From the NCBI GenBank assembly GCA_041397645.1, contig JAWKWE010000008.1, positions 28,394 through 92,393 on the forward strand: DNA of 64,000 nt, in the 5' to 3' direction. The notes beneath the pieces are model-generated. The model did no database searches, was not told the DNA's origin, and worked only from the letters and a program-made list of their open reading frames with translations. The translations under genes and the position numbers were made by a program. Origin of the DNA: Hyphomicrobiaceae bacterium. Its GTDB lineage: Bacteria > Pseudomonadota > Alphaproteobacteria > Rhizobiales > Hyphomicrobiaceae. Of the stretch, positions 1 through 64,000 are shown in pieces (the first letter of the stretch is position 1; every line of letters begins with the position of its first letter).

Positions 1-51
1 ATGACCATCACGGTTCCGGCAACATTGCTGGAATCCGGGAGCGTGCAATGA
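1..51 (+). CDS. 3' end of an upstream CDS entering the window (partial, product unknown)
   Basis: Frame 1 is open from base 1 to TGA at 49-51 and overlaps the next ATG as ATGA, the coupling pattern used throughout this operon. Too short to identify. Confidence 0.35.
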   Translation: MTITVPATLLESGSVQ

Positions 52-743
52 CGACTTCGCGACGCGCCACCAAGCGAAGTCCGAACCGGCAATTGCTCCG
101 CGAGCGTGAAATCGTGAACGCGGCACGTCTGGTCTTCGAGACGGCCGGGTATGACAACGCATCGATGGCCGAAATAGCTGCGCGCGTGGGAATCGTGGAG
201 GGTACCGTCTATCTGTACTTCGACAGCAAGAAAGACCTGATGCACCGCGTAATCGCGGAATGGTACGAAGGTCTGATTGCGTCGGTGTCCGAAGGTCTGA
301 CGCGGGTCGTTGGCGTTCGCGCGCGCCTTCGATTTTGTATCCTGAGGCACCTACGTGTCTACGTCGAAGATACCGGGCTCGCCAATCTCATGATCAGGGA
401 ATTACGGCGCGACAGGAAGTTCTATGAGACCGAGGTCTATTCCTTGAACAAGCGCTACGCTGCTTTTGTGACGGCGGAAATTCTCGACGGCATCAAGCAG
501 GGTGAATTCAGTCCGGATATTGTTCCGGAAATTGTGCGTGATCTGATATTCGGCGGCATCGAGCATTGCGCCTATCGGATCCTGTCGGGTCGCGGCGGCC
601 TGGATATCGATCTCGTCGCCGATCGCATTCTCGGTACGCTCTGGCCAGGCATCGCGGCGCAGAATGACGCGTCGTCAGCTTCGATCGAGCACCGCATTGC
701 CAGACTCGAGAAATTGGTCGTCGCTAGTGGCGAGGATTCATGA
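48..743 (+). CDS. TetR/AcrR family transcriptional regulator
   Basis: N-terminal HTH REIVNAARLVFETAGYDNASMAEIAARVGIVEGTVYLYFDSKKDL; 231 aa; ATGA overlap with the next gene. Confidence 0.93.
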   Translation: MTTSRRATKRSPNRQLLREREIVNAARLVFETAGYDNASMAEIAARVGIVEGTVYLYFDSKKDLMHRVIAEWYEGLIASVSEGLTRVVGVRARLRFCILRHLRVYVEDTGLANLMIRELRRDRKFYETEVYSLNKRYAAFVTAEILDGIKQGEFSPDIVPEIVRDLIFGGIEHCAYRILSGRGGLDIDLVADRILGTLWPGIAAQNDASSASIEHRIARLEKLVVASGEDS

Positions 744-2200
744 AGCACATCCTTGTCGCAAACCGGGGCGAGATCGCGCTGCGGGTTATTCGCACAGCCC
801 ATCGCTTGGGCATCAAGACCACCCTCGCGGCCCACGCCGTGGATCTCAAATCCATCGCTTCCCAAGCAGCCGGTCAGACGGCGCAGATCTTTGGCGATCC
901 CCCGGTTTCGGCGTATCTTGATATCCCCCAATTGACCAAGGTTGCGTTGGACTGCGGTTGCGACGCGGTTCATCCCGGTTATGGATTTCTCTCGGAAAAT
1001 GCAGAATTTGCCGCGCAAGTAGAGGCTGCGGGTCTTTGCTGGGTCGGACCATCACCCGATCTCATCGATCTGATGGGAGACAAGATACGCGCGCGCGAAT
1101 TCGCGCATCGGTGCGGTCTGCCATTGGTGCCGTTCGCCCTGGACTCCGGTCATAAGGAGTTTCGCGACGCAGTTCTTGCCTTGGGATTTCCCGTGCTTGT
1201 CAAGGCGGCGGCCGGAGGCGGCGGGAAGGGCATCAAGATTGTTCGCCAGGAAATCGATCTGGATCGAGCGATCGCCCAGGCGCGTAGCGAAGCGCTCAGG
1301 TGCTTTGGTGACGAAAGGATTTATGCAGAAAGGTTTGTCGAAAGACCGCGGCACATCGAAGTGCAGATTCTCGCCGATCAATTTGGCAAAGTCATCCATC
1401 TAGGCGAACGTGAATGCTCGATTCAGCGGCGCTTCCAGAAGATTATCGAGGAGACGCCGTCAGTTGCCATCGATACCGATCTGCGCTCAAAGATTTGCGG
1501 GGCGGCAGTCGCGCTGGCCAAGGCATCTCAATATCGAAATGCGGGTACAGTCGAGTTTATTCTCGGTCCGGATCACGAATTCTATTTTCTCGAAGTGAAT
1601 ACCAGATTGCAAGTCGAACATCCCGTAACGGAGCTGGTGACGGGGTTGGATTTAGTCGAATGGCAACTGCGAATCGCGTCCGGGGAAGCATTGCCATTCG
1701 AGCAATCTGATGTCGCCAGCAACGGGCACGCGATCGAATGTCGGATCAACGCTGAAGATGTTCTATCGGGCTTTGTTCCCAGTTCAGGAATACTGGCTCG
1801 CTACATTGAACCGCATGGGGAGGGAATTCGCGTCGATAGCGGAGTATGCGAACTAGATCGGCTAACTAGCTCGTTTGATCCGATGTTGGCGAAGCTGATC
1901 GTTTGGGGTCCCGACCGGGGATCCACCATCGCTCGAACTGAAGACGCGCTCGGCAACTTCTGCCTTCTCGGCCCGGAGACGAACATCGCCTATTTACGCG
2001 CGCTGCTCAAGCAGCCCGATTATGTTGCGGGGCATATCGACACCGGCTTTATCGATCGCCATCACGAAGAAATATTGCGGCGCATGCAGGTCGAGAGTCG
2101 GCTTGACGCGAGAGTGGCCGCCGCATTTATCGCACTGATGATTCCGGAAGCCCGCGTTTCGTATTCGAGCCTTAGCGAACTTGGAGCGTGGAAGAACTAA
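740..2200 (+). CDS. Biotin carboxylase subunit (BC domain only) of acyl-CoA carboxylase module 1
   Basis: ILVANRGEIA, HPGYGFLSEN, GGGGKG, ERECSIQRRFQK, FLEVNTRLQVEHPVTE and RVDSG motifs; ends before any biotinyl domain. Confidence 0.93.
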   Translation: MKHILVANRGEIALRVIRTAHRLGIKTTLAAHAVDLKSIASQAAGQTAQIFGDPPVSAYLDIPQLTKVALDCGCDAVHPGYGFLSENAEFAAQVEAAGLCWVGPSPDLIDLMGDKIRAREFAHRCGLPLVPFALDSGHKEFRDAVLALGFPVLVKAAAGGGGKGIKIVRQEIDLDRAIAQARSEALRCFGDERIYAERFVERPRHIEVQILADQFGKVIHLGERECSIQRRFQKIIEETPSVAIDTDLRSKICGAAVALAKASQYRNAGTVEFILGPDHEFYFLEVNTRLQVEHPVTELVTGLDLVEWQLRIASGEALPFEQSDVASNGHAIECRINAEDVLSGFVPSSGILARYIEPHGEGIRVDSGVCELDRLTSSFDPMLAKLIVWGPDRGSTIARTEDALGNFCLLGPETNIAYLRALLKQPDYVAGHIDTGFIDRHHEEILRRMQVESRLDARVAAAFIALMIPEARVSYSSLSELGAWKN

Positions 2201-2698
2201 ATGACTGCGGTGTTGAGGTCAGGTTCCGAGTTTCTGGCGGTCATGGCGGAAGCGTCCGGGCGAGTCATGGTCGGGCGCAGCGAGGTGCGGATTGAGAATT
2301 TCAGTCGCAACGGCGGAACGCTGGCGGGTACGCTCGGAGGAACGCGATGGAAAATCGAGGTGGCTCGGATTGGCGATCGGATCATTGCCTGGTCGAGCGG
2401 GCGGATCTGGCAGGCTGAGATTCAGCTCCTTCCGGTATCTGAAATCGACGCGGCGGGTGAACACTCGGGCCAGATCACGGCTCCCATGCCCGGCTCCATC
2501 GTCCAAGTTCATGTTTCGCCGTCCCAGCCTGTCGCCGCAGGGGACGTCATGGTCACGATCGAAAGTATGAAAATGGAGACGGCGCTGGTCGCGATACGCG
2601 ACGGGGTGGTCGCGTCCGTCCTCGTCGAAGCCGGAACAACAGTAGACCGCGGAGCCCTATTGGTATCGTTCATGAAGCAGGAGGAAGCGGCTTCATGA
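2201..2698 (+). CDS. Biotin carboxyl carrier subunit (BT-like linker plus biotinyl domain) of carboxylase module 1
   Basis: ITAPMPG and the biotinylation motif ESMKME; starts in the same frame directly after the TAA of the BC gene. Confidence 0.9.
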   Translation: MTAVLRSGSEFLAVMAEASGRVMVGRSEVRIENFSRNGGTLAGTLGGTRWKIEVARIGDRIIAWSSGRIWQAEIQLLPVSEIDAAGEHSGQITAPMPGSIVQVHVSPSQPVAAGDVMVTIESMKMETALVAIRDGVVASVLVEAGTTVDRGALLVSFMKQEEAAS

Positions 2699-4308
2699 TG
2701 CGGCGAATAGTGTCTCGTGTGAATACTCAGAGCACGGAGTTCAAGGCCAATCACGCAAGAATGTCTGGTCTCGTCCAGGCTCTACGCGAACAGCAGCGTG
2801 CCACACGGTTCGATCGTCCGAAACGCGATCTTGAACGCATAGGGCGCCAGAACAAGCTCTTTGTCCGTGAGCGGCTCGAGCTTCTCATCGATGCTGGCAG
2901 CCCATTTCTCGAATTGTCTTCTCTTGCGGCGTGCCGCAGTTATGACGGGGAAGCGCCGGGTGCCGGTCTGCTAACTGGCATCGGGCTTGTCAACGGCCGC
3001 CAGGTGATGGTCCACGCCTCCGACCCGAGCGTCAAGGGAGGTGCCTGGTATCCGCATTCGGTCAAGAAGATCATAAGGGCGCTCGACATCGCCTTGGAAA
3101 ATCATCTGCCCGTCGTACATCTTTGCGACAGCGCAGGCGGATATCTCCCGCTTCAGCATGAATTCTTCGCGGACCGTCAATATGGCGGACGTATTTTTCG
3201 TAACCAGGTCGAGTTGTCAAAGCGCGGCATTCCCCAGGTCGCCGTCGTGTTGGGCCACTGTACTGCGGGGGGTGCTTACGTTCCGGCGTTATCGGATTAC
3301 AACATTATTGTCCGCGGCAATGGGGGCATCTTCCTGGGCGGTCCGCCGCTCGTGAAGGCGGCAACGGGAGAAGTGGTGTCAGCGAACGACTTGGGCGGGT
3401 GCGACGTCCACACACGCATTTCAGGTACAGCTGACTATCCGGCGGCCAATGAGCAAGATGCCATTCATCTTGCCCGCGAGATTGTCGGCGAAGCTTTTCC
3501 TCCGGCCCAGCCATGGCTGGCGGATCGAATAGAGCCGGAACAACCGTTTTATGAGCCGGATGAACTCTACGGAATCATTCCGGCAGACCGTAAACGGTCA
3601 TTTGACGTTCGCGAAGTCATTGCGCGCATCGTCGATGGAAGCAGGTTTCACGAATATCAGCCGGCCCTCGGCACGACCCTGGTCTGTGGTTTCGCGCGAG
3701 TATTCGGATGGAAAATCGGCATCGTTGCGAACAACGGCGTTCTCTTCAGTGACAGTTCGCTCAAGGCGGCCCATTTCATCCAGCTATGCGACCGGGACAA
3801 GGTTCCGCTTCTCTTTCTGCAGAACATTACAGGATTCATGATCGGGCGGGAGTACGAAGCGCGCGGCATCACCAAAGACGGCGCCAAGATGATCACCGCG
3901 CAGGCAAGCGTGAGAGTGCCGAAGTTTACTGTGATGGTGGGGAGCTCGTTTGGTGCTGGTAACTACGGCATGTGCGGCAGGGCGTTCGATCCCAGATTTC
4001 TGTTCTCATGGCCGAACAGCCAGATCGGTGTGATGGGTGGCGACCAAGCTGCGAATACGTTGACAGATATCAAGCGAAGTCAGCTCGCGCGAAACGGGGG
4101 CGTCGCCGATGAAGACGAAATCGCGTCGATGCGTAATGCAATCCTGGAAGACTATGAACGGCATTCGGATGCCTATTGGTCGACGTCGGAGCTATGGGAC
4201 GACGGCTTGCTTGATCCGGCCGACACACGAAACGCATTAGCAGTCGCGATCGCCGCATCTTTGCATCGGCCTCTGGACCCTTTGGGATCTGGGATCCTGC
4301 GACTATGA
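2695..4308 (+). CDS. Carboxyltransferase (MCC-beta-like) subunit, module 1
   Basis: [48 protein letters not shown] and [10 protein letters not shown] motifs. Confidence 0.92.
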
Positions 4309-4333
4309 AGAAGGGTCTGTACGGAGAGAGCAC

Positions 4334-5503
4334 ATGAACTTGCTGAGCTATTCGCAGAGCGACTTGGTGGAGGAACTGCGCTCGACTGCCAGAGGGTTCT
4401 CCGATGGTGAGATCGCACCCCGCGTGGAGGAAATGGATCGCTCCGACAGGTTCCCTCGAGAACTCTGGCCCCAAATGGGAAAACTTGGATTGTTCGGCAT
4501 CACGGCGCCCATGGAATTTGGCGGGCTCGGTCTGGGATATCTCGCGCATGTCGTTGTTACCGAAGAGATCTCGCGCGGGTCGGGTGCGTTGGGCGTGAGC
4601 TATCTTGCTCACTCGAACCTTTGCATCAATCAGATTTCCCTGAATGGGACCACGGCACAGAAGGAGAAATATCTGCCGAAACTTATTTCGGGAGAGTGGG
4701 TAGGAGGGCTGGCGATGTCGGAGCCCGAGGCAGGATCTGACGTTGTCAGCATGCGCCTCGAGGCTACCCGCCGAGGTGACGGCTACGTGCTGAATGGCAC
4801 CAAGATGTGGATCACTAATGGGCCCGTCGCTGACCTCCTGGTGGTCTATGCCAAGACTGACCGGAAGGCGGGGAAGCGCGGTATCACCGCCTTTGTCGTC
4901 GAAAGGTCGGCAAGTGGCTTCAGCGTTGCGCAGACGCTGGATAAGCTTGGCAATCGAGGTTCTCCCACCGGGGAGCTGGTTTTCCAGGACTGCGTCGTTC
5001 CCGCAGAGAATGTGCTGGGAAAGGTCGGTGGTGGTGTCCGGGTCTTGATGAGTGGCCTCGACTACGAGCGGACCGTGGGCGCTGCGATCCCGCTCGGCAT
5101 TATGCAGGCGTCGATGGACGTAACGCTTCCGTATGTCCGTCAACGAAAGCAGTTTGGCGAGCCGATCGGCAGCTTTCAGCTGATGCAAGGAAAATTGGCC
5201 GACATGTACACGCGGTTATCGACGTCGAGGTCCTATCTCTACACGGTTGCGCGGGCACTCGATGACGGGATTCCTGGCAGTACGGCGAACCGCAAGGATG
5301 CCGCAACCGCCTATCTGGTATGTGCCGAGAACGGCATCTGGGTCGCGGATCAGGCGCTGCAAAGCTTCGGCGGCAACGGTTACATCAACAGCTGCCCGGC
5401 AGGACGATTGCTTCGTGATGCGAGATTGCACACGATCGGCGGTGGAACGGCCGAGATTCGTCGCTGGCTCATCGGTCGCGAGCTTTACCAAGAGTCGCAA
5501 TAG
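4334..5503 (+). CDS. Isovaleryl-CoA dehydrogenase-like acyl-CoA dehydrogenase (LiuA/IVD family, diverged)
   Basis: [42 protein letters not shown] and GGNGYIN motifs; the C-terminal loop reads LHTIGGGT rather than the canonical LYEIGAGT. Confidence 0.88.
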
Positions 5504-5530
5504 GACGTACTCCGAGAGAAGGTGGCAGCA

Positions 5531-7276
5531 ATGACCAATCAAGCGGAGCTACTCAGAAAACTGACGGAGGAAGGCGAGAGCGTTGTTGCGCGCTTGAGGA
5601 AGTGGGCCGCCGAAACACCCGACCGCCGATTCTTCTTTTATGGGGAAGACCGCACCGGTCTGAGCTTCCGGCAGTTCGACGAAGTGACGGATTGCGTTGC
5701 TGGAAATTTCGCGGCGAGGGGCATCAGGAAAGGCGATCGTGTTGCGATCTTGGCCCGGAATCAAAAGCTCTCTGTTTTGTCGATGTTTGCGATCTGGAAG
5801 GCAGGCGCGGTATTCTGTCCGATCAATTTCAATTACACGGGCGCGCTCCTTCATTCGCTCATTCTGGACCTTGAGCCATCTCTGCTTATTGCGGATGACG
5901 AAGCAAAGCCTGCGATTGATGAGGTCTTGCGGCTTGGTCGCGGCCTCGCAGATATCAAGCGAATTGTGATCGATTGTCCCGGACAGCTACGGTCCATTCC
6001 CAATCATGCGTCCGCCGAGGTGCCGGTTCTGGAAAGCTGGTCCGCATATCTGGAACCCTCGCAGGCTCCTCCAATCGACCTCGATTTCGATGATATCGCG
6101 AATATCATCTATACGTCAGGAACAACTGGACCTTCAAAGGGCGTGCTTCAGACTCATCGCTGGATCAACCAGATGACGTTCTTCTTGCGGAAGCTGCTCA
6201 CGCCCGATGATGTGATCTACAATGATCTACCACTTTATCACATCGGAGGCGCAATCTGTAATGTTGCACGTGCCGCATGGGTGGGCTGTGAGGTGGCGTG
6301 CTGGGACCGCTTCAGTGTGAGCGACTTCTGGGATCGCATCGAAACAAGTTCTGCAAGCTGTGCGATCTTGCTCGATGTCATGATTCCCAGATTGATGAAA
6401 GCGCCAGCAAGCATTCGGGATCGCAACAACACCTTGAACAAGGTAAATCTTCAGCCGCTGCCGCTCAATCACAATGAAATCGCCCGGCGGTTTGGATTTG
6501 ATGTCGTCGCCACCGGGTTTGGCCAAACCGAAAGCGGAAATTCATTGGTCGCTTATATCCTTGAGACCGATGAGGAGACTGGAACACCGTCATCGATCCG
6601 GCGAGGCATGGGCCGAGAGGGGATCCGGCGCGTTATGGAGGCGTATGATGCAACCGTGGTTTCGGCATCCGAAGCCTCTTGGAAGGGTTTCATGGGACGC
6701 GAAACCATGTTCGTGGACGCGACGATTCTCGATGAACATGATCGAGAATGCAAACCGGGCGTGGCCGGCCAATTGGCGATCCGGCCCAAAGTACCGGGTT
6801 TACTGTTTTCCGGCTATCACAGGCGTCCCGAGGACTCCCTCAAATCGATGCGGAATTTCTGGTTCCATACCGGCGATGTGGCACGCAAGGAGCCTAGCGG
6901 CATCTTCACCTACATCGACCGGATGGCGGATCGAATCCGGGTGCGCGGCGAGAATATCTCCTCTTTCCAGATAGAGGATATCTTCAACCAGAATCCGTCG
7001 ATCAGCATTTGCGCTGCATTTCCCGTTCCTGCGCTAGAAGGCGATGAGGACGACGTGGTTGTTTTCGTTGTCCCCTCAAAGGACGTTCCCGACCTGGAGA
7101 AAGGTCTACGAGAATGGATCAAGACGGCGATGCCGAAATTCATGCAACCGAAATATATCCGTATTGTTGATGACATTCCGCGCACGCCGACGAACAAGAT
7201 CGAAAAATTCAAACTCAAGAGGATGTTCCTCGAACAACGCGCCAATGGATTGTCGTCAGCAGGGAGCAAGGGATGA
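5531..7276 (+). CDS. ATP-dependent acyl-CoA ligase (CaiC-like AMP-binding enzyme)
   Basis: YTSGTTGPSKG P-loop, FGQTE, FHTGD, RIRVRGENISS and PRTPTNKIEK. ATG 5531 preferred over GTG 5522. Confidence 0.9.
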   Translation: MTNQAELLRKLTEEGESVVARLRKWAAETPDRRFFFYGEDRTGLSFRQFDEVTDCVAGNFAARGIRKGDRVAILARNQKLSVLSMFAIWKAGAVFCPINFNYTGALLHSLILDLEPSLLIADDEAKPAIDEVLRLGRGLADIKRIVIDCPGQLRSIPNHASAEVPVLESWSAYLEPSQAPPIDLDFDDIANIIYTSGTTGPSKGVLQTHRWINQMTFFLRKLLTPDDVIYNDLPLYHIGGAICNVARAAWVGCEVACWDRFSVSDFWDRIETSSASCAILLDVMIPRLMKAPASIRDRNNTLNKVNLQPLPLNHNEIARRFGFDVVATGFGQTESGNSLVAYILETDEETGTPSSIRRGMGREGIRRVMEAYDATVVSASEASWKGFMGRETMFVDATILDEHDRECKPGVAGQLAIRPKVPGLLFSGYHRRPEDSLKSMRNFWFHTGDVARKEPSGIFTYIDRMADRIRVRGENISSFQIEDIFNQNPSISICAAFPVPALEGDEDDVVVFVVPSKDVPDLEKGLREWIKTAMPKFMQPKYIRIVDDIPRTPTNKIEKFKLKRMFLEQRANGLSSAGSKG

Positions 7277-8442
7277 GGCCGGCGTTTGATGAGGCGGAGG
7301 AGCTGTCGCTGCTGCGTGGCACCCTGCGCCGTTTTGTAAATGACCGCATGTTGAGGCCTGAAGCAGCGCGATGGGATGCAGAATCGATCTTTCCCGTCGA
7401 GGTGTTTCGCGAACTTGCAGCGCTTGGAGTGTTCGGCCTAACGATTCCGGAGGAATATGGCGGGGCTGGACGAAACATTCCGGCCACGATGGTCGTAATC
7501 GAGGAATTGTCGCGACGCAGCATCGCGATGTCGATACCTTACGTACTCGCTGCCTGCTATGGCGGCATGAACATCCTCGAGTGCGGGAGTGAAGACCAGA
7601 AGCGCACATTGCTTCCAAAATGCGCTACCGGCGAATTGATGCTCGCGTTCGGTGTAACTGAACCGGATGTTGGTGGTGACGTAGCCAGCGTCAAGACCAC
7701 TGCCAGGCGCACTGGTGACGTGATCAAGGTCAATGGAACAAAGCGGTATATCACCGGGGCCAATATCGCAGACTACATCTATACCCTAGTCCGGTCCGAC
7801 GAGACCTTGCCAAGATACAAAAATCTTTCAATCCTGCTGATCCCGAGAACCGCGAAGGGAGTCGAGATCCGCAAGCTGGACATGCTCGGGCTACGAAGCG
7901 GCGCCTGGACCACCGAAATCATCTTAGACGACGTCGAGGTGTCGGCCCAGGACATCGTGGGTGGAGAGCCGGGCTGGAACAAGGGCTGGTCGTACATCGC
8001 TGGACCTGGCCTCGATGTCGAGAAGCTCGAAGTTGGCGCGATCGCTCTGGGAATCGCCGAGGCGGCTGTCGACGACGCCTGGGAATATGCTGAGACGCGC
8101 AAGCAATTCGGAAAGCCCATCAGCAACTATCAAAACATCCGGCATATGCTTGCCGATGCCAGAACGGACCTGCACGCGTGCCGATTGATGCTGTACAGCG
8201 CGGCAGGTCTGGCGCAGGCCGGACGCCCTTGCGGAATCGAGAGCTCCATGGCGAAGCTGTTCATCTGCGAGCGGGCAAAACAGGTCGTTCTTAACTGCCA
8301 ACTGATCTTCGGCGCATATGGATGCGACCTTGATTTGGATATGCAGCGGTACGTGCGGGACATCCTTATTCTTCCGATCGCTGGCGGGTCGTCGGCCATT
8401 CAACGAAATAACCTAGCAAACAGAATGCGCCTTCGTCTCTAG
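7273..8442 (+). CDS. Acyl-CoA dehydrogenase
   Basis: TIPEEYGG, VTEPDVGGD, NGTKRYIT, RKQFGKPI and GGSSAIQRN motifs. Confidence 0.92.
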   Translation: MRPAFDEAEELSLLRGTLRRFVNDRMLRPEAARWDAESIFPVEVFRELAALGVFGLTIPEEYGGAGRNIPATMVVIEELSRRSIAMSIPYVLAACYGGMNILECGSEDQKRTLLPKCATGELMLAFGVTEPDVGGDVASVKTTARRTGDVIKVNGTKRYITGANIADYIYTLVRSDETLPRYKNLSILLIPRTAKGVEIRKLDMLGLRSGAWTTEIILDDVEVSAQDIVGGEPGWNKGWSYIAGPGLDVEKLEVGAIALGIAEAAVDDAWEYAETRKQFGKPISNYQNIRHMLADARTDLHACRLMLYSAAGLAQAGRPCGIESSMAKLFICERAKQVVLNCQLIFGAYGCDLDLDMQRYVRDILILPIAGGSSAIQRNNLANRMRLRL

Positions 8443-8467
8443 CCAGACGAAGATTCGGAGAAGCAAA

Positions 8468-9349
8468 GTGAAGTATGGATCCGTATTCCGTCCGGGCCTT
8501 TTTGCTGACCATCACTTCGTGATAACCGGCGGCGGCAGCGGGATCGGCCGTTGTACCGCGCACGAACTCGCCTCCTTGGGAGCGCACGTCGCCTTGGTAG
8601 GTCGTGATCCTGATCGGTTGATAGCCGTGGCCGCAGAGATCGAATCGACCGGAGCCATAGCCCCGACCACTCATGTCTGCGATATCCGCGACGAGGAAGC
8701 GTCAAAAAGAACGATTGCGGCAATTCTGATCCAACACGGCCAGATCGATGGTCTCGTGAACAATGCGGGCGGGCAGTTTCCCTCACCATTGAGGGATATA
8801 ACTCGGAAGGGTTGGGACGCCGTCATTGCCAACAACCTGACCGGCGGCTTCTTGATGGCGCGGGAGTGCTTCACACAGTGGATGGAGGCAAACGGCGGCT
8901 CCATCGTCAATATGATCGCGGACATGTGGTGGTCGATGCCCGGAATGGGACATTCCGGAGCCGCGCGGGCGGGAATGCTGAATTTCACGATGACTGCTGC
9001 CGTGGAATGGGCCGCCGCTGGCGTGCGGGTCAACGCTGTCGCGCCTGGTGCAATCGCGTCGTCAGGGCTGGATACCTATTCGGAGCCAATGAAGGCTCGG
9101 CTGCAGGAGTACTGGCGGCATATCCCGGCAAAGCGACTTGGAACGGAGGCCGAGTGCTCCGCGGCGATTGTCTTTCTGCTTTCGCCGGCAGCTGCTTTCA
9201 TCAGCGGCAGCTGTTTGCGTATCGATGGCGCTCAGCCGAACGGCAAGAGTATCTGGCCCATGCCGGACCACAAGAAGTCAAGGCCGTTCCGCGGCTTTCC
9301 GTTAGAACGTGCTCCGGCATATCTGGAGCCGCGTGAGCCTAAGGAATAA
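8468..9349 (+). CDS. SDR oxidoreductase, AtuB-like / enoyl- or dienoyl-CoA reductase clade
   Basis: GTG start after GGAG; SVFRPGLF, TGGGSGIG, NNAGGQF and PGMGHSGAARAG (no YxxxK), closely resembling Pseudomonas AtuB. Confidence 0.88.
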   Translation: MKYGSVFRPGLFADHHFVITGGGSGIGRCTAHELASLGAHVALVGRDPDRLIAVAAEIESTGAIAPTTHVCDIRDEEASKRTIAAILIQHGQIDGLVNNAGGQFPSPLRDITRKGWDAVIANNLTGGFLMARECFTQWMEANGGSIVNMIADMWWSMPGMGHSGAARAGMLNFTMTAAVEWAAAGVRVNAVAPGAIASSGLDTYSEPMKARLQEYWRHIPAKRLGTEAECSAAIVFLLSPAAAFISGSCLRIDGAQPNGKSIWPMPDHKKSRPFRGFPLERAPAYLEPREPKE

Positions 9350-9415
9350 CCATGCCACAGGGTGGCGTCGCGGCGCGTGACCATTGAAGGGGGAATGCCT
9401 GCATAAGGAGTGACT

Positions 9416-11041
9416 ATGCTGGGTCTCATGCAAGACAAACCGCTTCTGATAAGCGATATCATCACATATGCCGAGACTTATCATCCGCTGCGGGAGGTCA
9501 TATGGCGGACAGCATCGGGATCGATCAGCCATTCGAATTATTCGACGGTCGCGGGGCGCGCAAAAAAGCTCGCCAATGCGTTGCGAGCGTATGGAATCAA
9601 GACTGGCGATCGCGTCGCCACGCTTGCCACCAATTCCACGTGCCACCTTGAACTCTACTATGGAGTATCTGGCATCGGCGCGATTTTGCACACTGTCAAT
9701 CCGCGCCTGTATGATGAGCAGCTTATATACATCATCAATCACGCCGAAGACCGGATGCTTTTCGTGGATCCGGAATTGATTCCCATTTTGCTTCGGTTGA
9801 GAGAACAACTCCCGAGGCTGGAGCGAATCTTCGTTCTTGGAGATGTTGACAGGTCTGCTGTCGAGAATTTGGAGCTGGAAAGCTACGACGACTTTATTGA
9901 GCCGCATCCTGCAGCGATTGCCTGGCCGAGCTTCGACGAGAGGACCGCATCGTCACTTTGCTATACGTCCGGCACGACTGGGAACCCGAAAGGCGTTCTA
10001 TACTCCCATCGTTCGACCGTGCTGCACGCCATGAATGCCGCCCACACCAACGCGTATGGGATTTCAGTCCATGACGTCGCGATGCCGTTGACGCCGATGT
10101 TTCACGTCAACGCCGGTGGCCTTCCCTATATTGCTCCGCTATGCGGTGCGGCTTTGGTTCTCGTTGGGCCAAAAATTGATGGTGAGATCATGCAGTCTCT
10201 TATTGAATCGGAAAGGGTGAGTTTCACCACGGGCGTACCGACAATGGTCACGATGCTGATGGAGTATCTAGATCGCAGCGGAAAGCGTATTGATAGTCTG
10301 AAGCGTGCTGTGATTGGCGGCTCCTCCGTGCCCGCGGCGATGCTCGACCGCATGCGAACCCAATACGGCTGCAAGATCATGCAGCTCTGGGGAATGACGG
10401 AGACGAGCCCCGTTGGCGCGCTTTGCACAGAAACGCCGGCTGTGTCGGTCCTGCCGGAAGCGGCGCGAAGAGAAATCATGTTAAAGGCCGGGCGCGTGTT
10501 GTTTGGAATGGAGGTAAAGCTGGTAGGCGATGAAAGCTTGACCGCTTCTTCAGAACGAAGCCGGCAGGGTGCATTGTGGGTGCGTGGTCCTTGGACGGCG
10601 AAGGCGTATTTCAAGCAGGAGGATCCGCCAATATTGGACAAGGATGGCTGGTTTCCCACGGGCGACGTAGCTGCGCTGGACGAGTACGGTTTCCTTCAGA
10701 TTCTGGATCGCACAAAAGACGTCATAAAATCTGGAGGAGAGTGGATTTCGTCGATCGATATCGAGAACATGGTGTGCGGGCATCCCGAAGTCCGTCAGGC
10801 CGCTGTCATCGGCGTGCACCATCCAAAATGGGAGGAGCGGCCCCTGCTGATCATTGTTCCCGTGCCAGGTTCTTCGCCGACAAAGGAGGGCTTGCTCGAC
10901 TATCTAAGGCCGAGAATCGCAAGTTGGTGGATGCCGGATGATGTCGTGTTCATTGACGAGATGCCGATGACCGCGACTGGGAAAATTCGGAAGACTTCAC
11001 TACGCGAGAAATTTGAGAGCCGCCTAATGCCAGAAACCTAG
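9416..11041 (+). CDS. Medium/long-chain fatty acyl-CoA ligase (AlkK/DmdB-like)
   Basis: AAGGAG RBS; MLGLMQDKPLLIS N-terminus, YTSGTTGNPKGVLYSHRSTVLH, WGMTETSP, WFPTGD and KSGGEWISS. Confidence 0.92.
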   Translation: MLGLMQDKPLLISDIITYAETYHPLREVIWRTASGSISHSNYSTVAGRAKKLANALRAYGIKTGDRVATLATNSTCHLELYYGVSGIGAILHTVNPRLYDEQLIYIINHAEDRMLFVDPELIPILLRLREQLPRLERIFVLGDVDRSAVENLELESYDDFIEPHPAAIAWPSFDERTASSLCYTSGTTGNPKGVLYSHRSTVLHAMNAAHTNAYGISVHDVAMPLTPMFHVNAGGLPYIAPLCGAALVLVGPKIDGEIMQSLIESERVSFTTGVPTMVTMLMEYLDRSGKRIDSLKRAVIGGSSVPAAMLDRMRTQYGCKIMQLWGMTETSPVGALCTETPAVSVLPEAARREIMLKAGRVLFGMEVKLVGDESLTASSERSRQGALWVRGPWTAKAYFKQEDPPILDKDGWFPTGDVAALDEYGFLQILDRTKDVIKSGGEWISSIDIENMVCGHPEVRQAAVIGVHHPKWEERPLLIIVPVPGSSPTKEGLLDYLRPRIASWWMPDDVVFIDEMPMTATGKIRKTSLREKFESRLMPET

Positions 11042-11511
11042 CTCCAGTAAATCTGAACCGCTGCACCGAAGCGTATGATCGTTCGATTGCCCTCCGCGGA
11101 GAAAATTGTTGCCACAGCGGCAGACCTCGAGCGCATGGCGATGCTTGCTTTTCCGAGGCCGCCTCACTTAGCTTTTGCCTGTCAGGCTTTGCTCGGTTTG
11201 TCGCCGGAAAAGCCGATGAGGCGCCCCATCTGCACGCGTAGGGAGGCATTGCCTTTCTGAAGAAAAGAGGCTGCCGGCTAGTCGTTCGGCGATCATCGCA
11301 ACCCTTTGCTGGTCTCGGCTCTCTCCGCCGCCGTACGGTCGACGCTACTCGTAGGCGTTGCCGCTCAGGCCGATACCCGAAACACCCTGAATGACCGGCA
11401 CGCCGCCGGCGCCGTTACCGGCCGCGAGGTTGTACGCCGAAGTGTGGTTGTGCTCACTGCCATTGCAGCACATTGCGGCGGAGTCACAGCCGAATCTGGA
11501 TTTTGACGAAA

Positions 11512-11668
11512 TTCGACGAGTTATGGGACTTTCTCAGGGCTTCATTGCCGACGGATATTGCGACAAGATGTTGCGCCCGCGCATCCGGAGAAATCGGACA
11601 TCATCTGCTGGCAGCGGATATTGAATGCAAAGGGATGGGCCGTTCCGCTTGGACGGTCGAGCGGGTAG
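11512..11668 (+). pseudogene. Relic N-terminus of a PimC-like acyl-CoA dehydrogenase
   Basis: Three frame-shifted pieces, FDELWDFLRASLPTDIATR / HPEKSDIICWQRILNAKGWAVP / AWTVER, reconstruct the typical FxxEVRxFL...WQRILNxxGWAVPAWPVEYG start; compare the intact paralog at 14456 (VAPAWPVEYGG). Confidence 0.6.
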
Positions 11669-12136
11669 TTCGAACAATCCGTCAAGCGCAATTCATTCGA
11701 ACTGATCACGGCTGGTGCAGCCGTCGGCCAAAGCAAATGCGAAGTGGTCATGGTCAACGTCGAACCGCTCGTGCCGATTTGGACCGTTCTATCTTAAGCT
11801 GCAGCTTGTTGTTCTTGGTTGCGAACGAGCATGCTGATCACTTGAAGACGCTGTTGGCGGCCTGGAGTTCTCGCACCTTATCAATCTCCCGACCGCTCAT
11901 GCATCGCGCATGCCGATCTAGCAGGACGGTAGCCCGGCTTCGCGCACATACCTTTGATCGAGAAACATGCCTCTGGGGGGCTGCATTTTCAATAAGGCCG
12001 GAACCCCCAGTGGGACGCTGCAAATAAATTCCACGGGAGGATTGCGGGGCTGGCCGAGGCCGTTCGAATTTCTATCCCATTAAGCAGAAATCAAGATCCC
12101 GTTGCGCTGTTGACAGGCTTGCGCATGATGGATAAA

Positions 12137-12152
12137 TCTAACGTATGTTAGA
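12137..12152. promoter_or_regulatory. Operator copy 1, TCTAAC-GTAT-GTTAGA
   Basis: Perfect 6-bp arms; overlaps the -10 of a candidate promoter TTGACA (12110-12115)-N17-TAAATC ahead of the 12170 operon. Confidence 0.8.
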
Positions 12153-12169
12153 AAAAGTTGGCTCGAGAG

Positions 12170-12907
12170 ATGGAAATGTCTAGCGCGGATCATCGGCCGC
12201 CGGCGGATCCGGCGTGCTTCACTTCCCCGTCAAACTTTATCGATAGCGACAGCGCAGAGGTGAGGGCTTTCGTAAAGTCTGCTTTGCGCAACCTGAGTTC
12301 CAGCGCTTCCGATACCGAAAAGGCAATCCGACTGTTCGAAGCGGTGCGCGATGGGATCCGGTATGATCCCTACACGTTTGAACTGAGCCCCGATGCTTAT
12401 CGCGCTAGTGTGGTGGCAGGGGCGGAGTCTGCTTTTTGTGTGCCCAAGGCGATCTTGCTGACCGCCTGCCTACGTGCTGTTGGCATTCCCGCTGCATTGG
12501 GCTTCGCCGACGTTCGTAACCATTTGAATACGCCAAAGCTAACCGAGCTGATGCAAACGGATCTCTTCATTTACCACGGATACGTGCAGCTGTGGCTCGA
12601 CGGGAGGCCCTACAAGGTTACGCCGGCCTTCAACATGGAGCTATGCAAGCGCTTCGGAGTAAAGCCTCTTCTCTTCGACGGGACGTCTGACGCTCTGTTT
12701 CACGAGTTCGACGAAAAGAATCAGAGGCACATGGAATATGTTCATGACCGGGGCTTGTATGTGGACGCGCCAATTGACGAATTCCTGGCGGCGTTTAAGG
12801 CAACCTATCCGAAGCTGGAGGAATTCAACCGTTGCCGGATCGCGGGGCGGAACGCGAAAAACTTTGACGATGGTTTCACTCCGACGGAGGAAGGACATCG
12901 GACGTGA
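12170..12907 (+). CDS. Transglutaminase-like (Cys/His) family protein
   Basis: VRDGIRYDPY, FCVPKAILL (Cys), GIPAALGFADVRNH and YHGYVQLWLDG (His). Start could also be 12176. Confidence 0.82.
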   Translation: MEMSSADHRPPADPACFTSPSNFIDSDSAEVRAFVKSALRNLSSSASDTEKAIRLFEAVRDGIRYDPYTFELSPDAYRASVVAGAESAFCVPKAILLTACLRAVGIPAALGFADVRNHLNTPKLTELMQTDLFIYHGYVQLWLDGRPYKVTPAFNMELCKRFGVKPLLFDGTSDALFHEFDEKNQRHMEYVHDRGLYVDAPIDEFLAAFKATYPKLEEFNRCRIAGRNAKNFDDGFTPTEEGHRT

Positions 12908-13353
12908 AGTACCTGGAGGATTTCAAGGTCGAACAAATCTTTGCGTTCCGCACGCCGCCCTTAAGCAAGGACGAGATAATTTCGTTTGCCAGGGAATGGG
13001 ATCCGCAGCGGCTGCACACGGATGAAGACTATGCCAGGCAAATCCATGGCGGTCTGATCGCATCGGGGTTCCAGACACTCCTGCTCGTATTCAGGCCGAT
13101 TATGCGGGACTTCATGACGGGGGTCGCAAACATCGGTGGTTTGGGCTTCGAGAGGCTATCTTGGAACGCGCCTGTGCGGCCAGATGAACCGCTTGATATC
13201 ACGTTGAAGATGCTGGCAATTCGGCCCTCCCGAACCAAGCCCGATCGCGGTGTCATCAGCTACCGTGTCGAAGCGCGCAACATGGCAGGAGAGCCCGTGC
13301 TGACCGTCGATACCGGTGCAATGGTCAAACGAAAGACAGTACTGGTGTCATGA
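12904..13353 (+). CDS. MaoC-family (hotdog) dehydratase
   Basis: YLEDFKV, FAREWDPQRLHTDED, GGLIASG and PVRPDE motifs. Confidence 0.88.
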   Translation: MKYLEDFKVEQIFAFRTPPLSKDEIISFAREWDPQRLHTDEDYARQIHGGLIASGFQTLLLVFRPIMRDFMTGVANIGGLGFERLSWNAPVRPDEPLDITLKMLAIRPSRTKPDRGVISYRVEARNMAGEPVLTVDTGAMVKRKTVLVS

Positions 13354-14459
13354 GTAATGTGAGGGCGCATTCACAGGACGATCTGCGAATGCTGCGCGGA
13401 AGCGTGCGCACACTTTTGGAGCGCGCGGGCGGCATCGCGCGCGCCCGTAACGCTCGCAACAAGGGCTGGGACCGACAGGTGATGAACGAATTGGCCCATG
13501 CTGGCGTGCTCGGTGTCGCCGCTCCAGAAGCGGTCGGCGGGCTTGGCATGGGCCTTAGCGCGGCCGGTGTCATCGCGGAAGAAGTCGGTCGCGCCCTCGC
13601 GCCCGAACCGGTGGTGTCAGCCATCGCCCTTGCGATCGGAATGATTCAACGGGTATGTCCTGGCGATGCGATGCTCGCTGCAGCGATTGGCGGTGAAATC
13701 ACCTGGGCCCTCGCTTGGCAGGAACGTGGTCTTCGAGGTTACCCTGACCAAATGGCGTGCCGATTCGACGGCAAGCTGCTGAACGGCTCGAAGGCCTGGA
13801 TTGCCGGGGCGGTCGGCGCGGATCAATTGCTCGTGGTGGCGCAAAATGATTCGCAGCCCGTTCTCGTTGCCCTCGACGCTGATGGCAAGGGAATCTACTC
13901 GGAGCTGCGACGACAGTCCGACGGAAGCCATTGCTGTGACATCGGCTTTGTCGACGCCCCAGGTAAAGTGCTGGCCGAAGGCTCGGTGGTCTCGGAAGCA
14001 TTGTCCAGCGTCGTCGCCGACGCCACGGCGCTCGCCGCCGCCGAGTTGGTCGGCGTCAGCGCAAAAGCACTCGAACTGACCCTCGATTATGTGAAGACGC
14101 GCGAGCAGTTCGGCAAACCGATTGGGTCGTTCCAGGTGATCCAGCATCGCGCCGTAGACTTGTATGTCGCTCAGCAGGTGGCCGAGGCGGGGGTGACTGA
14201 GGCGCTGGCACGGATGGATGTGAGCGCCGATCAGGGCGCGCGCATGCGTGAGGCGAGCCGCGCCAAAGCCCGCGCCTGCAGCACGGCCAAGAAGATTACC
14301 CGGGAGTCGATCCAACTTCACGGTGCAGTCGGCTATACCGACGAGTTCGACATCGGCCTGTTTCTGAACCGTGCGCTTGTGCTTTCGGCTTGGCTCGGGG
14401 ACGCCGCCCACCACCGGGCTCGTTGGATGGACGCGCTCGATGTAAATGAGGCAGGATGA
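13350..14459 (+). CDS. Acyl-CoA dehydrogenase, PimD-like alpha partner of a heteromeric pair
   Basis: REQFGKPIGSFQVIQHR and IQLHGAVGYTDE; lacks the normal xEPxxGSD FAD segment and the GGxxEI C-terminal loop. Confidence 0.85.
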   Translation: MSNVRAHSQDDLRMLRGSVRTLLERAGGIARARNARNKGWDRQVMNELAHAGVLGVAAPEAVGGLGMGLSAAGVIAEEVGRALAPEPVVSAIALAIGMIQRVCPGDAMLAAAIGGEITWALAWQERGLRGYPDQMACRFDGKLLNGSKAWIAGAVGADQLLVVAQNDSQPVLVALDADGKGIYSELRRQSDGSHCCDIGFVDAPGKVLAEGSVVSEALSSVVADATALAAAELVGVSAKALELTLDYVKTREQFGKPIGSFQVIQHRAVDLYVAQQVAEAGVTEALARMDVSADQGARMREASRAKARACSTAKKITRESIQLHGAVGYTDEFDIGLFLNRALVLSAWLGDAAHHRARWMDALDVNEAG

Positions 14460-15610
14460 TGATTGACTGGAATACACTGAGCGATGAAGCGTTCTGCCGC
14501 CACGTTCGCACCTTCTTCCAGACCGAATATCCCGAGGGGCTGCGCCATCTGTCACATCGGGCGAAGTTCGCCGAGATCCGCAAGTGGCACGAGAAGCTCT
14601 ACGCCAACGGAATGGTCGCACCGGCTTGGCCGGTCGAATATGGCGGAATGGGCCTGGAAGCTTCGAAGCTCCTAATCTTTTACGAAGAGCAACAGCGCTG
14701 GGGCGTGACGCGGGGCCGCGACATGGGAGTGCAGATGGTCGGGCCCCTTATCATCAAGTTTGGAACCCAGGCGCAGAAAGATCACTGGCTGCCGCGTATC
14801 CTTACCTGCGAGCACATTTGGTGTCAGGGCTACTCCGAACCGGGCTCAGGCTCCGACCTCGCCAGTCTGCGCACAAACGCCGTGATTAATGGCGACCATT
14901 TCGTGATCAACGGGCAGAAGATCTGGACCACCATGGCTCATGACGCCACCCACATCTTCATGCTGGTGCGCACCGATCCTAATGCCGCGAAAAAACAGGA
15001 AGGCATCAGCTTCGTGCTCGCCGATATGAACCAGCCGGGCATCGAAGTCCGCGTGATCACAACGCTCGCGGGTGAAGACGAGTTCTGCGAAGTATTCTTC
15101 GACAATGCCCGCGCGCCCCGCGAAAACCTGGTTGGCGAACTGAACAAGGGATGGACGATGGCCAAGACGTTGCTTGGCTTTGAGAGAATCTTTATTGGAG
15201 CGCCTAACTTGGCGCAAAACGCGCTTGTTCAGCTTCGGACGATTGCGCAAGGACGCTGCATGTTCAACGACCCGGTGTTCCGCGATCGCTTTGCCAAAGT
15301 CGCTCTGGATGTTGAGGATCACGCGGCACTTTATACCCGCTTCGCCGACCAACTCAAGCGTGGCGAGACGTTAGGTCCCGACGTGTCAATGCTGAAAATC
15401 TGGGTCACTGAGACTTTCCAAGAAATTACCGAGCTCATGATCGAAGCCGCGGGACCCGACGGCGGCATGACCGGTCCGTTGCAGATCGGCAATGTCGGTG
15501 TCGACGTATTGGCAAACTTCTATAAGGCGCGACCCGCAACGATCTATGGCGGAACGAATGAGATCCAGCGCAACATCTTGTCGAAAGCCGTTCTTGGCTT
15601 GCCTGGCTGA
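14456..15610 (+). CDS. Acyl-CoA dehydrogenase, PimC-like catalytic partner
   Basis: PAWPVEYGG, WCQGYSEPGSGSDLASL, GQKIWTT, LGFER and IYGGTNEIQRN. Confidence 0.92.
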   Translation: MMIDWNTLSDEAFCRHVRTFFQTEYPEGLRHLSHRAKFAEIRKWHEKLYANGMVAPAWPVEYGGMGLEASKLLIFYEEQQRWGVTRGRDMGVQMVGPLIIKFGTQAQKDHWLPRILTCEHIWCQGYSEPGSGSDLASLRTNAVINGDHFVINGQKIWTTMAHDATHIFMLVRTDPNAAKKQEGISFVLADMNQPGIEVRVITTLAGEDEFCEVFFDNARAPRENLVGELNKGWTMAKTLLGFERIFIGAPNLAQNALVQLRTIAQGRCMFNDPVFRDRFAKVALDVEDHAALYTRFADQLKRGETLGPDVSMLKIWVTETFQEITELMIEAAGPDGGMTGPLQIGNVGVDVLANFYKARPATIYGGTNEIQRNILSKAVLGLPG

Positions 15611-15645
15611 AGAGGCAGTTCCATATTTACGGAGGAAAGCACACC

Positions 15646-16455
15646 ATGTCTGACCGCTATGCCAAATACAACAAACTGAAATTCGACTTTCCGGCGGATC
15701 GCGTTCTCCGGATCACGTTCGATCGCCCCGAAACCTTCAACTCTGTGGACGCGGAAACGCACACGCAGATGACCGACATGTGGATCGATATCGACCGTGA
15801 CCCCAACATCAACGCGGTTCTCGTAACAGGAGCCGGCAAAGCGTTTTCGGCGGGTGGCGATTTCAGCCTGATCGAGCGAATAGCTGGCAATTTCGATGAA
15901 ATGATGCGGACCTGGAAGGAAGCCAAGGATCTCGTCTACAACATCATCAATTGCAATAAGCCAATCATCTCTGCGATCAATGGACCGGCCGCGGGTGCTG
16001 GGCTAGTTGTCGGAATTCTCGCCGACGTCTCGATCGCTGGTAAGCGAGCTAAAATTGTTGACGGGCACCCGCGTCTCGGGGTTGCCGCAGGTGATGTGGC
16101 TGCGATCATATGGCCGCTCCTCTGCGGTATGGCCAAGGCGAAGTATTATCTTCTGACGTGCAAGGCAATTTCCGGTGAAGAGGCTGAGCGCATTGGCTTG
16201 GTGTCCATGTGTGTCGACGATGATCAACTGCAGCAAGTTGCTCTTGATACCGCAGTTGAATTGGCAAACGGTGCGCAAAGCGCGATCCGCTGGACGAAAT
16301 ATTCGCTGAACAATTGGCTGCGCCAGGCTGGCCCGACTTTCGACGCTTCTACCGCATTCGAGATGCTGGGTTTCATGGGCCCTGACGTCAAGGAAGGGGT
16401 GCTATCGCATCGGGAAAAGCGTGCTCCCAATTTTCGCAAGGACTGTCCCATTTAG
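15646..16455 (+). CDS. Crotonase-fold protein with a His...Asp motif (6-oxocamphor-hydrolase-like segment)
   Basis: FSAGGDF and [12 protein letters not shown]; [12 protein letters not shown]...WP replaces the two catalytic Glu of classical hydratases. Confidence 0.85.
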
Positions 16456-16479
16456 GTCGTGCGGAAAGGGGATCGTTAC

Positions 16480-17676
16480 ATGCCCGACGCGATTTACCGC
16501 GAGATTGCCGTAGCCTACGGTCAGGCGGCACGCAATGCGCCCGGCCTAAAGGCGCGCTTCGATGCGGCTGGTTTCGATCCTGCAAGCATCAGATCATTGA
16601 ATGATCTGTCTCGCCTGCCGGTTCTGAAAAAGGAACAGCTCCTAGCGCTCCAAAGGGACAATCCGCCCTTTGGAGGGTTTCTCGCAGCAGATCCAAAAAG
16701 CCTGTCGCGGATCTATGTGTCGCCTGGACCGATCTTCGAGCCGTCTTTGGCGGGAGGTGGCGGACACGGCCTCAAGGAGCTTTTCAAGGCTGCGGGGATC
16801 ACGGGAGGCGATCTTATCCTGAACACATGGTCTTATCATCTGGTTCCGGCAGGTCTTTTGTTTGACGAAGCTGCGCGTGCTGTCGGCGCGACTGTCATTC
16901 CCAGCGGTACTGGAAACCGCGAACTGCAAGCGCAGATCATTGTGGAAACCGGCGTGACCGCGATCTGCGCCAGCACGGCCTTTTTCCTTGCTCTGGCGGA
17001 TAAAGTCATCGAGGCGTATGGGCGCAGCGCCTGGAAGGTGAAGTCGGCCTTCCTCGGCGGCGAGATGGGCGATTGGATGGCCAAGCGGCGTCGTATCGAG
17101 GCAGATTACGGCGTCAAGACTTGGGCCGCCTATGCTACAGCCGACCTCGGTCTTGTGGCTTACGAGGATGACGGCGAAGGGTATTCTGTGCATCCCAACC
17201 ACGTGGTACAGATCTGCGATCCCATCAGTGGAGAGCCGTTGGCCGCCGGCGAGACCGGAGAAGTTGTGGTGACCGCGCGCGACGCCAACTGGCCGATGAT
17301 CCGCTTGGGCACCGGCGATAGCGGCTTCGCTCTTGAGAGCGATGGAGATGGTCGCGTAACGCGTCTTTCGGCCTTGCAGGGGCGTGTCGGCGCAGCTGTC
17401 AAAGTTCGCGAGATTTTCGTCTACCCCCGCGCTGTTGAAGAAGTGGTTATTGCGACCCCCGGCGTGCGTGCCGCTCAAGCGGTGGTGACACGCGAGAACG
17501 GCCGCGACACCGTGCGTCTCTTACTCGTCGCGGAGCCCGGCGCTGATCATGCGCTGGCCCAAACGCGTGCCATGGAAGGATTCGCGACCAGTTCCCGAAT
17601 TCGGGCTGATGGCGTGGATTTTGTCGATCTCCTGGAGGAAAACGCGCCGCTGATTGTAAACAAAAAAGACGTCTAG
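16480..17676 (+). CDS. Phenylacetate-CoA-ligase (PaaK)-family protein with a degenerate P-loop
   Basis: PaaK-like LSRLPVLKK, YHLVPAG, GTGN, GGE and RLGTGD; SPGPIFEP stands where SSGTTG is expected. Confidence 0.75.
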   Translation: MPDAIYREIAVAYGQAARNAPGLKARFDAAGFDPASIRSLNDLSRLPVLKKEQLLALQRDNPPFGGFLAADPKSLSRIYVSPGPIFEPSLAGGGGHGLKELFKAAGITGGDLILNTWSYHLVPAGLLFDEAARAVGATVIPSGTGNRELQAQIIVETGVTAICASTAFFLALADKVIEAYGRSAWKVKSAFLGGEMGDWMAKRRRIEADYGVKTWAAYATADLGLVAYEDDGEGYSVHPNHVVQICDPISGEPLAAGETGEVVVTARDANWPMIRLGTGDSGFALESDGDGRVTRLSALQGRVGAAVKVREIFVYPRAVEEVVIATPGVRAAQAVVTRENGRDTVRLLLVAEPGADHALAQTRAMEGFATSSRIRADGVDFVDLLEENAPLIVNKKDV

Positions 17677-19040
17677 GCGGAGGGGCCAGCGTGCGACACA
17701 TGCCGTCTCGCTCGTCTGCCCATGGAGCGCGGATTGCGACGAACGTATTGAAGACCATCCAACAGCAGACTCTGCAACATCACAATCAGTTCGGGCAGGG
17801 AATAATATCCATCGCGTTGATCCTTTTCGGGATTGAACCATTCAACAGTCCAATTCAGCGCTCCTAACATGGCCTGCCGCAAGGGCACAACCTTGATATC
17901 GGACCGCAGCTCACCGGATTCCTGTGCTTTGCGTAAGCAATCATCCCAAAGGTTCGCGTATTTGTGTCGAATTGGCTGATGACGTGCTCGCACCTGCTCC
18001 GGTAGTTGTCCGTAAATGCGGATATTCGCGGACGTAAATTCGCTCAAGCGAAAGAGGTATTCCATATGGGTACGGATCGCGGCAGCTATTCTGCTGCGAT
18101 GATCAGGAAAATGGCTTTCCTGCGAAAGAGTCGCCGAGACGCCGCGCAACAACGCTCGCAATCCAATGTCCAGCACCTCGTCGAGTATCTCATTCTTTGA
18201 CCTAAAATGATAATAGATGCTGCCTGCTTCCATGCCGGCTTCTTGTGCGATATCTCGCATGGTTGCCGCTTTGTATCCCCTGTCGCGAAAGATTCGCGCC
18301 GCGGCCGAGAGCACTTGGGCGCGCGTTCGGGATGCTTTGCCGTCCTCGGCAGTAATTACTTCTAGGGTTTCCAATTCCGTAGGATCTGGTCGTGTCAGTG
18401 GGATGCCGCGTGCCTTGGACATGCCCTCCAGAAGTAGTTTAGACATGCGCTCAGACAGCATGCTGACCGGGTAGCGAGTTGCGTCATACCATTCCACGGT
18501 CCAATTCATTGCTCCCAGCACGAACTGTCGCAGCGGCACGACTTTGATGTCGATCCGAATGTCTCCAGCCTTTTGCGCTTGTTCCAGAAACTCGTCCCAT
18601 ATGGATGTATAGGTCTGGCGCAGCTTCCGATGTGGCGACCTCCTAGATCGAGGAAGCCTTGAGTAGTTCCTAATATTGGCCGAGGTGAAGCTGCCTTCCC
18701 GCAGAACATGAGTTAGGTGCGTAGTGATCATTGACGCAAACGTCTGGCGGAAATCTATGCCGGACGACCTGCAGCGGTCCCGCACCTCTTGGACAGCGTT
18801 AAGAACATCCTGAACGCCCAGCTGGAGAATCTCGTCAAGGATCGCGTCCTTCGACGCAAAGTGGTAATATAAGCTGCCCGCTTCCATGTTTGCCGCAGCT
18901 GCAATTTTGCGAAGCGTCGTGGCGCTATAACCTTCATCACGGAAAAGTTTGGCGGTGGCGCTCAGGATGAGAGCCCGCGTCTGGTCGGACTTGACGGCAG
19001 CTGTATCCACCGCGTTGGGCTTTGTAGAACGCCTATCCAT
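17673..19040 (-). CDS. Tandem double-TetR repressor (two full HTH plus ligand domains in one chain)
   Basis: Two repeats: TRALILSATAKLFRDEGYSATTLRKIA..EAGSLYYHF..LGAMNWTVEWY and TRAQVLSAAARIFRDRGYKAATMRDIA..EAGSIYYHF..LGALNWTVEWF. Converges on the previous gene with a shared CTAG. Confidence 0.9.
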   Translation of the reverse strand: MDRRSTKPNAVDTAAVKSDQTRALILSATAKLFRDEGYSATTLRKIAAAANMEAGSLYYHFASKDAILDEILQLGVQDVLNAVQEVRDRCRSSGIDFRQTFASMITTHLTHVLREGSFTSANIRNYSRLPRSRRSPHRKLRQTYTSIWDEFLEQAQKAGDIRIDIKVVPLRQFVLGAMNWTVEWYDATRYPVSMLSERMSKLLLEGMSKARGIPLTRPDPTELETLEVITAEDGKASRTRAQVLSAAARIFRDRGYKAATMRDIAQEAGMEAGSIYYHFRSKNEILDEVLDIGLRALLRGVSATLSQESHFPDHRSRIAAAIRTHMEYLFRLSEFTSANIRIYGQLPEQVRARHQPIRHKYANLWDDCLRKAQESGELRSDIKVVPLRQAMLGALNWTVEWFNPEKDQRDGYYSLPELIVMLQSLLLDGLQYVRRNPRSMGRRARRHVSHAGPSA

Positions 19041-19084
19041 ATCGTTTAATTTGCGTCTGGACATTGAAAGCACAAGTGCGATAA

Positions 19085-19100
19085 TCGAACATTCGTTAGA
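19085..19100. promoter_or_regulatory. Operator copy 2, TCGAAC-ATTC-GTTAGA
   Basis: Lies between the divergent double-TetR and badH-like genes, immediately after TGGACA-N16-GATAAT. Confidence 0.78.
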
Positions 19101-19151
19101 ATTTATCGCGGAATCGACTGGAGCGTATCCGCGGAAGGGAGGGTGATAACC

Positions 19152-19913
19152 ATGCGTGGGCTAAAAGGGAAGCGGACAATCGTAACCGGTGGTGGCAGTG
19201 GGATCGGGCGCGAGGTATGCAAGCGATTTGCTGAAGAAGGCAGCGAGGTCGCCGTTTTCGACGTTAATGCGGCCGGAGCGGCCGAAACGGTGAAGATCAT
19301 AAAGGAGGCAGGCGGTAAGGCCACTGCTCACGCAGTTGATATAACCGATCGTGCGGCAGTCGATGCGGCTGTGGCTGAGGTGGAGAAGGGCGGCCCCATC
19401 AACGTTCTGGTCAACAATGCGGGCTGGGACGTTCCTCGCGCTTTTCTGGAAAGCGACGCGGCCCTTTGGAAGAAGGTTATTGACATCAATCTTTACGGTC
19501 CGCTGAATCTGCATCACGCGGTACTTCCTGGCATGGTTAAAAACGGTGGTGGTCGCGTAGTTAATATCAGTTCCGACGCGGGCCGCGTAGGCTCCTCAGG
19601 CGAAGCTGTCTATTCGGCGTGCAAGGGCGGCATCATTGCTTTTACCAAGACAGTGGCACGGGAGTTGGCGCGCAAGGGAATACAGCTCAACGCGGTGGCT
19701 CCGGGGCCGACCGACACCCCGTTGTTCGCGGAATTCTCAAAGGGCGAAGGAGGCGAGAAAATCGCAGAAGGTCTCAAGCGTTCCATTCCAATGCGAAGGC
19801 TTGCACAACCGACCGACTATCCCGGAATCATCTGCTTTCTTGCTTCCGATGACGCTGGTTTTATCACGGGCCAGGTGATTTCGGTTTCTGGCGGCCTGAC
19901 GATGCATGGATAA
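19152..19913 (+). CDS. badH: 2-hydroxycyclohexanecarboxyl-CoA dehydrogenase-like SDR
   Basis: NNAGWD, HHAVLPGMV, SSDAGRVGSSGEAVYSACKGG, PGPTDT and ITGQVISVSGGLTM match the BadH signature; exact substrate not established. Confidence 0.8.
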   Translation: MRGLKGKRTIVTGGGSGIGREVCKRFAEEGSEVAVFDVNAAGAAETVKIIKEAGGKATAHAVDITDRAAVDAAVAEVEKGGPINVLVNNAGWDVPRAFLESDAALWKKVIDINLYGPLNLHHAVLPGMVKNGGGRVVNISSDAGRVGSSGEAVYSACKGGIIAFTKTVARELARKGIQLNAVAPGPTDTPLFAEFSKGEGGEKIAEGLKRSIPMRRLAQPTDYPGIICFLASDDAGFITGQVISVSGGLTMHG

Positions 19914-19963
19914 CGCGCAAGGCGCTGCCCAACCAACTAACGGATTTATGTAGCCGGACTGCG

Positions 19964-19968
19964 CCGAC
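19964..19968 (+). repeat. IS21 target-site duplication, left copy (CCGAC)
   Basis: Identical 5-mer directly flanking both IS ends. Confidence 0.85.
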
Positions 19969-20027
19969 TGTCAAACGCCATCCGGAACTGCCCCCTTTGC
20001 GTCATGAAGAACTGCCCCCACCCTTGG
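19969..20027 (+). repeat. IS21 terminal inverted repeat (istB side)
   Basis: TGTCAAACGCCATCCGGAACTGCCCCCT...GTCATGAAGAACTGCCCCCACCCTTGG, with two internal AACTGCCCCC subrepeats. Confidence 0.9.
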
Positions 20028-20029
20028 GT

Positions 20030-20887
20030 TCATGATGTCGGTTGAAGGTCGGCTCCGCCGCTGACGGGACGGAGGGAGGCGGAGCCGACCGGAGGGCCGT
20101 CAGCGGCGGGCGGCTTGATGAGGCCGCTCTTTCGCTTGGCGCGGAGCCGGTAGCTGTCGCCGCGGATGGTCAGCACGTGGCTGTGGTGCAGGAGCCGGTC
20201 GAGGATCGCGGTGGCGACCACCGGATCGGCGAACACGGCGCCCCATTCGGCAACGCTGCGGTTCGATGTGATCAGCATGGCGCCGGTTTCGTAGCGGCGG
20301 CTGACCAGCTGGAAGAACAGATGCGCCGCGTCGGGCTCCAGCGGCAGGTAGCCGAGTTCGTCGACGATAAGCAGCTTTGGTTTCGCCAGCGCGAGCAGTT
20401 TCTCGTCCAGGCGCCGCTCGCCATGCGCCTTGGCGAGGCCAGCGACCAGCGTCGTCGCCGTGGTGAACTGCACCGTGTAACCGGTCAGGATCGCCTCTCG
20501 CCCGAGCGCGATCGATAAATGCGTCTTACCGACGCCCGGCGGGCCGAGCAGCAGCACGTTCTCGCCGTTGGCGATCCAACGTGACGCGGCCAGGTCGCGG
20601 ATCTGCTTCGGATCGATCGACGGCTGCGCCTCGAAGTCGAAGCCGGCAAGCTCCTTCACGGCCGGGAAGTGTGCGAGTTTCAGCGCCATCTCGATGCGGC
20701 GATGATCCTTGCGCACGATCTCGCGCTCGCACAGCAGGATCAGCGTCTCACGTGCCGACAGGTTCGCGCGCGCCGCCTCGTCGAGCAGGTTGTCGAGCTG
20801 GTCGCGGATGCCGGAGAGCTGCAATCGCACCAGCATGGCGTCGAGCCGATCGATTGGTGCTTCGGTAGCCTTCTTTGCGCGCGCCAT
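20030..20887 (-). CDS. istB: IS21 helper AAA+ ATPase IstB
   Basis: FDFEAQP, Walker A GPPGVGKT, LLIVDELGY, ITSN and AILDRLLHH; true ATG at 20887 overlaps the istA TGA. Confidence 0.95.
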   Translation of the reverse strand: MARAKKATEAPIDRLDAMLVRLQLSGIRDQLDNLLDEAARANLSARETLILLCEREIVRKDHRRIEMALKLAHFPAVKELAGFDFEAQPSIDPKQIRDLAASRWIANGENVLLLGPPGVGKTHLSIALGREAILTGYTVQFTTATTLVAGLAKAHGERRLDEKLLALAKPKLLIVDELGYLPLEPDAAHLFFQLVSRRYETGAMLITSNRSVAEWGAVFADPVVATAILDRLLHHSHVLTIRGDSYRLRAKRKSGLIKPPAADGPPVGSASLRPVSGGADLQPTS

Positions 20888-22140
20888 CAGAAGCTCCCTC
20901 CGATCACTGCTTCGTATTCGGCAAGAGGACGCAACAACGAGGGCAGCGGAGATGACCCCGGCACTGTCGGTGTCGCGATCGCCGGTCGGCAGACCGCGCC
21001 ATTGCGACCGGCAACCCCGTCGAGGTGGGCGGAATCGACGATCCGCAGCCGGCGACCCTCCGATTGCTTGTGGACCGCAACCTCGCGCATGCCGTGGCGG
21101 ACGCGCACCTCGCCGGCCGCAACCGTCACTGCCACGCGCTCCCCGATCAGCCGCCAAGGCACCGAGTAGCTGTTTGTATCGATCTCGACCGCGCAATCGT
21201 TGCCAACGACACGGGTCAGTTCGCGCAACGATCCGAACGACGGCTGCCCGCCGAGCGGCTTCAACCGGTGTGCCTCGTCACGCGCAAAGCGAGCGATCGG
21301 CGCCTCGCCGGTCGTGCCGTGGATACGCAGGTTCGCCACCTCACGCTCCCACTCGGCGAGATGCGCCTCGAATGCCTCCCAGCTCGCGAAGGAATGCCCC
21401 GCGATCGCATTCTTCTTCACGTAGCCGACGCCATTCTCCGTCTTGCCCTTCGTGCGCGCCCGATACGGCGCACAGGCGCGAGGACGGAAGCCCCAATGCT
21501 TTGCGAACGCGATGAGCTTGTCGTTAAACTGGACCGACCGGCTCACCGCGTCGTGGCGCACCACCAGCGCGCGTGGATTGTCCATCAGCACCTCCTCCGG
21601 CACGCCGCCGAAGGTCGTAAACGCGCTCTCGAGCCCCGCAAACCAGTGCTCCTGCTTCTCAGCTCGGAACGCACGCACATGCAGCCGTCGCGAATGCCCG
21701 AGCGTCGCCACGAACACGAATGTTTTGACCTTCACCACGCCGATCTCGACCAGGCGCTCGCCGAAGTCGATCTGCAGCTGTCGGCCCGGTGGCGTCTCGA
21801 ACCGCGTCGTTGCCAGCGCTTCGGCCTTCAGCGCCTGGCGATATGGCTGCACGGCGCGTTGCAGCGTCCGCCGGCTGACTGCCACGCCTTTCTCGGCCAA
21901 CAGGTCCTGGCGCACCACATCTGCATTGCCGCGGTGCCGGATGAACCGCTCGCGCAACCAACCTTCAAGGCCATCGAGCCGCTTCGGGCGCTCAGGTGAC
22001 TTGAACGGCTTCACCCCGCCCGCCGCCACGTAGTCCTTCACCGTGTGATGGCTGCAGCCCAGCTGCCGCGCAATCCGCTTCAGACCCCACCCGCACGCCC
22101 TCAGGCGCAACATCTCCGCCACGTCATCCGGCGTCTTCAT
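20887..22140 (-). CDS. istA: IS21 DDE transposase IstA
   Basis: N-terminal HTH, RFETPPGRQLQIDFG, GGVPEEVLMDN and RARTKGKTENGVGYVK. Confidence 0.95.
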   Translation of the reverse strand: MKTPDDVAEMLRLRACGWGLKRIARQLGCSHHTVKDYVAAGGVKPFKSPERPKRLDGLEGWLRERFIRHRGNADVVRQDLLAEKGVAVSRRTLQRAVQPYRQALKAEALATTRFETPPGRQLQIDFGERLVEIGVVKVKTFVFVATLGHSRRLHVRAFRAEKQEHWFAGLESAFTTFGGVPEEVLMDNPRALVVRHDAVSRSVQFNDKLIAFAKHWGFRPRACAPYRARTKGKTENGVGYVKKNAIAGHSFASWEAFEAHLAEWEREVANLRIHGTTGEAPIARFARDEAHRLKPLGGQPSFGSLRELTRVVGNDCAVEIDTNSYSVPWRLIGERVAVTVAAGEVRVRHGMREVAVHKQSEGRRLRIVDSAHLDGVAGRNGAVCRPAIATPTVPGSSPLPSLLRPLAEYEAVIGGSF

Positions 22141-22216
22141 CACCTGCCCCCGTGGATCAATCCACGACGAGCCTTCCGTGATTCGTTCCTCTTTCATTCA
22201 CTCTCTCCTCGGCTAT

Positions 22217-22274
22217 CCAAGGAGGGGGCAATTCCTCATGACGCCGAGGGGGCAGTTTTCCATGGCGCGCGACA
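22217..22274 (-). repeat. IS21 terminal inverted repeat (istA side)
   Basis: Reverse complement reads TGTCGCGCGCCATGGAAAACTGCCCCCT...GTCATGAGGAATTGCCCCCTCCTTGG and aligns with the other end. Confidence 0.9.
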
Positions 22275-22279
22275 CCGAC
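22275..22279 (+). repeat. IS21 target-site duplication, right copy (CCGAC)
   Basis: Matches 19964-19968. Confidence 0.85.
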
Positions 22280-22302
22280 ACGCCATATCGGATGAAATTT
22301 GT

Positions 22303-24240
22303 ATGTTTACGCCGGCAAAGGATATCCAGGATGACAGCAGCCTAAGAGCGTTTCTGACGCGCTGGGGTCTGAAAGATTACGAAAGTCTAGTCGAGCGGGC
22401 GGACGCCGACCCCGACTGGTTCTGGTCAAGAGTTATCGGTCTTGCGGATATACGCTTTTCGCGCCCGTACCAAAAGTTGCGCGATGTGAGTGGTGGACCC
22501 GAGGATATTCGTTGGGCCGTAGACGGCACTCTCAACCTCACTGAGACCTGCCTTGACGGGCGCATCGAGGCCGGCCTTGGGCAAAAAGCCGCCATCGACT
22601 GGATCGGCGAAGACGGGGAACGGCGCGTCTGGACTTATCGCGATCTCGCCCGCGAAAGCGCCCGGGTTGCCAGCGCCCTGGCCGCTCGCGGCGTCGGCGC
22701 GGGTGATGCGGTTGGCATCTACATGCCGATGGTGCCCGAGATCGAAGCGGCCCTCCTGGGCGTTGCGAGGCTCGGCGCTATCGCCGTTCCCCTGTTCTCC
22801 GGATACCCGGCGCCGGCCGTGGCGGCACGCTTGAACGACTGCGCGGCCAAAGCGGTTTTGACGGCCGATGCGAGCAGGCGTCGCGGCAGGCCTGTTCCCA
22901 TGGAATCCGTGCTGGTTGAGGCTCTGGCCGACGTGTCCAGCGTGCACACGGTGATCAGCCTGCGCCGCTTCAGCGGCAGCGCCGCCGACCCACGGCGGGA
23001 TCTAGACTGGGCTGCCACAGTCGGGGCCGCAAAGGCGGATTTTGCACCTGTTCCGGTTGCATCGGACGCGCCGATGATGATTGCCTACACGTCTGGGACA
23101 ACCGGCCGGCCAAAGGGGGTGGTGCACACGCATTTGGGTGTGCAGGCGGCAGCAACGACCAATTTCTTGTTGTGCCTCGACTTGAAGCTCGAGGACCGGC
23201 ACCTGTGGATGACCGATATGGGCTGGGTTATGGGCCCGCTAACCTTGGTCTCGACGCTTCTGGCGGGTGCGACAGTGGTTCTGGCCGAAGGTGCGCCCTC
23301 CACGCCGGACGACCCGTTCCGCCTGCTGCGACTGGCAAGCGAACACGGCGTTACACATCTTGGCGTCGCGCCCACATTGGTGCGACAGTTCATGAGAAGC
23401 GATCCCGGACTGCTGGCGCGGTACAATCTCTCTGCGCTCCGCATCGTCGCTTCCACCGGCGAGCCTTGGACCGACGACGCCTGGCTTTGGCATCTCGAAC
23501 ACATCTGTCGCCGCAGGGCGGTGCCACTCAACATCTCCGGCGGTACTGAGCTCTTTGGCGCAATTCTGACGTCGACGGTGCTGCACACGCTGCAGCCCTG
23601 CGGTTTTTCGACCGAGGCATTGGGCGTTGGGGCGAAAGTGCTACGACCGGACGGGTCCGAGGCAAGGAATGGCGAGGTGGGCGAGCTGGTGGTCACCAAG
23701 CCGCCGCTAGGCCTGACGCCCACGATTTGGCAGGATCACTCGCGATATCTCGAGACCTACTGGTCGGATTATCCCGGCATTTGGCGGCATGGCGACTGGG
23801 CGCGTCGGGATTCCGACGGAACATGGTTTATTCTCGGCCGTTCGGACGACACGCTCAATATCGCCGGCAAACGTATCGGCCCGACTGAGATCGAGGCCGC
23901 ACTCACTGCCACTGGTAAGGTGATCGACGCTGCGGCAATCGCAGCGCCGGATGATCTGAAAGGCTTCGCCGTAGTGTGCGTCTGCGTGCCCTCCGCTGCC
24001 GTGAAAAGAGACGACATCTTGGTGGAGCAACTGAAGGACAATGTAGCCGCCGCGGTCTCTCAACCCTTTCGCCCGCGCGAAATCCATTTTGTCGAAGCAC
24101 TGCCGAAGACTCGGAGCATGAAAACCATGCGCCGCGTCGTCCGCGCAGCGTTTCTGGGCGAGAACCCGGGCGACCTGTCACCCCTACAGAATCCTGAAGC
24201 CATTGCTCCGATCGCTGCATTGAGAAACAAAGGCCGCTGA
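22303..24240 (+). CDS. Acetate-CoA-ligase-like acyl-CoA synthetase (Acs/AcsA superfamily)
   Basis: DPDWFW, YTSGTTGRPKG, WMTDMGWVMGP, STGEPW, WRHGDW, GRSDDTLNIAGKR and LPKTRSMK. Start is the first ATG outside the IS. Confidence 0.88.
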   Translation: MFTPAKDIQDDSSLRAFLTRWGLKDYESLVERADADPDWFWSRVIGLADIRFSRPYQKLRDVSGGPEDIRWAVDGTLNLTETCLDGRIEAGLGQKAAIDWIGEDGERRVWTYRDLARESARVASALAARGVGAGDAVGIYMPMVPEIEAALLGVARLGAIAVPLFSGYPAPAVAARLNDCAAKAVLTADASRRRGRPVPMESVLVEALADVSSVHTVISLRRFSGSAADPRRDLDWAATVGAAKADFAPVPVASDAPMMIAYTSGTTGRPKGVVHTHLGVQAAATTNFLLCLDLKLEDRHLWMTDMGWVMGPLTLVSTLLAGATVVLAEGAPSTPDDPFRLLRLASEHGVTHLGVAPTLVRQFMRSDPGLLARYNLSALRIVASTGEPWTDDAWLWHLEHICRRRAVPLNISGGTELFGAILTSTVLHTLQPCGFSTEALGVGAKVLRPDGSEARNGEVGELVVTKPPLGLTPTIWQDHSRYLETYWSDYPGIWRHGDWARRDSDGTWFILGRSDDTLNIAGKRIGPTEIEAALTATGKVIDAAAIAAPDDLKGFAVVCVCVPSAAVKRDDILVEQLKDNVAAAVSQPFRPREIHFVEALPKTRSMKTMRRVVRAAFLGENPGDLSPLQNPEAIAPIAALRNKGR

Positions 24241-24426
24241 CAACCGTCTCAAGGGAAACGAAAGCCGTGCAATTCGTCGCCCGGCCCCGCCGAGGGTTCT
24301 GCCCGCCTTGTCATAGTCCATCCTTTGAGGCGCGGTGTCCCAAGAAGGACCTCTTCGACAGCCGGTCTCAATGCGCTGCCAGCGGGCCGGTCCATGGCCT
24401 ATGTCAACAGCTAATATCATCCACAC

Positions 24427-26460
24427 TTAAAGGGATTGTGCTACCCGGATGCCCTCGTCAATCGCGCGCAAAGCGTCCAGTTCGGCGGCCTCCTTGGCGC
24501 CACCGATGACAGTTGCCGGAATACCCCGCTCCACCAGTGCGGCATGAAGCGTGTCGTCAGATTGTTGTCCGGTGCAAAGCACGATCGTGTCGACTACGAT
24601 GACCTGGCGCCGACCATCGATCATGATGTGCAGACCCTCGTCGTCGATTCGTTCATAGCTGACGCCCGTCAGCATCTCGACGCCATACTTGCGGAGGGCG
24701 TTGCGAAGGATCCAGCCTGTGGAAACGCCGAGTCCGTCCCCGGGCTTGGAGGTTTTACGCTGCAGCATGATCACCTTGCGGGTGCCACTCACGGGTGCCA
24801 GCGGATCGGCTTTGAGTGCGCCCGCCGCGGAGAAACTTCCATCCACGCCCCAAGTGTGGAAGAAGGCCTCGCTGCCGTTGGTTTCAACAGGGGGGGTGAC
24901 AAGAAACTCGGCCACGTCGAAGCCGATCCCGCCAGCGCCCATGATCGCAACCGATTTTCCCGCGGTCCGTTCCCCCGACAGGATTTCTGCATAGGTCGCC
25001 ACCTTGGGGTGGTCGATGCCCGGCAGATCGGGGATGCGTGGGCCGACGCCGGTGGCAATCACCACATGATCGTACCCGCTCAGATCCTTGGGGGAGGCGC
25101 GGCGGCCAAGATGCAGGTTGACCCCGAGCTTGTCCACCTGGCGTCGGAAGTAGCGAATGGTATCGTCGAATTCGTTCTTGCCCGGAACTGCACGCGCCAG
25201 CATAAGCTGCCCGCCGAGGGTTCGGGAAGCTTCAAACAATGATACGATATGACCGCGTCGTGCCGCTTCCGTTGCGGTAGCCATCCCTGCTGCGCCGCCG
25301 CCGACAACGGCGATCCTTTTCTGCCCGGCGGCAACAGTGTCGCTCAGCTCGGACTCGCGACCGGCGCGAGGATTGACGAGGCAACTTACCGCTCGGCCAG
25401 AAAAAATGTAGTCAAGGCAAGCCTGATTGCAGGCGATGCAGGTGTTGATTTCGTCTACCCGCCCCTCTCTGATCTTGTTCACAAAAAAAGGATCAGCGAG
25501 CATTGGTCGTGCCATGGAGATAAGATCTGCATCGCCGCTTTCGAGGATGTCCTCAGCCATATCAGCAGTGCTGATGCGGTTCGATGCGACAACGGGGATG
25601 GACACGGCAGCGCGGACCCGCGCGGCAGCCTTGCGCCAAGCTCCTCGCGGTACCGGATAGGCTATCGTCGGCACGCGAGCCTCGTGCCAACCAATACCCG
25701 TGTTGATAATGTCGGCGCCGGCAGCTTCGACCTTACGGGCTAGGGCGGCGATTTCATCCGCTGGCGCGCCGCCCTCGATCAGATCGGCAGCCGAAATGCG
25801 ATAGATGATCAGTAGATCCGAACCGCAACGCTGTCGTACCGCGCGTACAATCTCGACCGGAAAGCGATGGCGCTTCTCTACACTGCCTCCCCAGGAATCT
25901 TCGCGCTTGTTGGTGTGAGTCACCGTAAATTCGTTGATGAGATAGCCCTCTGAACCCATTATTTCCACGCCGTCAAAGCCTGCGGCCTGCGCATTTGCTG
26001 CCGCTTCGGCGAATTGATCGATTGTGCGCAGGATGTCGCTATCAGTCATCTCGCGCGGGATATGTCGATTGATTGGCGCGCGAATGGGGGACGGGGCTAC
26101 GCAGCCGACAATCTTTGCATAGCGCCCTGCGTGAAGGAGTTGCGCGCAGATAAGGGCGCCCTCCTGATGTACTGCGTCGCAGATGGGGCGCAGCGCCTGA
26201 GCCTCATTGGGGTCGTCAAGACGCGGCCCTTGAGGGTCGAGTACGCCCTCGGCGTTAGGCGAAAACCCGCCAGTTACGATGAGCGCAACACCGCCCTGCG
26301 CACGTTCGGCGTAGAAGGCAAGTTGCGCCGCGATCGGATCGGGCTTGCACTCGAGCTTAGTGTGCATTGAACCCATGATGATCCGGTTGCGCATTTCGTG
26401 GCGTCCGACCTTAAGCGGCGAAAGCAATCTGGTGTACGTTGACGAAACCGGCGTGTTCAT
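24427..26460 (-). CDS. fadH: NADPH-dependent 2,4-dienoyl-CoA reductase (FMN/FAD/4Fe-4S)
   Basis: NRIIMGSMHT, LHAGRY, DGVEIMGSEGYLI, GIGWHEARVPTI, CIACNQACLD and GGGAAG; GAGG RBS before ATG 26460. Confidence 0.93.
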   Translation of the reverse strand: MNTPVSSTYTRLLSPLKVGRHEMRNRIIMGSMHTKLECKPDPIAAQLAFYAERAQGGVALIVTGGFSPNAEGVLDPQGPRLDDPNEAQALRPICDAVHQEGALICAQLLHAGRYAKIVGCVAPSPIRAPINRHIPREMTDSDILRTIDQFAEAAANAQAAGFDGVEIMGSEGYLINEFTVTHTNKREDSWGGSVEKRHRFPVEIVRAVRQRCGSDLLIIYRISAADLIEGGAPADEIAALARKVEAAGADIINTGIGWHEARVPTIAYPVPRGAWRKAAARVRAAVSIPVVASNRISTADMAEDILESGDADLISMARPMLADPFFVNKIREGRVDEINTCIACNQACLDYIFSGRAVSCLVNPRAGRESELSDTVAAGQKRIAVVGGGAAGMATATEAARRGHIVSLFEASRTLGGQLMLARAVPGKNEFDDTIRYFRRQVDKLGVNLHLGRRASPKDLSGYDHVVIATGVGPRIPDLPGIDHPKVATYAEILSGERTAGKSVAIMGAGGIGFDVAEFLVTPPVETNGSEAFFHTWGVDGSFSAAGALKADPLAPVSGTRKVIMLQRKTSKPGDGLGVSTGWILRNALRKYGVEMLTGVSYERIDDEGLHIMIDGRRQVIVVDTIVLCTGQQSDDTLHAALVERGIPATVIGGAKEAAELDALRAIDEGIRVAQSL

Positions 26461-26490
26461 AATTTTCCTCCCTCGGCACTTGCCGCCTAT

Positions 26491-26506
26491 TCTAACGTTT
26501 GTTAGG
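26491..26506. promoter_or_regulatory. Operator copy 3, TCTAAC-GTTT-GTTAGG
   Basis: Lies in the 92-bp gap between divergent fadH and aliB-like genes, inside the spacers of TTGCCG-N17-TAGGTT (+) and TTGCAC-N16-TAGAAT (-). Confidence 0.8.
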
Positions 26507-26552
26507 TTTCGTGCAAAGTCGATTTTAAAGGGCTTTGCGGGAGGACCATTCA

Positions 26553-27734
26553 ATGCCTTTTCAGCCGACGGAGGATCAGGTCGCTTTTCGCGAGGTGGCC
26601 CGGCGCTTTGCGCGCGAACGATTGGCCGGCGGCTATCAAAAACGTGCCAAAGGCCATGTTCTTGATAGGGAACTGATCCGTGAAATGGGTTCGCTCGGTC
26701 TCATTGCGCCGGATCTTCCTGAAAAACTTGGCGGAATGGGCGAGAGCTCCGTTACAGCCGGTCTAATCACCGAACAAATCGCCTATGCCGATTTTAACGT
26801 CAGCTACGTGCAACTGCTGGGCTCGCTCATGGGCGGCATGGTCGCCAAACACGCCTCGGAAGACATCGCACGCGATTGGGTACCGCGCGTTATCGCCGGG
26901 GAAGCAGTAATTGGGCTCGGGCTTACCGAGCCACGCGGGGGTTCGGATGCGGCAAACCTTCAGCTGCGGGCCGACAAATCGGGCAATGGCTGGCGGCTCA
27001 ATGGCGAAAAGACCTCGATGAGCTTTGCCGCACAGGCGGACGCTGCCGTTGTCTTCGCCCGCACCGGCGATCCACAGGGCGGATCGCGCGGCGTCAGTGC
27101 ATTCTTTGTCAACTTGACGGAAAAAGGGATCAAGCGGACCCACTTCGACGACATCGGGACCAAGCCGGTCGGCCGCGGCTCGGTTTTCTTCGACGATGTC
27201 AATGTGCCGGCTGAATGCCTGATGGGCGAACAGGACCGCGCCTTTGGCACCATCATGGCCGGCTTTGACTATAGCCGCGCGCTGATCGGTCTGGAGTGCC
27301 TTGGTCCGGCGCAGGCCTCCGTTGATGAGACCTGGGGTTACGTGCAGGAACGCGAGGCATTCGGCGCGCCGCTCGCCCAATACCAGGGCGTTACCTTTCC
27401 GCTCGCAGAGGCCGAGACCCAGCTGACGATGATGCGTCAACTCTGCTATTTCACCCTCGATCTCCGCGATCGCGATATGCAGCATACGGCCGAAGCGGCC
27501 ATGTGCAAATGGTATGTGCCTAAGACAGCCTGCGAGATCATACAGCAGTGTCTGATCTTGCACGGGCACTACGGCTACACAACCGACCTGCCGCACCATC
27601 AGCGCTACAACGACGTGCTCGGGCTTCAAATTGGCGACGGCACGGCGCAAATCCAGAAGCTCGTCATAGCGCGCGAGAAGATTGGTCGCGTGGCGCTCCA
27701 GTACGACAAGCGATCGAAGGGAGCGGCAAAATGA
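26553..27734 (+). CDS. aliB: Cyclohexanecarboxyl-CoA dehydrogenase-like acyl-CoA dehydrogenase
   Basis: DFNVSYV, LTEPRGGSDAANL, GEKTSMS, VGRGSVFFD, GFDYSRALIGL and VLGLQIGDGTAQI match the AliB clade; GGAGG RBS. Confidence 0.8.
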   Translation: MPFQPTEDQVAFREVARRFARERLAGGYQKRAKGHVLDRELIREMGSLGLIAPDLPEKLGGMGESSVTAGLITEQIAYADFNVSYVQLLGSLMGGMVAKHASEDIARDWVPRVIAGEAVIGLGLTEPRGGSDAANLQLRADKSGNGWRLNGEKTSMSFAAQADAAVVFARTGDPQGGSRGVSAFFVNLTEKGIKRTHFDDIGTKPVGRGSVFFDDVNVPAECLMGEQDRAFGTIMAGFDYSRALIGLECLGPAQASVDETWGYVQEREAFGAPLAQYQGVTFPLAEAETQLTMMRQLCYFTLDLRDRDMQHTAEAAMCKWYVPKTACEIIQQCLILHGHYGYTTDLPHHQRYNDVLGLQIGDGTAQIQKLVIAREKIGRVALQYDKRSKGAAK

Positions 27735-28510
27735 GCGATCCGGTCAAGACCCGAACCGAAGGCAGCACTGGAATCATCGAGTTAAGTCGGCCGGAGAAAC
27801 TCAATAGTCTTTCTCTCGAGGTGCATCAGCTAATCGATGCGGCCCGTGCGAACTTTGAAAACGACGGTGGGGTCCGTGCGCTTCTGATCTGCGCTCAGGG
27901 AAAGCATTTTTGCACAGGGGCTGACCTCGTCGAAGTTAAGGCCAAAATGAACGATCCGGTGGCGCTGGATCTTTTCATTGGCTTCGGCATGGGCGTGCTG
28001 CGCCGGCTTGAGCAGAGTAGCCTGCCGGTCGTCGTGGCGGTCCAGGGCCTATGCCTCGCAGGAGGCATAGAATTGATGTTGTCGTGCGACGTCTGTTTTG
28101 CCGCGGAGACCGCGCAGTTTGGTGATCAGCACGCGCAATTTGGACTCGTTCCGGGATGGGGTGGAAGCCAGCGGTTGGTGCGTCAAATGGGTCTGCGTCG
28201 AGCGTTAGATCTGATGTTTTCTGCGCGTTGGTTGAAGGCGAATGAAGCGAAGGCGGCTGGCCTCGTCAACTATGTGGTGGCTGACGACCAACTCCGCACG
28301 GAGGCCCTGGCTTACTGTCAGAAGATCGGTACGCGCTCGCGGCGGGGCATAGCTGAAATGAAGCGGCTGGGGCGCGAGGGTATTGAGCTGTCGCTCGAGC
28401 AGGGCATGCGCCTTGAACGCGATTCTGCATTGCGCCACTTGCCAGGTGCGGACGTGGCCGAGGGGCTGTCGGCGTTTGCCGGTCGTCGAGAGCCGAAGTT
28501 CAATCAATAA
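27731..28510 (+). CDS. Enoyl-CoA hydratase/isomerase family protein
   Basis: RPEKLNSL, FCTGADL, AGGIEL and FGDQHAQFGLVPGWGG. Confidence 0.88.
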   Translation: MSDPVKTRTEGSTGIIELSRPEKLNSLSLEVHQLIDAARANFENDGGVRALLICAQGKHFCTGADLVEVKAKMNDPVALDLFIGFGMGVLRRLEQSSLPVVVAVQGLCLAGGIELMLSCDVCFAAETAQFGDQHAQFGLVPGWGGSQRLVRQMGLRRALDLMFSARWLKANEAKAAGLVNYVVADDQLRTEALAYCQKIGTRSRRGIAEMKRLGREGIELSLEQGMRLERDSALRHLPGADVAEGLSAFAGRREPKFNQ

Positions 28511-28526
28511 CGCCACGGGGTTCAAC

Positions 28527-29687
28527 ATGGATTTCAACTTGAACGATGAGCAGCGCCAAATCTACGAATATGGCGCTCAGTTGGCGCAAAGCTTTGACAA
28601 CGCCTATTGGCTTGACCATGCGCGCCGGCATGTTTTCCCGCAGGAAATGTTCTCAAAGATCGCTGAGGATGGATTTTTGGGGCTTATGGTGCCCCAAGAA
28701 TATGGCGGAGCAGGGCTCGGGATGACCGAGATGGCACTATTTATGGAGGGCACGGCGAATCACGGCATTCCACTTTTGATGATGGTCGTGGGACCGACCA
28801 TGTCATTGGCGCACATTGCCAACCATGGAAGTGAATTTCAAAAGAAGGAGCTTTTACCAAAGGCGTGTCGCGGAGAGATCCAGTTTTGTTTTGCGATCAC
28901 TGAGCCGGGAGCCGGATCGAACACCATTAAAGCCCGCACCCTTGCACGGCAAAGGGGCAACCGTTTTTCTCTAACGGGCGAGAAGACGTTTATTACTGGC
29001 GCTGATGTTGCCGACTATTGCCTGGTAGTGGCGCGTACGAAGTCGCATGAAGAGGTTCAACGCAAAACCGATGGCTTCACACTTTTCGCGGTCGATCTGA
29101 AGAAAAAGGGGATCGATAAGCAACGAGTAAAAATTTCGATTCCGCTACCCGAGGAACAATGGACGCTATTCTTCGACGACGTTGATCTGGGACCCGAAGA
29201 TGTTGTGGGCCATGTGGACGAAGGCTTCTCGATTCTTTTCGATTCACTCAATCCCGAGCGTATCATCCTGGCGGCATTATGCTGCGGAATTGGCCGATTT
29301 GCGCTCAATAAGGGCGTCGCCTATGCGTCGCAGCGCAACGTATTTGGCCAGCCTATCGGTGCGCATCAAGGTGTCCAACATCCGATGGCCAAGGCGCATA
29401 CCGCTGTCGAGATGGCGAGCCTCATGACTCGTCGAGCAGCTTGGGAATTCGACAATAGCCTACCCGCCGGCGCCTCGTCCAACATGGCGAAATACGCGGC
29501 TGCAGAGGCAGGTATCGAGGCGGTGGATGCGGCGCTCCAGGCTCATGGCGGATCGGGGTTTACCGAAGACACCGGCATCTACGAGCTGTATCCACTGATG
29601 CGTTTGCTGCGCACAGCGCCGGTCAATCGCGAGCTGTGTCTGAGCTTCATCGGCGAGAAAGTCATGGGTCTGCCGCGCTCCTACTGA
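28527..29687 (+). CDS. Acyl-CoA dehydrogenase
   Basis: VPQEYGGAGLG, FAITEPGAGSN, GEKTFIT, LNPERI, VFGQPIGAHQGVQHP and APVNRE. Confidence 0.9.
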   Translation: MDFNLNDEQRQIYEYGAQLAQSFDNAYWLDHARRHVFPQEMFSKIAEDGFLGLMVPQEYGGAGLGMTEMALFMEGTANHGIPLLMMVVGPTMSLAHIANHGSEFQKKELLPKACRGEIQFCFAITEPGAGSNTIKARTLARQRGNRFSLTGEKTFITGADVADYCLVVARTKSHEEVQRKTDGFTLFAVDLKKKGIDKQRVKISIPLPEEQWTLFFDDVDLGPEDVVGHVDEGFSILFDSLNPERIILAALCCGIGRFALNKGVAYASQRNVFGQPIGAHQGVQHPMAKAHTAVEMASLMTRRAAWEFDNSLPAGASSNMAKYAAAEAGIEAVDAALQAHGGSGFTEDTGIYELYPLMRLLRTAPVNRELCLSFIGEKVMGLPRSY

Positions 29688-29716
29688 CAGTTGCGGATCG
29701 ATAAGGAGGCTAAGCA

Positions 29717-31108
29717 ATGGATTTCGGGATCAGTTTCCGGCGAACTGACGCTTACGAACGCTCGGGCTCGCGCTGCTGGCATGAAATCGAAGCGACCCCG
29801 CTCAACGAGGTTCGACGCGTTCAGGAAGAAAAGTTGATCGCGCAGATGGCCTATTTGAAGGGCAACTCGGAGTTCTACCAGAAGAAGCTGGATGCGGCCG
29901 GTGTCCGGTTCGACGACGTACGCACTATCGAGGATTTGCAGAAGCTGCCCTACACATTCAAAGCAGAGATCCGCGATAGTCTTGCCGCCCGCAAGCCATT
30001 CGGCCTTCACCTCGCGGCGAGACGTGAAGACATAATTCAGATGCAAGCCTCATCCGGCACGACGGGCAGTCCATCTTATGTTGCCCTGACCCAGTCCGAC
30101 GCCGCGATGTGGCATGAAATGTCAGCGCGTTGCTTCTTTGCTAACGGCGTGCGACCTGGCGACACGGTGCTGCATGCCTTTTCGTTAGCCAAGGGCTTTG
30201 TTGGTGGAATTCCCGTCATGCAAGGTTTGCAATACATGGGCGCGATCGACGTTCCTATCGGCGCCGATGGTGGGGCGGACCGCCTCATTCGTGCATGTGC
30301 CGACATCCGCCCGCGCTGCGTCGTTGGAGCACCTAACTTTGTTCTACATCTGGGAGAGAAAACGCCCGAAGTCTTGGGCATTCAGGCGTCGCAACTGGGT
30401 GTTGAGCGAGTCATCGTGGGCGGCGAGCCGGGTGGCGGCATTCCAACGGTGCGCCGCCGTATTGAAGAACTTTGGGGTGCGAAATGCACCGAGTTGCTTG
30501 GTGGTACTGACCTTGGTGTGACCTATTGGGCCGAGTGCGAAGAGCAGTCGGGCATGCACATGGTCAGCATGGACTACATTATTACCGAACTCCTCGACCC
30601 CGATACCGGAGAAATCATCCCCTTCGAAGATGGTGCTCGTGGTGAGATGGTTTATACGGCCATTGGCCGACAAGCGAGTCCGCTTCTACGCTTCCGCTCT
30701 GGCGACTACATCGAGGTGCTAGGTACAAGTTGCTCCTGCGGTCGAACAGGGCCCAAAATTCGCTGCATCGGTCGCACCGACGACATGCTTATTGTCCGCG
30801 GTGCAAATGTGTTTCCCTCAGCCATTCATAGCGTTATCGGCGAAATGATGCCCGACACCAACGGCGTTGTTCGAGTTGTTGCCGACTTCGAAGGGCACAC
30901 GACGCAGTCGGCACTCAAAGTGATTGTCGAACGCGGACCCCACCGACCTCCTGACACAGACGAGGAGCTAAAAAGCAAAATCGAGGCGCGTTTACGCGAT
31001 GCGCTTGTATTCAAGGCCGACGTCCGTATCGTGAAGCCCGATACGTTCGAGAAGCCCGGCGCAGCGAAGGTTGCGCTTACTCTCCGTAAATACCCCGATC
31101 TGACATGA
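29717..31108 (+). CDS. Phenylacetate-CoA-ligase (PaaK)-family CoA ligase
   Basis: ASSGTTGSP P-loop, GGEPG, PLLRFRSGD, GRTDDMLIVRGANVFPS and PGAAK. Confidence 0.88.
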   Translation: MDFGISFRRTDAYERSGSRCWHEIEATPLNEVRRVQEEKLIAQMAYLKGNSEFYQKKLDAAGVRFDDVRTIEDLQKLPYTFKAEIRDSLAARKPFGLHLAARREDIIQMQASSGTTGSPSYVALTQSDAAMWHEMSARCFFANGVRPGDTVLHAFSLAKGFVGGIPVMQGLQYMGAIDVPIGADGGADRLIRACADIRPRCVVGAPNFVLHLGEKTPEVLGIQASQLGVERVIVGGEPGGGIPTVRRRIEELWGAKCTELLGGTDLGVTYWAECEEQSGMHMVSMDYIITELLDPDTGEIIPFEDGARGEMVYTAIGRQASPLLRFRSGDYIEVLGTSCSCGRTGPKIRCIGRTDDMLIVRGANVFPSAIHSVIGEMMPDTNGVVRVVADFEGHTTQSALKVIVERGPHRPPDTDEELKSKIEARLRDALVFKADVRIVKPDTFEKPGAAKVALTLRKYPDLT

Positions 31109-32712
31109 CAATCTTCAAATCACTCCTGGACAAGGGTTCGGAAAATTTCCGAGCGAACGATGCGCAATACCGCGCAAGAATTAGAAGACTGCACGAGCTG
31201 CGGCTGGAACAACGTGCCGGCGGCCCGCCCAAAGCACGGGAGCGACACGAGGAGAAGGGCAAGATCTTGCCACGTGATCGCGTCGAACGGCTGATTGATC
31301 CAGGAAGCCCCTTTTTGGAGCTGGGTGAACTTGCGGGCCTAAATAAGTATGAAGGCGTGCCTCCTGGTGCGGGCATCATCACCGGCATTGGCGTGATCGA
31401 AGGGCGCCACTGCATGATCATTGCGAACGACGCCACCGTGAAGGGCGGCACTTATTTCGGTATGACGAGCAAGAAGCATGTGCGCGCTCAGCGTGTCGCT
31501 TGGAGCAACCGGCTGCCGGTGATCACGTTGGTGGATAGTGGTGGAGCCTTTCTGCCCGAACAAGCGAACATTTTCCCTGACGAGGGCCAGTTCGGCTCGA
31601 TCTTCCACAATCAAGTAGGCATGTCGGGCGATGGCATTCCGCAGATTGCCGTGGTGATGGGGCCTTGTACCGCAGGGGGTGCCTATATTCCGGCGTTGTG
31701 CGACGAGGTTGTGATCGTGCGCGGTCAAGGATTCATGTACCTTGGCGGGCCCGAACTGACGTTCGCCGCGACTGGCGAACGGGTCGACGCCGAAACATTA
31801 GGCGGCGGCAAGATGCATTGCGCAATCTCGGGAGTGACCGACCATCTGGCTGAAAATGACGCCCATGCGCTGGCGATTACTCGACAAATCGTCGCACATC
31901 TTGGCGAGAAGACCAGTCCTCGGAAAACTCCCGTTGTGCCGAGTCCGCCCGCTTATCCGGTTGATGAAATCTACGGCATCGTCAGTCGTGACGCCAAGGT
32001 GCCAACCGATAATCGCGAAATCGTCGCGCGCCTCGTCGATGGCAGCGAACTACACGAGTTCAAGCCACTGTATGGCGACACTTTGATCACTGGTTGGGCA
32101 CGTATTCACGGCCACGAGGTCGGCATCCTGGCCAACAACGGAGTGCTCTTTGTCGAGGCAGCTTTGAAGGCTGCGCATTTCATTAACCTCTGCGTGCAGC
32201 GCGACATTCCGCTTGTCTTTCTCGCCGACGTTAATGGCTTCATGGTTGGACGCGAAGTAGAGCAGGCAGGCATCGCGAAGGCGGGCGCCAAGATGATTAC
32301 TGCCATGTCGTCGGCTCGCGTGCCGAAGTTCACGGTGATCACCGGTGGCTCCTACGGTGCGGGCTACCTCGCAATGTTGGGCCGACCGTTTCAGCCCGAC
32401 GCCATGTTTGCCTGGCCGAACGGACGCGCGGCCATCATGGGACCAGAGCAGGCAGCGAGCGTGCTGTCCCAAGTGCGCGCTCAGATCAACGACCGAGAAG
32501 GCAAAAGGTGGACCGCCGAAGAAGAAGAGGTTTTCAAGGCACCGATTCGTCGCGAGTATGAGACGTTTCAGGATGCGTACAATTTCGCATCGAATCTTTG
32601 GATTGACGGCGTTATCGAGCCCGCCGAAACGCGCGATGTGCTCGCGCTGCTCCTAGATGTCGCCTCCCGACGTCCGAAGGTTGACAGCCACTTCGGCGTT
32701 TTTCGGTTTTAG
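31105..32712 (+). CDS. Carboxyltransferase (MCC-beta-like) subunit, module 2
   Basis: IANDATVKGGTY, LVDSGGAFLP, CTAGGAYIPA, ANNGVLF and GGSYGAG. Confidence 0.93.
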   Translation: MTIFKSLLDKGSENFRANDAQYRARIRRLHELRLEQRAGGPPKARERHEEKGKILPRDRVERLIDPGSPFLELGELAGLNKYEGVPPGAGIITGIGVIEGRHCMIIANDATVKGGTYFGMTSKKHVRAQRVAWSNRLPVITLVDSGGAFLPEQANIFPDEGQFGSIFHNQVGMSGDGIPQIAVVMGPCTAGGAYIPALCDEVVIVRGQGFMYLGGPELTFAATGERVDAETLGGGKMHCAISGVTDHLAENDAHALAITRQIVAHLGEKTSPRKTPVVPSPPAYPVDEIYGIVSRDAKVPTDNREIVARLVDGSELHEFKPLYGDTLITGWARIHGHEVGILANNGVLFVEAALKAAHFINLCVQRDIPLVFLADVNGFMVGREVEQAGIAKAGAKMITAMSSARVPKFTVITGGSYGAGYLAMLGRPFQPDAMFAWPNGRAAIMGPEQAASVLSQVRAQINDREGKRWTAEEEEVFKAPIRREYETFQDAYNFASNLWIDGVIEPAETRDVLALLLDVASRRPKVDSHFGVFRF

Positions 32713-32724
32713 GTGCGCCAGACC

Positions 32725-34740
32725 ATGCGTATTAAAACACTCCTCATTGCCAACCGTGGTGAAATCGCCTGTCGGATCGCGCGCACGGCCCGCGCGCTCG
32801 GAATTGCACCGATCGGTGTTCATTCCGACGCTGACGCCAAGGCGTTGCATGTGCGCGAAATCGGCCGGTCGCTGAGAATCGGACCCGGGCCAGCTGCCGA
32901 GAGTTATTTGCGAATCGAAGCGGTGATTGCTGCCGCCCGGCAGGCCAGCGCAGACGCAATCCATCCGGGTTACGGCTTTCTGGCAGAAAATCCGGACTTC
33001 GCCCGCGCGGTGGAGGCCGCCGGTATGATCTTCGTTGGCCCCACAGTCGACACGTTGCAGCGGTTTGGCGACAAGGCCAGTGCCAAAACGGCCGCAATAG
33101 CTGCCGGCGTGCCGGTCATTCCCGGTAGCGACGGCGTAATGTCTGACGCTCTTCAGATTGCACAAGCGGTGCGGGAAGTAGGGCTTCCGGCACTCTTGAA
33201 GGCTGTTGGCGGTGGAGGCGGTCGCGGTCAGAGGTTGATCGAGAACGAAACGACGCTGAATGAAGACATCGAGAGCGCTCAACGCGAAGCGAAATCTACC
33301 TTCGGCTCCGAAGGACTTTTGCTGGAGCGCTTCCTGCCTGAGGCTCGCCATGTTGAAATTCAGATTGCTGGCGATGGTAAGGGTCGCGTATTGCATCTCT
33401 TTGAACGCGACTGCACCCTTCAGCGCCGACATCAGAAAGTGATCGAGGAAGCACCGGCTTGGGGGCTGCCACGGCCATTTCTCGATCGGATAGCTCAGGA
33501 TGCGGTCCGGCTGGCGGAGGGGGTGAACTATCGAGGGCTCGGAACCGTCGAGTTCTTGGTACTGGGCGAGGAGTATTTTTTTCTTGAAGTGAATCCCCGA
33601 ATCCAGGTTGAGCATCCGGTAACCGAGGCAGTCACCGGGCTAGACCTCGTCGCGCTGCAAATTCGTATCGCAGAGGAGGCAGGTTTGGGCCTGACACAGG
33701 ATCAGATCACCTGCACCGGCCACGCCGTAGAGGCGCGACTTTACGCCGAGGACCCGCGGATGCAGTTCGCTCCCTCAACGGGCCTAATCACGGCGCTTTC
33801 GCTGCCGAGCGGTCTACGGATTGATAGTGGCGTCGAGGCGGGCGACAGCGTGAGCCCATTCTACGATCCGATGGTGGCGAAGTTAGTCGTGCATGATTCC
33901 AATCGAGATGCAGCTCTGGCGAAATTAGCTCGAGCACTGGACCATGTGGTTGTGGATGGCATCGAGACCAACCGCGATTTCCTGGCGGCTCTTGCGCGGA
34001 ACGCCCATTTCACACGAATGCATGTCCATACCCGTTGGATTGACGGTTGCGTCGATGCGTTGGTTGTCGCTCCGCAGCGCTCGGATGAGCAGTTGTGGCA
34101 GGCGGTGGCGGCGGTCCTGTTCGTCACCAGTGGGCGCAGAGACGGAGACGCCAATCCTTGGCAAAACCGGGACAAGTTTACCGGCTGGAGACTGGGCCTT
34201 GGCGGCACGCTGGGGGAAGCCGGCCAGCGTGTGATCGTCGCTCGCTCGGCCACTTTCGCCAAGGAGCTGCGCATCAGTCCAGTGAGAAATGACCACAGCT
34301 TCGTTGTCTATAGCGACGACAGCACTTCCCTCGCCTTGCAAGTAACTGAACTTCAAGATGGCTCGTATCAGGTCACACATGAGGATGAAGCCATTACCAT
34401 CGAAGCGTGCGTTCGAGGGAGTTCGATCGAGATCGACACGCCTTGCGGCCGTCACGTTTACCAAGCGTCTACATCGCTGGCTTTTGCCGAGGTAGATAGC
34501 GCCGCGGACCGCATTCTCTTGTCTCCACTAACCGGCAAAATTGTCAAGGTATTGGTCAATGAGGGGACTCCAGTAGCGGCCGGGGAGGTTGTGGCGATCC
34601 TGGAATCTATGAAGCTCGAGATTTCTATAAAGGCGATGGTGTCGGGGGTAGCGAAAAATATATCCGTTTCGCAAGGCGCGATGGTGGATCGAGGGCAGCC
34701 AATCGTCGAGATAGCTCTCTTAGAAAGTGAGGTTTCATGA
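32725..34740 (+). CDS. Carboxylase alpha subunit (BC plus biotinyl domain), module 2
   Basis: LLIANRGEIACR, HPGYGFLAEN, ERDCTLQRRHQKV, FLEVNPRIQVEHPVTE and biotin motif ESMKLE. Confidence 0.93.
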   Translation: MRIKTLLIANRGEIACRIARTARALGIAPIGVHSDADAKALHVREIGRSLRIGPGPAAESYLRIEAVIAAARQASADAIHPGYGFLAENPDFARAVEAAGMIFVGPTVDTLQRFGDKASAKTAAIAAGVPVIPGSDGVMSDALQIAQAVREVGLPALLKAVGGGGGRGQRLIENETTLNEDIESAQREAKSTFGSEGLLLERFLPEARHVEIQIAGDGKGRVLHLFERDCTLQRRHQKVIEEAPAWGLPRPFLDRIAQDAVRLAEGVNYRGLGTVEFLVLGEEYFFLEVNPRIQVEHPVTEAVTGLDLVALQIRIAEEAGLGLTQDQITCTGHAVEARLYAEDPRMQFAPSTGLITALSLPSGLRIDSGVEAGDSVSPFYDPMVAKLVVHDSNRDAALAKLARALDHVVVDGIETNRDFLAALARNAHFTRMHVHTRWIDGCVDALVVAPQRSDEQLWQAVAAVLFVTSGRRDGDANPWQNRDKFTGWRLGLGGTLGEAGQRVIVARSATFAKELRISPVRNDHSFVVYSDDSTSLALQVTELQDGSYQVTHEDEAITIEACVRGSSIEIDTPCGRHVYQASTSLAFAEVDSAADRILLSPLTGKIVKVLVNEGTPVAAGEVVAILESMKLEISIKAMVSGVAKNISVSQGAMVDRGQPIVEIALLESEVS

Positions 34741-35696
34741 GCGATTTTCCAAAATTCGTCGAGTTCAGGGAAGAGGGACCTCGGGAAGGGTTTCAGATTG
34801 AGAAGAAGATCTATTCGATCGAAGAGCGAGTTGAACTGATCGACATGCTCAGCGATACCGGGCTGAAGCGAATTCAGGTTGGCAGCTTCGTCAATCCGCA
34901 AAAAGTGCCTCAAATGGCTGATACGGCCGAACTGTTCAAGCGCATCAAGCGGGTGTCTGGCGTTAAATACACATCGCTCTGGCTTAACGACAAAGGTTTT
35001 CGCAAGGCGCTCGCTGCGCATCGGGTCGATATTGATCCGCGCCTTTTGTTCTATCCATCTGACACATTCTCGCGAAAGAACAACGACGCGTCGTCGATGG
35101 AAATGCGCGAAAAGCAGCGCGAATGGGTTAAGCTCTACAAAGAAGACGGTTACGCTGTCGAGACGGCGTACGTGATGACCGCATTCGGATGCAATTTCGA
35201 AGGACCGATTCCGCAGGATCGCGTCTTAGACGATTTCCGCTACATTCTGGAGCTTTGTGCAGAAGAAAATATCGCGCTGCCGATTTTTGTTGTGGCCGAC
35301 ACAATGGGCTGGGGCAATCCCGAGTCGGTTAAGCGCATGATCGGAGCGCTGAAAGACCTGGCGCCTGACGCACGCATTGGCATGCATCTACACGACACCA
35401 GAGGTCTTGGGATAGCTAACGTTCATGCGGCGCTTTCTATGGGCGTTGACATGTTTGAGAGCTCCGTCGCCGGATTGGGCGGATGTCCGTTTGCAGGTCA
35501 CGGCCATGCGCGCGCCGCCGGGAATGTCTGCACCGAGGATGCTGTGTTTCTGTGCCATGAACTCGGCATAGCGACCGGGGTCGATCTCGATAAATTAATC
35601 GCCGCTTCCGCTTATGCCGAAAAGATTATTGGTTCCCCGTTAATGGGCCGCGTGATGCATTCGGGTGGCCTCGAGAAGTATCGTAAGGTCAGCTGA
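34737..35696 (+). CDS. HMG-CoA lyase family C-C lyase (REG variant)
   Basis: EEGPREGFQ (canonical is EVGPRDGLQ), SFVNPQKVPQMAD, ADTMGW, HLHDTRG, GLGGCPFA and GNVCTED. Confidence 0.87.
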   Translation: MSDFPKFVEFREEGPREGFQIEKKIYSIEERVELIDMLSDTGLKRIQVGSFVNPQKVPQMADTAELFKRIKRVSGVKYTSLWLNDKGFRKALAAHRVDIDPRLLFYPSDTFSRKNNDASSMEMREKQREWVKLYKEDGYAVETAYVMTAFGCNFEGPIPQDRVLDDFRYILELCAEENIALPIFVVADTMGWGNPESVKRMIGALKDLAPDARIGMHLHDTRGLGIANVHAALSMGVDMFESSVAGLGGCPFAGHGHARAAGNVCTEDAVFLCHELGIATGVDLDKLIAASAYAEKIIGSPLMGRVMHSGGLEKYRKVS

Positions 35697-35884
35697 AGAA
35701 CGATCGAAAGAGCGGCTTGCTTGGTGAAGTGATCTGGTGATCACAGCGGTAAATCGGGGCACTGATTGAAAATCGCGCTGACAGCCGCAGAGGATTGTGT
35801 AGTCGTTGCGGTCAGGGCTAATAGCGAAAGCATCTGGCCAGAAAAGCCCGGCACGCAAAAAGCAGCGGACCAAAGGAGGAAGGG

Positions 35885-37438
35885 ATGTCGAATGTACTCC
35901 TGGCTGCGGGTCAGACAAATGTCTACGGACTATTCAGAACTTGTGCACAAAAGCAGCCATTTGGTACCGCGCTCGAGTATGAGGGGGGTACTGTTTCATA
36001 CGGTGAACTTCTGAAGAGAGTGGATGGGCTTGCTTCCGCCTTACTCAATAGAGGCGTCAATACAGGCGACCGTATTGCAATCCTTTCGCATAACCGTCCC
36101 GAGTATGTCGAACTGCAGCTGGCAGCGGCGGCAATCGGCGCTGTCGTGGCGTGCTTAAACTGGCGGCTGGCGCCGGCCGAACTCAAGCATTGTATCGAAC
36201 TTGTTGAGCCGGTGGTGGCGGTCGTGGAGCCAGAATTGCTTGCGACGTTTGTCGCCGTGTCTCAATTGCCGATAATCGAAGTCGGCGTTGAGTGGATCCG
36301 CATGCGCTCGTCGGCCGCCCTCGATTCGAGGCTGGGAACGATGCTCGATAGCAATGAGCAGGGTTTGACTATTCTTTTTACCTCAGGGACCACGGGACTA
36401 CCCAAAGGCGCGCTGATCAGTCATCGCGCACATGTGGCGCGCGCCATGGCTTTTGCAGCGGAACTAATGCTTGATTCACGAGACGCCTTTGTTGCCTGGG
36501 CGCCTATGTTCCACATGGCCTCGACCGACCATATGCTGGCAACGCTCCTGCGAGGAGGTACGGTTGTTGTCATCAACGGCTTCGAGCCAGAGGCGATCAA
36601 CCGTGCGTTGGCGCAGCACGAGATCGGATGGCTGGTGATGATGCCAGGCGTGCTAGATGCCTTCATAGAGTTGCGGAAAGCCAACCCAGGGCCAATCAAG
36701 GGGATTAAGGTCTGCGGCGCTATGGCGGATCTTGTGCCGCGGCATCAGATCGCGGAGCTGACGCGCCTGTTGGATGCCCCCTATCTGAACTCCTTCGGCG
36801 CTACTGAAACGGGTCTGCCGCCGGCAAGTGGGTCTGTCATTGAGGTCGGCGTGACACCGACCGATCTAGCCAAGCGGATTTCATCGTTTTGTGAGATCAG
36901 GTTGGTTGATCCTTTAGACAACGATGTGCCCGATGGCGAGCCGGGCGAAATGGCGATCCGCGGGCCTACCCTGTTTTCAGGCTACTGGAATGCTCCTGAA
37001 ACCAACGCCGTCGATTTCAGAGGTGGCATGTTCCATATGGGTGATACGTTTCGGCGGCTCCCCGATGGACGCGTCGATTTCGTTGATCGAGTGAAATATA
37101 TGATCAAGAGCGGAGGTGAAAACGTTTACCCGGCCGAAATCGAGCGAGTGTTATTGGCTCATCCAGCAGTTCTGGAAGCCGCAGTCGTGAAAGCTAGCGA
37201 CCCTAAGTGGGGAGAAACGCCAGTAGCGTTCGTCGCTTGTGATGAGGCAGCAGTTCGCGCCGATGAATTGTTGCTACTCTGCAACGAACGGCTGGCCAGA
37301 TACAAACGACCAAGAGAAATCCGGTTCATCGCGTTCGATGATTTCCCGCGTTCGACCAGCGGCAAAGTCCAGCGTCACGTTCTGGAAGACCGCTTGAAAG
37401 AGCAAAGTCTCGGTAATCGAACAAGCAATTCAGTGTGA
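35885..37438 (+). CDS. Acyl-CoA synthetase (AMP-binding)
   Basis: GGAGG RBS; FTSGTTGLPKG, FGATETG, FHMGD, KSGGENVYPAEIE and PRSTSGKV. Confidence 0.92.
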   Translation: MSNVLLAAGQTNVYGLFRTCAQKQPFGTALEYEGGTVSYGELLKRVDGLASALLNRGVNTGDRIAILSHNRPEYVELQLAAAAIGAVVACLNWRLAPAELKHCIELVEPVVAVVEPELLATFVAVSQLPIIEVGVEWIRMRSSAALDSRLGTMLDSNEQGLTILFTSGTTGLPKGALISHRAHVARAMAFAAELMLDSRDAFVAWAPMFHMASTDHMLATLLRGGTVVVINGFEPEAINRALAQHEIGWLVMMPGVLDAFIELRKANPGPIKGIKVCGAMADLVPRHQIAELTRLLDAPYLNSFGATETGLPPASGSVIEVGVTPTDLAKRISSFCEIRLVDPLDNDVPDGEPGEMAIRGPTLFSGYWNAPETNAVDFRGGMFHMGDTFRRLPDGRVDFVDRVKYMIKSGGENVYPAEIERVLLAHPAVLEAAVVKASDPKWGETPVAFVACDEAAVRADELLLLCNERLARYKRPREIRFIAFDDFPRSTSGKVQRHVLEDRLKEQSLGNRTSNSV

Positions 37439-37559
37439 TCCAGGAATCCGGGAGAACTGCAACGCGTGTGAATTCGCACTTGACGACGCATTTGTTTCGC
37501 AGGTCGGTCAATTCCAATGTCTGTCACCGCATACAGTGTCGAGCGGTAGCCGATCGTCG

Positions 37560-37961
37560 TCACATTACCAGAAAGTGGAATAGCCCCTTGGCCACGGGGT
37601 TCTCTGGCTCCGCCTGCCAACTTACGGCTTGGACACTTGCCATCCTGCGCCCTTTCCTCAACACCACAGCTCGCACATTCAGTGGCTCTGCGATCGCAGG
37701 CCTTAGGTAATCCACCGTAAGATTGATCGGCTTCGGACTCCGTTGTTCAAGGTCTTGCCAAACTGCTACGGATGCGACCACTTCCATAACGCTGGCAATG
37801 ATGCCGCCATGGTAGTAGTTCATGACAGGATTGCCTATGTAGTTTTCAGAAAAAGGCATCCGACCGGAGACTTGTCTGTCCTCGATGTCCACGATGGTGA
37901 AGTCAAGAAACCTGAAGAAGGGCCTTGTCATCAGTAGTGCAGTTGTCTCCTCGGGAGTCAT
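37560..37961 (-). CDS. PaaI-family hotdog thioesterase
   Basis: IGNP..YYHGGIIAS, NLTVDYLRPA and GRRMA. Confidence 0.85.
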   Translation of the reverse strand: MTPEETTALLMTRPFFRFLDFTIVDIEDRQVSGRMPFSENYIGNPVMNYYHGGIIASVMEVVASVAVWQDLEQRSPKPINLTVDYLRPAIAEPLNVRAVVLRKGRRMASVQAVSWQAEPENPVAKGLFHFLVM

Positions 37962-38440
37962 GCTGGGTCCCGCGGTTTCTGGTCATCGAAAAAGCTTTTC
38001 TCGCCTCGTGTCAAAGCGAAGGTAGCAGCGCCCCGTGCAACTTCGTCGCCCTTGTCATCATCAAACCAAATGACGCCGGAGTTGAAAGCAATATGGCGAG
38101 TCTGGTGGTAGCATTTGGCGCGCACCAGCACATCAGCGCGCGATTGTGCTGGCCTGAGGTAATCCACGCGCAAGTCAAGCGTGGCCATGGTACTGATGTC
38201 GTCGACTTCAATGAAATTGACGATTCCAAATACGCTATCCAGTAGCGCAGTCAGTACTCCGCCATGGAGAAGGGTCGGCGGCTCGTCAATACAGAAAATG
38301 GGGTTAAACGGCATGCGGACTGTCACGCCGTCAGGCCCGAGCCCCTCGATCCGAAGGTTCATCTGAGTAATGAGACCTTTTGCCCTCGTGATCCAGAGAG
38401 TGCTTATTTGCTCAAAGCGTTGCTGATCTTTGAGGAGCAT
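37958..38440 (-). CDS. PaaI-family hotdog thioesterase
   Basis: LHGGVLTALLD and ATLDLRVDYLRPA; ATGA overlap with its partner. Confidence 0.87.
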   Translation of the reverse strand: MLLKDQQRFEQISTLWITRAKGLITQMNLRIEGLGPDGVTVRMPFNPIFCIDEPPTLLHGGVLTALLDSVFGIVNFIEVDDISTMATLDLRVDYLRPAQSRADVLVRAKCYHQTRHIAFNSGVIWFDDDKGDEVARGAATFALTRGEKSFFDDQKPRDPA

Positions 38441-38555
38441 CGGTTCGAACCTAGATGATGATTGCAGGAGGGACTTGGCGGAGATTTTCGGTTACTTGGG
38501 CAACTTCTAGGGAAAGGCGGCGTGGTACGACCCGCATGGTAAGGGTGGCAAGAAA

Positions 38556-39407
38556 TCAGCCGTGTCGTCGATCGCCGCGTTCGCGGTTAACAAACATTTC
38601 GGTGTTGATCATGTCGCGCGCGTCGTGTGCGAGGTGGAGGGTTTCCCCACCGTCCACGTACCAATCTTCACCGGTGATGAATTTGCCCAGCTTTGACGCA
38701 AGAAAGATAATCGCGCCAGCGACATCCTCAGGGCCGCCCATGCGGTTCAGAACGGAACGGTTGAGTTCACTCCATCTCTGCGGGGGAATCGGATAGCGTC
38801 CGAGCGCCTCCGTCTTGACGGTGCCGGGTGCTACGCAATTGAGCCTGATTCCATATTGTGCCCACTCGGCGGCGAGGGTCTTCATTAATCCGGTCACGCC
38901 CGCGCGTGCAGCGGCGGTGTGAGCGAAGCCGGTTAAGGCGGTGCGGCTCACCGCCGTCACAAAGACGATGGAGCCGCCATGGTCGAACATGAAGTGATCG
39001 GCGACGGCCCTCGTCATCTGCCGTGATCCAATTAGATTGTTACGAATTACGGCCTCAAAACCTTTATTGGTAATATCGCGTGCGGCGGCGACATACTGCC
39101 CACCCGCGTTGTTGACCAACACATCCAAGTGCCCGTAGTCCTCCTTGATGCGGCGCATCGCAGAAGCAACACTTCCTTCATCTCGGATGTCGCCCGAAAT
39201 CACTAATGCTTCGCCGCCATGAGATCTAATCATCTCAGCGGTTTGCCGCAGCGGCCCCTCTTGGCGAGCGAAAAGCACGACTTTTGCTCCGCAGCGTGCC
39301 ATTTCGATCGCGGTTGCGCGGCCCATACCAGAGCCGCTGCCGGTGACGAGCGCGACTTGATCAATCATTAGGCTAGGGGCGAATCGACCCCCGATTTCCT
39401 CGTTCAT
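38556..39407 (-). CDS. SDR oxidoreductase, AtuB/dienoyl-CoA-reductase-like clade
   Basis: TGSGSGMG, NNAGGQY, AHTAAARAG and YITG-like FITGE..YVDGG. Confidence 0.85.
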   Translation of the reverse strand: MNEEIGGRFAPSLMIDQVALVTGSGSGMGRATAIEMARCGAKVVLFARQEGPLRQTAEMIRSHGGEALVISGDIRDEGSVASAMRRIKEDYGHLDVLVNNAGGQYVAAARDITNKGFEAVIRNNLIGSRQMTRAVADHFMFDHGGSIVFVTAVSRTALTGFAHTAAARAGVTGLMKTLAAEWAQYGIRLNCVAPGTVKTEALGRYPIPPQRWSELNRSVLNRMGGPEDVAGAIIFLASKLGKFITGEDWYVDGGETLHLAHDARDMINTEMFVNRERGDRRHG

Positions 39408-39519
39408 TTCCGATCTCCAACATCGGTCAGGACGACTTCCATGCGATGGCCAACTGGCCCATTTCCTGCCGCTCCGCGACTGGCCGCAGAGATCAGCCTA
39501 TCCGAGGCATTGACCAAAA

Positions 39520-39535
39520 TCAAACATATGTTAGA
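39520..39535. promoter_or_regulatory. Operator copy 4, TCAAAC-ATAT-GTTAGA
   Basis: Lies between the divergent SDR and carboxylase module 3, just downstream of TTGACC (39510-39515). Confidence 0.75.
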
Positions 39536-39598
39536 AAAAATTAGCGGGTCTGGATCGGTCCCACGACGGTGGACCGCTAGAAAATTTGAGATGAACGA

Positions 39599-41197
39599 AT
39601 GAGGCGACTTTCTTCATCGATCAACATCACTTCCGAACGTTTTGTTCGCAACCGCGAAGCGCAGAACGCGCGCACAGCGCTTCTGCGCGAGCGTATGGCG
39701 GAGGCAACACGAGGTGGTCGTATCGATATGGTCGAGCGGCATCGCGCTCGCGGTAAGTTGCCGGTCCGTGAGCGTATCGACTTGCTTGTCGATCCCGGAA
39801 CGGCATTTCTTGAGCTTTCCAGCCTCGCCGCATGGGGACAGTATGGGGGAGAGGTTCCGGGTGCCGGTATCGTCACTGGCATTGGGATCGTCTGTGGGTT
39901 GCCCTGCATGGTCATCGCGAACGATGCGACGATCAAAGGCGGATCATTCTATCACGAGACGGTGCAGAAACATATTCGCGCCCAGGAGATTGCCGAGCAG
40001 AATCGATTGCCGTGCCTTTATCTGGTTGATTGCGGAGGCGCCTATCTGCCCGAGCAAGACCGCGTGTTTCCCGGTGGTCGCGATTTCGGTAATGCCTTTT
40101 ATCGGCAATGCAATATGTCAGCGTCGGGGCTGCCGCAGATATCCGCCGTATTTGGCGGTTGCACTGCTGGTGGAGCTTATATTCCCGCTCTTTCTGACGA
40201 AGTTATAATGGTGCGGGGCAATGCACGCATTCATTTGGGCGGGCCGTCGATCGTCAAGGTCGCGATCGGTGAGCAAGTCGATGGCGAAACTCTCGGTGGA
40301 GCCGAGATGCACACTCGCGTCTCCGGAGTAAGCGATCATCTTGCGGACGACGAGTATCACGCCCTCACGCTCATGCGCGATATCGTCGCTAGTTCGGGCC
40401 AGAAACGCACAACCGCGCCTGCAGACCGGCCGCGGCCTCCACTGTACGATCCCGAGCAGCTTCTAGGCGTCGTGAGTGCGGATCGCAGGGAGCCTTATGA
40501 CGTGCGCGAGCTCCTGCTGCGTATCATCGATGCCGGCGAATTCAACGAGTTCAAGCCCGATTGGGGGGGCACATTGGTATGCGGCATCGCACGCATTCAC
40601 GGCTATCAAGTCGGCATCTTGGGCAACAACGGTGCACTTCTATCAGAGTCTTCGCTCAAAGGTGCGCAGTTCGTTTCGATGTGCGACCAAAGAAGTCTGC
40701 CACTTCTCTTCCTGCACAACGTCCCCGGCTTCATGGTCGGCACGGAGGCCGAGCGCGGCGGCATCGCCAAGAATAGCGCCAAGTTGGTCTATGCCTTGTC
40801 AATCGCCAAAGTTCCCAAACTTTCGCTGATCGTGGGCGGCTCCTACGGTGCGGGTAACTATGGAATGTGCGGTCGTGGATTTGCGCCGCGCTTCTTGTTC
40901 GCATGGCCGACGGCAGAAGTTTCCACCATGTCAGCGGATATTGCAGCAAACGTGATGATGGAGTTGCGCCTACAAAAGGGAGGCGAACAGAACCAAATGC
41001 AGACGGAGTTAAAGGAGATAGAGCTCGCGGTGCGTGCACAATATGCGGAACAATCGAGTCCTTACTATGCAACGTCACGGCTATGGGACGATGGTCTGAT
41101 TGAGCCAATTCAAACTCGCGACGTCCTCGGGCTGTGTCTCGGCATCGTAACGTCGGTGCCCGAGGCCGGGCGCCACACGCCCGTTTTTCGAATGTGA
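39599..41197 (+). CDS. Carboxyltransferase (MCC-beta-like) subunit, module 3
   Basis: IANDATIKGG, RAQEIAEQNRLPCLYLVD, CTAGGAYIPA, GNNG and [10 protein letters not shown]. Confidence 0.93.
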   Translation: MRRLSSSINITSERFVRNREAQNARTALLRERMAEATRGGRIDMVERHRARGKLPVRERIDLLVDPGTAFLELSSLAAWGQYGGEVPGAGIVTGIGIVCGLPCMVIANDATIKGGSFYHETVQKHIRAQEIAEQNRLPCLYLVDCGGAYLPEQDRVFPGGRDFGNAFYRQCNMSASGLPQISAVFGGCTAGGAYIPALSDEVIMVRGNARIHLGGPSIVKVAIGEQVDGETLGGAEMHTRVSGVSDHLADDEYHALTLMRDIVASSGQKRTTAPADRPRPPLYDPEQLLGVVSADRREPYDVRELLLRIIDAGEFNEFKPDWGGTLVCGIARIHGYQVGILGNNGALLSESSLKGAQFVSMCDQRSLPLLFLHNVPGFMVGTEAERGGIAKNSAKLVYALSIAKVPKLSLIVGGSYGAGNYGMCGRGFAPRFLFAWPTAEVSTMSADIAANVMMELRLQKGGEQNQMQTELKEIELAVRAQYAEQSSPYYATSRLWDDGLIEPIQTRDVLGLCLGIVTSVPEAGRHTPVFRM

Positions 41198-41208
41198 GGG
41201 TTGCTACC

Positions 41209-42006
41209 ATGACCCTAGGCATGGAAAAGACCATCAGCGTCGACGTGAATGCCTTGGGGGTGGCGACCCTGACGCTCAACCGTGCAGAAAAGCACAATGC
41301 GATCAATGGAGAGCTGATCGCTGACCTGGGTGCAGCAGTTCAGTCTCTGGCGGGCGACCCAGCCGTTCGTGTCGTAGTGTTGACGGGGGCTGGCAACAGC
41401 TTTTGCGCGGGAGGCGACTTCAATTGGTTCGCGTCGAATGTGGAAAAGACTCGTGCTGAGCGAGTGGCAGAGAGCGCGTCGTTGGCCCATTTGCTGCGTG
41501 GGCTCGATAGCTTGCCCAAGCCGTTGATTGGACGGATCAATGGTCCGGCCTATGGCGGTGGCGTCGGCCTGATTTCAGTGTGCGACTATACGATCGGAGT
41601 CGAAGGTTCAAAATTCGGACTTACGGAGGTCCGACTGGGTCTGCTGCCCGCCACTATCTCACCCTACGTCGTCGCAAGGATCGGAGCGGCCGCCTCGCGC
41701 GAGACGATGCTCTCGGGGGCGCTGTTCGATTGTGCGCGTGCCAGGCGCATCGGCCTTTTGACAGAGGTCGTGGCTCCCGGAGAGCTAGACAATGCGGTTG
41801 AGCGCATTGTCAATGCACATCTTCAGGCCGCTCCGGGTGCAGTAGCGGACACCAAGCGGCTCATTGCGTATGTCGCGCGTCACGAACTCGATGCCAACAT
41901 GATCTACACCGCTGACCGACTGGCCGACGCCTGGGAGACTGAAGAGGGAGTTGAAGGCATCAGTTGTTTTTTGAATAGGGGCACACCCTCATGGCGCGTG
42001 AAATGA
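41209..42006 (+). CDS. Methylglutaconyl-CoA hydratase-like crotonase (LiuC/AtuE type)
   Basis: NRAEKHNA, FCAGGD, GGGVGLISVCD and FGLTEVRLGLLPATISPYV. Confidence 0.83.
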   Translation: MTLGMEKTISVDVNALGVATLTLNRAEKHNAINGELIADLGAAVQSLAGDPAVRVVVLTGAGNSFCAGGDFNWFASNVEKTRAERVAESASLAHLLRGLDSLPKPLIGRINGPAYGGGVGLISVCDYTIGVEGSKFGLTEVRLGLLPATISPYVVARIGAAASRETMLSGALFDCARARRIGLLTEVVAPGELDNAVERIVNAHLQAAPGAVADTKRLIAYVARHELDANMIYTADRLADAWETEEGVEGISCFLNRGTPSWRVK

Positions 42007-44018
42007 GTTTCAAGCGCGTTCTCATTGCCAATCGAGGCGAGATTGCGCGTCGCATCCATCGCGCCTGTACCAAGCTTGGACTTGAAAGTGTTGCTACGTT
42101 TTCCGAGGCCGACCGGAACGCCCCTTTCGTCGCCGAAGCCAATCACGCTATCTGCATTGGCCCGCCCGCACCTTTGCGGAGTTATCTGAACGTCGACGCG
42201 ATCTTGGAGGCCGCGCAAGTCGTGGGAGCCGACGCGGTACATCCAGGCTATGGTTTCTTGTCGGAAAGCGCCGAATTTGCTCACCGCGTGACCGAGGCCG
42301 GGCTCGTCTTCGTCGGTCCGTCACCCGAGGCAATAACGCGGATGGGTTCGAAGATCGAAGCCAAGGCAGTCGCGGAGGCGGCTGGCGTGCCAGTTCTGCC
42401 CGGTTATCGCGGTGCAGATCAATCAGAAGCGCGACTGCTTTCAGAAGCCGAGGGCCTCGGCGTGCCATTTATCGTCAAAGCCAGCGCCGGCGGCGGTGGG
42501 CGGGGAATGCGGCTTGTCACGCAGCTTGGGGAGGCGATCGACGCGATCCGCGAAGCCAGAGCCGAAGCGCGCGCTGCCTTTGGCGATGCGACCGTATTTC
42601 TTGAGCGTTATGCTCCCCGCGCGCGACACGTCGAAGTACAGATCCTGGGGGACAGTTACGGTAATATCGTGCACCTGTGGGATCGCGATTGCTCGCTCCA
42701 ACGCAACCACCAGAAGCTTGTCGAAGAAGCGCCGGCTCCCGGCCTGCCGGCGCCGCTGCGCGAGAAGATGCTCGATGCCGCTGTAAGCCTCGCCCGCGCT
42801 ATTGGTTACAGCTCGGCTGGCACTGTGGAATACCTTTACGATTTTGAACGCGGGGACTTCTATTTCCTGGAAATGAATACCCGGCTTCAAGTCGAACATC
42901 CCGTCACCGAGGCGATCACCGGCATCGATCTCGTCGAATGGCAACTGCGAGTCGCGCGCGGCGAGGAATTGCCCTTCGCCCAGCGCGACATCGGCTGTTC
43001 TGGTCATGCAATCGAGATTCGCCTCGCAGCTGAAAACCCGAGCGACCGATTCCGTCCCGAAACGGGCACAATTACTCTCTGGGAGCCTCCGGTGGCGCCA
43101 GGTCTCCGGCTCGACTCGGGAGTCGAAACAGGCAGTGTTGTAAGCCATCATTATGATTCGATGGTCGCCAAGCTCATTGCGAAGGCAGACGATCGTGAAG
43201 GTGCGATCCGCAAGGCGGTTGCGGCGCTCGACGGTTTTTTAATCGGGGGCGTAGGCATGAATATCGCCTATCAGCGTGCACTTCTCATTCATCCAGATTT
43301 CGCCGCGCTGCGCCACCACACTGCAGCGCTCGAACAGCTTTTTCCCGGTGGATGGAAGGCGCCAGAGGTCGACAAGGAAAGCCAAGCACTGGCTGTGTTG
43401 GCGCTGCACCAACATTTGGCCAGGGCCGAGCAAATCGACCCGTGGCACTCCTTGGGGGGATGGCGTGTAACCGATCTAGCGGGCCGCCCCGGCGCGGCAC
43501 GCTATTTTTTGGTGGGTGACCAGGTCGAAGAGCTCTTGGTGGTCGGGCAGAAGCTTCAGATGGAAGTGCGCTTCAAAGAGATGACGCCGATCTCGGTCGA
43601 AGACGTCCAATTCCGCGACGGACGGTTGACCGGGCGCGTTGCCGGCCGACCGTTTGCCCGCATCGTGCGCTTGGAACGCGGCGACATGAACTGGCGCATT
43701 CATCTTTCGGGCCGCGATGGCGTGCTGCAGGTGCACATACTCACACTAGACGATCTTCATGGTGGCGATGCCGGTGCTGCTTCAGCTGACGCAGACACTC
43801 TGAAAGCTCCAATGCCCGGCACCGTCGTCGAGCTCAGTACCAGACGAGGCGACCTGGTCGAACAAGGTCAGACATTGGTCGTGCTCGAGGCAATGAAGCT
43901 ATTGCAAAACTTAACCGCACCCTTGAGCGGCACCGTAGAAGAGATTTTTTGCTCGACGGGCGACACCGTGTCTAGCGGTGCCTCCCTTGTCCGATTAGCA
44001 CGGAAGGAAGAAATATGA
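42003..44018 (+). CDS. Carboxylase alpha subunit (BC plus biotinyl domain), module 3
   Basis: VLIANRGEIA, HPGYGFLSE, DRDCSLQRNHQK, FLEMNTRLQVEHPVTE and biotin motif EAMKLL. Confidence 0.93.
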   Translation: MSFKRVLIANRGEIARRIHRACTKLGLESVATFSEADRNAPFVAEANHAICIGPPAPLRSYLNVDAILEAAQVVGADAVHPGYGFLSESAEFAHRVTEAGLVFVGPSPEAITRMGSKIEAKAVAEAAGVPVLPGYRGADQSEARLLSEAEGLGVPFIVKASAGGGGRGMRLVTQLGEAIDAIREARAEARAAFGDATVFLERYAPRARHVEVQILGDSYGNIVHLWDRDCSLQRNHQKLVEEAPAPGLPAPLREKMLDAAVSLARAIGYSSAGTVEYLYDFERGDFYFLEMNTRLQVEHPVTEAITGIDLVEWQLRVARGEELPFAQRDIGCSGHAIEIRLAAENPSDRFRPETGTITLWEPPVAPGLRLDSGVETGSVVSHHYDSMVAKLIAKADDREGAIRKAVAALDGFLIGGVGMNIAYQRALLIHPDFAALRHHTAALEQLFPGGWKAPEVDKESQALAVLALHQHLARAEQIDPWHSLGGWRVTDLAGRPGAARYFLVGDQVEELLVVGQKLQMEVRFKEMTPISVEDVQFRDGRLTGRVAGRPFARIVRLERGDMNWRIHLSGRDGVLQVHILTLDDLHGGDAGAASADADTLKAPMPGTVVELSTRRGDLVEQGQTLVVLEAMKLLQNLTAPLSGTVEEIFCSTGDTVSSGASLVRLARKEEI

Positions 44019-45184
44019 ATACCGGTCATGAGCAAACGAAATCGACCGCTTTTCCGTTCGACGAAGACATAGAAATGATCCGCGTTCAGCTGCGGCGGTT
44101 CATCGAGACCGAAGTCATTCCGGCGGCCGACGCGTGGGAGGAAAAAGGCGTGGTACCTCGCGAAGTCCTGCGCGATATGGGTAAGCTTGGCGTGTTGGGA
44201 ATGCGCTACGATCTCGAATATGGCGGTGCCGAGCTCGACACGATGGCGAGCGTGATGCTGGCCGAGGAACTGGGGCGCTCCACCTTCGGTGGATTTTCGG
44301 CGACGGTTCTGGTCCATACCGACATGGCGTCGCCACATTTGGAGAATGCCGGGACGCCCGAGCAAAAGGCGCGTTGGATGCCCGCTATCACCAGCGGTGA
44401 GAAGGTAGCCGCGGTGGCCGTCACCGAGCCGGACGCGGGATCGGACGTCGCGGGTATGCGTACTCGTGCGGTGAAAAAGGGATCCGATTGGGTGTTGAAC
44501 GGCACCAAGATGTTCATCACCAACGGCGTGTACGCCGATCTGTATTTTGTGGCCGCCAAGACTGATCAGGAGGCGAAGGGCTCCCGCGGGATCACAATGT
44601 TCGCCGTCGAGAAAGGCGCACCCGGCTTTTCGGTAAGTCGAGCGCTGAAGAAAACGGGATGGCTGTGTTCGGACACAGCCGAACTGGTTTTCGAGAATGT
44701 TCACGTGCCCGCTGAAAACGTGCTCGGTGAAGTCAATCGAGGTTTCTATGCAGTGATGAAAAATTTCCAAAACGAAAGGATTGTGCTGGGCACACTAGCG
44801 GTTGCCGAAGCGCAGACAGCTCTGAACTTGACAGTTGCTTACGTTAAGCAACGGAAGGCGTTCGGCGGCGTGCTGTGGGACAAGCAGGCTGTCCGCCAAC
44901 GCCTGGCTAATTGCCAGGCCCAGATCGAAGCGGGGCGTCAATTAGCTTATCACGCTGCCCGACTGGACTGCGAAGGTCATGACTGTGTGCGGGAAGTTTC
45001 AATGGTCAAGGCGTACTGCGGTGAGCTGGTGAATCGGGTTCTCTACGACTGCATTCAATTCCACGGGGGGATGGGTTACATGCGCGAGATGGCGGTAGAG
45101 CGGATGTCGCGCGACGCCCGAATTCATGCCATTGGAGGCGGTGCAAGCGAGGTCATGCTGGAAGAGGTTGCTAAACGAATGTAG
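44015..45184 (+). CDS. Acyl-CoA dehydrogenase (LCAD/AtuD-like clade)
   Basis: VHTDMASPHL, VTEPDAGSDVAG, NGTKMFITNG, FQNERI and IGGGASEVM. Confidence 0.9.
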   Translation: MNTGHEQTKSTAFPFDEDIEMIRVQLRRFIETEVIPAADAWEEKGVVPREVLRDMGKLGVLGMRYDLEYGGAELDTMASVMLAEELGRSTFGGFSATVLVHTDMASPHLENAGTPEQKARWMPAITSGEKVAAVAVTEPDAGSDVAGMRTRAVKKGSDWVLNGTKMFITNGVYADLYFVAAKTDQEAKGSRGITMFAVEKGAPGFSVSRALKKTGWLCSDTAELVFENVHVPAENVLGEVNRGFYAVMKNFQNERIVLGTLAVAEAQTALNLTVAYVKQRKAFGGVLWDKQAVRQRLANCQAQIEAGRQLAYHAARLDCEGHDCVREVSMVKAYCGELVNRVLYDCIQFHGGMGYMREMAVERMSRDARIHAIGGGASEVMLEEVAKRM

Positions 45185-45349
45185 TCATTTGACCCCCGCG
45201 CTTGCGATAGCTTGGAATCCTCGATAATTATGAAATGCGGATGCGGAAGAAAACTCGATCCGATCATGCGCAGCTTATCGCGCGTGCCGGACTCCCAAAC
45301 CAGAGCCAGCTTGAGCCGTTGCGGTGTGGCAGCGGTAAACGGGCGGCCG

Positions 45350-46186
45350 TTAAGCTTTCCTGCCCTCATCCCGCCTGACGATGCGGGTAGGCTGACCATG
45401 GCCGCCGATCAGCAGAAACTCTTGCGCGCCATATCCCGCTTCCATCGGAATACGCAGAATTCTCCCCTCGTCGGTCGTGCGAGGCTCGGGCCTGACCGTC
45501 ACCACTCTCGCATCACGCCCAGCCGCGATCGCTTCTGCGACAGTTCGATGGCGGCCGACCTTTTCAAGGTTCAATTGCGTCGGGAACAGCACAGTCCGCC
45601 GGCCCGCGTCGGCCTCGCTACACGCATGGGCGGGCGTGAGCCAGATGGAATCGACTGATTCTCGTCCATCATGCCGCAGGACATGATCAAGCGGTGCTTC
45701 GGCGAGGAAGAAGTGTGTGTCAAAACGCTTAGGCATGTGCGGTGGCGTAATCCAATGGGCGAAATGCACCAGCCGGTCGAAGGCAGCCACCAAACCTTCA
45801 CGTTCAATCATGTCGGCGAATCCGACCGCCCCCCTCTCGATTGCCTGCCGATAACGCCTGCCCAGCGCCTCGGCGCGCGCGCCCTCGATGAGCGGGCCGC
45901 GGGTCGTCCCACGTGCGAAAAGGACACCGCATTCCTCGAAAGCCTCGCGCGCCGCCGCCGCCATGAGGCACAACATCTCGTCGCTCGCCCAGTCTACACC
46001 CACTGCTAGATTGCGCCATCGCGGATCAAAATCGGCGGGATCGACGGAGCCACCAGGGAATACCAAAGCCCCTGATGCGAATTCGATCTCATGATGGCGG
46101 ACGACCATGAATAGCTCCAATCCGTCCGTGCCGTCACGCGCGAGCATGAGTGTCGCGGCGATTCGTGGTTGTGCGGGCTCGGTCAT
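45350..46186 (-). CDS. Nudix hydrolase, NUDT19-like (putative acyl-CoA/CoA diphosphatase)
   Basis: AATLML, LVFPGG, AAAREAFEECG and HWITP....RFDTHFF. Confidence 0.82.
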   Translation of the reverse strand: MTEPAQPRIAATLMLARDGTDGLELFMVVRHHEIEFASGALVFPGGSVDPADFDPRWRNLAVGVDWASDEMLCLMAAAAREAFEECGVLFARGTTRGPLIEGARAEALGRRYRQAIERGAVGFADMIEREGLVAAFDRLVHFAHWITPPHMPKRFDTHFFLAEAPLDHVLRHDGRESVDSIWLTPAHACSEADAGRRTVLFPTQLNLEKVGRHRTVAEAIAAGRDARVVTVRPEPRTTDEGRILRIPMEAGYGAQEFLLIGGHGQPTRIVRRDEGRKA

Positions 46187-46411
46187 GCGAAGACTCCGCA
46201 GATGATGCCAAAGTGATTATTCATGGTCGACCGTAGGTGCGATCGCAGCACTTCGTCGGCAGCCGCAGCGGAGAGCGGCGAGGTGGCGTATCGCCAGCAC
46301 TGATGAATCGTAAAGAAAAATGCGAGAGGGACCGGGGGCGCCCCATCTCGAGACTTACACAGTCTTGAATTCATTTGCTCACTCTTTCCGTTATGCGCGC
46401 CGGCTTGCCGT

Positions 46412-48058
46412 TCATGCCAAGATGAGCTCGCTATATCCGCCCTCGGCGACCGCATTGGCCTTCTTGCGAAAGGCCGGCGCACTACCGCTGTAGCGGGCTA
46501 CAACCCGCTTTTGCTTGCCCTCGATATTCTGGTTAATGCCGGTCATCCAGCTATCCACCTCGTTGGACAGCAAGCCCTCTCCGGTCTTCAGCACGAAATT
46601 TGTCCATTCCTCGACCGCTTCGTCGCGGGGAACCGCGAAAGTATAGCCGTGCTCGCGGAGAAACCGGATTAGCTCGGCTACCCAAAGAACATTGTACTCG
46701 GCCGAGCGGGGAATGTTGCCGAGGGCAGAATGCGGTCCGATGCACATGAACATATTCGGGAATTCCGCCACCATCATTCCAAGGAAGGTCTCAAGCGCCT
46801 GTCGCCATTTCTCCTTGAGCCTCCTGCCGCCGAGACCACAGATATCGATGCGGTCAAAACTGCCTGTGATCGCATCGAAGCCGGTCGCATATACGATCAT
46901 ATCGAAAGCCAAGCTACGGTCCGCGAGTTCGATCCCCGTCGGCGTGATGCGTCGGATCGGGTTATGGAGAATGCTGATCAGTTCCACGTTTGCGCGGTTG
47001 AAAACCTCGTAATAGCCGGATTCCTGTGGTACCCGTCGCGTTCCGAACCCGTGATCCTTGGGGATCAGCAGGTCGGCGACTTTGGGATCATGCACGCGTT
47101 CACGGATTTTTCTGGCGACGAATTTTGACACTTCCTCGTTCGCGCGGCGGTCGGTCATCATATCCTTGAAGCCGCCGACCCACATCGAAAATCCGGGCGT
47201 CTGATATTGCTTCTCCCAAAACGCCTCCCGCTCCTCGGGTGACAGCTCGAATGTGGTGCGGCCATCCGGGGTATGAAGAAATCCAGCCGAAGTCTGGTCG
47301 CATAACGAGAACATCTCGGGGTACCATGCGCGCAACCGCCGCATCTCCTCTCGCGAGATCGGCCGGTTGTGCAGCGGCTTGCACCAGTTGGGACGACGCT
47401 GGAACACCGTCAGCGTCTTGGCGGTCTTGGCGATCTCGGTGATCACCTGCACGCCACTCGCCCCGCTCCCGATCACCGCGACGCGCTTGCCCTCGAATGT
47501 CACCGAATGTTTTGGCCACAATCCTGTGTGGTAGGCCTCGCCGGCAAAACTCTCTCGCCCGGGCACATTCGGATAGGTCGGGGCCGAGAGCGGGCCGACC
47601 GCCGTGACTAAGAAGCGGCAGCTGTGGCGCGAACCGTCCTCGAGGATCACATTCCATAAGCGACTGTCCTCCCGGTAATGGCACGCGGCCACCTTGCTCG
47701 AGAAGCTGATGCTGCGGCGCAGGTCGAGCTTGTCCGCCATATAGTTCAAATAGCGCTCGGTCTCCGGCTGGCCGGCGAAGTGCTCGCTCCAGTCCCACTC
47801 GTCCAAAAGTTCTTGGCTGAACGAGTAAGCGTAGGAGTAGCTTTCACTATCGAAGCGCGCACCTGGATAACGGTTCCAGTACCATGTACCGCCGACGCCG
47901 GTGCCCATTTCGAACAACTTGACGTTCATCCCGAGCCGGTCGCGCAGGCAATGTAGCTGATACAGTCCGGACAGGCCGGCACCAACGATGATGGTGTCCC
48001 AGTCCAGAGCCGCTACGGGTTCGGGACGGGACAGGCTGGGGATCGTCTCGGCTTCCAT
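46412..48058 (-). CDS. Type I Baeyer-Villiger monooxygenase
   Basis: GAGLSG, GGTWYWNRYPGARFD, fingerprint FAGEAYHTGLW, GSGASG, FGTRR and ATGF. Confidence 0.93.
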   Translation of the reverse strand: MEAETIPSLSRPEPVAALDWDTIIVGAGLSGLYQLHCLRDRLGMNVKLFEMGTGVGGTWYWNRYPGARFDSESYSYAYSFSQELLDEWDWSEHFAGQPETERYLNYMADKLDLRRSISFSSKVAACHYREDSRLWNVILEDGSRHSCRFLVTAVGPLSAPTYPNVPGRESFAGEAYHTGLWPKHSVTFEGKRVAVIGSGASGVQVITEIAKTAKTLTVFQRRPNWCKPLHNRPISREEMRRLRAWYPEMFSLCDQTSAGFLHTPDGRTTFELSPEEREAFWEKQYQTPGFSMWVGGFKDMMTDRRANEEVSKFVARKIRERVHDPKVADLLIPKDHGFGTRRVPQESGYYEVFNRANVELISILHNPIRRITPTGIELADRSLAFDMIVYATGFDAITGSFDRIDICGLGGRRLKEKWRQALETFLGMMVAEFPNMFMCIGPHSALGNIPRSAEYNVLWVAELIRFLREHGYTFAVPRDEAVEEWTNFVLKTGEGLLSNEVDSWMTGINQNIEGKQKRVVARYSGSAPAFRKKANAVAEGGYSELILA

Positions 48059-48274
48059 CTGTGCGCTCCGGTATTTTTTTGCCGGAACCTGACGCGATCT
48101 GCCTCAGGGCGATGATCGCCGGATTCCGTCTTGACGAACGCCGACATCTCCGCCTCTGGTGGATAACCTCGATCCTGCCGCCCGAGATTGACCTCTTGCG
48201 AGATGGCATGCGCGTGCCGTCCTAGAACCGCCTTTCATTTTCTTGACATCGATCGTGAAAGGTAACACTGTTGA

Positions 48275-48290
48275 CCGAACAAACGTTAGA
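48275..48290. promoter_or_regulatory. Operator copy 5, CCGAAC-AAAC-GTTAGA
   Basis: Overlaps the -10 of a minus-strand promoter TTGACT (48311-48306)-N17-TAACGT (48288-48283) pointing at the BVMO. Confidence 0.78.
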
Positions 48291-48307
48291 AATTTTGTGG
48301 AGCAAAG

Positions 48308-48326
48308 TCAAACTTCTGAAGTTTGA
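48308..48326. promoter_or_regulatory. Perfect 19-bp palindrome TCAAACTTC-T-GAAGTTTGA (candidate second regulator site)
   Basis: 9-bp perfect arms overlapping the -35 of the BVMO promoter. Confidence 0.6.
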
Positions 48327-48498
48327 TGTCGCCAAATCAGTGTTGCCGAAACGCGTACTGTCAGTGCGGCTGGCGCACTTCTGGCGAGTGAGAGAGGTTC
48401 CGATGTTGGCGTGTGCTCCCGGTAGGTTGTTCATTCGGCCCTAACCGAGGAAGCTGAGGTTTCGTCCGATTTCAATGAAGGATCGAGTAGACCGCTCC

Positions 48499-48543
48499 AA
48501 GAATGCAACTCTGACACCGAAGGGGCGAGAGGACATGATGCGA
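48499..48543 (+). pseudogene. Relic N-terminus of an IS481-family transposase
   Basis: KNATLTPKGREDMMR resembles the IS481 start HKNARLTPKGREEMVR; similarity is lost after about 15 codons. Confidence 0.5.
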
Positions 48544-49418
48544 AGTGGGAGCCTGTTGCCCGTTTGTGGGGCCGCGCGAAGCCGTGTCGGTCATGGAGAA
48601 ACCCAAATCGTGGGGAAATCTTATCAGTTCCCAGTATTTGAGTTGATCCTGAGACAGCGCCGTCGTTCGTGGAGATGGGGCGTCTGCATGGCCGGAGGTG
48701 ACATCGTCATGCAGGGTCGGGAAAACAGTCGGCCAGCTGCCAGATACGCGGCGGAGCGGGCGCTCTTTTTGTTGCTGTTGTCCGCCGCCTTGAGCACACG
48801 CTGTCGCAAACTCGCCGAAGAGTAACCCACAAAGCGGCCCTCAGGGCAACCACTTCGAAAAACCGCACTGCTGGTGGGCACCCTTCCGCGAAAGGTCTCA
48901 CACTCGCGTCGTCCACCCGGCGCGCGCGCGGCGACCAGCGTGATTTCCGCGCCCATCGCGCGACTAGCGGCGCACAGACCTGATTGACCACGACGTGGCG
49001 ACCCTCGTCGACTTGCCGGAGAGGGCGCTTGAGAAGGCGATGCAACAATCGACCGACGTTCTCGACAAGTCGATAGCGCGTCGGCAAGCTTGAGATAGTC
49101 GATGGAATGCCATCATGACATCATTGAGTCGCGTGGCCTGGTTGATGAGGCTGATCGGAATGCCGCCCGGGATGGTCGCCTCTGAGGAAACGTTCAACAT
49201 CGCGTGGCGTTGGACAGAGGCCTGCGCCCAGAGTCAGTCAACACCTAGGACAAGCCCGGCTTCATGCGGAACGCCGTTATGGCGCCGTTCCACAATGATA
49301 TAATCCGGGTGGTGGGATCAGAACGACGAGAAACGCGCCGAGAAAGAAACCTACTTTTCCCTACCGAGGAAGAGCGACAGCTGCACTTTCCTGGAGACGA
49401 ACCGCCCTTGCAGCATTT

Positions 49419-49434
49419 TCTAACACATGTTAGA
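49419..49434. promoter_or_regulatory. Operator copy 6, TCTAAC-ACAT-GTTAGA
   Basis: Perfect arms, inside TTGCAG-N17-TAGATA, 39 bp before the SDR/ABC operon start. Confidence 0.82.
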
Positions 49435-49473
49435 TATGATCAAGCCCGACATAAGGGATCGGGGAGGGAGGAA

Positions 49474-50337
49474 ATGGATAGTTCACCGCGAGGGCCATTC
49501 GGGTTCTCGGAATCCGAGTTGCGCAATTGCGCGACGGTTTTCAGGCCCGATCTTTTCAAAGGAAAAACCGTCGTCGTTTCTGGCGCTGGCAGCGGCTTGG
49601 GACGGGCAATCGCTTCGCTCTTCGCGCGGCTTGGCGCATCATTGGCGATTTGCGGCCGCAATGAAGAAAAACTGAAAAGCGCTGCGGACCATTTGCGCGG
49701 CTTCGGCGGCGATGTCCTGAGCCAGCGGATGAGCATACGCGATCCCGAGCAGGTAGCTGCTTTCATGAGTGCGGTGTACGAGCGCTTCGGGCGGCTGGAT
49801 ATTCTAGTCAACAACGCTGGTGGTCAATTTCCGCAGCCGGCGCTCGACTACTCGCCCAAGGGTTGGAATGCAGTAATCGATACCAATCTTAATGGGACAT
49901 GGTGGATGATGCAGGCTGCAGCGAAGAGATGGGTCGCGGCAAAACAGCCTGGCAATATAGTAAGCATCGTTGCCGACATCTGGCGCGGCTTACCCGGCAT
50001 TGCGCACTCCTGCGCAGCTCGCGCCGGCGTGATCTATCTGTCCAAATCAGTGGCGGTGGAATGGGCGCCGTACAACATCAGGGTCAATTGCGTCGCGCCT
50101 GGATGCTGCAAAAGCAACGGATTCGGCAACTATCCGCCAGAAGGCGCGGCCACTTTTGAGGAAGCAAATCCGATGCGCCGGTCAGGTGACGAGTGGGACG
50201 TTGCCGAGGCCGTTGTTTATCTGGCTGCACCCTCGGGCAAGTTCATCACCGGCGAAATTCTGACGGTCGACGGCGGTCAGCAAATGTGGGGTGATCCGTG
50301 GCCGACGGGGCGTCCAGATTACTTCAGAATAGGCTAA
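49474..50337 (+). CDS. SDR oxidoreductase, AtuB/dienoyl-CoA-reductase-like clade
   Basis: GGGAGGG RBS; TVFRPDLFKGK, SGAGSGLG, NNAGGQF and PGIAHSCAARAG. Confidence 0.87.
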   Translation: MDSSPRGPFGFSESELRNCATVFRPDLFKGKTVVVSGAGSGLGRAIASLFARLGASLAICGRNEEKLKSAADHLRGFGGDVLSQRMSIRDPEQVAAFMSAVYERFGRLDILVNNAGGQFPQPALDYSPKGWNAVIDTNLNGTWWMMQAAAKRWVAAKQPGNIVSIVADIWRGLPGIAHSCAARAGVIYLSKSVAVEWAPYNIRVNCVAPGCCKSNGFGNYPPEGAATFEEANPMRRSGDEWDVAEAVVYLAAPSGKFITGEILTVDGGQQMWGDPWPTGRPDYFRIG

Positions 50338-50373
50338 TCAGGTTTGCGAGCCGCTAATGCGGATCGAAAGGGT

Positions 50374-51183
50374 ATGACGGAAAAGTGCATGGCAAAAGAG
50401 TTCTGCGAAGCGGTGCCGATCCTACAATGTACCGGCGTTGAACGTCGCTTCGGCGGTCTAATTGCTGTGACCGGAGTCGATTTGAGCGTTTATCGCGGCG
50501 AGATCTTCGGTCTTGTCGGGCCAAACGGTAGCGGCAAGACCACGCTGACAAACGCCATAACCGGCTTTTATCCGCCCAACAAGGGGACGATCAAGCTAGA
50601 CGGCAAGGACATTACAGGCACGGCGCCCCACAAGGTGGCCGGATTGGGCGTCGCTCGCACATTTCAGAATCTGGCTCTGTTCAATGGCATGAGTGTGCTC
50701 GACAACATCTTGCTTGGCCGACACGTCCACATGCGCCCCGGCGTGATTCGCACGGCGCTCTATTGGTGGTTGGCGCGTCCGGATGAAATGCGAAACCGTG
50801 AAATCGTGGAGGAGGTGGTTGAGTTTTTGCAACTCGAAAGCGTCCGTGATGACCTTGTCGATGGCATTCCGATCGGAATGAAGAAGCGTGTCGAGCTTGC
50901 ACGCGCGTTGGTGGCGGAGCCGCGCCTTCTGATCCTCGATGAGCCGATGGCTGGAATGAACCAGGAGGAGAAGGAGTATATGGCAAGGTTCATTCTCGAT
51001 GCGCGCGCGGAGCGCGGCGTGAGCGTTTTGTTGATCGAACACAGCATGGATGTGATTACCGGCATATGTGATCGCGTGCTGGCATTGAACTACGGAGAAA
51101 TGATCGCAACGGGCAAACCAAGGGAGGTTGTCAAGGATCAGCGAGTCATCGAAGCCTATATTGGTGTCGGTCATGCGGCATGA
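50374..51183 (+). CDS. ABC transporter ATP-binding protein (LivG-like)
   Basis: GPNGSGKTT, RTFQN, LARAL, LDEPMAG and IEHSM. Start 50374 or 50389. Confidence 0.92.
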   Translation: MTEKCMAKEFCEAVPILQCTGVERRFGGLIAVTGVDLSVYRGEIFGLVGPNGSGKTTLTNAITGFYPPNKGTIKLDGKDITGTAPHKVAGLGVARTFQNLALFNGMSVLDNILLGRHVHMRPGVIRTALYWWLARPDEMRNREIVEEVVEFLQLESVRDDLVDGIPIGMKKRVELARALVAEPRLLILDEPMAGMNQEEKEYMARFILDARAERGVSVLLIEHSMDVITGICDRVLALNYGEMIATGKPREVVKDQRVIEAYIGVGHAA

Positions 51184-51190
51184 AAAAGTG

Positions 51191-53098
51191 ATGGGTATGC
51201 AAGCAAGTGCCGCAGACGATACCTTGGCGCGCCTTCTAGCTTACAACGCCGCCCAGCATGGCGATAAGATCGCGATGCGGGAAAAGGATCGCGGCATTTG
51301 GAAGGAGATGACATGGTCCGAGTATTTCGGTGAGGTGCTGGTTTGCGCGGCTGGTTTGGACGCTCTCGGAGTTCGGTCGGGCGACGCCGTCATGATCCTT
51401 GGCGACAACCGCGCGCGCCTTTATGCGGGCATGACGGCATCGTCGATGCTGGGAGCATATGCGATGCCAGCCTATCCGGGGACGACACTGGACGAATTGC
51501 GCCACTTCGTCGGTGAAGTGAAGGTTGTGGCGGCGCTCGCGGAAGACCAGGAGCAGGTCGACAAATTTCTCGATTTGCGGGAGGATGGCAGCGCGATCCA
51601 ATATATCGTCTACGAGGACAAGAGGGGCCTTAACACTTATGACGCGCCGGGGCTCCTGTCGTGGGAGGACTTTCAGGACAAAGGTAGGACAAATCTCAAG
51701 TCAAATCCGGAGCTGCGGGATGGCTTAGTCGATCGTGCTATGCCGGACGATCCTGCGATATTCCTGCATTCGTCGGGCACGACCGGTAAACCAAAGGGGG
51801 TCGTGCTCAGCCACAGAAATGTCGTCGCCGCAGCTCGCAATGCCCATGCGGGCGGGGCGTTCTGCCACGGTGAAGAGGTTCTCGCCTATTTGCCGATGGC
51901 ATGGGTCGGAGATTTTGCCCTGACGGTTGCTGCCGCAATCGCTTTTCGCTTTACCGTCAATGTACCGGAAAGGCAGGAAACGGTTTTGCGTGACATGCGC
52001 GAGATCGCGCCCAGCCTTTATCTAGCTGCTCCGCGCAGCTGGGACAACTTACTAACCTCCATTCAGGTGGGAATCGAGAACTCCACTCCGTTGAAGAAAT
52101 GGCTCTACCACTTTTTTACGGACAGAGCGGTTGCCTCGGAAAGGCGAAAGCTCGATGGGAAAAAGCCTGGCCGTCTGGAATGGCTGGCCCGGTTGCTGGG
52201 CGAGCGCATTGTCTTCGGGCCCGTGAAAGATTTGTACGGTCTCAGCAGATTGAAGAGCGCGTTCACGGGTGGCGAAGCCATTGGGGAGGATACGTTTGTT
52301 TTCTACCGTGCGCTGGGGATCAAGTTGCGACAGCTTTATGGCCAGACCGAAAATGCAGCCTTCAATGCCATTCAGGCGCCCGATGAAGTCAAGCTACATA
52401 CCGTAGGCCGACCGCTTCCTGGCGTTCAGGTAAAGGTGACGGACGCGGGTGAAATACTGCTTAAGGCAGAAAGCGTGTTTCGCGGGTACCACAACAATCC
52501 TTCGGCAACCACGGAAGCGCTCAAAGACGGTTGGCTGCACACCGGCGATGCCGGATATCTGGAGAACGACGGCCACCTCGTCGTGCTGGGACGCGTTTCC
52601 GAAGTTGTCCATACCAAAAACGGCGAACGCTACGTCCCGAATTACATCGAGAACCGGCTGAAGTTCAGCCCGTACATCAAAGACGCGGCCGTATTCGGAG
52701 CCGGCCGGGATGAATTGACGGCCATTGTTTGCATCGACCTGGAGGCAGCCGGGCATTGGGCCGAAACCAACGCCGTGCCCTATGTCTCATACGCGGACCT
52801 GTCGCAACGGTCGGAGATTTCCGAGTTGCTCCGCGATGCGTTTCACCGGGTCAACAAAGCGCTTCCAGAAGCGCTGAAACTGCATCGATTCGTCAGCCTC
52901 CACAAAGAATTCGATCCGGATGATGGTGAAATCACGCGCACCCGCAAGCTCCGCCGCGCAGTCGTCGAAGAGCGGTACGAGCCGGTTATTGCTGCGCTTT
53001 ACGATGGATCGAAACAGATACATGTGAAAGCCGCGGTGAGGTACGAGAGCGGCGATGTCGGCCTCGTGGAACGCACGCTGGCCATCCGGGAGGTCTGA
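51191..53098 (+). CDS. Long-chain acyl-CoA synthetase embedded in the ABC operon
   Basis: HSSGTTGKPKG, YLPMAWVGD, YGQTE, WLHTGDAG and ITRTRKLRR. Start uncertain (51173/51191/51197). Confidence 0.88.
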   Translation: MGMQASAADDTLARLLAYNAAQHGDKIAMREKDRGIWKEMTWSEYFGEVLVCAAGLDALGVRSGDAVMILGDNRARLYAGMTASSMLGAYAMPAYPGTTLDELRHFVGEVKVVAALAEDQEQVDKFLDLREDGSAIQYIVYEDKRGLNTYDAPGLLSWEDFQDKGRTNLKSNPELRDGLVDRAMPDDPAIFLHSSGTTGKPKGVVLSHRNVVAAARNAHAGGAFCHGEEVLAYLPMAWVGDFALTVAAAIAFRFTVNVPERQETVLRDMREIAPSLYLAAPRSWDNLLTSIQVGIENSTPLKKWLYHFFTDRAVASERRKLDGKKPGRLEWLARLLGERIVFGPVKDLYGLSRLKSAFTGGEAIGEDTFVFYRALGIKLRQLYGQTENAAFNAIQAPDEVKLHTVGRPLPGVQVKVTDAGEILLKAESVFRGYHNNPSATTEALKDGWLHTGDAGYLENDGHLVVLGRVSEVVHTKNGERYVPNYIENRLKFSPYIKDAAVFGAGRDELTAIVCIDLEAAGHWAETNAVPYVSYADLSQRSEISELLRDAFHRVNKALPEALKLHRFVSLHKEFDPDDGEITRTRKLRRAVVEERYEPVIAALYDGSKQIHVKAAVRYESGDVGLVERTLAIREV

Positions 53099-53986
53099 AT
53101 GGACATCGCATTTCTCAGCGAGCTTGGTGTAAATGGTGCATTGACCGGATTGCTCTACTCGCTTTTCGCACTTGGGCTTGTGCTGATCTACAAATCGTCG
53201 TCGGTTCCCAATCTTGCTCAGGGCGCATTGACGATGTTGGCCGCATACGCGGTGCTGGCCCTTTCCCGGCAGCTGGGGTTCCCATTGTGGCTGGCCATAG
53301 CTGCCGCAACGATCATCATGTTTCTGGCCGGCTTTGCCGTGGAGAAGGTGGCGCTGCGGCGGATGGCAGGGCGTCCGATCGTCATGATCCTGATGATGAC
53401 GCTCGGTATCGATATCTTTATACGCGGTACGACCTTGGCTGTGTGGGGCGGCACCTCCCGTTCGATGGAGCTGGGCATCAGCTACGATCCTTTGTTTCTG
53501 GGGCCGCTACTGCTGAGCCGGATAAATCTGGCCGGAGCTGGCGTCGCGCTCGCACTCTTTGTGGGACTTTTCCTGTTCTTCCGAACGCGCCTTGGAATCC
53601 GATTACGTGCAATCTCGGACGATTATGTCGCTTCTTGGTCGATCGGGATCTCCGTCGAGCGCGGCGTAGCTTTGTCATGGGGTATGGCTTCCGTGATTGC
53701 GGTTGCGTCAGGTGTGATTTGGGGAGAGATCCAGGGCGTCGACCAATCGCTTTCGCAGCTTCTGCTGAAGGGACTTACAGTGGCCGTCCTGGGCGGTCTC
53801 GACAGCATTGCCGGCGCGGTTCTTGCCGGAATTTTCCTTGGGATCGTTGAGAACGTAGGCTCCTCCTATCTCGATTCAGTAGTTGGAGGAGGTAGCCGTG
53901 ATCTGATCGTTGCTGCCGTGCTGATCTTCACCGTCGTGTTGCGTCCGCATGGACTCTTCGGCCGCCACGACATCGAAAGAGTGTGA
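53099..53986 (+). CDS. ABC transporter permease (LivH-like)
   Basis: Hydrophobic; GLVLIYKSS..PNLAQG, RTRLGIRLRA and VLGGLDS. Confidence 0.9.
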   Translation: MDIAFLSELGVNGALTGLLYSLFALGLVLIYKSSSVPNLAQGALTMLAAYAVLALSRQLGFPLWLAIAAATIIMFLAGFAVEKVALRRMAGRPIVMILMMTLGIDIFIRGTTLAVWGGTSRSMELGISYDPLFLGPLLLSRINLAGAGVALALFVGLFLFFRTRLGIRLRAISDDYVASWSIGISVERGVALSWGMASVIAVASGVIWGEIQGVDQSLSQLLLKGLTVAVLGGLDSIAGAVLAGIFLGIVENVGSSYLDSVVGGGSRDLIVAAVLIFTVVLRPHGLFGRHDIERV

Positions 53987-53989
53987 CGT

Positions 53990-55063
53990 ATGTTCTATCC
54001 TCTCGCGGGTGTCCGTCATGGGAGCTACAAGTCGGACAGCAAGCTGTTCCCGGTGCCGACGGACCGGACCCTGCTTATTCTCCTTACTATTGTTGCCATC
54101 GCTGCACCGTTCCTTCTGAGTTCGTTGTATTTGAACAGCTACGTTCAACCGTGGCTGATCTGGACGGCGGCGGCTCTCGGTCTCAATCTAGTGACGGGTT
54201 GGGCAGGGCAACTGCATCTGGGATACGCTGCTACTATGGCGGTGGGAGCCTATGCGGCCGTACACGCGGCTAGGTTCGGCACTCCCTGGGAGCTCGCTCT
54301 TCTGATCGGCGGCCTTGCCGCATCGTTGATAGGAAGCCTGTTTGCCTTCGCGGCCCTGCGCGTGAAAGGGCTTTATCTTGCGATCGTCACGCTTGCCATG
54401 CAGTTCGTAATGGACTGGGTGCTAAACCATTCGCCCGCGATTTCTGGCGGCTCTCACGCCTCGCTTCAATCCCCTCGTTTTGCCCTCTTTGGGCAGGAAA
54501 TCGCTTCAGACAAAGGACTATATTATGTGGCACTCGGATGGTGTGCGTTGGTTACCATTTTCATGATGAACACGCGCCGAACCGCTTTGGGACGGGCCTT
54601 GGTTGCAGTACGTGAAAAGGACTATGCGGCTGCAATCCTTGGCGTGAACAGCTTCTACTACAAGCTGATTGCCTTTTCGGCTTCCTCGTTCATCGGTGGG
54701 ATCGGCGGAGCCATTCTCGTTGCGACGTTCTTTTTCCTGGCTGCGCCTGAGCAATTCTCGGTAAACGTTTCGATCCAGGTGCTTGCCATGATCATCGTCG
54801 GAGGGCTCGGCAGCATCATCGGCACGTATTTTGGAGTGGCGTTGATTCTCCTTATGCCAGGAATTGCGAACGAAATCCTTGCTAAGGCAGCGGGCCTGTT
54901 TGGACTTCAACTCGGCAATGAAACGCTCGCTCATATCCCGACGGCCGTCTACGGCGCTTTGATCATCATTTTTCTGCTGGTTGAGCCTTTAGGCCTCGGA
55001 AAGCTCTATGCGAACATCAGGGACTATTTCCTGGTCTGGCCCTTCGACCAGTTCAAGAAATAG
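53990..55063 (+). CDS. ABC transporter permease (LivM-like)
   Basis: GLNLVTGWAGQLHLG, RVKGLYLAIVTL, GRALVAVRE and IIVGGLGS. Confidence 0.9.
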   Translation: MFYPLAGVRHGSYKSDSKLFPVPTDRTLLILLTIVAIAAPFLLSSLYLNSYVQPWLIWTAAALGLNLVTGWAGQLHLGYAATMAVGAYAAVHAARFGTPWELALLIGGLAASLIGSLFAFAALRVKGLYLAIVTLAMQFVMDWVLNHSPAISGGSHASLQSPRFALFGQEIASDKGLYYVALGWCALVTIFMMNTRRTALGRALVAVREKDYAAAILGVNSFYYKLIAFSASSFIGGIGGAILVATFFFLAAPEQFSVNVSIQVLAMIIVGGLGSIIGTYFGVALILLMPGIANEILAKAAGLFGLQLGNETLAHIPTAVYGALIIIFLLVEPLGLGKLYANIRDYFLVWPFDQFKK

Positions 55064-55071
55064 GACCCGCC

Positions 55072-55890
55072 ATGAATCCGCAAGAGATCCACAAAGATAG
55101 CCCGATACTGTCGATGAACAGTGTGGAGGTGCTTTACGATTCGGTCATGCTTGCCATCAAGGGAGTATCGATCGAGGTGCCGCACGGAGGGGTGGTTGCG
55201 CTTCTTGGATCCAACGGAGCCGGGAAGAGTACGACATTGAAAGCAATAAGTGGCCTTCTGGCCGCGGAACGCGGGAAGGTGAGCCGAGGTGAGATCCGCT
55301 TTGACGGCAAAGCAATTGGCGACCGTCCGCCTCAGGAGCGGGTCGATCTCGGGATTTGCCATGTGATCGAGGGACGTAGGGTTTTCGAACATCTGACGCC
55401 GGATGAGAACCTCGAAGCGGCGGCTCCAACGTCGATGTCGAGGGCGCGGGTCGCTTCGGATAAAGCGCGCATTTACGACTACTTTCCACGCCTGGCCGAG
55501 CGAAAGTCTGCGCTTGCCGGATATCTTTCGGGCGGTGAACAGCAAATGCTCGCAATCGGGCGGGCCTTGATGACGCAACCGCGTTTACTGATGCTGGACG
55601 AGCCTAGCTTGGGCCTAGCTCCGTTTCTGGTGGCCGAGATTTTCGAAATCATCAAACGCATTAATCGCGATCACGGCCTGTCCGTCCTGCTTGTCGAACA
55701 AAACGCGCTTGCGGCTCTCGATATCGTCTCGCATGGCTATCTGATCGAGAATGGGCGCGTTGTCATGCATGACACGGCGGAAAGGCTGAAGGCAAACTCC
55801 GATATTCAGGAGTTCTACCTGGGCGGTAGCGAAGCCAAGAGTTTTCACGACATCAAGCATTATCGCAGGCGCAAGCGCTGGCTCAGCTGA
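55072..55890 (+). CDS. ABC transporter ATP-binding protein (LivF-like)
   Basis: GSNGAGKST, LSGGEQQMLAIGRAL, LDEPSLGLAP and VEQN. Confidence 0.93.
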   Translation: MNPQEIHKDSPILSMNSVEVLYDSVMLAIKGVSIEVPHGGVVALLGSNGAGKSTTLKAISGLLAAERGKVSRGEIRFDGKAIGDRPPQERVDLGICHVIEGRRVFEHLTPDENLEAAAPTSMSRARVASDKARIYDYFPRLAERKSALAGYLSGGEQQMLAIGRALMTQPRLLMLDEPSLGLAPFLVAEIFEIIKRINRDHGLSVLLVEQNALAALDIVSHGYLIENGRVVMHDTAERLKANSDIQEFYLGGSEAKSFHDIKHYRRRKRWLS

Positions 55891-55935
55891 TCAGGAACGT
55901 CCAGACCGGCATTTGTGAAGGGAGGAGAGCTCATC

Positions 55936-57180
55936 ATGGGATTTTCGAGGTTGCTTGCAAGTGCGGCAATCGCCTGCGTCGTGGTGCTTTCGATAGCGCC
56001 TCAGGCCAGTGCCGTACAACCGCTCAAGCTTGGCGTTTGCTACGATTTGAGCAAGGCCTACACTTTCGCCACGCCCCAGGTATCGCAGGCGGCACAGGAT
56101 CTGGTCGCGCTAACCAATCTCAAGGGTGGGATCGCCGGTGCTCCGATCGAAGTCATCGTGCGAGACCATGGCAATGAGCCGCAACGCGGCATCGAGTGCT
56201 ACGAAAAGCTCAAACGAGAAGGTGTCTTCATCTTCGACACACTGTCGACCCCCGTTTCGCTCGCCGTGTTGCCGCGAGTTATGCAGGACAAGAACATCCT
56301 CATCCAGGCATTGGTCGGCCGCGGAGATGCCGTGGACGGCGCCGTGTTTGAGTGGGTTTTCCCGCTGGGGCCCACTTACTGGGGGCAGGTCGCCAACGAT
56401 GTTGCCTACTTGAAACAGGTGCATGGCGGCGATCTGCGCGGGGTGAAAGTCGGATTCGTCTATCTCGACTATCCGTTCGGTCAGGAGCCGATTCCAATTC
56501 TCGAGACACTGGCCAAGGTGGAAGGCTTCGAGTTGAAGCTCTACCCGGTGCCGCTCCCTGGCAACGATCAGGCCGGCATCTGGACTCAAGTTCGCCGAGA
56601 CCAGCCCGACCACATCATCAGCTGGCTGTTGGGAGGGGCGCATGTCGTGGCATCGAAGGAGATGAAGCGCAACGGCATCCCAATGGACAAGTATATCTCG
56701 GTCAATTGGCTGAACGAAGTGGATATTGCCAATATCGGCCCCGAGGCAGCCAAGGGGTTGAAGCGGGGCACCAACGTTGCAGGTGGGCAGGATGTTCCGC
56801 TGATCCAGGAGATCATCGCTGAGCTTTACAAGAAGGGCAAAGGCAGCGGGCCGGAGAAAAACCTCAAGGATGTCTACTACAACACTGGACTGGCCATGTA
56901 CTCCATGATCCTCGAAGGCGCTCGCCAAGCTGCCAAGTTGCAGGGCGATCCGATCACTGCCGCGGCAATGCGTGAAGGGCTCCAACACATCACAAACTAT
57001 GATGCCAACGGGCTGATGGCACCGGTAACGGTGACATCGAACGATCATGGTGGCGGCGGCAAGACCCGCATCGAGATGTGGGATGGTCAGAGATGGGTGC
57101 CGCAGACAGAATGGAGGGCGGCCTATACGGATCTGATCTGGGAAGTGGTGAGGAAGAGTTCCTCCAAATATCGAAACTAG
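55936..57180 (+). CDS. ABC substrate-binding protein (type I periplasmic, fatty/dicarboxylic-acid-like clade), copy 1
   Basis: Sec-type signal peptide; DHGNEPQRGIECYEKLK, YLDYPFG and DHGGGG. Confidence 0.88.
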   Translation: MGFSRLLASAAIACVVVLSIAPQASAVQPLKLGVCYDLSKAYTFATPQVSQAAQDLVALTNLKGGIAGAPIEVIVRDHGNEPQRGIECYEKLKREGVFIFDTLSTPVSLAVLPRVMQDKNILIQALVGRGDAVDGAVFEWVFPLGPTYWGQVANDVAYLKQVHGGDLRGVKVGFVYLDYPFGQEPIPILETLAKVEGFELKLYPVPLPGNDQAGIWTQVRRDQPDHIISWLLGGAHVVASKEMKRNGIPMDKYISVNWLNEVDIANIGPEAAKGLKRGTNVAGGQDVPLIQEIIAELYKKGKGSGPEKNLKDVYYNTGLAMYSMILEGARQAAKLQGDPITAAAMREGLQHITNYDANGLMAPVTVTSNDHGGGGKTRIEMWDGQRWVPQTEWRAAYTDLIWEVVRKSSSKYRN

Positions 57181-57190
57181 CCTTTGAGGG

Positions 57191-57235
57191 CTCCGCTCGG
57201 CGCAGCGCCGGTGCAAGGCTTTGCGGATAGCGGAG
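57191..57235 (+). other. Candidate intercistronic stem-loop after SBP1
   Basis: CTCCGCT...AGCGGAG outer stem with an inner CGGCG-CAG-CGCCG hairpin; no U-tract. Confidence 0.35.
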
Positions 57236-57271
57236 ATGTAGGATTGGAAATTTGGGACTAACAGACGGGAG

Positions 57272-58525
57272 ATGAGAATGTCGGTCGAAAAAGCAATAAA
57301 ATGGCTCGTGGTCGCCGCTGCCATCAGCGTCGCAGGATGCGCGCAGGCTTTAGCTCAGGAGACCTTGAAATTCGGTGCGTGCTTTGATCTCAGTAAATCC
57401 TATACCTTCATCTCACCGCAGGTGGCGCAAGCCGCGCAGGATCTTGCCGCGCTTACGAACATGAAGGGCGGCATCGATGGGCACAAGATCGAGATCGTGG
57501 TTCAGGACCACGGCAATGAGCCCCAGCGCGGCATTGAATGCTACGAAAAGCTTAAGCGTGAAGGCGTCTTCGTCTTTAACATGCTGTCGACCCCCGTGTC
57601 GATCGCGGTGCTGCCGCGGATCATGAAGGAGAAGAATGTCCTTATCCAGTCGTTGGTCGGGCGCGGTGACGCCATCGACGGTTCGATCTTCACTCAGATC
57701 TTTCCAGTGGGTGCAACTTATTGGGGGCAGGCTGCCAACGATATCGCCTATATCAAACAACTGCGCGGCGGCGACATGAAAGGGGCCAAGATCGGATTTA
57801 TCTATCTCGACTATCCTTTTGGTCAGGAGCCGATCGGTATCCTCAAGACTCTCGCCGAACGCGAGGGCTTTGAACTAAAGCTTTATCCTGTACCTTTGCC
57901 CGGCAGCGATCAGACCAGCGTTTGGACACAGGTGCGACGCGACCAGCCTGATTTCATGATCAGCTGGCTGCTGGCCGGAGGACATGTCGTGGCAGCCAAA
58001 GAAATGAAGCGCAACGGCTATCCGATCGAAAAGTACATTTCGGTCAACTGGCTTAACGAGGTGGATATTGCCAATATTGGTCCCGAGGCTGCCAAGGGGA
58101 TCAAGCGTGGAACAAACGTCGTCGGTGGTCAGGATGTTCCGATCATCAGGGAGATGACGGCAGAGCTTTATGCCAAAGGCAAAGGCAGCGGGCCCGAGAA
58201 AAACCTGAAGGACGTGTATTACAATACCGGTTTAGCTATCTATTCGGTCGCTTTCGAGGCTACCCGCAACGCCATCAAACAGGCGGGTTGGCCGGTGACC
58301 GCAGCCTCGATGAAGGGCGGATATGAGAGCATAAAGGACTTCGACGCCAATGGCCTGCTTGCCCCCGTGACTGTAACGGCGGCAGACCATGGCGGCGGGG
58401 GCAAGACGCGGATCGAAATGTGGGACGGCCAGAAGTGGGTGCCGCAGACTGCTTGGTTATCAGCCTATCAGGACCTGATCTGGCAGATCGTGAAGACGAG
58501 TTCATCTGGATTCAAGGTCGAGTAA
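57272..58525 (+). CDS. ABC substrate-binding protein, copy 2 (tandem paralog)
   Basis: Same motifs as copy 1 with long identical stretches and a different signal peptide. Confidence 0.88.
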   Translation: MRMSVEKAIKWLVVAAAISVAGCAQALAQETLKFGACFDLSKSYTFISPQVAQAAQDLAALTNMKGGIDGHKIEIVVQDHGNEPQRGIECYEKLKREGVFVFNMLSTPVSIAVLPRIMKEKNVLIQSLVGRGDAIDGSIFTQIFPVGATYWGQAANDIAYIKQLRGGDMKGAKIGFIYLDYPFGQEPIGILKTLAEREGFELKLYPVPLPGSDQTSVWTQVRRDQPDFMISWLLAGGHVVAAKEMKRNGYPIEKYISVNWLNEVDIANIGPEAAKGIKRGTNVVGGQDVPIIREMTAELYAKGKGSGPEKNLKDVYYNTGLAIYSVAFEATRNAIKQAGWPVTAASMKGGYESIKDFDANGLLAPVTVTAADHGGGGKTRIEMWDGQKWVPQTAWLSAYQDLIWQIVKTSSSGFKVE

Positions 58526-58572
58526 TTCAGGCACCCAACGAGTTAATAGCATACGCGTCGGCGGGTGCAATC

Positions 58573-58609
58573 CGGCTCGGCGGCGGGCAATGCATCCGTC
58601 GCCGAGCCG
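58573..58609 (+). other. GC-rich stem-loop after SBP2 (mRNA stabiliser or attenuating terminator)
   Basis: 14-bp stem CGGCTCGGCGGCGG / CCGTCGCCGAGCCG with one G-U pair and a 9-nt loop; no U-tract. Confidence 0.55.
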
Positions 58610-58640
58610 CCAATCTTCAGCGCGAAAGCCAGTGAACTCC

Positions 58641-59423
58641 ATGGTTGATAGTCCAATCCAAGTCAGCGTCGATGAGGGTATTGCTACCGTTTTTATCAAT
58701 CGTCCTGAGCGCAAGAACGCTCTATCTGTGGCGGCCGCCAATGGACTGGCCGACGCGTGGGATCAGATCGAAGCGGATGCCAAGATCCGAGTGGTAATTC
58801 TAACCTCTGCCGATTGTGGCGTCTTCAGCGCAGGGCTTGACCTCAAGGAGGCGGCCGAGATCGCTCGCAATGAGCACGTCGATATCCTCTCCAAAATGCG
58901 CGATCCTTTCCACGAGCGCATGCGCGCCTGCTCGAAGCCGATCGTTGCCGCGATGACCGGCTCGCTCATGGCGGGAGGGATGATGCTGTCGCTCATGTGC
59001 GATCTGCGCGTGGGTCTCAAGAGAACCAAAGTCGGGATCACGGAGGTCAAGATCGGTCGCGGCTCGCCGTGGGCCGCTCCGGCCCTCTATATGCTCCCTC
59101 AGGCGATCCTTATGGAGATCGTTCTGACCGGCGATCTCATGCCAATTGAACGGCTGCACGATTACGGCTTCACCAATTATCTTGAAGATACACCCGACGC
59201 AGTGCGGTCTCGTGCGATGGATCTGGCACGACGGATTGCCGCCGGCGCGCCGTTGTCCGTAATTGCGGCCAAGGCCAGTGTTCGCGCGACAATGGATCTC
59301 GGATGCCGCGCCGGGCTGGTAGAAGGCGCTCGCCTTCACGAGGTCGTTTATGCCAGCCGAGACGCAATTGAAGGCCCCAGAGCTTTCGCCGAAAAGCGCA
59401 AGCCGGTCTGGCAGGGCAGGTAG
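58641..59423 (+). CDS. Enoyl-CoA hydratase/isomerase family protein (single catalytic Glu)
   Basis: NRPERKNAL, FSAGLDL, AGGMML (no first Glu), GITEVKIG and EGPRAFAEKRKPVW. Confidence 0.87.
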   Translation: MVDSPIQVSVDEGIATVFINRPERKNALSVAAANGLADAWDQIEADAKIRVVILTSADCGVFSAGLDLKEAAEIARNEHVDILSKMRDPFHERMRACSKPIVAAMTGSLMAGGMMLSLMCDLRVGLKRTKVGITEVKIGRGSPWAAPALYMLPQAILMEIVLTGDLMPIERLHDYGFTNYLEDTPDAVRSRAMDLARRIAAGAPLSVIAAKASVRATMDLGCRAGLVEGARLHEVVYASRDAIEGPRAFAEKRKPVWQGR

Positions 59424-59527
59424 GGCCGCCACGATCGAACGGCGCTGTCGGGAGTTCAGAACGCACGGTTTCAGCAACTCCGCGATGCGTGTTACTTTAT
59501 TTGTCAAGAATTAGGGGAGCGATCGCA

Positions 59528-60763
59528 GTGGGCAGTGTTGCGTTTGAGCTTCCCGAAGACGTCATTGAAGTGCGCGACGGCGTTCTGCGCTTCGTCGAGT
59601 CGCAGGTCGTTCCGCTGATTGACCGGAATCGCGCGCTTCTCGAAGATCAGCGGCGCCTGTATGACGAATACGGTCGATACTCGGCCGAAGTACGCAAGTT
59701 GATCCAAGAAGTCAGGATGCTTTCGGCCGAAGCCGGCTTCTATGCGATGTGCGCACCCGCGGAAATCGGAGGAGGGGGGCTGGGGCATCTGGCCTACTAC
59801 GTGGCCTGGGAGGCGATATATCGCCGACTCGGAGGACAGGGCGTCATCATTCCCTGGGTCATTGCTCATTGGGCCTTCGGTCCCAGCCGGTTACTCACCC
59901 AGGTCACGGAGGAGGCCCGCGAGAGATGTCTGGCGGGCATGATGGCTGGGAAGACATCGATGTGCTTTGGTCTTTCCGAGCCAGGGGCTGGCTCAGACGC
60001 CAGCATGATCAAGACGCGGGCTGGCAAGACCGGACCAGGCTGGAAAATCTCTGGCCGCAAGCTTTGGACAACAAACGCTCCCACCGCGGAATGGTGTGTC
60101 GTTTTCGCCATCACCGATGTCGAGAAAGCCGCGCGAAAGGCTGGAGGCATCAGCGCATTTCTCGTTCCAACCGATGCACGAGGATTCCATGTTGAGAGTG
60201 TAGTGCGCTTGTTTGGTCACGCCGGGGGTCACGAGGGCGCTCTCGTGCTTGAGGATGTCGATGTGCAGCCCTGGCAATTGGTCGGCGAGCTCGACGAGGG
60301 ATTTAAGATCGCACTTTATGGAGTCTCGCTGGGTCGGGTCTACAACGCTGCCCGTGCTGTCGGACAGGGAAGATGGGCGCTGGAAATGGCCATCGACTAT
60401 TCGAAGCAACGTGAGGCCTTCGGTGCCAAGATCGCGGAGTATCAAGCCGTCTCGTTCCCGATAGCCGAGGCAGCCACGGAATTGCATGCCGCGCACCTGA
60501 TGGGATTGAATGCAGCGATGCTCCTCGACCGCGGCGATAAGGCGCCGAAGGAGCTTTCAATGGCAAAGGCCTATTCGGTACAAGCCGGATTTCGCGCCGT
60601 GGATCGCGCAATTCAGACACACGGCGGCATGGGATTGACGAACGAAATCGGTCTTGTTCACGCTTGGCAAGACCTTCGGATCGTCAACATTGCCGACGGT
60701 ACGAATGAAATTCTGACGCGGATGATTGCCCAGCGGTTGTTGGCAGGCGACGTCGATCTCTAG
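59528..60763 (+). CDS. Acyl-CoA dehydrogenase
   Basis: AGGGGAG RBS then GTG; FGLSEPGAGSDA, GRKLWTTN, REAFGAKI and NIADGTNEI. Confidence 0.9.
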   Translation: MGSVAFELPEDVIEVRDGVLRFVESQVVPLIDRNRALLEDQRRLYDEYGRYSAEVRKLIQEVRMLSAEAGFYAMCAPAEIGGGGLGHLAYYVAWEAIYRRLGGQGVIIPWVIAHWAFGPSRLLTQVTEEARERCLAGMMAGKTSMCFGLSEPGAGSDASMIKTRAGKTGPGWKISGRKLWTTNAPTAEWCVVFAITDVEKAARKAGGISAFLVPTDARGFHVESVVRLFGHAGGHEGALVLEDVDVQPWQLVGELDEGFKIALYGVSLGRVYNAARAVGQGRWALEMAIDYSKQREAFGAKIAEYQAVSFPIAEAATELHAAHLMGLNAAMLLDRGDKAPKELSMAKAYSVQAGFRAVDRAIQTHGGMGLTNEIGLVHAWQDLRIVNIADGTNEILTRMIAQRLLAGDVDL

Positions 60764-60816
60764 GCCAGGGCGGAAGTTGACGACTTGTCCGCCGGCGGTT
60801 CCCGCGGCCAAACGGG

Positions 60817-61689
60817 TCAGGTGAACCGCAGTTGCACCTCCATGGCGATGGTCCCGCCCGGCGTCATTGCCCACAGCTCGGCGCCCGCGCCGCCGTCGAC
60901 GGGGCGTCCGGCGACGTCGAACGGCGTGGTATCGAACAAAGGTGCACGCGCGCGTTGCGTGAATGAGGCGATCGTCCTGCTCGCATTGTTGTCCCGGACG
61001 AGATCGATGAGGCATTGCTGCGAATAAGGGCCGTGCACCACCAGCCCGGGGTAACCCTCCACGGTTGTCGCGTAAGTCCGATCGTAGTGAATACGATGCG
61101 GGTTGAAGGTCACAGCAGAATAGCGGAACAGCGATACCGGTTCCGTTGTGATCTGCCGCGTCCACGGTAGGTCGGCGGGCGGCGTATCTCGCTTCGGTAT
61201 CCCGCTTTTCTCCCCCGGCTTCACGGCGTCGCGAAACACGGTGTAACTCTCCTCCACGATCGCGAGGCCGCGTGGCGAGAATATGCGCCGCGTTTGCGTG
61301 GCAAAGATGAGAGGGCCCGTACTGCCGGAACGCAACGTCATGTCTGTCAGTTCCGTCTCGCGCTTGAGCGCGTCCCCCACCAGCAGCGGATGATGAAACG
61401 TCAGGCTCGTGCCCGCGTACATGCGCCGCGGGAACGGCACATCGGGAATGACGCCCCCCGACGTTGGCAGGCCATCCTCGCCCAGCGTCGCCCTGCGCGC
61501 GAAGGAATGGAAATAGGCGAGGTGCCATCCCGGCGGAATCGCTTCGCCCCTGGTGGGTACCTGATCGTCTCGGTCGAATGCAGCCACGAGCCCGAAGAGC
61601 GGCGCTCGCGTGGCTTCGTCTTCTTCCACGATCTTCGCGCCTATGTGCTTGCGCAAACTGTCAATGTCGATTTCGGCAGCCATCGTCAT
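60817..61689 (-). CDS. Double-hotdog (R)-hydratase, mesaconyl-C4/itaconyl-CoA-hydratase-like
   Basis: PPGWHLAYF, GEDG, PRRMYAG, LFRYSAVTFNPHRIHYD, GYPGLVVHGP and RARAPLF. Confidence 0.85.
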   Translation of the reverse strand: MTMAAEIDIDSLRKHIGAKIVEEDEATRAPLFGLVAAFDRDDQVPTRGEAIPPGWHLAYFHSFARRATLGEDGLPTSGGVIPDVPFPRRMYAGTSLTFHHPLLVGDALKRETELTDMTLRSGSTGPLIFATQTRRIFSPRGLAIVEESYTVFRDAVKPGEKSGIPKRDTPPADLPWTRQITTEPVSLFRYSAVTFNPHRIHYDRTYATTVEGYPGLVVHGPYSQQCLIDLVRDNNASRTIASFTQRARAPLFDTTPFDVAGRPVDGGAGAELWAMTPGGTIAMEVQLRFT

Positions 61690-61713
61690 TCTCCCAGGCT
61701 GGGTGCAGGCATG

Positions 61714-62139
61714 TCAGCTCGCGGGCGCTGCAAGAACGAATCCGGGCAGTGTGAGGCCGGGTTTCGCTTTCTCGAAAACGAGGCGGACGGGCATGCCGAT
61801 CTCGAGCCGCGTGTCCGCCGGCGCATGCAGTCGCCCCAGCATGCGCACGCCTTCCTCCAGATCGACCGTCACCAGCGTGCAGGGCAGGTCGGACCTGTAA
61901 GCGTCGTGAAACGGATGATGCGTAATCGTCCAGCTGTGAATCGTACCTTGCTCTAATGCCTCGACCCACCGGGTTTCGAAGGAATGGCATGCATCGCATA
62001 CCGGCCGGGGATAATGCCGGACCTTTCCGCAGCCCGCGCATTGCTGAAGCAGCAACTTGCCTTCGTTGAGGCCCTCCCAATAGGGCATAGTGTCTGGTGT
62101 CGGTTCGGGCACGAGCCTCGAATATGTGTCGCCAATCAT
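61714..62139 (-). CDS. DUF35 Zn-ribbon/OB-fold protein
   Basis: PYWEGL, QQCAGC..HYPRPVCDAC, VDLEEGVRM and IGMPVRLVF. Confidence 0.9.
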   Translation of the reverse strand: MIGDTYSRLVPEPTPDTMPYWEGLNEGKLLLQQCAGCGKVRHYPRPVCDACHSFETRWVEALEQGTIHSWTITHHPFHDAYRSDLPCTLVTVDLEEGVRMLGRLHAPADTRLEIGMPVRLVFEKAKPGLTLPGFVLAAPAS

Positions 62140-62143
62140 ACTC

Positions 62144-63295
62144 TCAACCTCTCCTCATGATCGCGACCGACCCGTCGCCCATGTCGCCGTAACCGGAGAC
62201 GAGACCCAGTTCAGCGCCGTTTACTTGGGCTTTTCCGGCACTCCCCCTGAGCTGCTTTACGAGCTCGACCACATGATTCATCCCAACCATGTGCGCTTGG
62301 GACAGCAGACCGCCATGCGTGTTGACCGGGAGCCTGCCGCCAAGCCTTATGGCGCCGCTCTCGACAAACGGCCCGCCCTCGCCCTTCCTGCAGAAGCCGA
62401 TATCTTCCAGCTGGCAGAGCACGACATACGTGAAACAATCGTAGATCTCGGCCACTTGAATTTCCCGAGGCGTAACGCCCGCCATCGCAAACGCCTTGGG
62501 TGCGGCTTTGGCGATGCCCAAACGCGTCATGTCGGGACGCTGGGTGATCGAACTCGGAGAGTCGGGATGTCCTTCGGCGACGCCCATGATGAGGATCGGC
62601 TTCTGGCGCAAATCTCTGCTGCGCTCGGCAGCGCTGACGACGATTGCAGCACCGCCATCGCTCTCGAGACTGCAGTCCAGCAACCGCAGCGGATCGGAGA
62701 TCATGCGCGAATTCTGATGATCTTCGATCGTGACAGGCTTCGTCATCATCGCATTGCCGTTCAGGGCCGCGTTGTGGCGTGTCGACACGGCGATCTCGCC
62801 GAGTTGGCGGCTTGTCGTGCCGTAGAGCTCCATATGCCGCCGTGCCATCGGGGCGTAGAGCTGCGCCGGCGCGATTGCCCCGATTGGCATCTCGAATTCG
62901 CCGACAACCTTGAACTGCGGCATCTGCTGTACGCGTGTGCCGATACGGCCTGCAGACGAGCCGTTCCGTCCGATCGGCAGCAGGACATGATTGCAAAGAC
63001 CCGCACCGATCGCCAGGAGTGCGGCTTGAATTCCGGCCACGCAACTCGCGCCTCCGAGAGGCGTTGTGGCTGAAAAACGAAGATCCTCGATACCGAAGTT
63101 AGTCACGAAATCCTCGGCGACGACAGCTGAATTCGAATAGGGAATGATCCCGTCGATGTCTCTTGGCGACAATCCGGCGTCCTCGATGGCCTTCAGCGAG
63201 GCTTCGAGCTGGAGAGCGAGCACGCTTTTTCCGGAGTTGCGGCTGTAGGCCGTCTCGCCGACGCCGGTTATGGCGACCCGTTCCTTCAATACCAT
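62144..63295 (-). CDS. SCP2/Ltp2-type thiolase-fold protein
   Basis: AITGVGET, GGASC, PLRLLDCSLESDGG, IYDCFT and NTHGGLLSQAH; GAGGAG RBS before ATG 63295. Confidence 0.88.
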   Translation of the reverse strand: MVLKERVAITGVGETAYSRNSGKSVLALQLEASLKAIEDAGLSPRDIDGIIPYSNSAVVAEDFVTNFGIEDLRFSATTPLGGASCVAGIQAALLAIGAGLCNHVLLPIGRNGSSAGRIGTRVQQMPQFKVVGEFEMPIGAIAPAQLYAPMARRHMELYGTTSRQLGEIAVSTRHNAALNGNAMMTKPVTIEDHQNSRMISDPLRLLDCSLESDGGAAIVVSAAERSRDLRQKPILIMGVAEGHPDSPSSITQRPDMTRLGIAKAAPKAFAMAGVTPREIQVAEIYDCFTYVVLCQLEDIGFCRKGEGGPFVESGAIRLGGRLPVNTHGGLLSQAHMVGMNHVVELVKQLRGSAGKAQVNGAELGLVSGYGDMGDGSVAIMRRG

Positions 63296-63331
63296 CTGTA
63301 GTCTCCTCGAATGCACTGCGGGGCAGTTGTC

Positions 63332-63670
63332 CTAGCGACAGGCGAAGCTCGGTGCGATTCTATTCGCAAAAAGCTCCAGCGAGCCGAAATCCTGGCCGCG
63401 CTCGTGAATGCTTCGCGGAATGAGCCGGAAACACTCGTTCACCCGGAATACGCTTATAGCGGCGAACTCATTGGCGACCTCAAAGCCTGTCGATCTGCAG
63501 GTGGTGCTCGAGTATCCGAAACCGGTATAACCGGCTTGTTCAGCGACTTGGACGTACCCCGCGATCTCTTGCAACATGCGCTGATAGGGTTCGGGCCGCT
63601 TGCCGGCCATGCCAGCTTTGAGCTCCTGCGGCCGACCAATCGTGCAGTACATGCATAGATTGAAATCCAC
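63332..63670 (-). pseudogene. Internally deleted luciferase-like (LLM-class) flavin monooxygenase
   Basis: AAGGAG RBS and GTG; LLM N-terminus (MYCTIGR..AGMAG..YQRML..AEQAGY), hidden out-of-frame EHHLQID at 63509-63489, joined to a C-terminal SLELFANRIAPSF; only 112 codons. Confidence 0.7.
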
Positions 63671-63714
63671 GGAGCGAACTCCTTGACGCCGGTCGTGGGA
63701 AGTAACAATATGAA

Positions 63715-63730
63715 CCGAACAAACGTTAGA
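63715..63730. promoter_or_regulatory. Operator copy 7, CCGAAC-AAAC-GTTAGA
   Basis: Overlaps the -10 of minus-strand TTGACT (63751-63746)-N17-TAACGT (63728-63723), in the gap before a divergent ACAD. Confidence 0.78.
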
Positions 63731-63901
63731 ATTGTTGCGCCATGAAGTCAAATATCAGGCTATCGGCGGCCCGCACAGTCGTGAGTTGAGGCGTGGTCAG
63801 GATCGCCAGTTCTTGCGCGATGTAGATAAACGAGGAGCTAGGTTTGATGCAGCGGATCCCGCTGGCTTGGCACAAAGTAGCGCGCATGGAGGAGAACGCT
63901 C

Positions 63902-64000
63902 ATGGATTTGAGCTATGGTCCCAAATATCGAGCGCTGCAGCAGGAGGTTCGCGGCTTCGTGAAAAGCTACGGCCATTTGTCGCCGCGAACGGGCGGCGGC
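63902..64000 (+). CDS. Probable acyl-CoA dehydrogenase, N-terminus only (runs off the window)
   Basis: GGAGGAG RBS; MDLSYGPKYRALQQEVRGFV resembles the MDLxxxxExxAFRxEVRxF ACAD start. Confidence 0.6.
   Translation, partial: MDLSYGPKYRALQQEVRGFVKSYGHLSPRTGGG

Follow-up and report, generated by a model that had tools for sequence, protein, structure and literature searches.

The window, by which we mean the whole stretch of 64,000 nucleotides that was analysed, contains a forward-strand operon of six tightly packed genes, in which a crotonase gene (15646–16455) is the fifth and the first four overlap by 4 bp. The operon starts with a transglutaminase-core protein (12158–12907; Pfam Transglut_core) whose synteny extends to loci of Sediminimonas, Sulfitobacter and others. 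This gene leads the operon in all close relatives. The second gene encodes a MaoC-type (R-specific) hydratase (12904–13353), which is assigned through its resemblance to MaoC genes annotated by Pfam at the syntenic loci and overlaps its neighbors by 4 bp on both sides. Two acyl-CoA dehydrogenases (ACADs) follow, a PimD/IpdE2-like small subunit (13350–14459; TIGR03203, 147 bits) and a PimC-like large subunit (14456–15610; TIGR03204, 302 bits), each scoring under the respective cut-off. The crotonase gene encodes 269 residues and is preceded by a GGAGG Shine–Dalgarno sequence approximately 9 nt 5' of the ATG. The last gene starts 3 nt past the crotonase stop codon and encodes a distant PaaK-family adenylating enzyme/CoA ligase (16459–17676; TIGR02155, 112 bits, under the cut-off), annotated on RefSeq plasmids as belonging to the phenylacetate-CoA ligase family. 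A reverse-strand gene for a double TetR regulator (17673–19073), comprising two TetR_N and two TetR_C_24 domains, converges on the operon. Upstream of the operon, a 184-aa ORF at 11473–12027 shows no family match. Scans for promoters, terminators and palindromes around the operon yielded nothing beyond the shuffled background.

The double TetR gene is divergent from a forward-strand gene for a BadH-like short-chain dehydrogenase (SDR; 19143–19913). This SDR scores 353 bits against TIGR03206, below the cut-off of 431 and far higher than any other SDR of the genome, and only one SDR in the genome (4.2 Mb) lies above 45% identity to it. An AliB-like, that is, cyclohexanecarboxyl-CoA dehydrogenase-like, ACAD is encoded further downstream on the forward strand (26535–27734; TIGR03207, 528 bits, cut-off 575). 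The remainder of the window forms an acyl-CoA island that includes a FadH/OYE reductase, a Baeyer–Villiger monooxygenase, an HMG-CoA-lyase-like gene and several ligases. Three sets of biotin-dependent acyl-CoA carboxylase genes occur within the 64 kb (740–4308, 31105–34740 and 39599–44018), one of them in the order liuB-liuC-liuD-liuA. The run at 26535–35696 comprises the AliB-like ACAD, a crotonase, an ACAD, a second PaaK-like ligase, a carboxyltransferase, a biotin carboxylase-BCCP and an HMG-CoA-lyase-like gene, and resembles an operon for alicyclic or terpenoid acids.

Family assignment and fold of the crotonase

The gene product was assigned by ORF calling, Pfam and NCBIfam profiles, a PDB search and an AF2 model. 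The Pfam profile ECH_1 (PF00378) covers residues 20–264 at profile positions 6–249 of 251 (2.6e-48). The NCBIfam model of the EchA15 family (NF005595/PRK07327) gives 428.4 bits against a cut-off of 292, which identifies the protein as a member, and the remaining crotonase models all score it far under their own cut-offs. No other EchA15-family gene is present in the 4.24-Mb genome, which encodes eight further crotonase paralogues. The PDB search retrieved 3q1t (M. avium), 7m3w (M. paratuberculosis) and 3qk8 (M. marinum) with E values of about 1e-97, and 1wz8 (T. thermophilus) with an E value of 3e-69. These four are structural-genomics entries labelled as enoyl-CoA hydratase or EchA15. Structural-genomics crotonases were reportedly assayed by Mills et al. 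in 2022. Full-text searches with EchA15 and the PDB codes as terms retrieved no biochemical study of any EchA15-family member, and led to the 2013 prediction described below alone.

The AF2 model was made from an alignment of 37 family sequences; its mean pLDDT is 94.8, and it superimposes on the EchA15 structures with a TM score of 0.94 and an rmsd of about 1 Å, the identity to the mycobacterial ones being 55–57%. It displays the crotonase spiral fold followed by a C-terminal helical domain and matches more than 100 crotonase chains at Z > 8. We class the product as an EchA15 (PRK07327) crotonase of the trimer/hexamer type.

Active-site residues and likeness to diketone hydrolases

The PDB numbering of 3q1t equals that of the query plus 5, and the alignment of the two is ungapped in the active-site region. 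In a structure-based table, V126 and H146 of 3q1t stand opposite E144 and E164 of rat ECH (PMC3584854). Since the corresponding query residues are Val121 (codon 16006–16008, forward strand as for all codons given here) and His141 (16066–16068), both hydratase glutamates are absent, in agreement with the first-pass annotation. The protein thus lacks the glutamate pair of a classical enoyl-CoA hydratase (EC 4.2.1.17). His141 belongs to a DGH...GD segment (residues 139–150), with IIWP at residues 154–157, and its partner Asp150 (16093–16095) lies nine residues away, a spacing that had also been claimed from the letters. Two further active-site residues are His39 (15760–15762) and Glu239 (16360–16362). 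Among 37 EchA15-family representatives spanning 34–88% identity, His39 is kept in 36, His141 and Asp150 in 35 each and Glu239 in 34, and none carries Glu at the position of Val121. Conservation of at least 90% applies to each of H39, D139, H141, D150, W156, P157 and E239, all of which are present in the query, and goes beyond what chance would give. The residue following Asp150 is Val in the query and its alphaproteobacterial clade and His in most family members.

The FSAGGD motif singled out in the first-pass annotation is also in place. It occupies residues 67–72 (15844–15861) as the first oxyanion-hole/CoA loop, its family consensus is AFSAGGD, and the loop is kept family-wide together with a conserved Lys/Arg preceding it. 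By positional equivalence, Gly71 of this motif matches G76 of 3q1t and A98 of the rat enzyme, while Ala118 (GPAAGAG) matches A123 of 3q1t and G141 of the rat enzyme. As judged from the alignment, the backbone positions of the oxyanion hole are retained.

These replacements argue against classical enoyl-CoA hydration by the crotonase. An atypical enoyl-CoA hydratase or isomerase was weighed against this background, in which His141, backed by Asp150, would serve as the general base and Glu239 as the second acid, acting on a bulky cyclic or branched enoyl-CoA supplied by the adjacent ACAD. The retained oxyanion-hole loop would suit such an enzyme, and two other crotonases of the genome combine a His at the 141 position with the first Glu, which indicates that a His at this position is not limited to hydrolases. 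The lack of both glutamates in all 37 family members and the poor scores of the local site of 3q1t in comparison with known hydratases (PMC3584854) speak against it, and we regard this alternative as unlikely, albeit a serious contender.

The complete His39/His141/Asp150/Glu239 set occurs in none of the eight other crotonase paralogues of the genome. One of the two Glu/His paralogues is the crotonase at 27548–28510, encoded after the AliB-like gene. It keeps the first Glu, has a His (GDQH) at the second-Glu position and carries another His at the position equivalent to His39; it represents a further non-canonical active site. The other lies outside the window (C8:108288–109043) and shows the same Glu/His pair with a Val at the His39-equivalent position.

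In 2013, 3q1t was argued to be a beta-diketone hydrolase and not a hydratase (PMC3584854). Its top predicted functional residues, D155, H146, E244, D144 and H44, overlay D153, H144, E243, D141 and H43 of the Anabaena beta-diketone hydrolase (ABDH), of which four are known catalytic residues (PMC3584854). The query keeps all five equivalents (D150, H141, E239, D139 and H39), and by way of 3q1t and the published overlay it contains the residue set of the 6-oxocamphor hydrolase (OCH)/ABDH type, comprising a His/Asp dyad, a further His and a Glu. A fold search with the AF2 model against 48,161 PDB representatives identified OCH (1o8u) as the closest characterised fold, with Z = 31.2, an rmsd of 1.9 Å, 243/249 residues and 24% identity. 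It ranks fourth, after the uncharacterised 1wz8, 3rrv and 4lk5, and later matches have Z ≤ 29.9. The OCH-like dyad proposed in the first-pass annotation is therefore supported both by conserved counterparts of the four ABDH catalytic residues and by the structural comparison. The active site speaks for activation of water at a carbonyl in the manner of OCH and ABDH.

The query resembles OCH (Rhodococcus, 1o8u) and ABDH (Anabaena, 2j5g/2j5s) in possessing a crotonase fold without the hydratase glutamates and a His-x8-Asp pair with an additional His and Glu at structurally equivalent positions. It differs from them in its low identity (approximately 24%) and in having D-G-H where the ABDH numbering gives D-x-x-H. 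Furthermore, OCH and ABDH act on free diketones without CoA, whereas the neighbors of the query gene encode CoA enzymes. With the EchA15 structures, the query shares the DGH...GD...WP segment, the equivalents of His39 and Glu239 and the loss of both glutamates; the difference is that its gene resides inside a plasmid-borne acyl-CoA operon.

In a sequence search, ABDH (E 1e-22) falls behind many hydratases and PaaG (E 1e-25 to 1e-30). Since ABDH is no closer by sequence than these proteins, the catalytic set need not have come from a shared ancestor, and with relatedness at the superfamily background the shared residues could be convergent or serve other chemistry. A search of the PDB with a 38-residue query around the motif gave no OCH or ABDH match at E values up to 10. 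The His...Asp segment of OCH was given in the first-pass annotation as a peptide that includes GDGAHVVWP and presumably has the spacing D-x2-H-x8-D-G. This spacing agrees with the ABDH residue numbers D141, H144, D153 and G154 (PMC3584854). Back-translated GDGAHVVWP had a single exact match among 401 Actinomycetota genomes, located in a non-crotonase repeat protein and attributable to chance.

The fold and residue comparisons bear on two further alternatives. Following the 2013 prediction for 3q1t, the crotonase could be a CoA-independent beta-diketone hydrolase like OCH and ABDH, such that a neighboring dehydrogenase would oxidise a hydroxy-ketone to a free beta-diketone, which would then be hydrolysed. 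The four catalytic residues shared with ABDH and the standing of OCH as the best characterised fold match agree with this possibility, but the sequence relatedness to ABDH does not rise above the superfamily background, and the AFSAGGD loop with its preceding Lys/Arg is kept throughout the family. Together with the gene contexts described below, these points make a CoA-free substrate distinctly unlikely. The second alternative is a crotonase-type acyl-CoA thioesterase, comparable to 3-hydroxyisobutyryl-CoA hydrolase and DmdD, in which Asp150 or a water molecule activated by His141 would attack the thioester and free the acid at the end of a pathway. Thioester hydrolases with the crotonase fold exist, and DmdD is among the fold matches. 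3-Hydroxyisobutyryl-CoA hydrolase uses a Glu/Asp pair, and the acid/base pair of the query, 8–9 residues apart on one segment, is reminiscent of it. The residue set is nevertheless that of ABDH and not the Glu/Asp of known thioesterases, and, with a ligase encoded right after the crotonase, such an activity would set up a futile cycle. We consider a thioesterase quite improbable.

Distribution and gene neighborhoods of the family

The EchA15 family comprises 489 clusters (50% identity) scoring below 1e-30 and is present in Alpha-, Beta- and Gammaproteobacteria, Actinomycetota, Chloroflexota and Deinococcota. Within the host genus, the EchA15 cut-off is passed by one of 25 genomes, namely the source genome alone, and by 3 of 41 genomes overall. 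A block consisting of two ACADs, the crotonase and the ligase, with about 75% DNA identity, is found on large plasmids of Sulfitobacter, Sagittula, Paracoccus and Roseibium. The operon is also conserved on plasmids of the Roseobacter group and of Roseibium. Given this plasmid location and the rarity of the family in the host genus, it is an accessory, mobile catabolic module.

A contig labelled as an uncultured Iamiaceae MAG (L016) is collinear with the window, its positions 4359–16807 corresponding to 11999–25682 at 85–90% DNA identity. Of the proteins encoded in this block, the crotonase is the best conserved (98–99% identity, compared with 91% for the PaaK-like protein and 76% for TetR). 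Since the segment resembles an alphaproteobacterial plasmid, its actinobacterial label points to mis-binning or to a recent transfer. Between the BadH-like SDR and an acetyl-CoA-synthetase-like gene, the window contains an insertion of about 2.3 kb (19919–22282) where L016 has about 55 bp; it carries a Mu-like/rve transposase ORF (20887–22197, reverse strand) and has a local GC of 0.65.

Neighborhoods were compared at 80 related loci from species-representative genomes, using a profile made from a 10-sequence alignment. In the clade with at least 84% identity, the gene order is SCPx-type thiolase, MaoC, CoA-transferase, transglutaminase-core, MaoC, ACAD, ACAD, crotonase and PaaK-like, while the gene order of relatives at 58–69% identity is not conserved. 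Acyl-CoA genes lie within 5 kb in 49 of the 80 loci, and the other 31 have no recognised acyl-CoA neighbor. Unbiased clustering of ORFs within 3.5 kb across the 80 loci revealed no single conserved partner gene; the neighbor clusters found were SDR, AMP-ligase, ACAD and other crotonases, each in fewer than one-quarter of the loci.

Orthologues of the BadH-like SDR (46–96% identity) occur within 5 kb of the crotonase at 15 of the 80 loci, in at least eight arrangements, and the two genes are directly adjacent in Reyranella-like, Sphingobium and Acidimicrobiia contigs. At a Sneathiella locus, the double TetR (52%), the BadH-like SDR (76%) and the crotonase (86%) occur together with a thiolase and with a PaaK-like ligase that differs from the one in the window. 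Measured against a single SDR above 45% identity in the 4.2 Mb of the source genome, the recurrence of the BadH-like SDR goes far beyond chance, even if related genomes do not count as independent. The nearby BadH-like enzyme invoked in the first-pass annotation is thereby corroborated, both by the SDR in the same island and by its orthologues beside the crotonase in unrelated arrangements.

These neighborhoods bear on the atypical hydratase or isomerase as well. In its favor, the crotonase gene lies directly downstream of ACAD genes here, and in a 53%-identical family member it overlaps an ACAD gene. SDR neighbors also fit a hydratase, for which a dehydrogenase neighbor is equally expected. 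Against this, the MaoC hydratase in the same operon indicates that a hydration step is already supplied, and other canonical-looking crotonases are encoded in the island. As for a CoA-independent diketone hydrolase, one Reyranella locus contains a TrpE/PabB-type chorismate-binding gene, the crotonase, an SDR and a TauD-type dioxygenase among housekeeping genes, and at another locus an aldo-keto reductase stands beside the crotonase. Such enzymes usually use free small molecules, in line with a CoA-free substrate. In the window and at most of the informative loci, however, acyl-CoA enzymes and CoA ligases or transferases adjoin the crotonase gene.

Proposed ring-opening function

The profile of BadI, the 2-ketocyclohexanecarboxyl-CoA hydrolase (TIGR03210), gives a best score of 121 bits in the genome and 89.4 bits for the crotonase at 15646–16455, compared with a cut-off of 467.6. 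The genome thus has no BadI, as the first-pass annotation had assumed. BadI is a MenB-like crotonase, and the catalytic set of BadI and MenB is Asp/Ser/Tyr. The query is alike in the reaction type proposed for it, in which the ring of a cyclic beta-ketoacyl-CoA is opened by retro-Claisen cleavage following BadH, and in the kinds of partners present, namely a BadH-like SDR, an AliB-like ACAD and a PimCD-like ACAD. It differs in falling outside TIGR03210 and in its His/Asp set.

The exchange of the hydratase glutamates for the His/Asp set of diketone hydrolases makes the crotonase a reasonable candidate for the ring-opening step of an alicyclic acid pathway in which the usual enzyme is missing. 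A CoA thioester as substrate is suggested by the neighboring acyl-CoA enzymes and CoA ligases and by a partner dehydrogenase that makes a beta-keto group. Given the AliB-like, BadH-like and PimCD-like genes, the absence of BadI and the active site, a retro-Claisen model is the most economical. We therefore favor, tentatively and just short of calling it probable, a retro-Claisen hydrolase of cyclic or branched beta-ketoacyl-CoA esters. The CoA independence of OCH and ABDH and the location of some relatives among housekeeping or non-CoA genes count against this assignment. The earlier suggestion that the crotonase replaces BadI in opening a cyclic beta-ketoacyl-CoA is upheld as far as pathway logic and the residue set are concerned, while its chemistry, CoA binding and substrate are what we infer from the active site and gene context.

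In the proposed mechanism, the thioester carbonyl of the beta-ketoacyl-CoA would be bound in the backbone oxyanion hole formed by the NH groups of Gly71 and Ala118. The His141–Asp150 dyad, situated at the site of the second hydratase glutamate, would activate a water molecule for attack on the beta-keto group. The bond between C-alpha and C-beta would then break, with the oxyanion hole stabilising the thioester enolate, and Glu239 and/or His39 may deliver the proton. In this island, the BadH-like dehydrogenase, acting after the AliB-like dehydrogenase and a hydratase, would produce the substrate, a cyclic or branched 3-oxoacyl-CoA. The opened dicarboxyl-CoA would pass to the PimCD-like dehydrogenase, whose genes lie just upstream.

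The resemblance to OCH and ABDH has already been published for 3q1t, which is 55–57% identical to the query. New here are OCH as the closest characterised fold, the six-gene acyl-CoA operon, the BadH-like neighbor and the BadI-less genome, so that the contribution is an argument from gene context for a role that depends on CoA and is coupled to BadH. By extension, the EchA15 family, including EchA15 of M. tuberculosis and the four orphan crystal structures, might constitute the CoA-dependent counterpart of OCH, a His/Asp retro-Claisen hydrolase with a BadH-like partner that, in bacteria such as the present one, would replace BadI non-orthologously for alicyclic (cyclohexane-carboxylate-like or cyclic terpenoid) acyl-CoA rings; we offer this broader proposal as a possibility, with clear reservations. 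EchA15 proteins, among them a mycobacterial one for which structural genomics has delivered three structures, are annotated everywhere as enoyl-CoA hydratases, a label that the active site contradicts. If the role in C–C bond hydrolysis is true, thousands of annotations would be corrected, and the missing ring-opening step in BadI-less aerobic pathways for alicyclic or terpenoid acids would be supplied. It would also show how a single set of catalytic residues handles substrates with and without CoA.

Follow-up and report, generated by a model that had tools for sequence, protein, structure and literature searches.

The thiolase-fold protein and the adjoining DUF35 protein described here may together form an acyl-CoA retro-aldolase of the Ltp2/Sal kind, working independently of a nucleophilic cysteine within a dehydrogenase/hydratase/retro-aldolase module, a reading to which we assign a probability of about 60%. 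The module is most likely a non-steroid one in which branched fatty-acid-like CoA esters would be cut by retro-aldol cleavage into a ketone and an acyl-CoA. A non-steroid module of aldolase type had been suggested in a first-pass annotation of this DNA, and the suggestion has gained ground from the loss of the nucleophile, an invariant Tyr/Cys dyad, the DUF35 and hydratase neighbours, a flanking pair of acyl-CoA dehydrogenase (ACAD) genes and a 64-kb context devoid of steroid ring genes.

In the 64,000-nucleotide stretch of Hyphomicrobiaceae DNA that we analysed (hereafter the window), three co-directional open reading frames span positions 60817-63295 of the minus strand exactly. The first encodes the thiolase-fold, aldolase-type protein lacking the nucleophilic Cys (62144-63295; Pfam Thiolase_C_1, E 9e-52); its true start is the ATG at 63295, and the resulting 383 aa are the length of essentially all homologs. 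After a gap of 4 nt follows a stand-alone DUF35 protein of 141 aa (61714-62139; Pfam zf-ChsH2, 3e-14, and OB_ChsH2_C, 2e-19), and after another 24 nt a single-chain double-hotdog (R)-hydratase of the PaIch type with 290 aa (60817-61689; Pfam FAS1_DH_region and a weak MaoC match), so that the direct succession of the three genes claimed earlier was borne out. A promoter and terminator scan of the locus gave no signal above shuffled expectation, and a 139-aa open reading frame at 63332-63751 had no match in Pfam. Among sequencing runs carrying the trio sequence we found only DNA metagenomes (sludge, drinking water, wastewater) and no RNA runs.

The thiolase nucleophile is absent from the 383-aa protein. 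In an L-INS-i alignment of 143 sequences that included true thiolases, the nucleophilic Cys of 6esq and 7yvy aligns with Gly82, and Cys85 of the LGGASC motif, three residues further on, falls on the Gly of C-x-S-G in thiolases. In the AlphaFold (AF2) model (pLDDT 93.3) the helix begins at residue 81, which places Gly82 in its first turn, at the elbow. Position 85 varies among 88 orthologs of 69-100% identity, being Cys in 38, Ala in 25, Pro in 16 and Ser in 7 of them. A pairwise HMMER alignment to 6esq alone pairs Cys85 with the nucleophile through a three-residue gap; we therefore base the register on the multiple alignment, the AlphaFold model and the Gly published at the nucleophile position of CtSal (PMC12329534). 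The three strings that had drawn attention to the protein, LGGASC, YDCF and NTHGGLLSQAH, are all present, but LGGASC is not the site of a nucleophilic Cys as had been assumed, and retention of the nucleophile within it is ruled out by the multiple alignment, the modelled helix start and the ortholog variation at position 85. The idea of a new intermediate between thiolase and aldolase does not survive either, as the LGGASC Cys lies away from the nucleophile position and is not conserved, and Gly/YDCF/His is the commonest active-site combination among the 143 nearest related sequences (27 of them), and is therefore not a rare transitional state.

Tyr285 and Cys287 of YDCF, together with His335, are invariant in all 88 orthologs. 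Set against the HDCF and GHP features of thiolases, the first His is replaced by Tyr285 in every ortholog, in agreement with the reported YDCF in place of HDCF, and Cys287 and the second His (335) are kept. The corresponding residues of CtSal, Tyr302 and Cys304, are essential and were shown in 2025 to form the catalytic pair, the Y305F exchange in the same enzyme costs only 7.6-fold in activity, and Tyr294 of TcLtp2, equivalent to Tyr285, is the catalytic base (PMC12329534). It had also been remarked that only the first Tyr of Ltp2 is kept, the second being His; indeed, His335 occupies the column of the Ltp2 acid Tyr in all 88 orthologs, as would follow from an enzyme of the Sal type, with a Cys acid, rather than of the Ltp2 type, with Tyr344 as the acid. 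What His335 does here is a guess, since the equivalent His activates the nucleophile in true thiolases.

The overall fold points in the same direction. The best fold match of the AlphaFold model is Ltp2-ChsH2(DUF35) (TM 0.94, rmsd 1.8 A), followed by 4u4e and then Sal-Shy(DUF35), with every true thiolase lower; matches by sequence in the PDB comprise 4u4e, TcLtp2 (6ok1) and CtSal (9myr), and also 6esq and 7pxp. Identity to Ltp2, Sal and 4u4e is 37-44%, compared with about 32% to true thiolases. The protein falls below the NCBIfam cut-off for PRK07855 (345 bits against 469) and likewise misses that for PRK06158, and in a neighbour-joining tree with unresolved deep nodes its orthogroup forms a clade of its own, apart from Ltp2, Sal and 4u4e (bootstrap 99%). 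The cut-offs, the identities and the tree rule out membership in the Ltp2 or Sal clade. BbsB is about 25% identical to the thiolase-fold protein in the fold alignment.

TcLtp2-ChsH2(DUF35) of Thermomonospora curvata (6ok1), the aldolase of the steroid C17 propionyl side chain, shares with our protein the thiolase fold, the Gly at the nucleophile position, the Tyr of Y-D-x-F (Tyr294 for the invariant Tyr285), the NTHGG motif and a DUF35 partner; the Ltp2 strings quoted for comparison beforehand (GGGAAC, YDHF, NTHGG..EAY) are present in the aligned 6ok1 sequence. The igr-type set ChsE1-ChsE2/ChsH1-ChsH2/Ltp2 also follows the same logic, leading from a two-subunit ACAD through a MaoC-type hydratase to the aldolase. 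However, TcLtp2 is only 40.6% identical, belongs to a separate clade from our protein, which lies below the PRK07855 cut-off, and carries the acid Tyr344 (in G-E-A-Y) and His296 where His335 and Cys287 are found here. Its DUF35 domain is the C-terminal part of the MaoC hydratase subunit ChsH2, whereas ours is encoded by a free-standing gene; its hydratase is the ChsH1/ChsH2 heteromer as opposed to one Ich-type double-hotdog chain, and our trio has no steroid gene context. CtSal-CtShy(DUF35), the bile-acid C5 side-chain aldolase of Comamonas testosteroni (9myr; PMC12329534), has the Tyr and Cys of Y-D-C-x, the Gly and the DUF35 partner in common with our protein, yet is 36.9% identical, lies in a separate clade that is not a neighbour in the tree, and reads YDCY and Gln352 instead of YDCF and His335; the zinc site of its DUF35 is Cys3His1 instead of Cys4, and our DUF35 is not fused to a hydratase.

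Phe as the fourth residue of the motif recurs in TbSLP, the SCP2-thiolase-like protein of Trypanosoma brucei (5ab4-5ab7), whose YDCF is identical to ours and which the CtSal authors proposed to be an aldolase (PMC12329534). It is nevertheless only remotely related (E 2.8e-18; the fold alignment gives about 25% identity) and eukaryotic, and no DUF35 partner is given for it in PMC12329534. The closest solved sequence is 4u4e, a 'putative thiolase' of Sphaerobacter thermophilus (43.6% identity, E 1e-77), which has Gly in place of the nucleophile and a His corresponding to His335 but belongs to a different clade in the neighbour-joining tree and reads YDSF, and thus is without the Cys acid. The 4u4e structure comes from structural genomics, and its PDB entry lists no function. 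Among true thiolases, the archaeal DUF35-associated SCP2-type enzyme 6esq resembles our locus in that a free-standing DUF35 gene adjoins the thiolase-fold gene, but it keeps the nucleophilic Cys and H-D-C-F; the archaeal 7yvy, for which no DUF35 partner is shown, keeps the nucleophilic Cys and H-D-A-F, and both are about 32% identical to our protein.

The DUF35 protein combines a Cys4 zinc ribbon (C34, C37, C48, C51) with an OB fold, and its best PDB matches are the DUF35 domains of ChsH2 (6ok1_B, 4e-24) and of CtShy (9myr_B, 3e-20). Its gene adjoins the thiolase-fold gene in every related locus on a long enough contig. This synteny, the 4-nt gap and the fold similarity would fit a complex of the two proteins, in which DUF35 would presumably be the obligatory partner of the aldolase; in C. 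testosteroni TA441, DUF35 is indispensable for aldolase activity and works also as a separate protein (PMC12502768).

The hydratase is related to PaIch, the itaconyl-CoA hydratase of Pseudomonas aeruginosa (8khg/8huc), likewise a single-chain double hotdog of about 280 aa, over residues 22-279 (E about 1e-45, 39% identity), and a block reading N-x-HRIHYD ... EGYPG-x-V-x-HGP is invariant in PaIch and in 14 trio hydratases. The product of PaIch is citramalyl-CoA, a tertiary 3-hydroxyacyl-CoA. PaIch differs in working with a citramalyl-CoA lyase of the CitE type and not with a thiolase-fold aldolase, and a Pfam scan of the larger open reading frames of the window found neither a CitE/Ccl-type lyase nor Ict next to the hydratase.

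Divergently from the trio, the window ends within the alpha-type subunit gene of a two-gene ACAD (63903-64000, plus strand, first 33 codons): MDLSYGPKYRALQQEVRGF... matches the start of the 406-aa ACAD of the related locus L005. Locus L001, 99.5% identical to window positions 61508-64000, continues beyond the window end with ACADs of 406 and 364 aa, a P450, an NMO-family protein and a Y1 transposase. The best PDB matches in L005 are 6wy8_B and 4x28_A for the 406-aa protein and 6wy8_A and 4x28_D for the 364-aa protein, each protein matching a different subunit of the steroid enzymes Tcur3483/Tcur3481 (6wy8) and ChsE4/ChsE5 (4x28), and by sequence the pair resembles a steroid-type two-subunit (alpha2beta2) dehydrogenase. 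A steroid cluster is rejected, as no steroid genes of the Rieske KshA, KstD, Hsa or Tes type were found by Pfam among those open reading frames of the 64-kb window that have at least 180 aa and were judged real. These encode ACADs, crotonases, ligases, carboxylases, ABC transport proteins and a Baeyer-Villiger monooxygenase (BVMO), with no canonical thiolase among those of this size. Sets of Liu/Atu-like carboxylases and lyases for methyl-branched acyl-CoAs are also present in the window; NCBIfam gave only generic names to the three carboxylase sets, except for HMG-CoA lyase. The BVMO, of type I (46412-48058, minus strand; Pfam FMO-like), is not adjacent to the trio but lies 14 kb away; it is 57% identical to the BVMO encoded directly behind the trio in relatives (L003, L005, L008, L009 and L015), whose best PDB match is OTEMO (3uov, E 6.5e-167), and is tentatively a candidate consumer of the ketone product.

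We propose the following order of events. The divergent two-subunit ACAD would desaturate a bulky or beta-branched acyl-CoA, and the Ich-like hydratase would add water to yield a 3-hydroxyacyl-CoA that is not oxidisable or needs no oxidation, probably a tertiary alcohol. Tyr285 would deprotonate the 3-hydroxyl, the C2-C3 bond would break and Cys287, probably tuned by His335, would protonate the acyl-CoA enolate, releasing a carbonyl compound, most likely a ketone, together with acetyl- or propionyl-CoA. In close relatives, the BVMO encoded right behind the trio would then turn the ketone into an ester.

Because CtSal acts on a secondary alcohol, the chemistry does not demand a tertiary substrate, and the strongest of the other readings, unlikely in our judgement, is that a secondary 3-hydroxyacyl-CoA is cleaved to an aldehyde and acetyl-CoA. 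The catalytic pair is of the CtSal type, and the CtSal reaction yields an aldehyde from a secondary C22 alcohol (PMC12329534). In marine Alphaproteobacteria, moreover, an SDR encoded behind the pair could act on an aldehyde or alcohol. However, the adjoining hydratase is of the family whose known reaction gives a tertiary alcohol, the enzyme directly downstream in close relatives is a BVMO, which acts on ketones, and no aldehyde dehydrogenase is seen beside the trio in the window, L001, L005 or L006.

The distribution of the genes bears on how closely hydratase and aldolase belong together. Only about 12 of about 83 distinct related loci have the trio, with a fused double hotdog directly downstream, which rules it out as a universal arrangement of the orthogroup. 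The arrangement is nevertheless not a matter of chance, given the adjacency of the thiolase-fold and DUF35 genes wherever the contig is long enough and the recurrence of the trio in about 12 distinct genomes. A 91% identical ortholog in the cultured Rhodopseudomonas boonkerdii is accompanied by all of the ACAD, trio and BVMO genes. In most of 80 related loci (69-78% identity) the pair occurs without a double hotdog, an ACAD pair or a BVMO, next to an SDR or to housekeeping genes (cysS, rpsD, photolyase, thiE), and the link to the hydratase may therefore be lineage-specific. Neighbour counts are approximate, owing to shadow open reading frames in GC-rich loci, and rest mainly on a tblastn table. 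The pair could have a general function unrelated to the hydratase, such as synthetic aldol/Claisen-type condensation or weak acyl-CoA decarboxylation as in TbSLP, the trio being a lineage-specific juxtaposition; in favour of this, many genomes keep the pair, at 69-78% identity, among housekeeping or unrelated neighbours, and TbSLP, which also has YDCF, gave only slow malonyl-CoA decarboxylation (PMC12329534). We regard this as slightly less probable than aldehyde release, given the tight operon in the window, the lack of malonyl-CoA decarboxylase activity in CtSal (PMC12329534) and the recurrence directly downstream, in independent lineages, of hydratases of three architectures: a fused double hotdog, a split hotdog or a crotonase, with a crotonase also beside a 67% identical ortholog on a Rhodococcus plasmid.

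Somewhat less probable again is that the module handles itaconate- or mesaconate-like dicarboxylyl-CoAs, the hydratase forming a citramalyl-CoA-type alcohol and the aldolase replacing citramalyl-CoA lyase to yield acetyl-CoA and a 2-oxo acid. Itaconyl-CoA hydratase is the only strong PDB relative of the hydratase, and family III (CaiB/BaiF) CoA-transferases, of the itaconate-activation type, lie near the trio in L006, L020 and L021 and are found in the Rhodococcus plasmid. Yet the substrate does not follow from 39% identity, dehydrogenases of the two-subunit type to which the ACAD pair belongs are known for bulky steroid CoA esters, the P450 and BVMO neighbours suit hydrophobic substrates, and the window surroundings are genes for fatty or branched acyl-CoAs. 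Finally, it is highly improbable that the protein is a true SCP2-type thiolase, whether BbsB-like or of the archaeal DUF35-bound kind, which depends on Cys85 for thiolysis of 3-oxoacyl-CoA. The HMMER pairing of Cys85, the retention of both the acid/base Cys from HDCF and the G-H-P His, and the partnership of DUF35 with true thiolases (6esq and 7pxp among the PDB matches) would agree with it. On the other side, Gly82 holds the nucleophile position in the multiple alignment and the helix start agrees; over half of the orthologs, with 69-78% overall identity, have Ala, Pro or Ser instead of Cys85; Tyr replaces the first HDCF His in every one of the 88; and true thiolases, about 32% identical, rank below the three Cys-less structures in the fold search.

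If the retro-aldolase reading is correct, it may extend well beyond this organism. A collection of species-representative genomes yielded at least 582 matching stretches, and the clade spans environmental Alpha-, Beta- and Gammaproteobacteria, Methylomirabilota/Rokubacteria and Rhodococcus. Possibly, though we hold this with considerable reserve, the clade marked by Gly82/YDCF/His335 and a free-standing Cys4 DUF35 constitutes a widespread family of non-steroid acyl-CoA retro-aldolases which, with a two-subunit ACAD and an Ich-like hydratase, would carry out a thiolase-free 'aldolytic' round of beta-oxidation on 3,3-disubstituted substrates and pass the ketone on to a BVMO. Substrates would then be the acetate or propionate side chains that alicyclic or terpenoid acids carry on a ring, or isoprenoid acids with a 3-methyl branch. 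The clade could also supply the gene for activities presumably known only from biochemistry, such as (1-hydroxycyclohexan-1-yl)acetyl-CoA lyase (EC 4.1.3.35). A search of the literature, covering non-steroid members, cyclohexylacetate, and DUF35 in connection with Baeyer-Villiger enzymes, found no gene for EC 4.1.3.35 and, for thiolase-fold retro-aldolases, only the steroid examples Ltp2 and Sal, with no non-steroid members; the Ambrox paper proposes an acyl-CoA retro-aldol step and names no thiolase-fold enzyme.

A distinct clade with the same catalytic logic and a broad spread suggests a general answer to carbon skeletons on which ordinary beta-oxidation stalls, among them those of naphthenic acids, terpenoids and branched alkanoates. 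In databases, relatives at present go under 'acetyl-CoA acetyltransferase', 'thiolase family protein' and even 'transporter', names that would be corrected if the proposal is true, and the clade would then provide new ketone-releasing C-C lyases for biocatalysis.

Three minus-strand genes occupy the interval 60817–63295, as the first-pass annotation had it: a thiolase-fold gene (Pfam Thiolase_C_1, 9e-52), a DUF35 gene (61714–62139; zf-ChsH2 and OB_ChsH2_C) and a double-hotdog gene (60817–61689; FAS1_DH_region and a sub-threshold MaoC match), separated by gaps of 4 nt and 24 nt. The first was called as 62144–63316 from an upstream GTG; since nearly all of the best 120 database relatives measure 381–388 aa, with 98% query coverage, we place its start at the ATG at 63295 (MVLKERV..., 383 aa), which coincides with the end coordinate annotated earlier. 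The motifs LGGASC, YDCF and NTHGGLLSQAH were correctly read in this protein, and the Ltp2 strings quoted with them are present in PDB 6ok1, the Thermomonospora curvata steroid aldolase TcLtp2.

Characterized aldolases point to the catalytic residues. In CtSal, the Comamonas testosteroni bile-acid side-chain aldolase, Tyr302 and Cys304 of the Y-D-C-Y motif are each essential, TcLtp2 uses the same tyrosine as base (Tyr294 of Y-D-H-F) and Tyr344 as acid, and the trypanosomal SLP motif is Y-D-C-F (Rolfe et al., 2025; PMC12329534). By this comparison the window protein has a Sal/SLP-type dyad, Tyr285 and Cys287, and both residues, like His335 and Cys208, are invariant in 88 of 88 orthologs (69–100% identity). 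His335 occupies the column of Ltp2-Tyr344 and CtSal-Gln352, and true thiolases carry the same residue in their G-H-P motif. The dyad would also suit a reaction of the Sal type, in which a secondary alcohol yields an aldehyde; set beside the tertiary-alcohol and ketone chemistry of the hydratase and monooxygenase relatives discussed below, we regard this as unlikely.

In a genome scan at least 600 stretches gave a match, 582 of them encoding a relative, and the best 80 loci, from Alpha-, Beta- and Gammaproteobacteria and Methylomirabilota/Rokubacteria, were kept. Among these, the thiolase-fold and DUF35 genes are adjacent in every locus whose contig extends far enough. A fused double hotdog lies directly downstream in only about 12 distinct loci, mostly orthologs of at least 81% identity, plus L044; in other loci a crotonase, split hotdogs or unrelated genes come after the pair, and in marine Alphaproteobacteria an SDR, beside cysS, a leuA-like gene and rpsD. 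Adjacency wherever visible, together with variable neighbours, therefore makes the pair the conserved unit. Hydratases of three architectures have been recruited beside it, which supports a hydratase-then-aldolase order; many loci have no hydratase and would leave room for a general function of the pair, independent of the hydratase, which seems rather improbable to us.

Six of the marine loci (L033, L043, L052, L072, L077 and L086; about 8000–12500) carry a 72–75%-identical pair in a conserved housekeeping neighbourhood of rpsD, a SpoU methylase, the leuA-like gene and cysS, most with an SDR and a MAPEG protein after the pair instead of a hydratase. Plasmid pRZP2 of Rhodococcus sp. ZPP (L088, 7657–11316) carries a 67%-identical actinobacterial ortholog, preceded by CaiB/BaiF CoA-transferases, in a series that runs FAD oxidoreductase, thiolase-fold gene, Zn-ribbon OB-fold gene, crotonase. 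RefSeq labels many 45–51%-identical plasmid relatives (among the plasmid hits H2–H8) as 'transporter', apparently a misnomer for this enzyme family.

The DUF35 protein contains a Cys4 ribbon (C34, C37, C48, C51), and it is most similar to the DUF35 domains with which TcLtp2 and CtSal associate. Aldolase activity in C. testosteroni TA441 requires the DUF35 domain, which works also when expressed apart from the hydratase (PMC12502768), and hence the free-standing DUF35 protein is a plausible aldolase partner. The sole strong solved relative of the hydratase is the Pseudomonas itaconyl-CoA hydratase (PaIch; E 1e-45, 39% identity), and the block N-x-HRIHYD ... EGYPG-x-V-x-HGP is invariant across 14 trio hydratases and PaIch. 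Itaconyl-CoA hydratase converts itaconyl-CoA and water to the tertiary alcohol citramalyl-CoA. This kinship would fit a dicarboxylate substrate of the citramalyl-CoA type; beside the acyl-CoA island described below, such a substrate appears quite improbable.

LGGASC had been taken as the site of a nucleophilic cysteine, a reading that our analysis does not uphold. In an L-INS-i alignment of 143 sequences (about 130 full-length nearest-cluster representatives, 6 from the window protein's own orthogroup and 5 from the PDB; 2 true thiolases included), thiolase E-A-A-C-A-S-G aligns with P-L-G-G-A-S-C, so that the nucleophile column holds Gly82 and Cys85 falls on the Gly of C-x-S-G. A HMMER pairwise alignment with 6esq alone gave a conflicting register, with Cys85 on the nucleophile via a 3-residue gap; in the AlphaFold model (pLDDT 93.3) the helix begins at residue 81, with Gly82 at the elbow and Cys85 one turn further in. 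CtSal, reported to have glycine at the nucleophile position (PMC12329534), aligns column for column here, and residue 85 varies among the 88 orthologs (Cys 38, Ala 25, Pro 16, Ser 7). Alignment, model, CtSal and the variable Cys85 thus argue strongly against a Cys-nucleophile thiolase, and a true thiolase, despite the HMMER register and the shared His335, can hardly be maintained. The suggested intermediate between thiolase and aldolase chemistry also lacks support: nearly all of the 143 sequences have glycine at the nucleophile column and tyrosine first in the motif, and Gly/YDCF/His is the commonest combination (27), ahead of YDCF/Tyr (18), YDAF/Tyr (11) and Ltp2-type YDHF/Tyr (6). These frequencies are not those of a rare, transitional form.

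Of the solved sequences, the nearest are 4u4e ('putative thiolase' from Sphaerobacter; 43.6% identity), TcLtp2 (40.6%) and CtSal (36.9%), well ahead of DUF35-associated true thiolases (about 32%). With the AlphaFold model as query, Foldseek placed the Ltp2-ChsH2(DUF35) aldolase at the top (TM 0.94, rmsd 1.8 Å), ahead of 4u4e and, third, the Sal-Shy(DUF35) aldolase; archaeal, BbsB and SCP2 thiolases came only after these. In a neighbour-joining tree (100 bootstraps) the orthogroup forms its own clade (99%), not joined to TcLtp2, 4u4e or CtSal, with deeper nodes unsupported. The NCBIfam score is under the cut-off for both nearest models, and in a library of 1.84 billion proteins the protein falls in a distinct 50%-identity cluster (555 bits to its representative, at most 401 to the next cluster). 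No characterized member of this clade was found in the literature searched.

The window comes from a Nitrobacteraceae-like alphaproteobacterium, with Tardiphaga and Rhodopseudomonas boonkerdii as closest named relatives. It forms an island of acyl-CoA catabolism, and its sequence occurs in sludge, drinking water and wastewater. It encodes many acyl-CoA dehydrogenases (ACADs), crotonases, SDRs and acyl-CoA ligases, a Liv-type ABC system, an old-yellow-enzyme-type reductase, a Baeyer-Villiger monooxygenase (BVMO) and three biotin carboxylase/carboxyltransferase sets (740–4308, 31105–35696 and 39599–45184). The second set includes an HMG-CoA lyase above its NCBIfam cut-off, and the third runs CT, ECH, BC-BCCP, ACAD, an order typical of Liu/Atu clusters. 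A set other than the second contains a hydratase with gamma-carboxygeranoyl-CoA hydratase as second-best model; this arrangement and that with the HMG-CoA lyase are both Liu/Atu-like. Among window ORFs of at least 180 aa scanned with Pfam, neither a canonical thiolase nor steroid ring-degradation genes were found. The island seems geared to acyl-CoAs that carry a methyl branch or are blocked in some other way, with lyases in place of thiolysis for their cleavage.

Several other features were observed in the island. An IS21-type element (20030–22197; IstB-like ATPase and rve/Mu-transposase-C integrase) lies in the only G+C-rich stretch (0.63–0.66 versus about 0.57) and abuts the 5' end of an acetyl-CoA-synthetase-like long ORF (22045–24240) in which ACAS_N begins only at residue 112. 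The Liv-type operon (50344–58525) has a gene for a 656-aa AMP-binding enzyme (51128–53098) between its ATPase and permease genes and ends in tandem Peripla_BP_6 paralogs (55915–57180 and 57272–58525; 69.7% identical). A 466-aa regulator at 17673–19073(-), which matches TetR_N and TetR_C twice each, is a tandem-fused double TetR, and two small adjoining ORFs at 37560–38440(-), of 133 and 160 aa, look by eye like PaaI/4HBT-type thioesterases. At 13350–17676, a second ACAD gene pair with a 4-nt overlap (369 aa, without a middle-domain match, and 384 aa), with a crotonase and a 405-aa protein of only faint AMP-binding similarity after it, may be another two-subunit dehydrogenase module.

Divergent from the trio, an ACAD gene starts at 63903 and runs off the window. 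A sludge-metagenome contig (L001), 99.5% identical to 61508–64000, continues with ACADs of 406 and 364 aa, a P450, an NMO-family protein and a Y1 transposase, and the best PDB matches of the two ACADs are different subunits of steroid heterotetramers, Tcur3483/Tcur3481 (6wy8) and ChsE4/ChsE5 (4x28). The divergent region holds a 139-aa ORF (63332–63751(-)) without a Pfam match; by eye it resembles a luciferase-like monooxygenase N-terminus, with 'EHHLQI' readable only in another frame, which would suggest a putative frameshifted, truncated remnant. The corresponding region of R. boonkerdii is only 358 bp. In that species (L005) and in L003, L008, L009 and L015, a 545-aa BVMO is encoded after the hydratase in the same orientation. 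Among solved proteins this BVMO is closest to OTEMO, a camphor-pathway enzyme that oxidizes a ketone-bearing CoA ester, and a 57%-identical paralog of it lies in the window at 46412–48058. Of the best 80 loci, about 18 have the ACAD pair and about 13 a BVMO.

From the genes, their order, the residues, the fold and the conserved neighbours we infer a complex, a reaction and a substrate class, and propose, with a probability of roughly 0.6, a module leading from ACAD through hydratase and DUF35-bound retro-aldolase to BVMO. The two-subunit ACAD would make the 2,3-double bond, the Ich-like hydratase would add water at C3, and the DUF35-bound aldolase would cut C2–C3, with Tyr285 acting as base toward the 3-OH and Cys287 as the acid that protonates the enolate; the released ketone would pass to a BVMO. 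His335 probably stabilizes the thiolate, the role proposed for Gln352 in CtSal (PMC12329534). The idea of an aldolase-type module outside steroid catabolism thus gains support from the Tyr/Cys dyad, DUF35, hydratase and fold, and from the lack of steroid ring genes among the scanned ORFs. With the steroid systems the module would share the order of dehydrogenase, hydratase and retro-aldolase, whereas it differs in its free-standing DUF35, its single-chain Ich-like hydratase and the coupled BVMO of its relatives. It would represent steroid-style retro-aldolase logic carried into a separate clade outside steroid catabolism.
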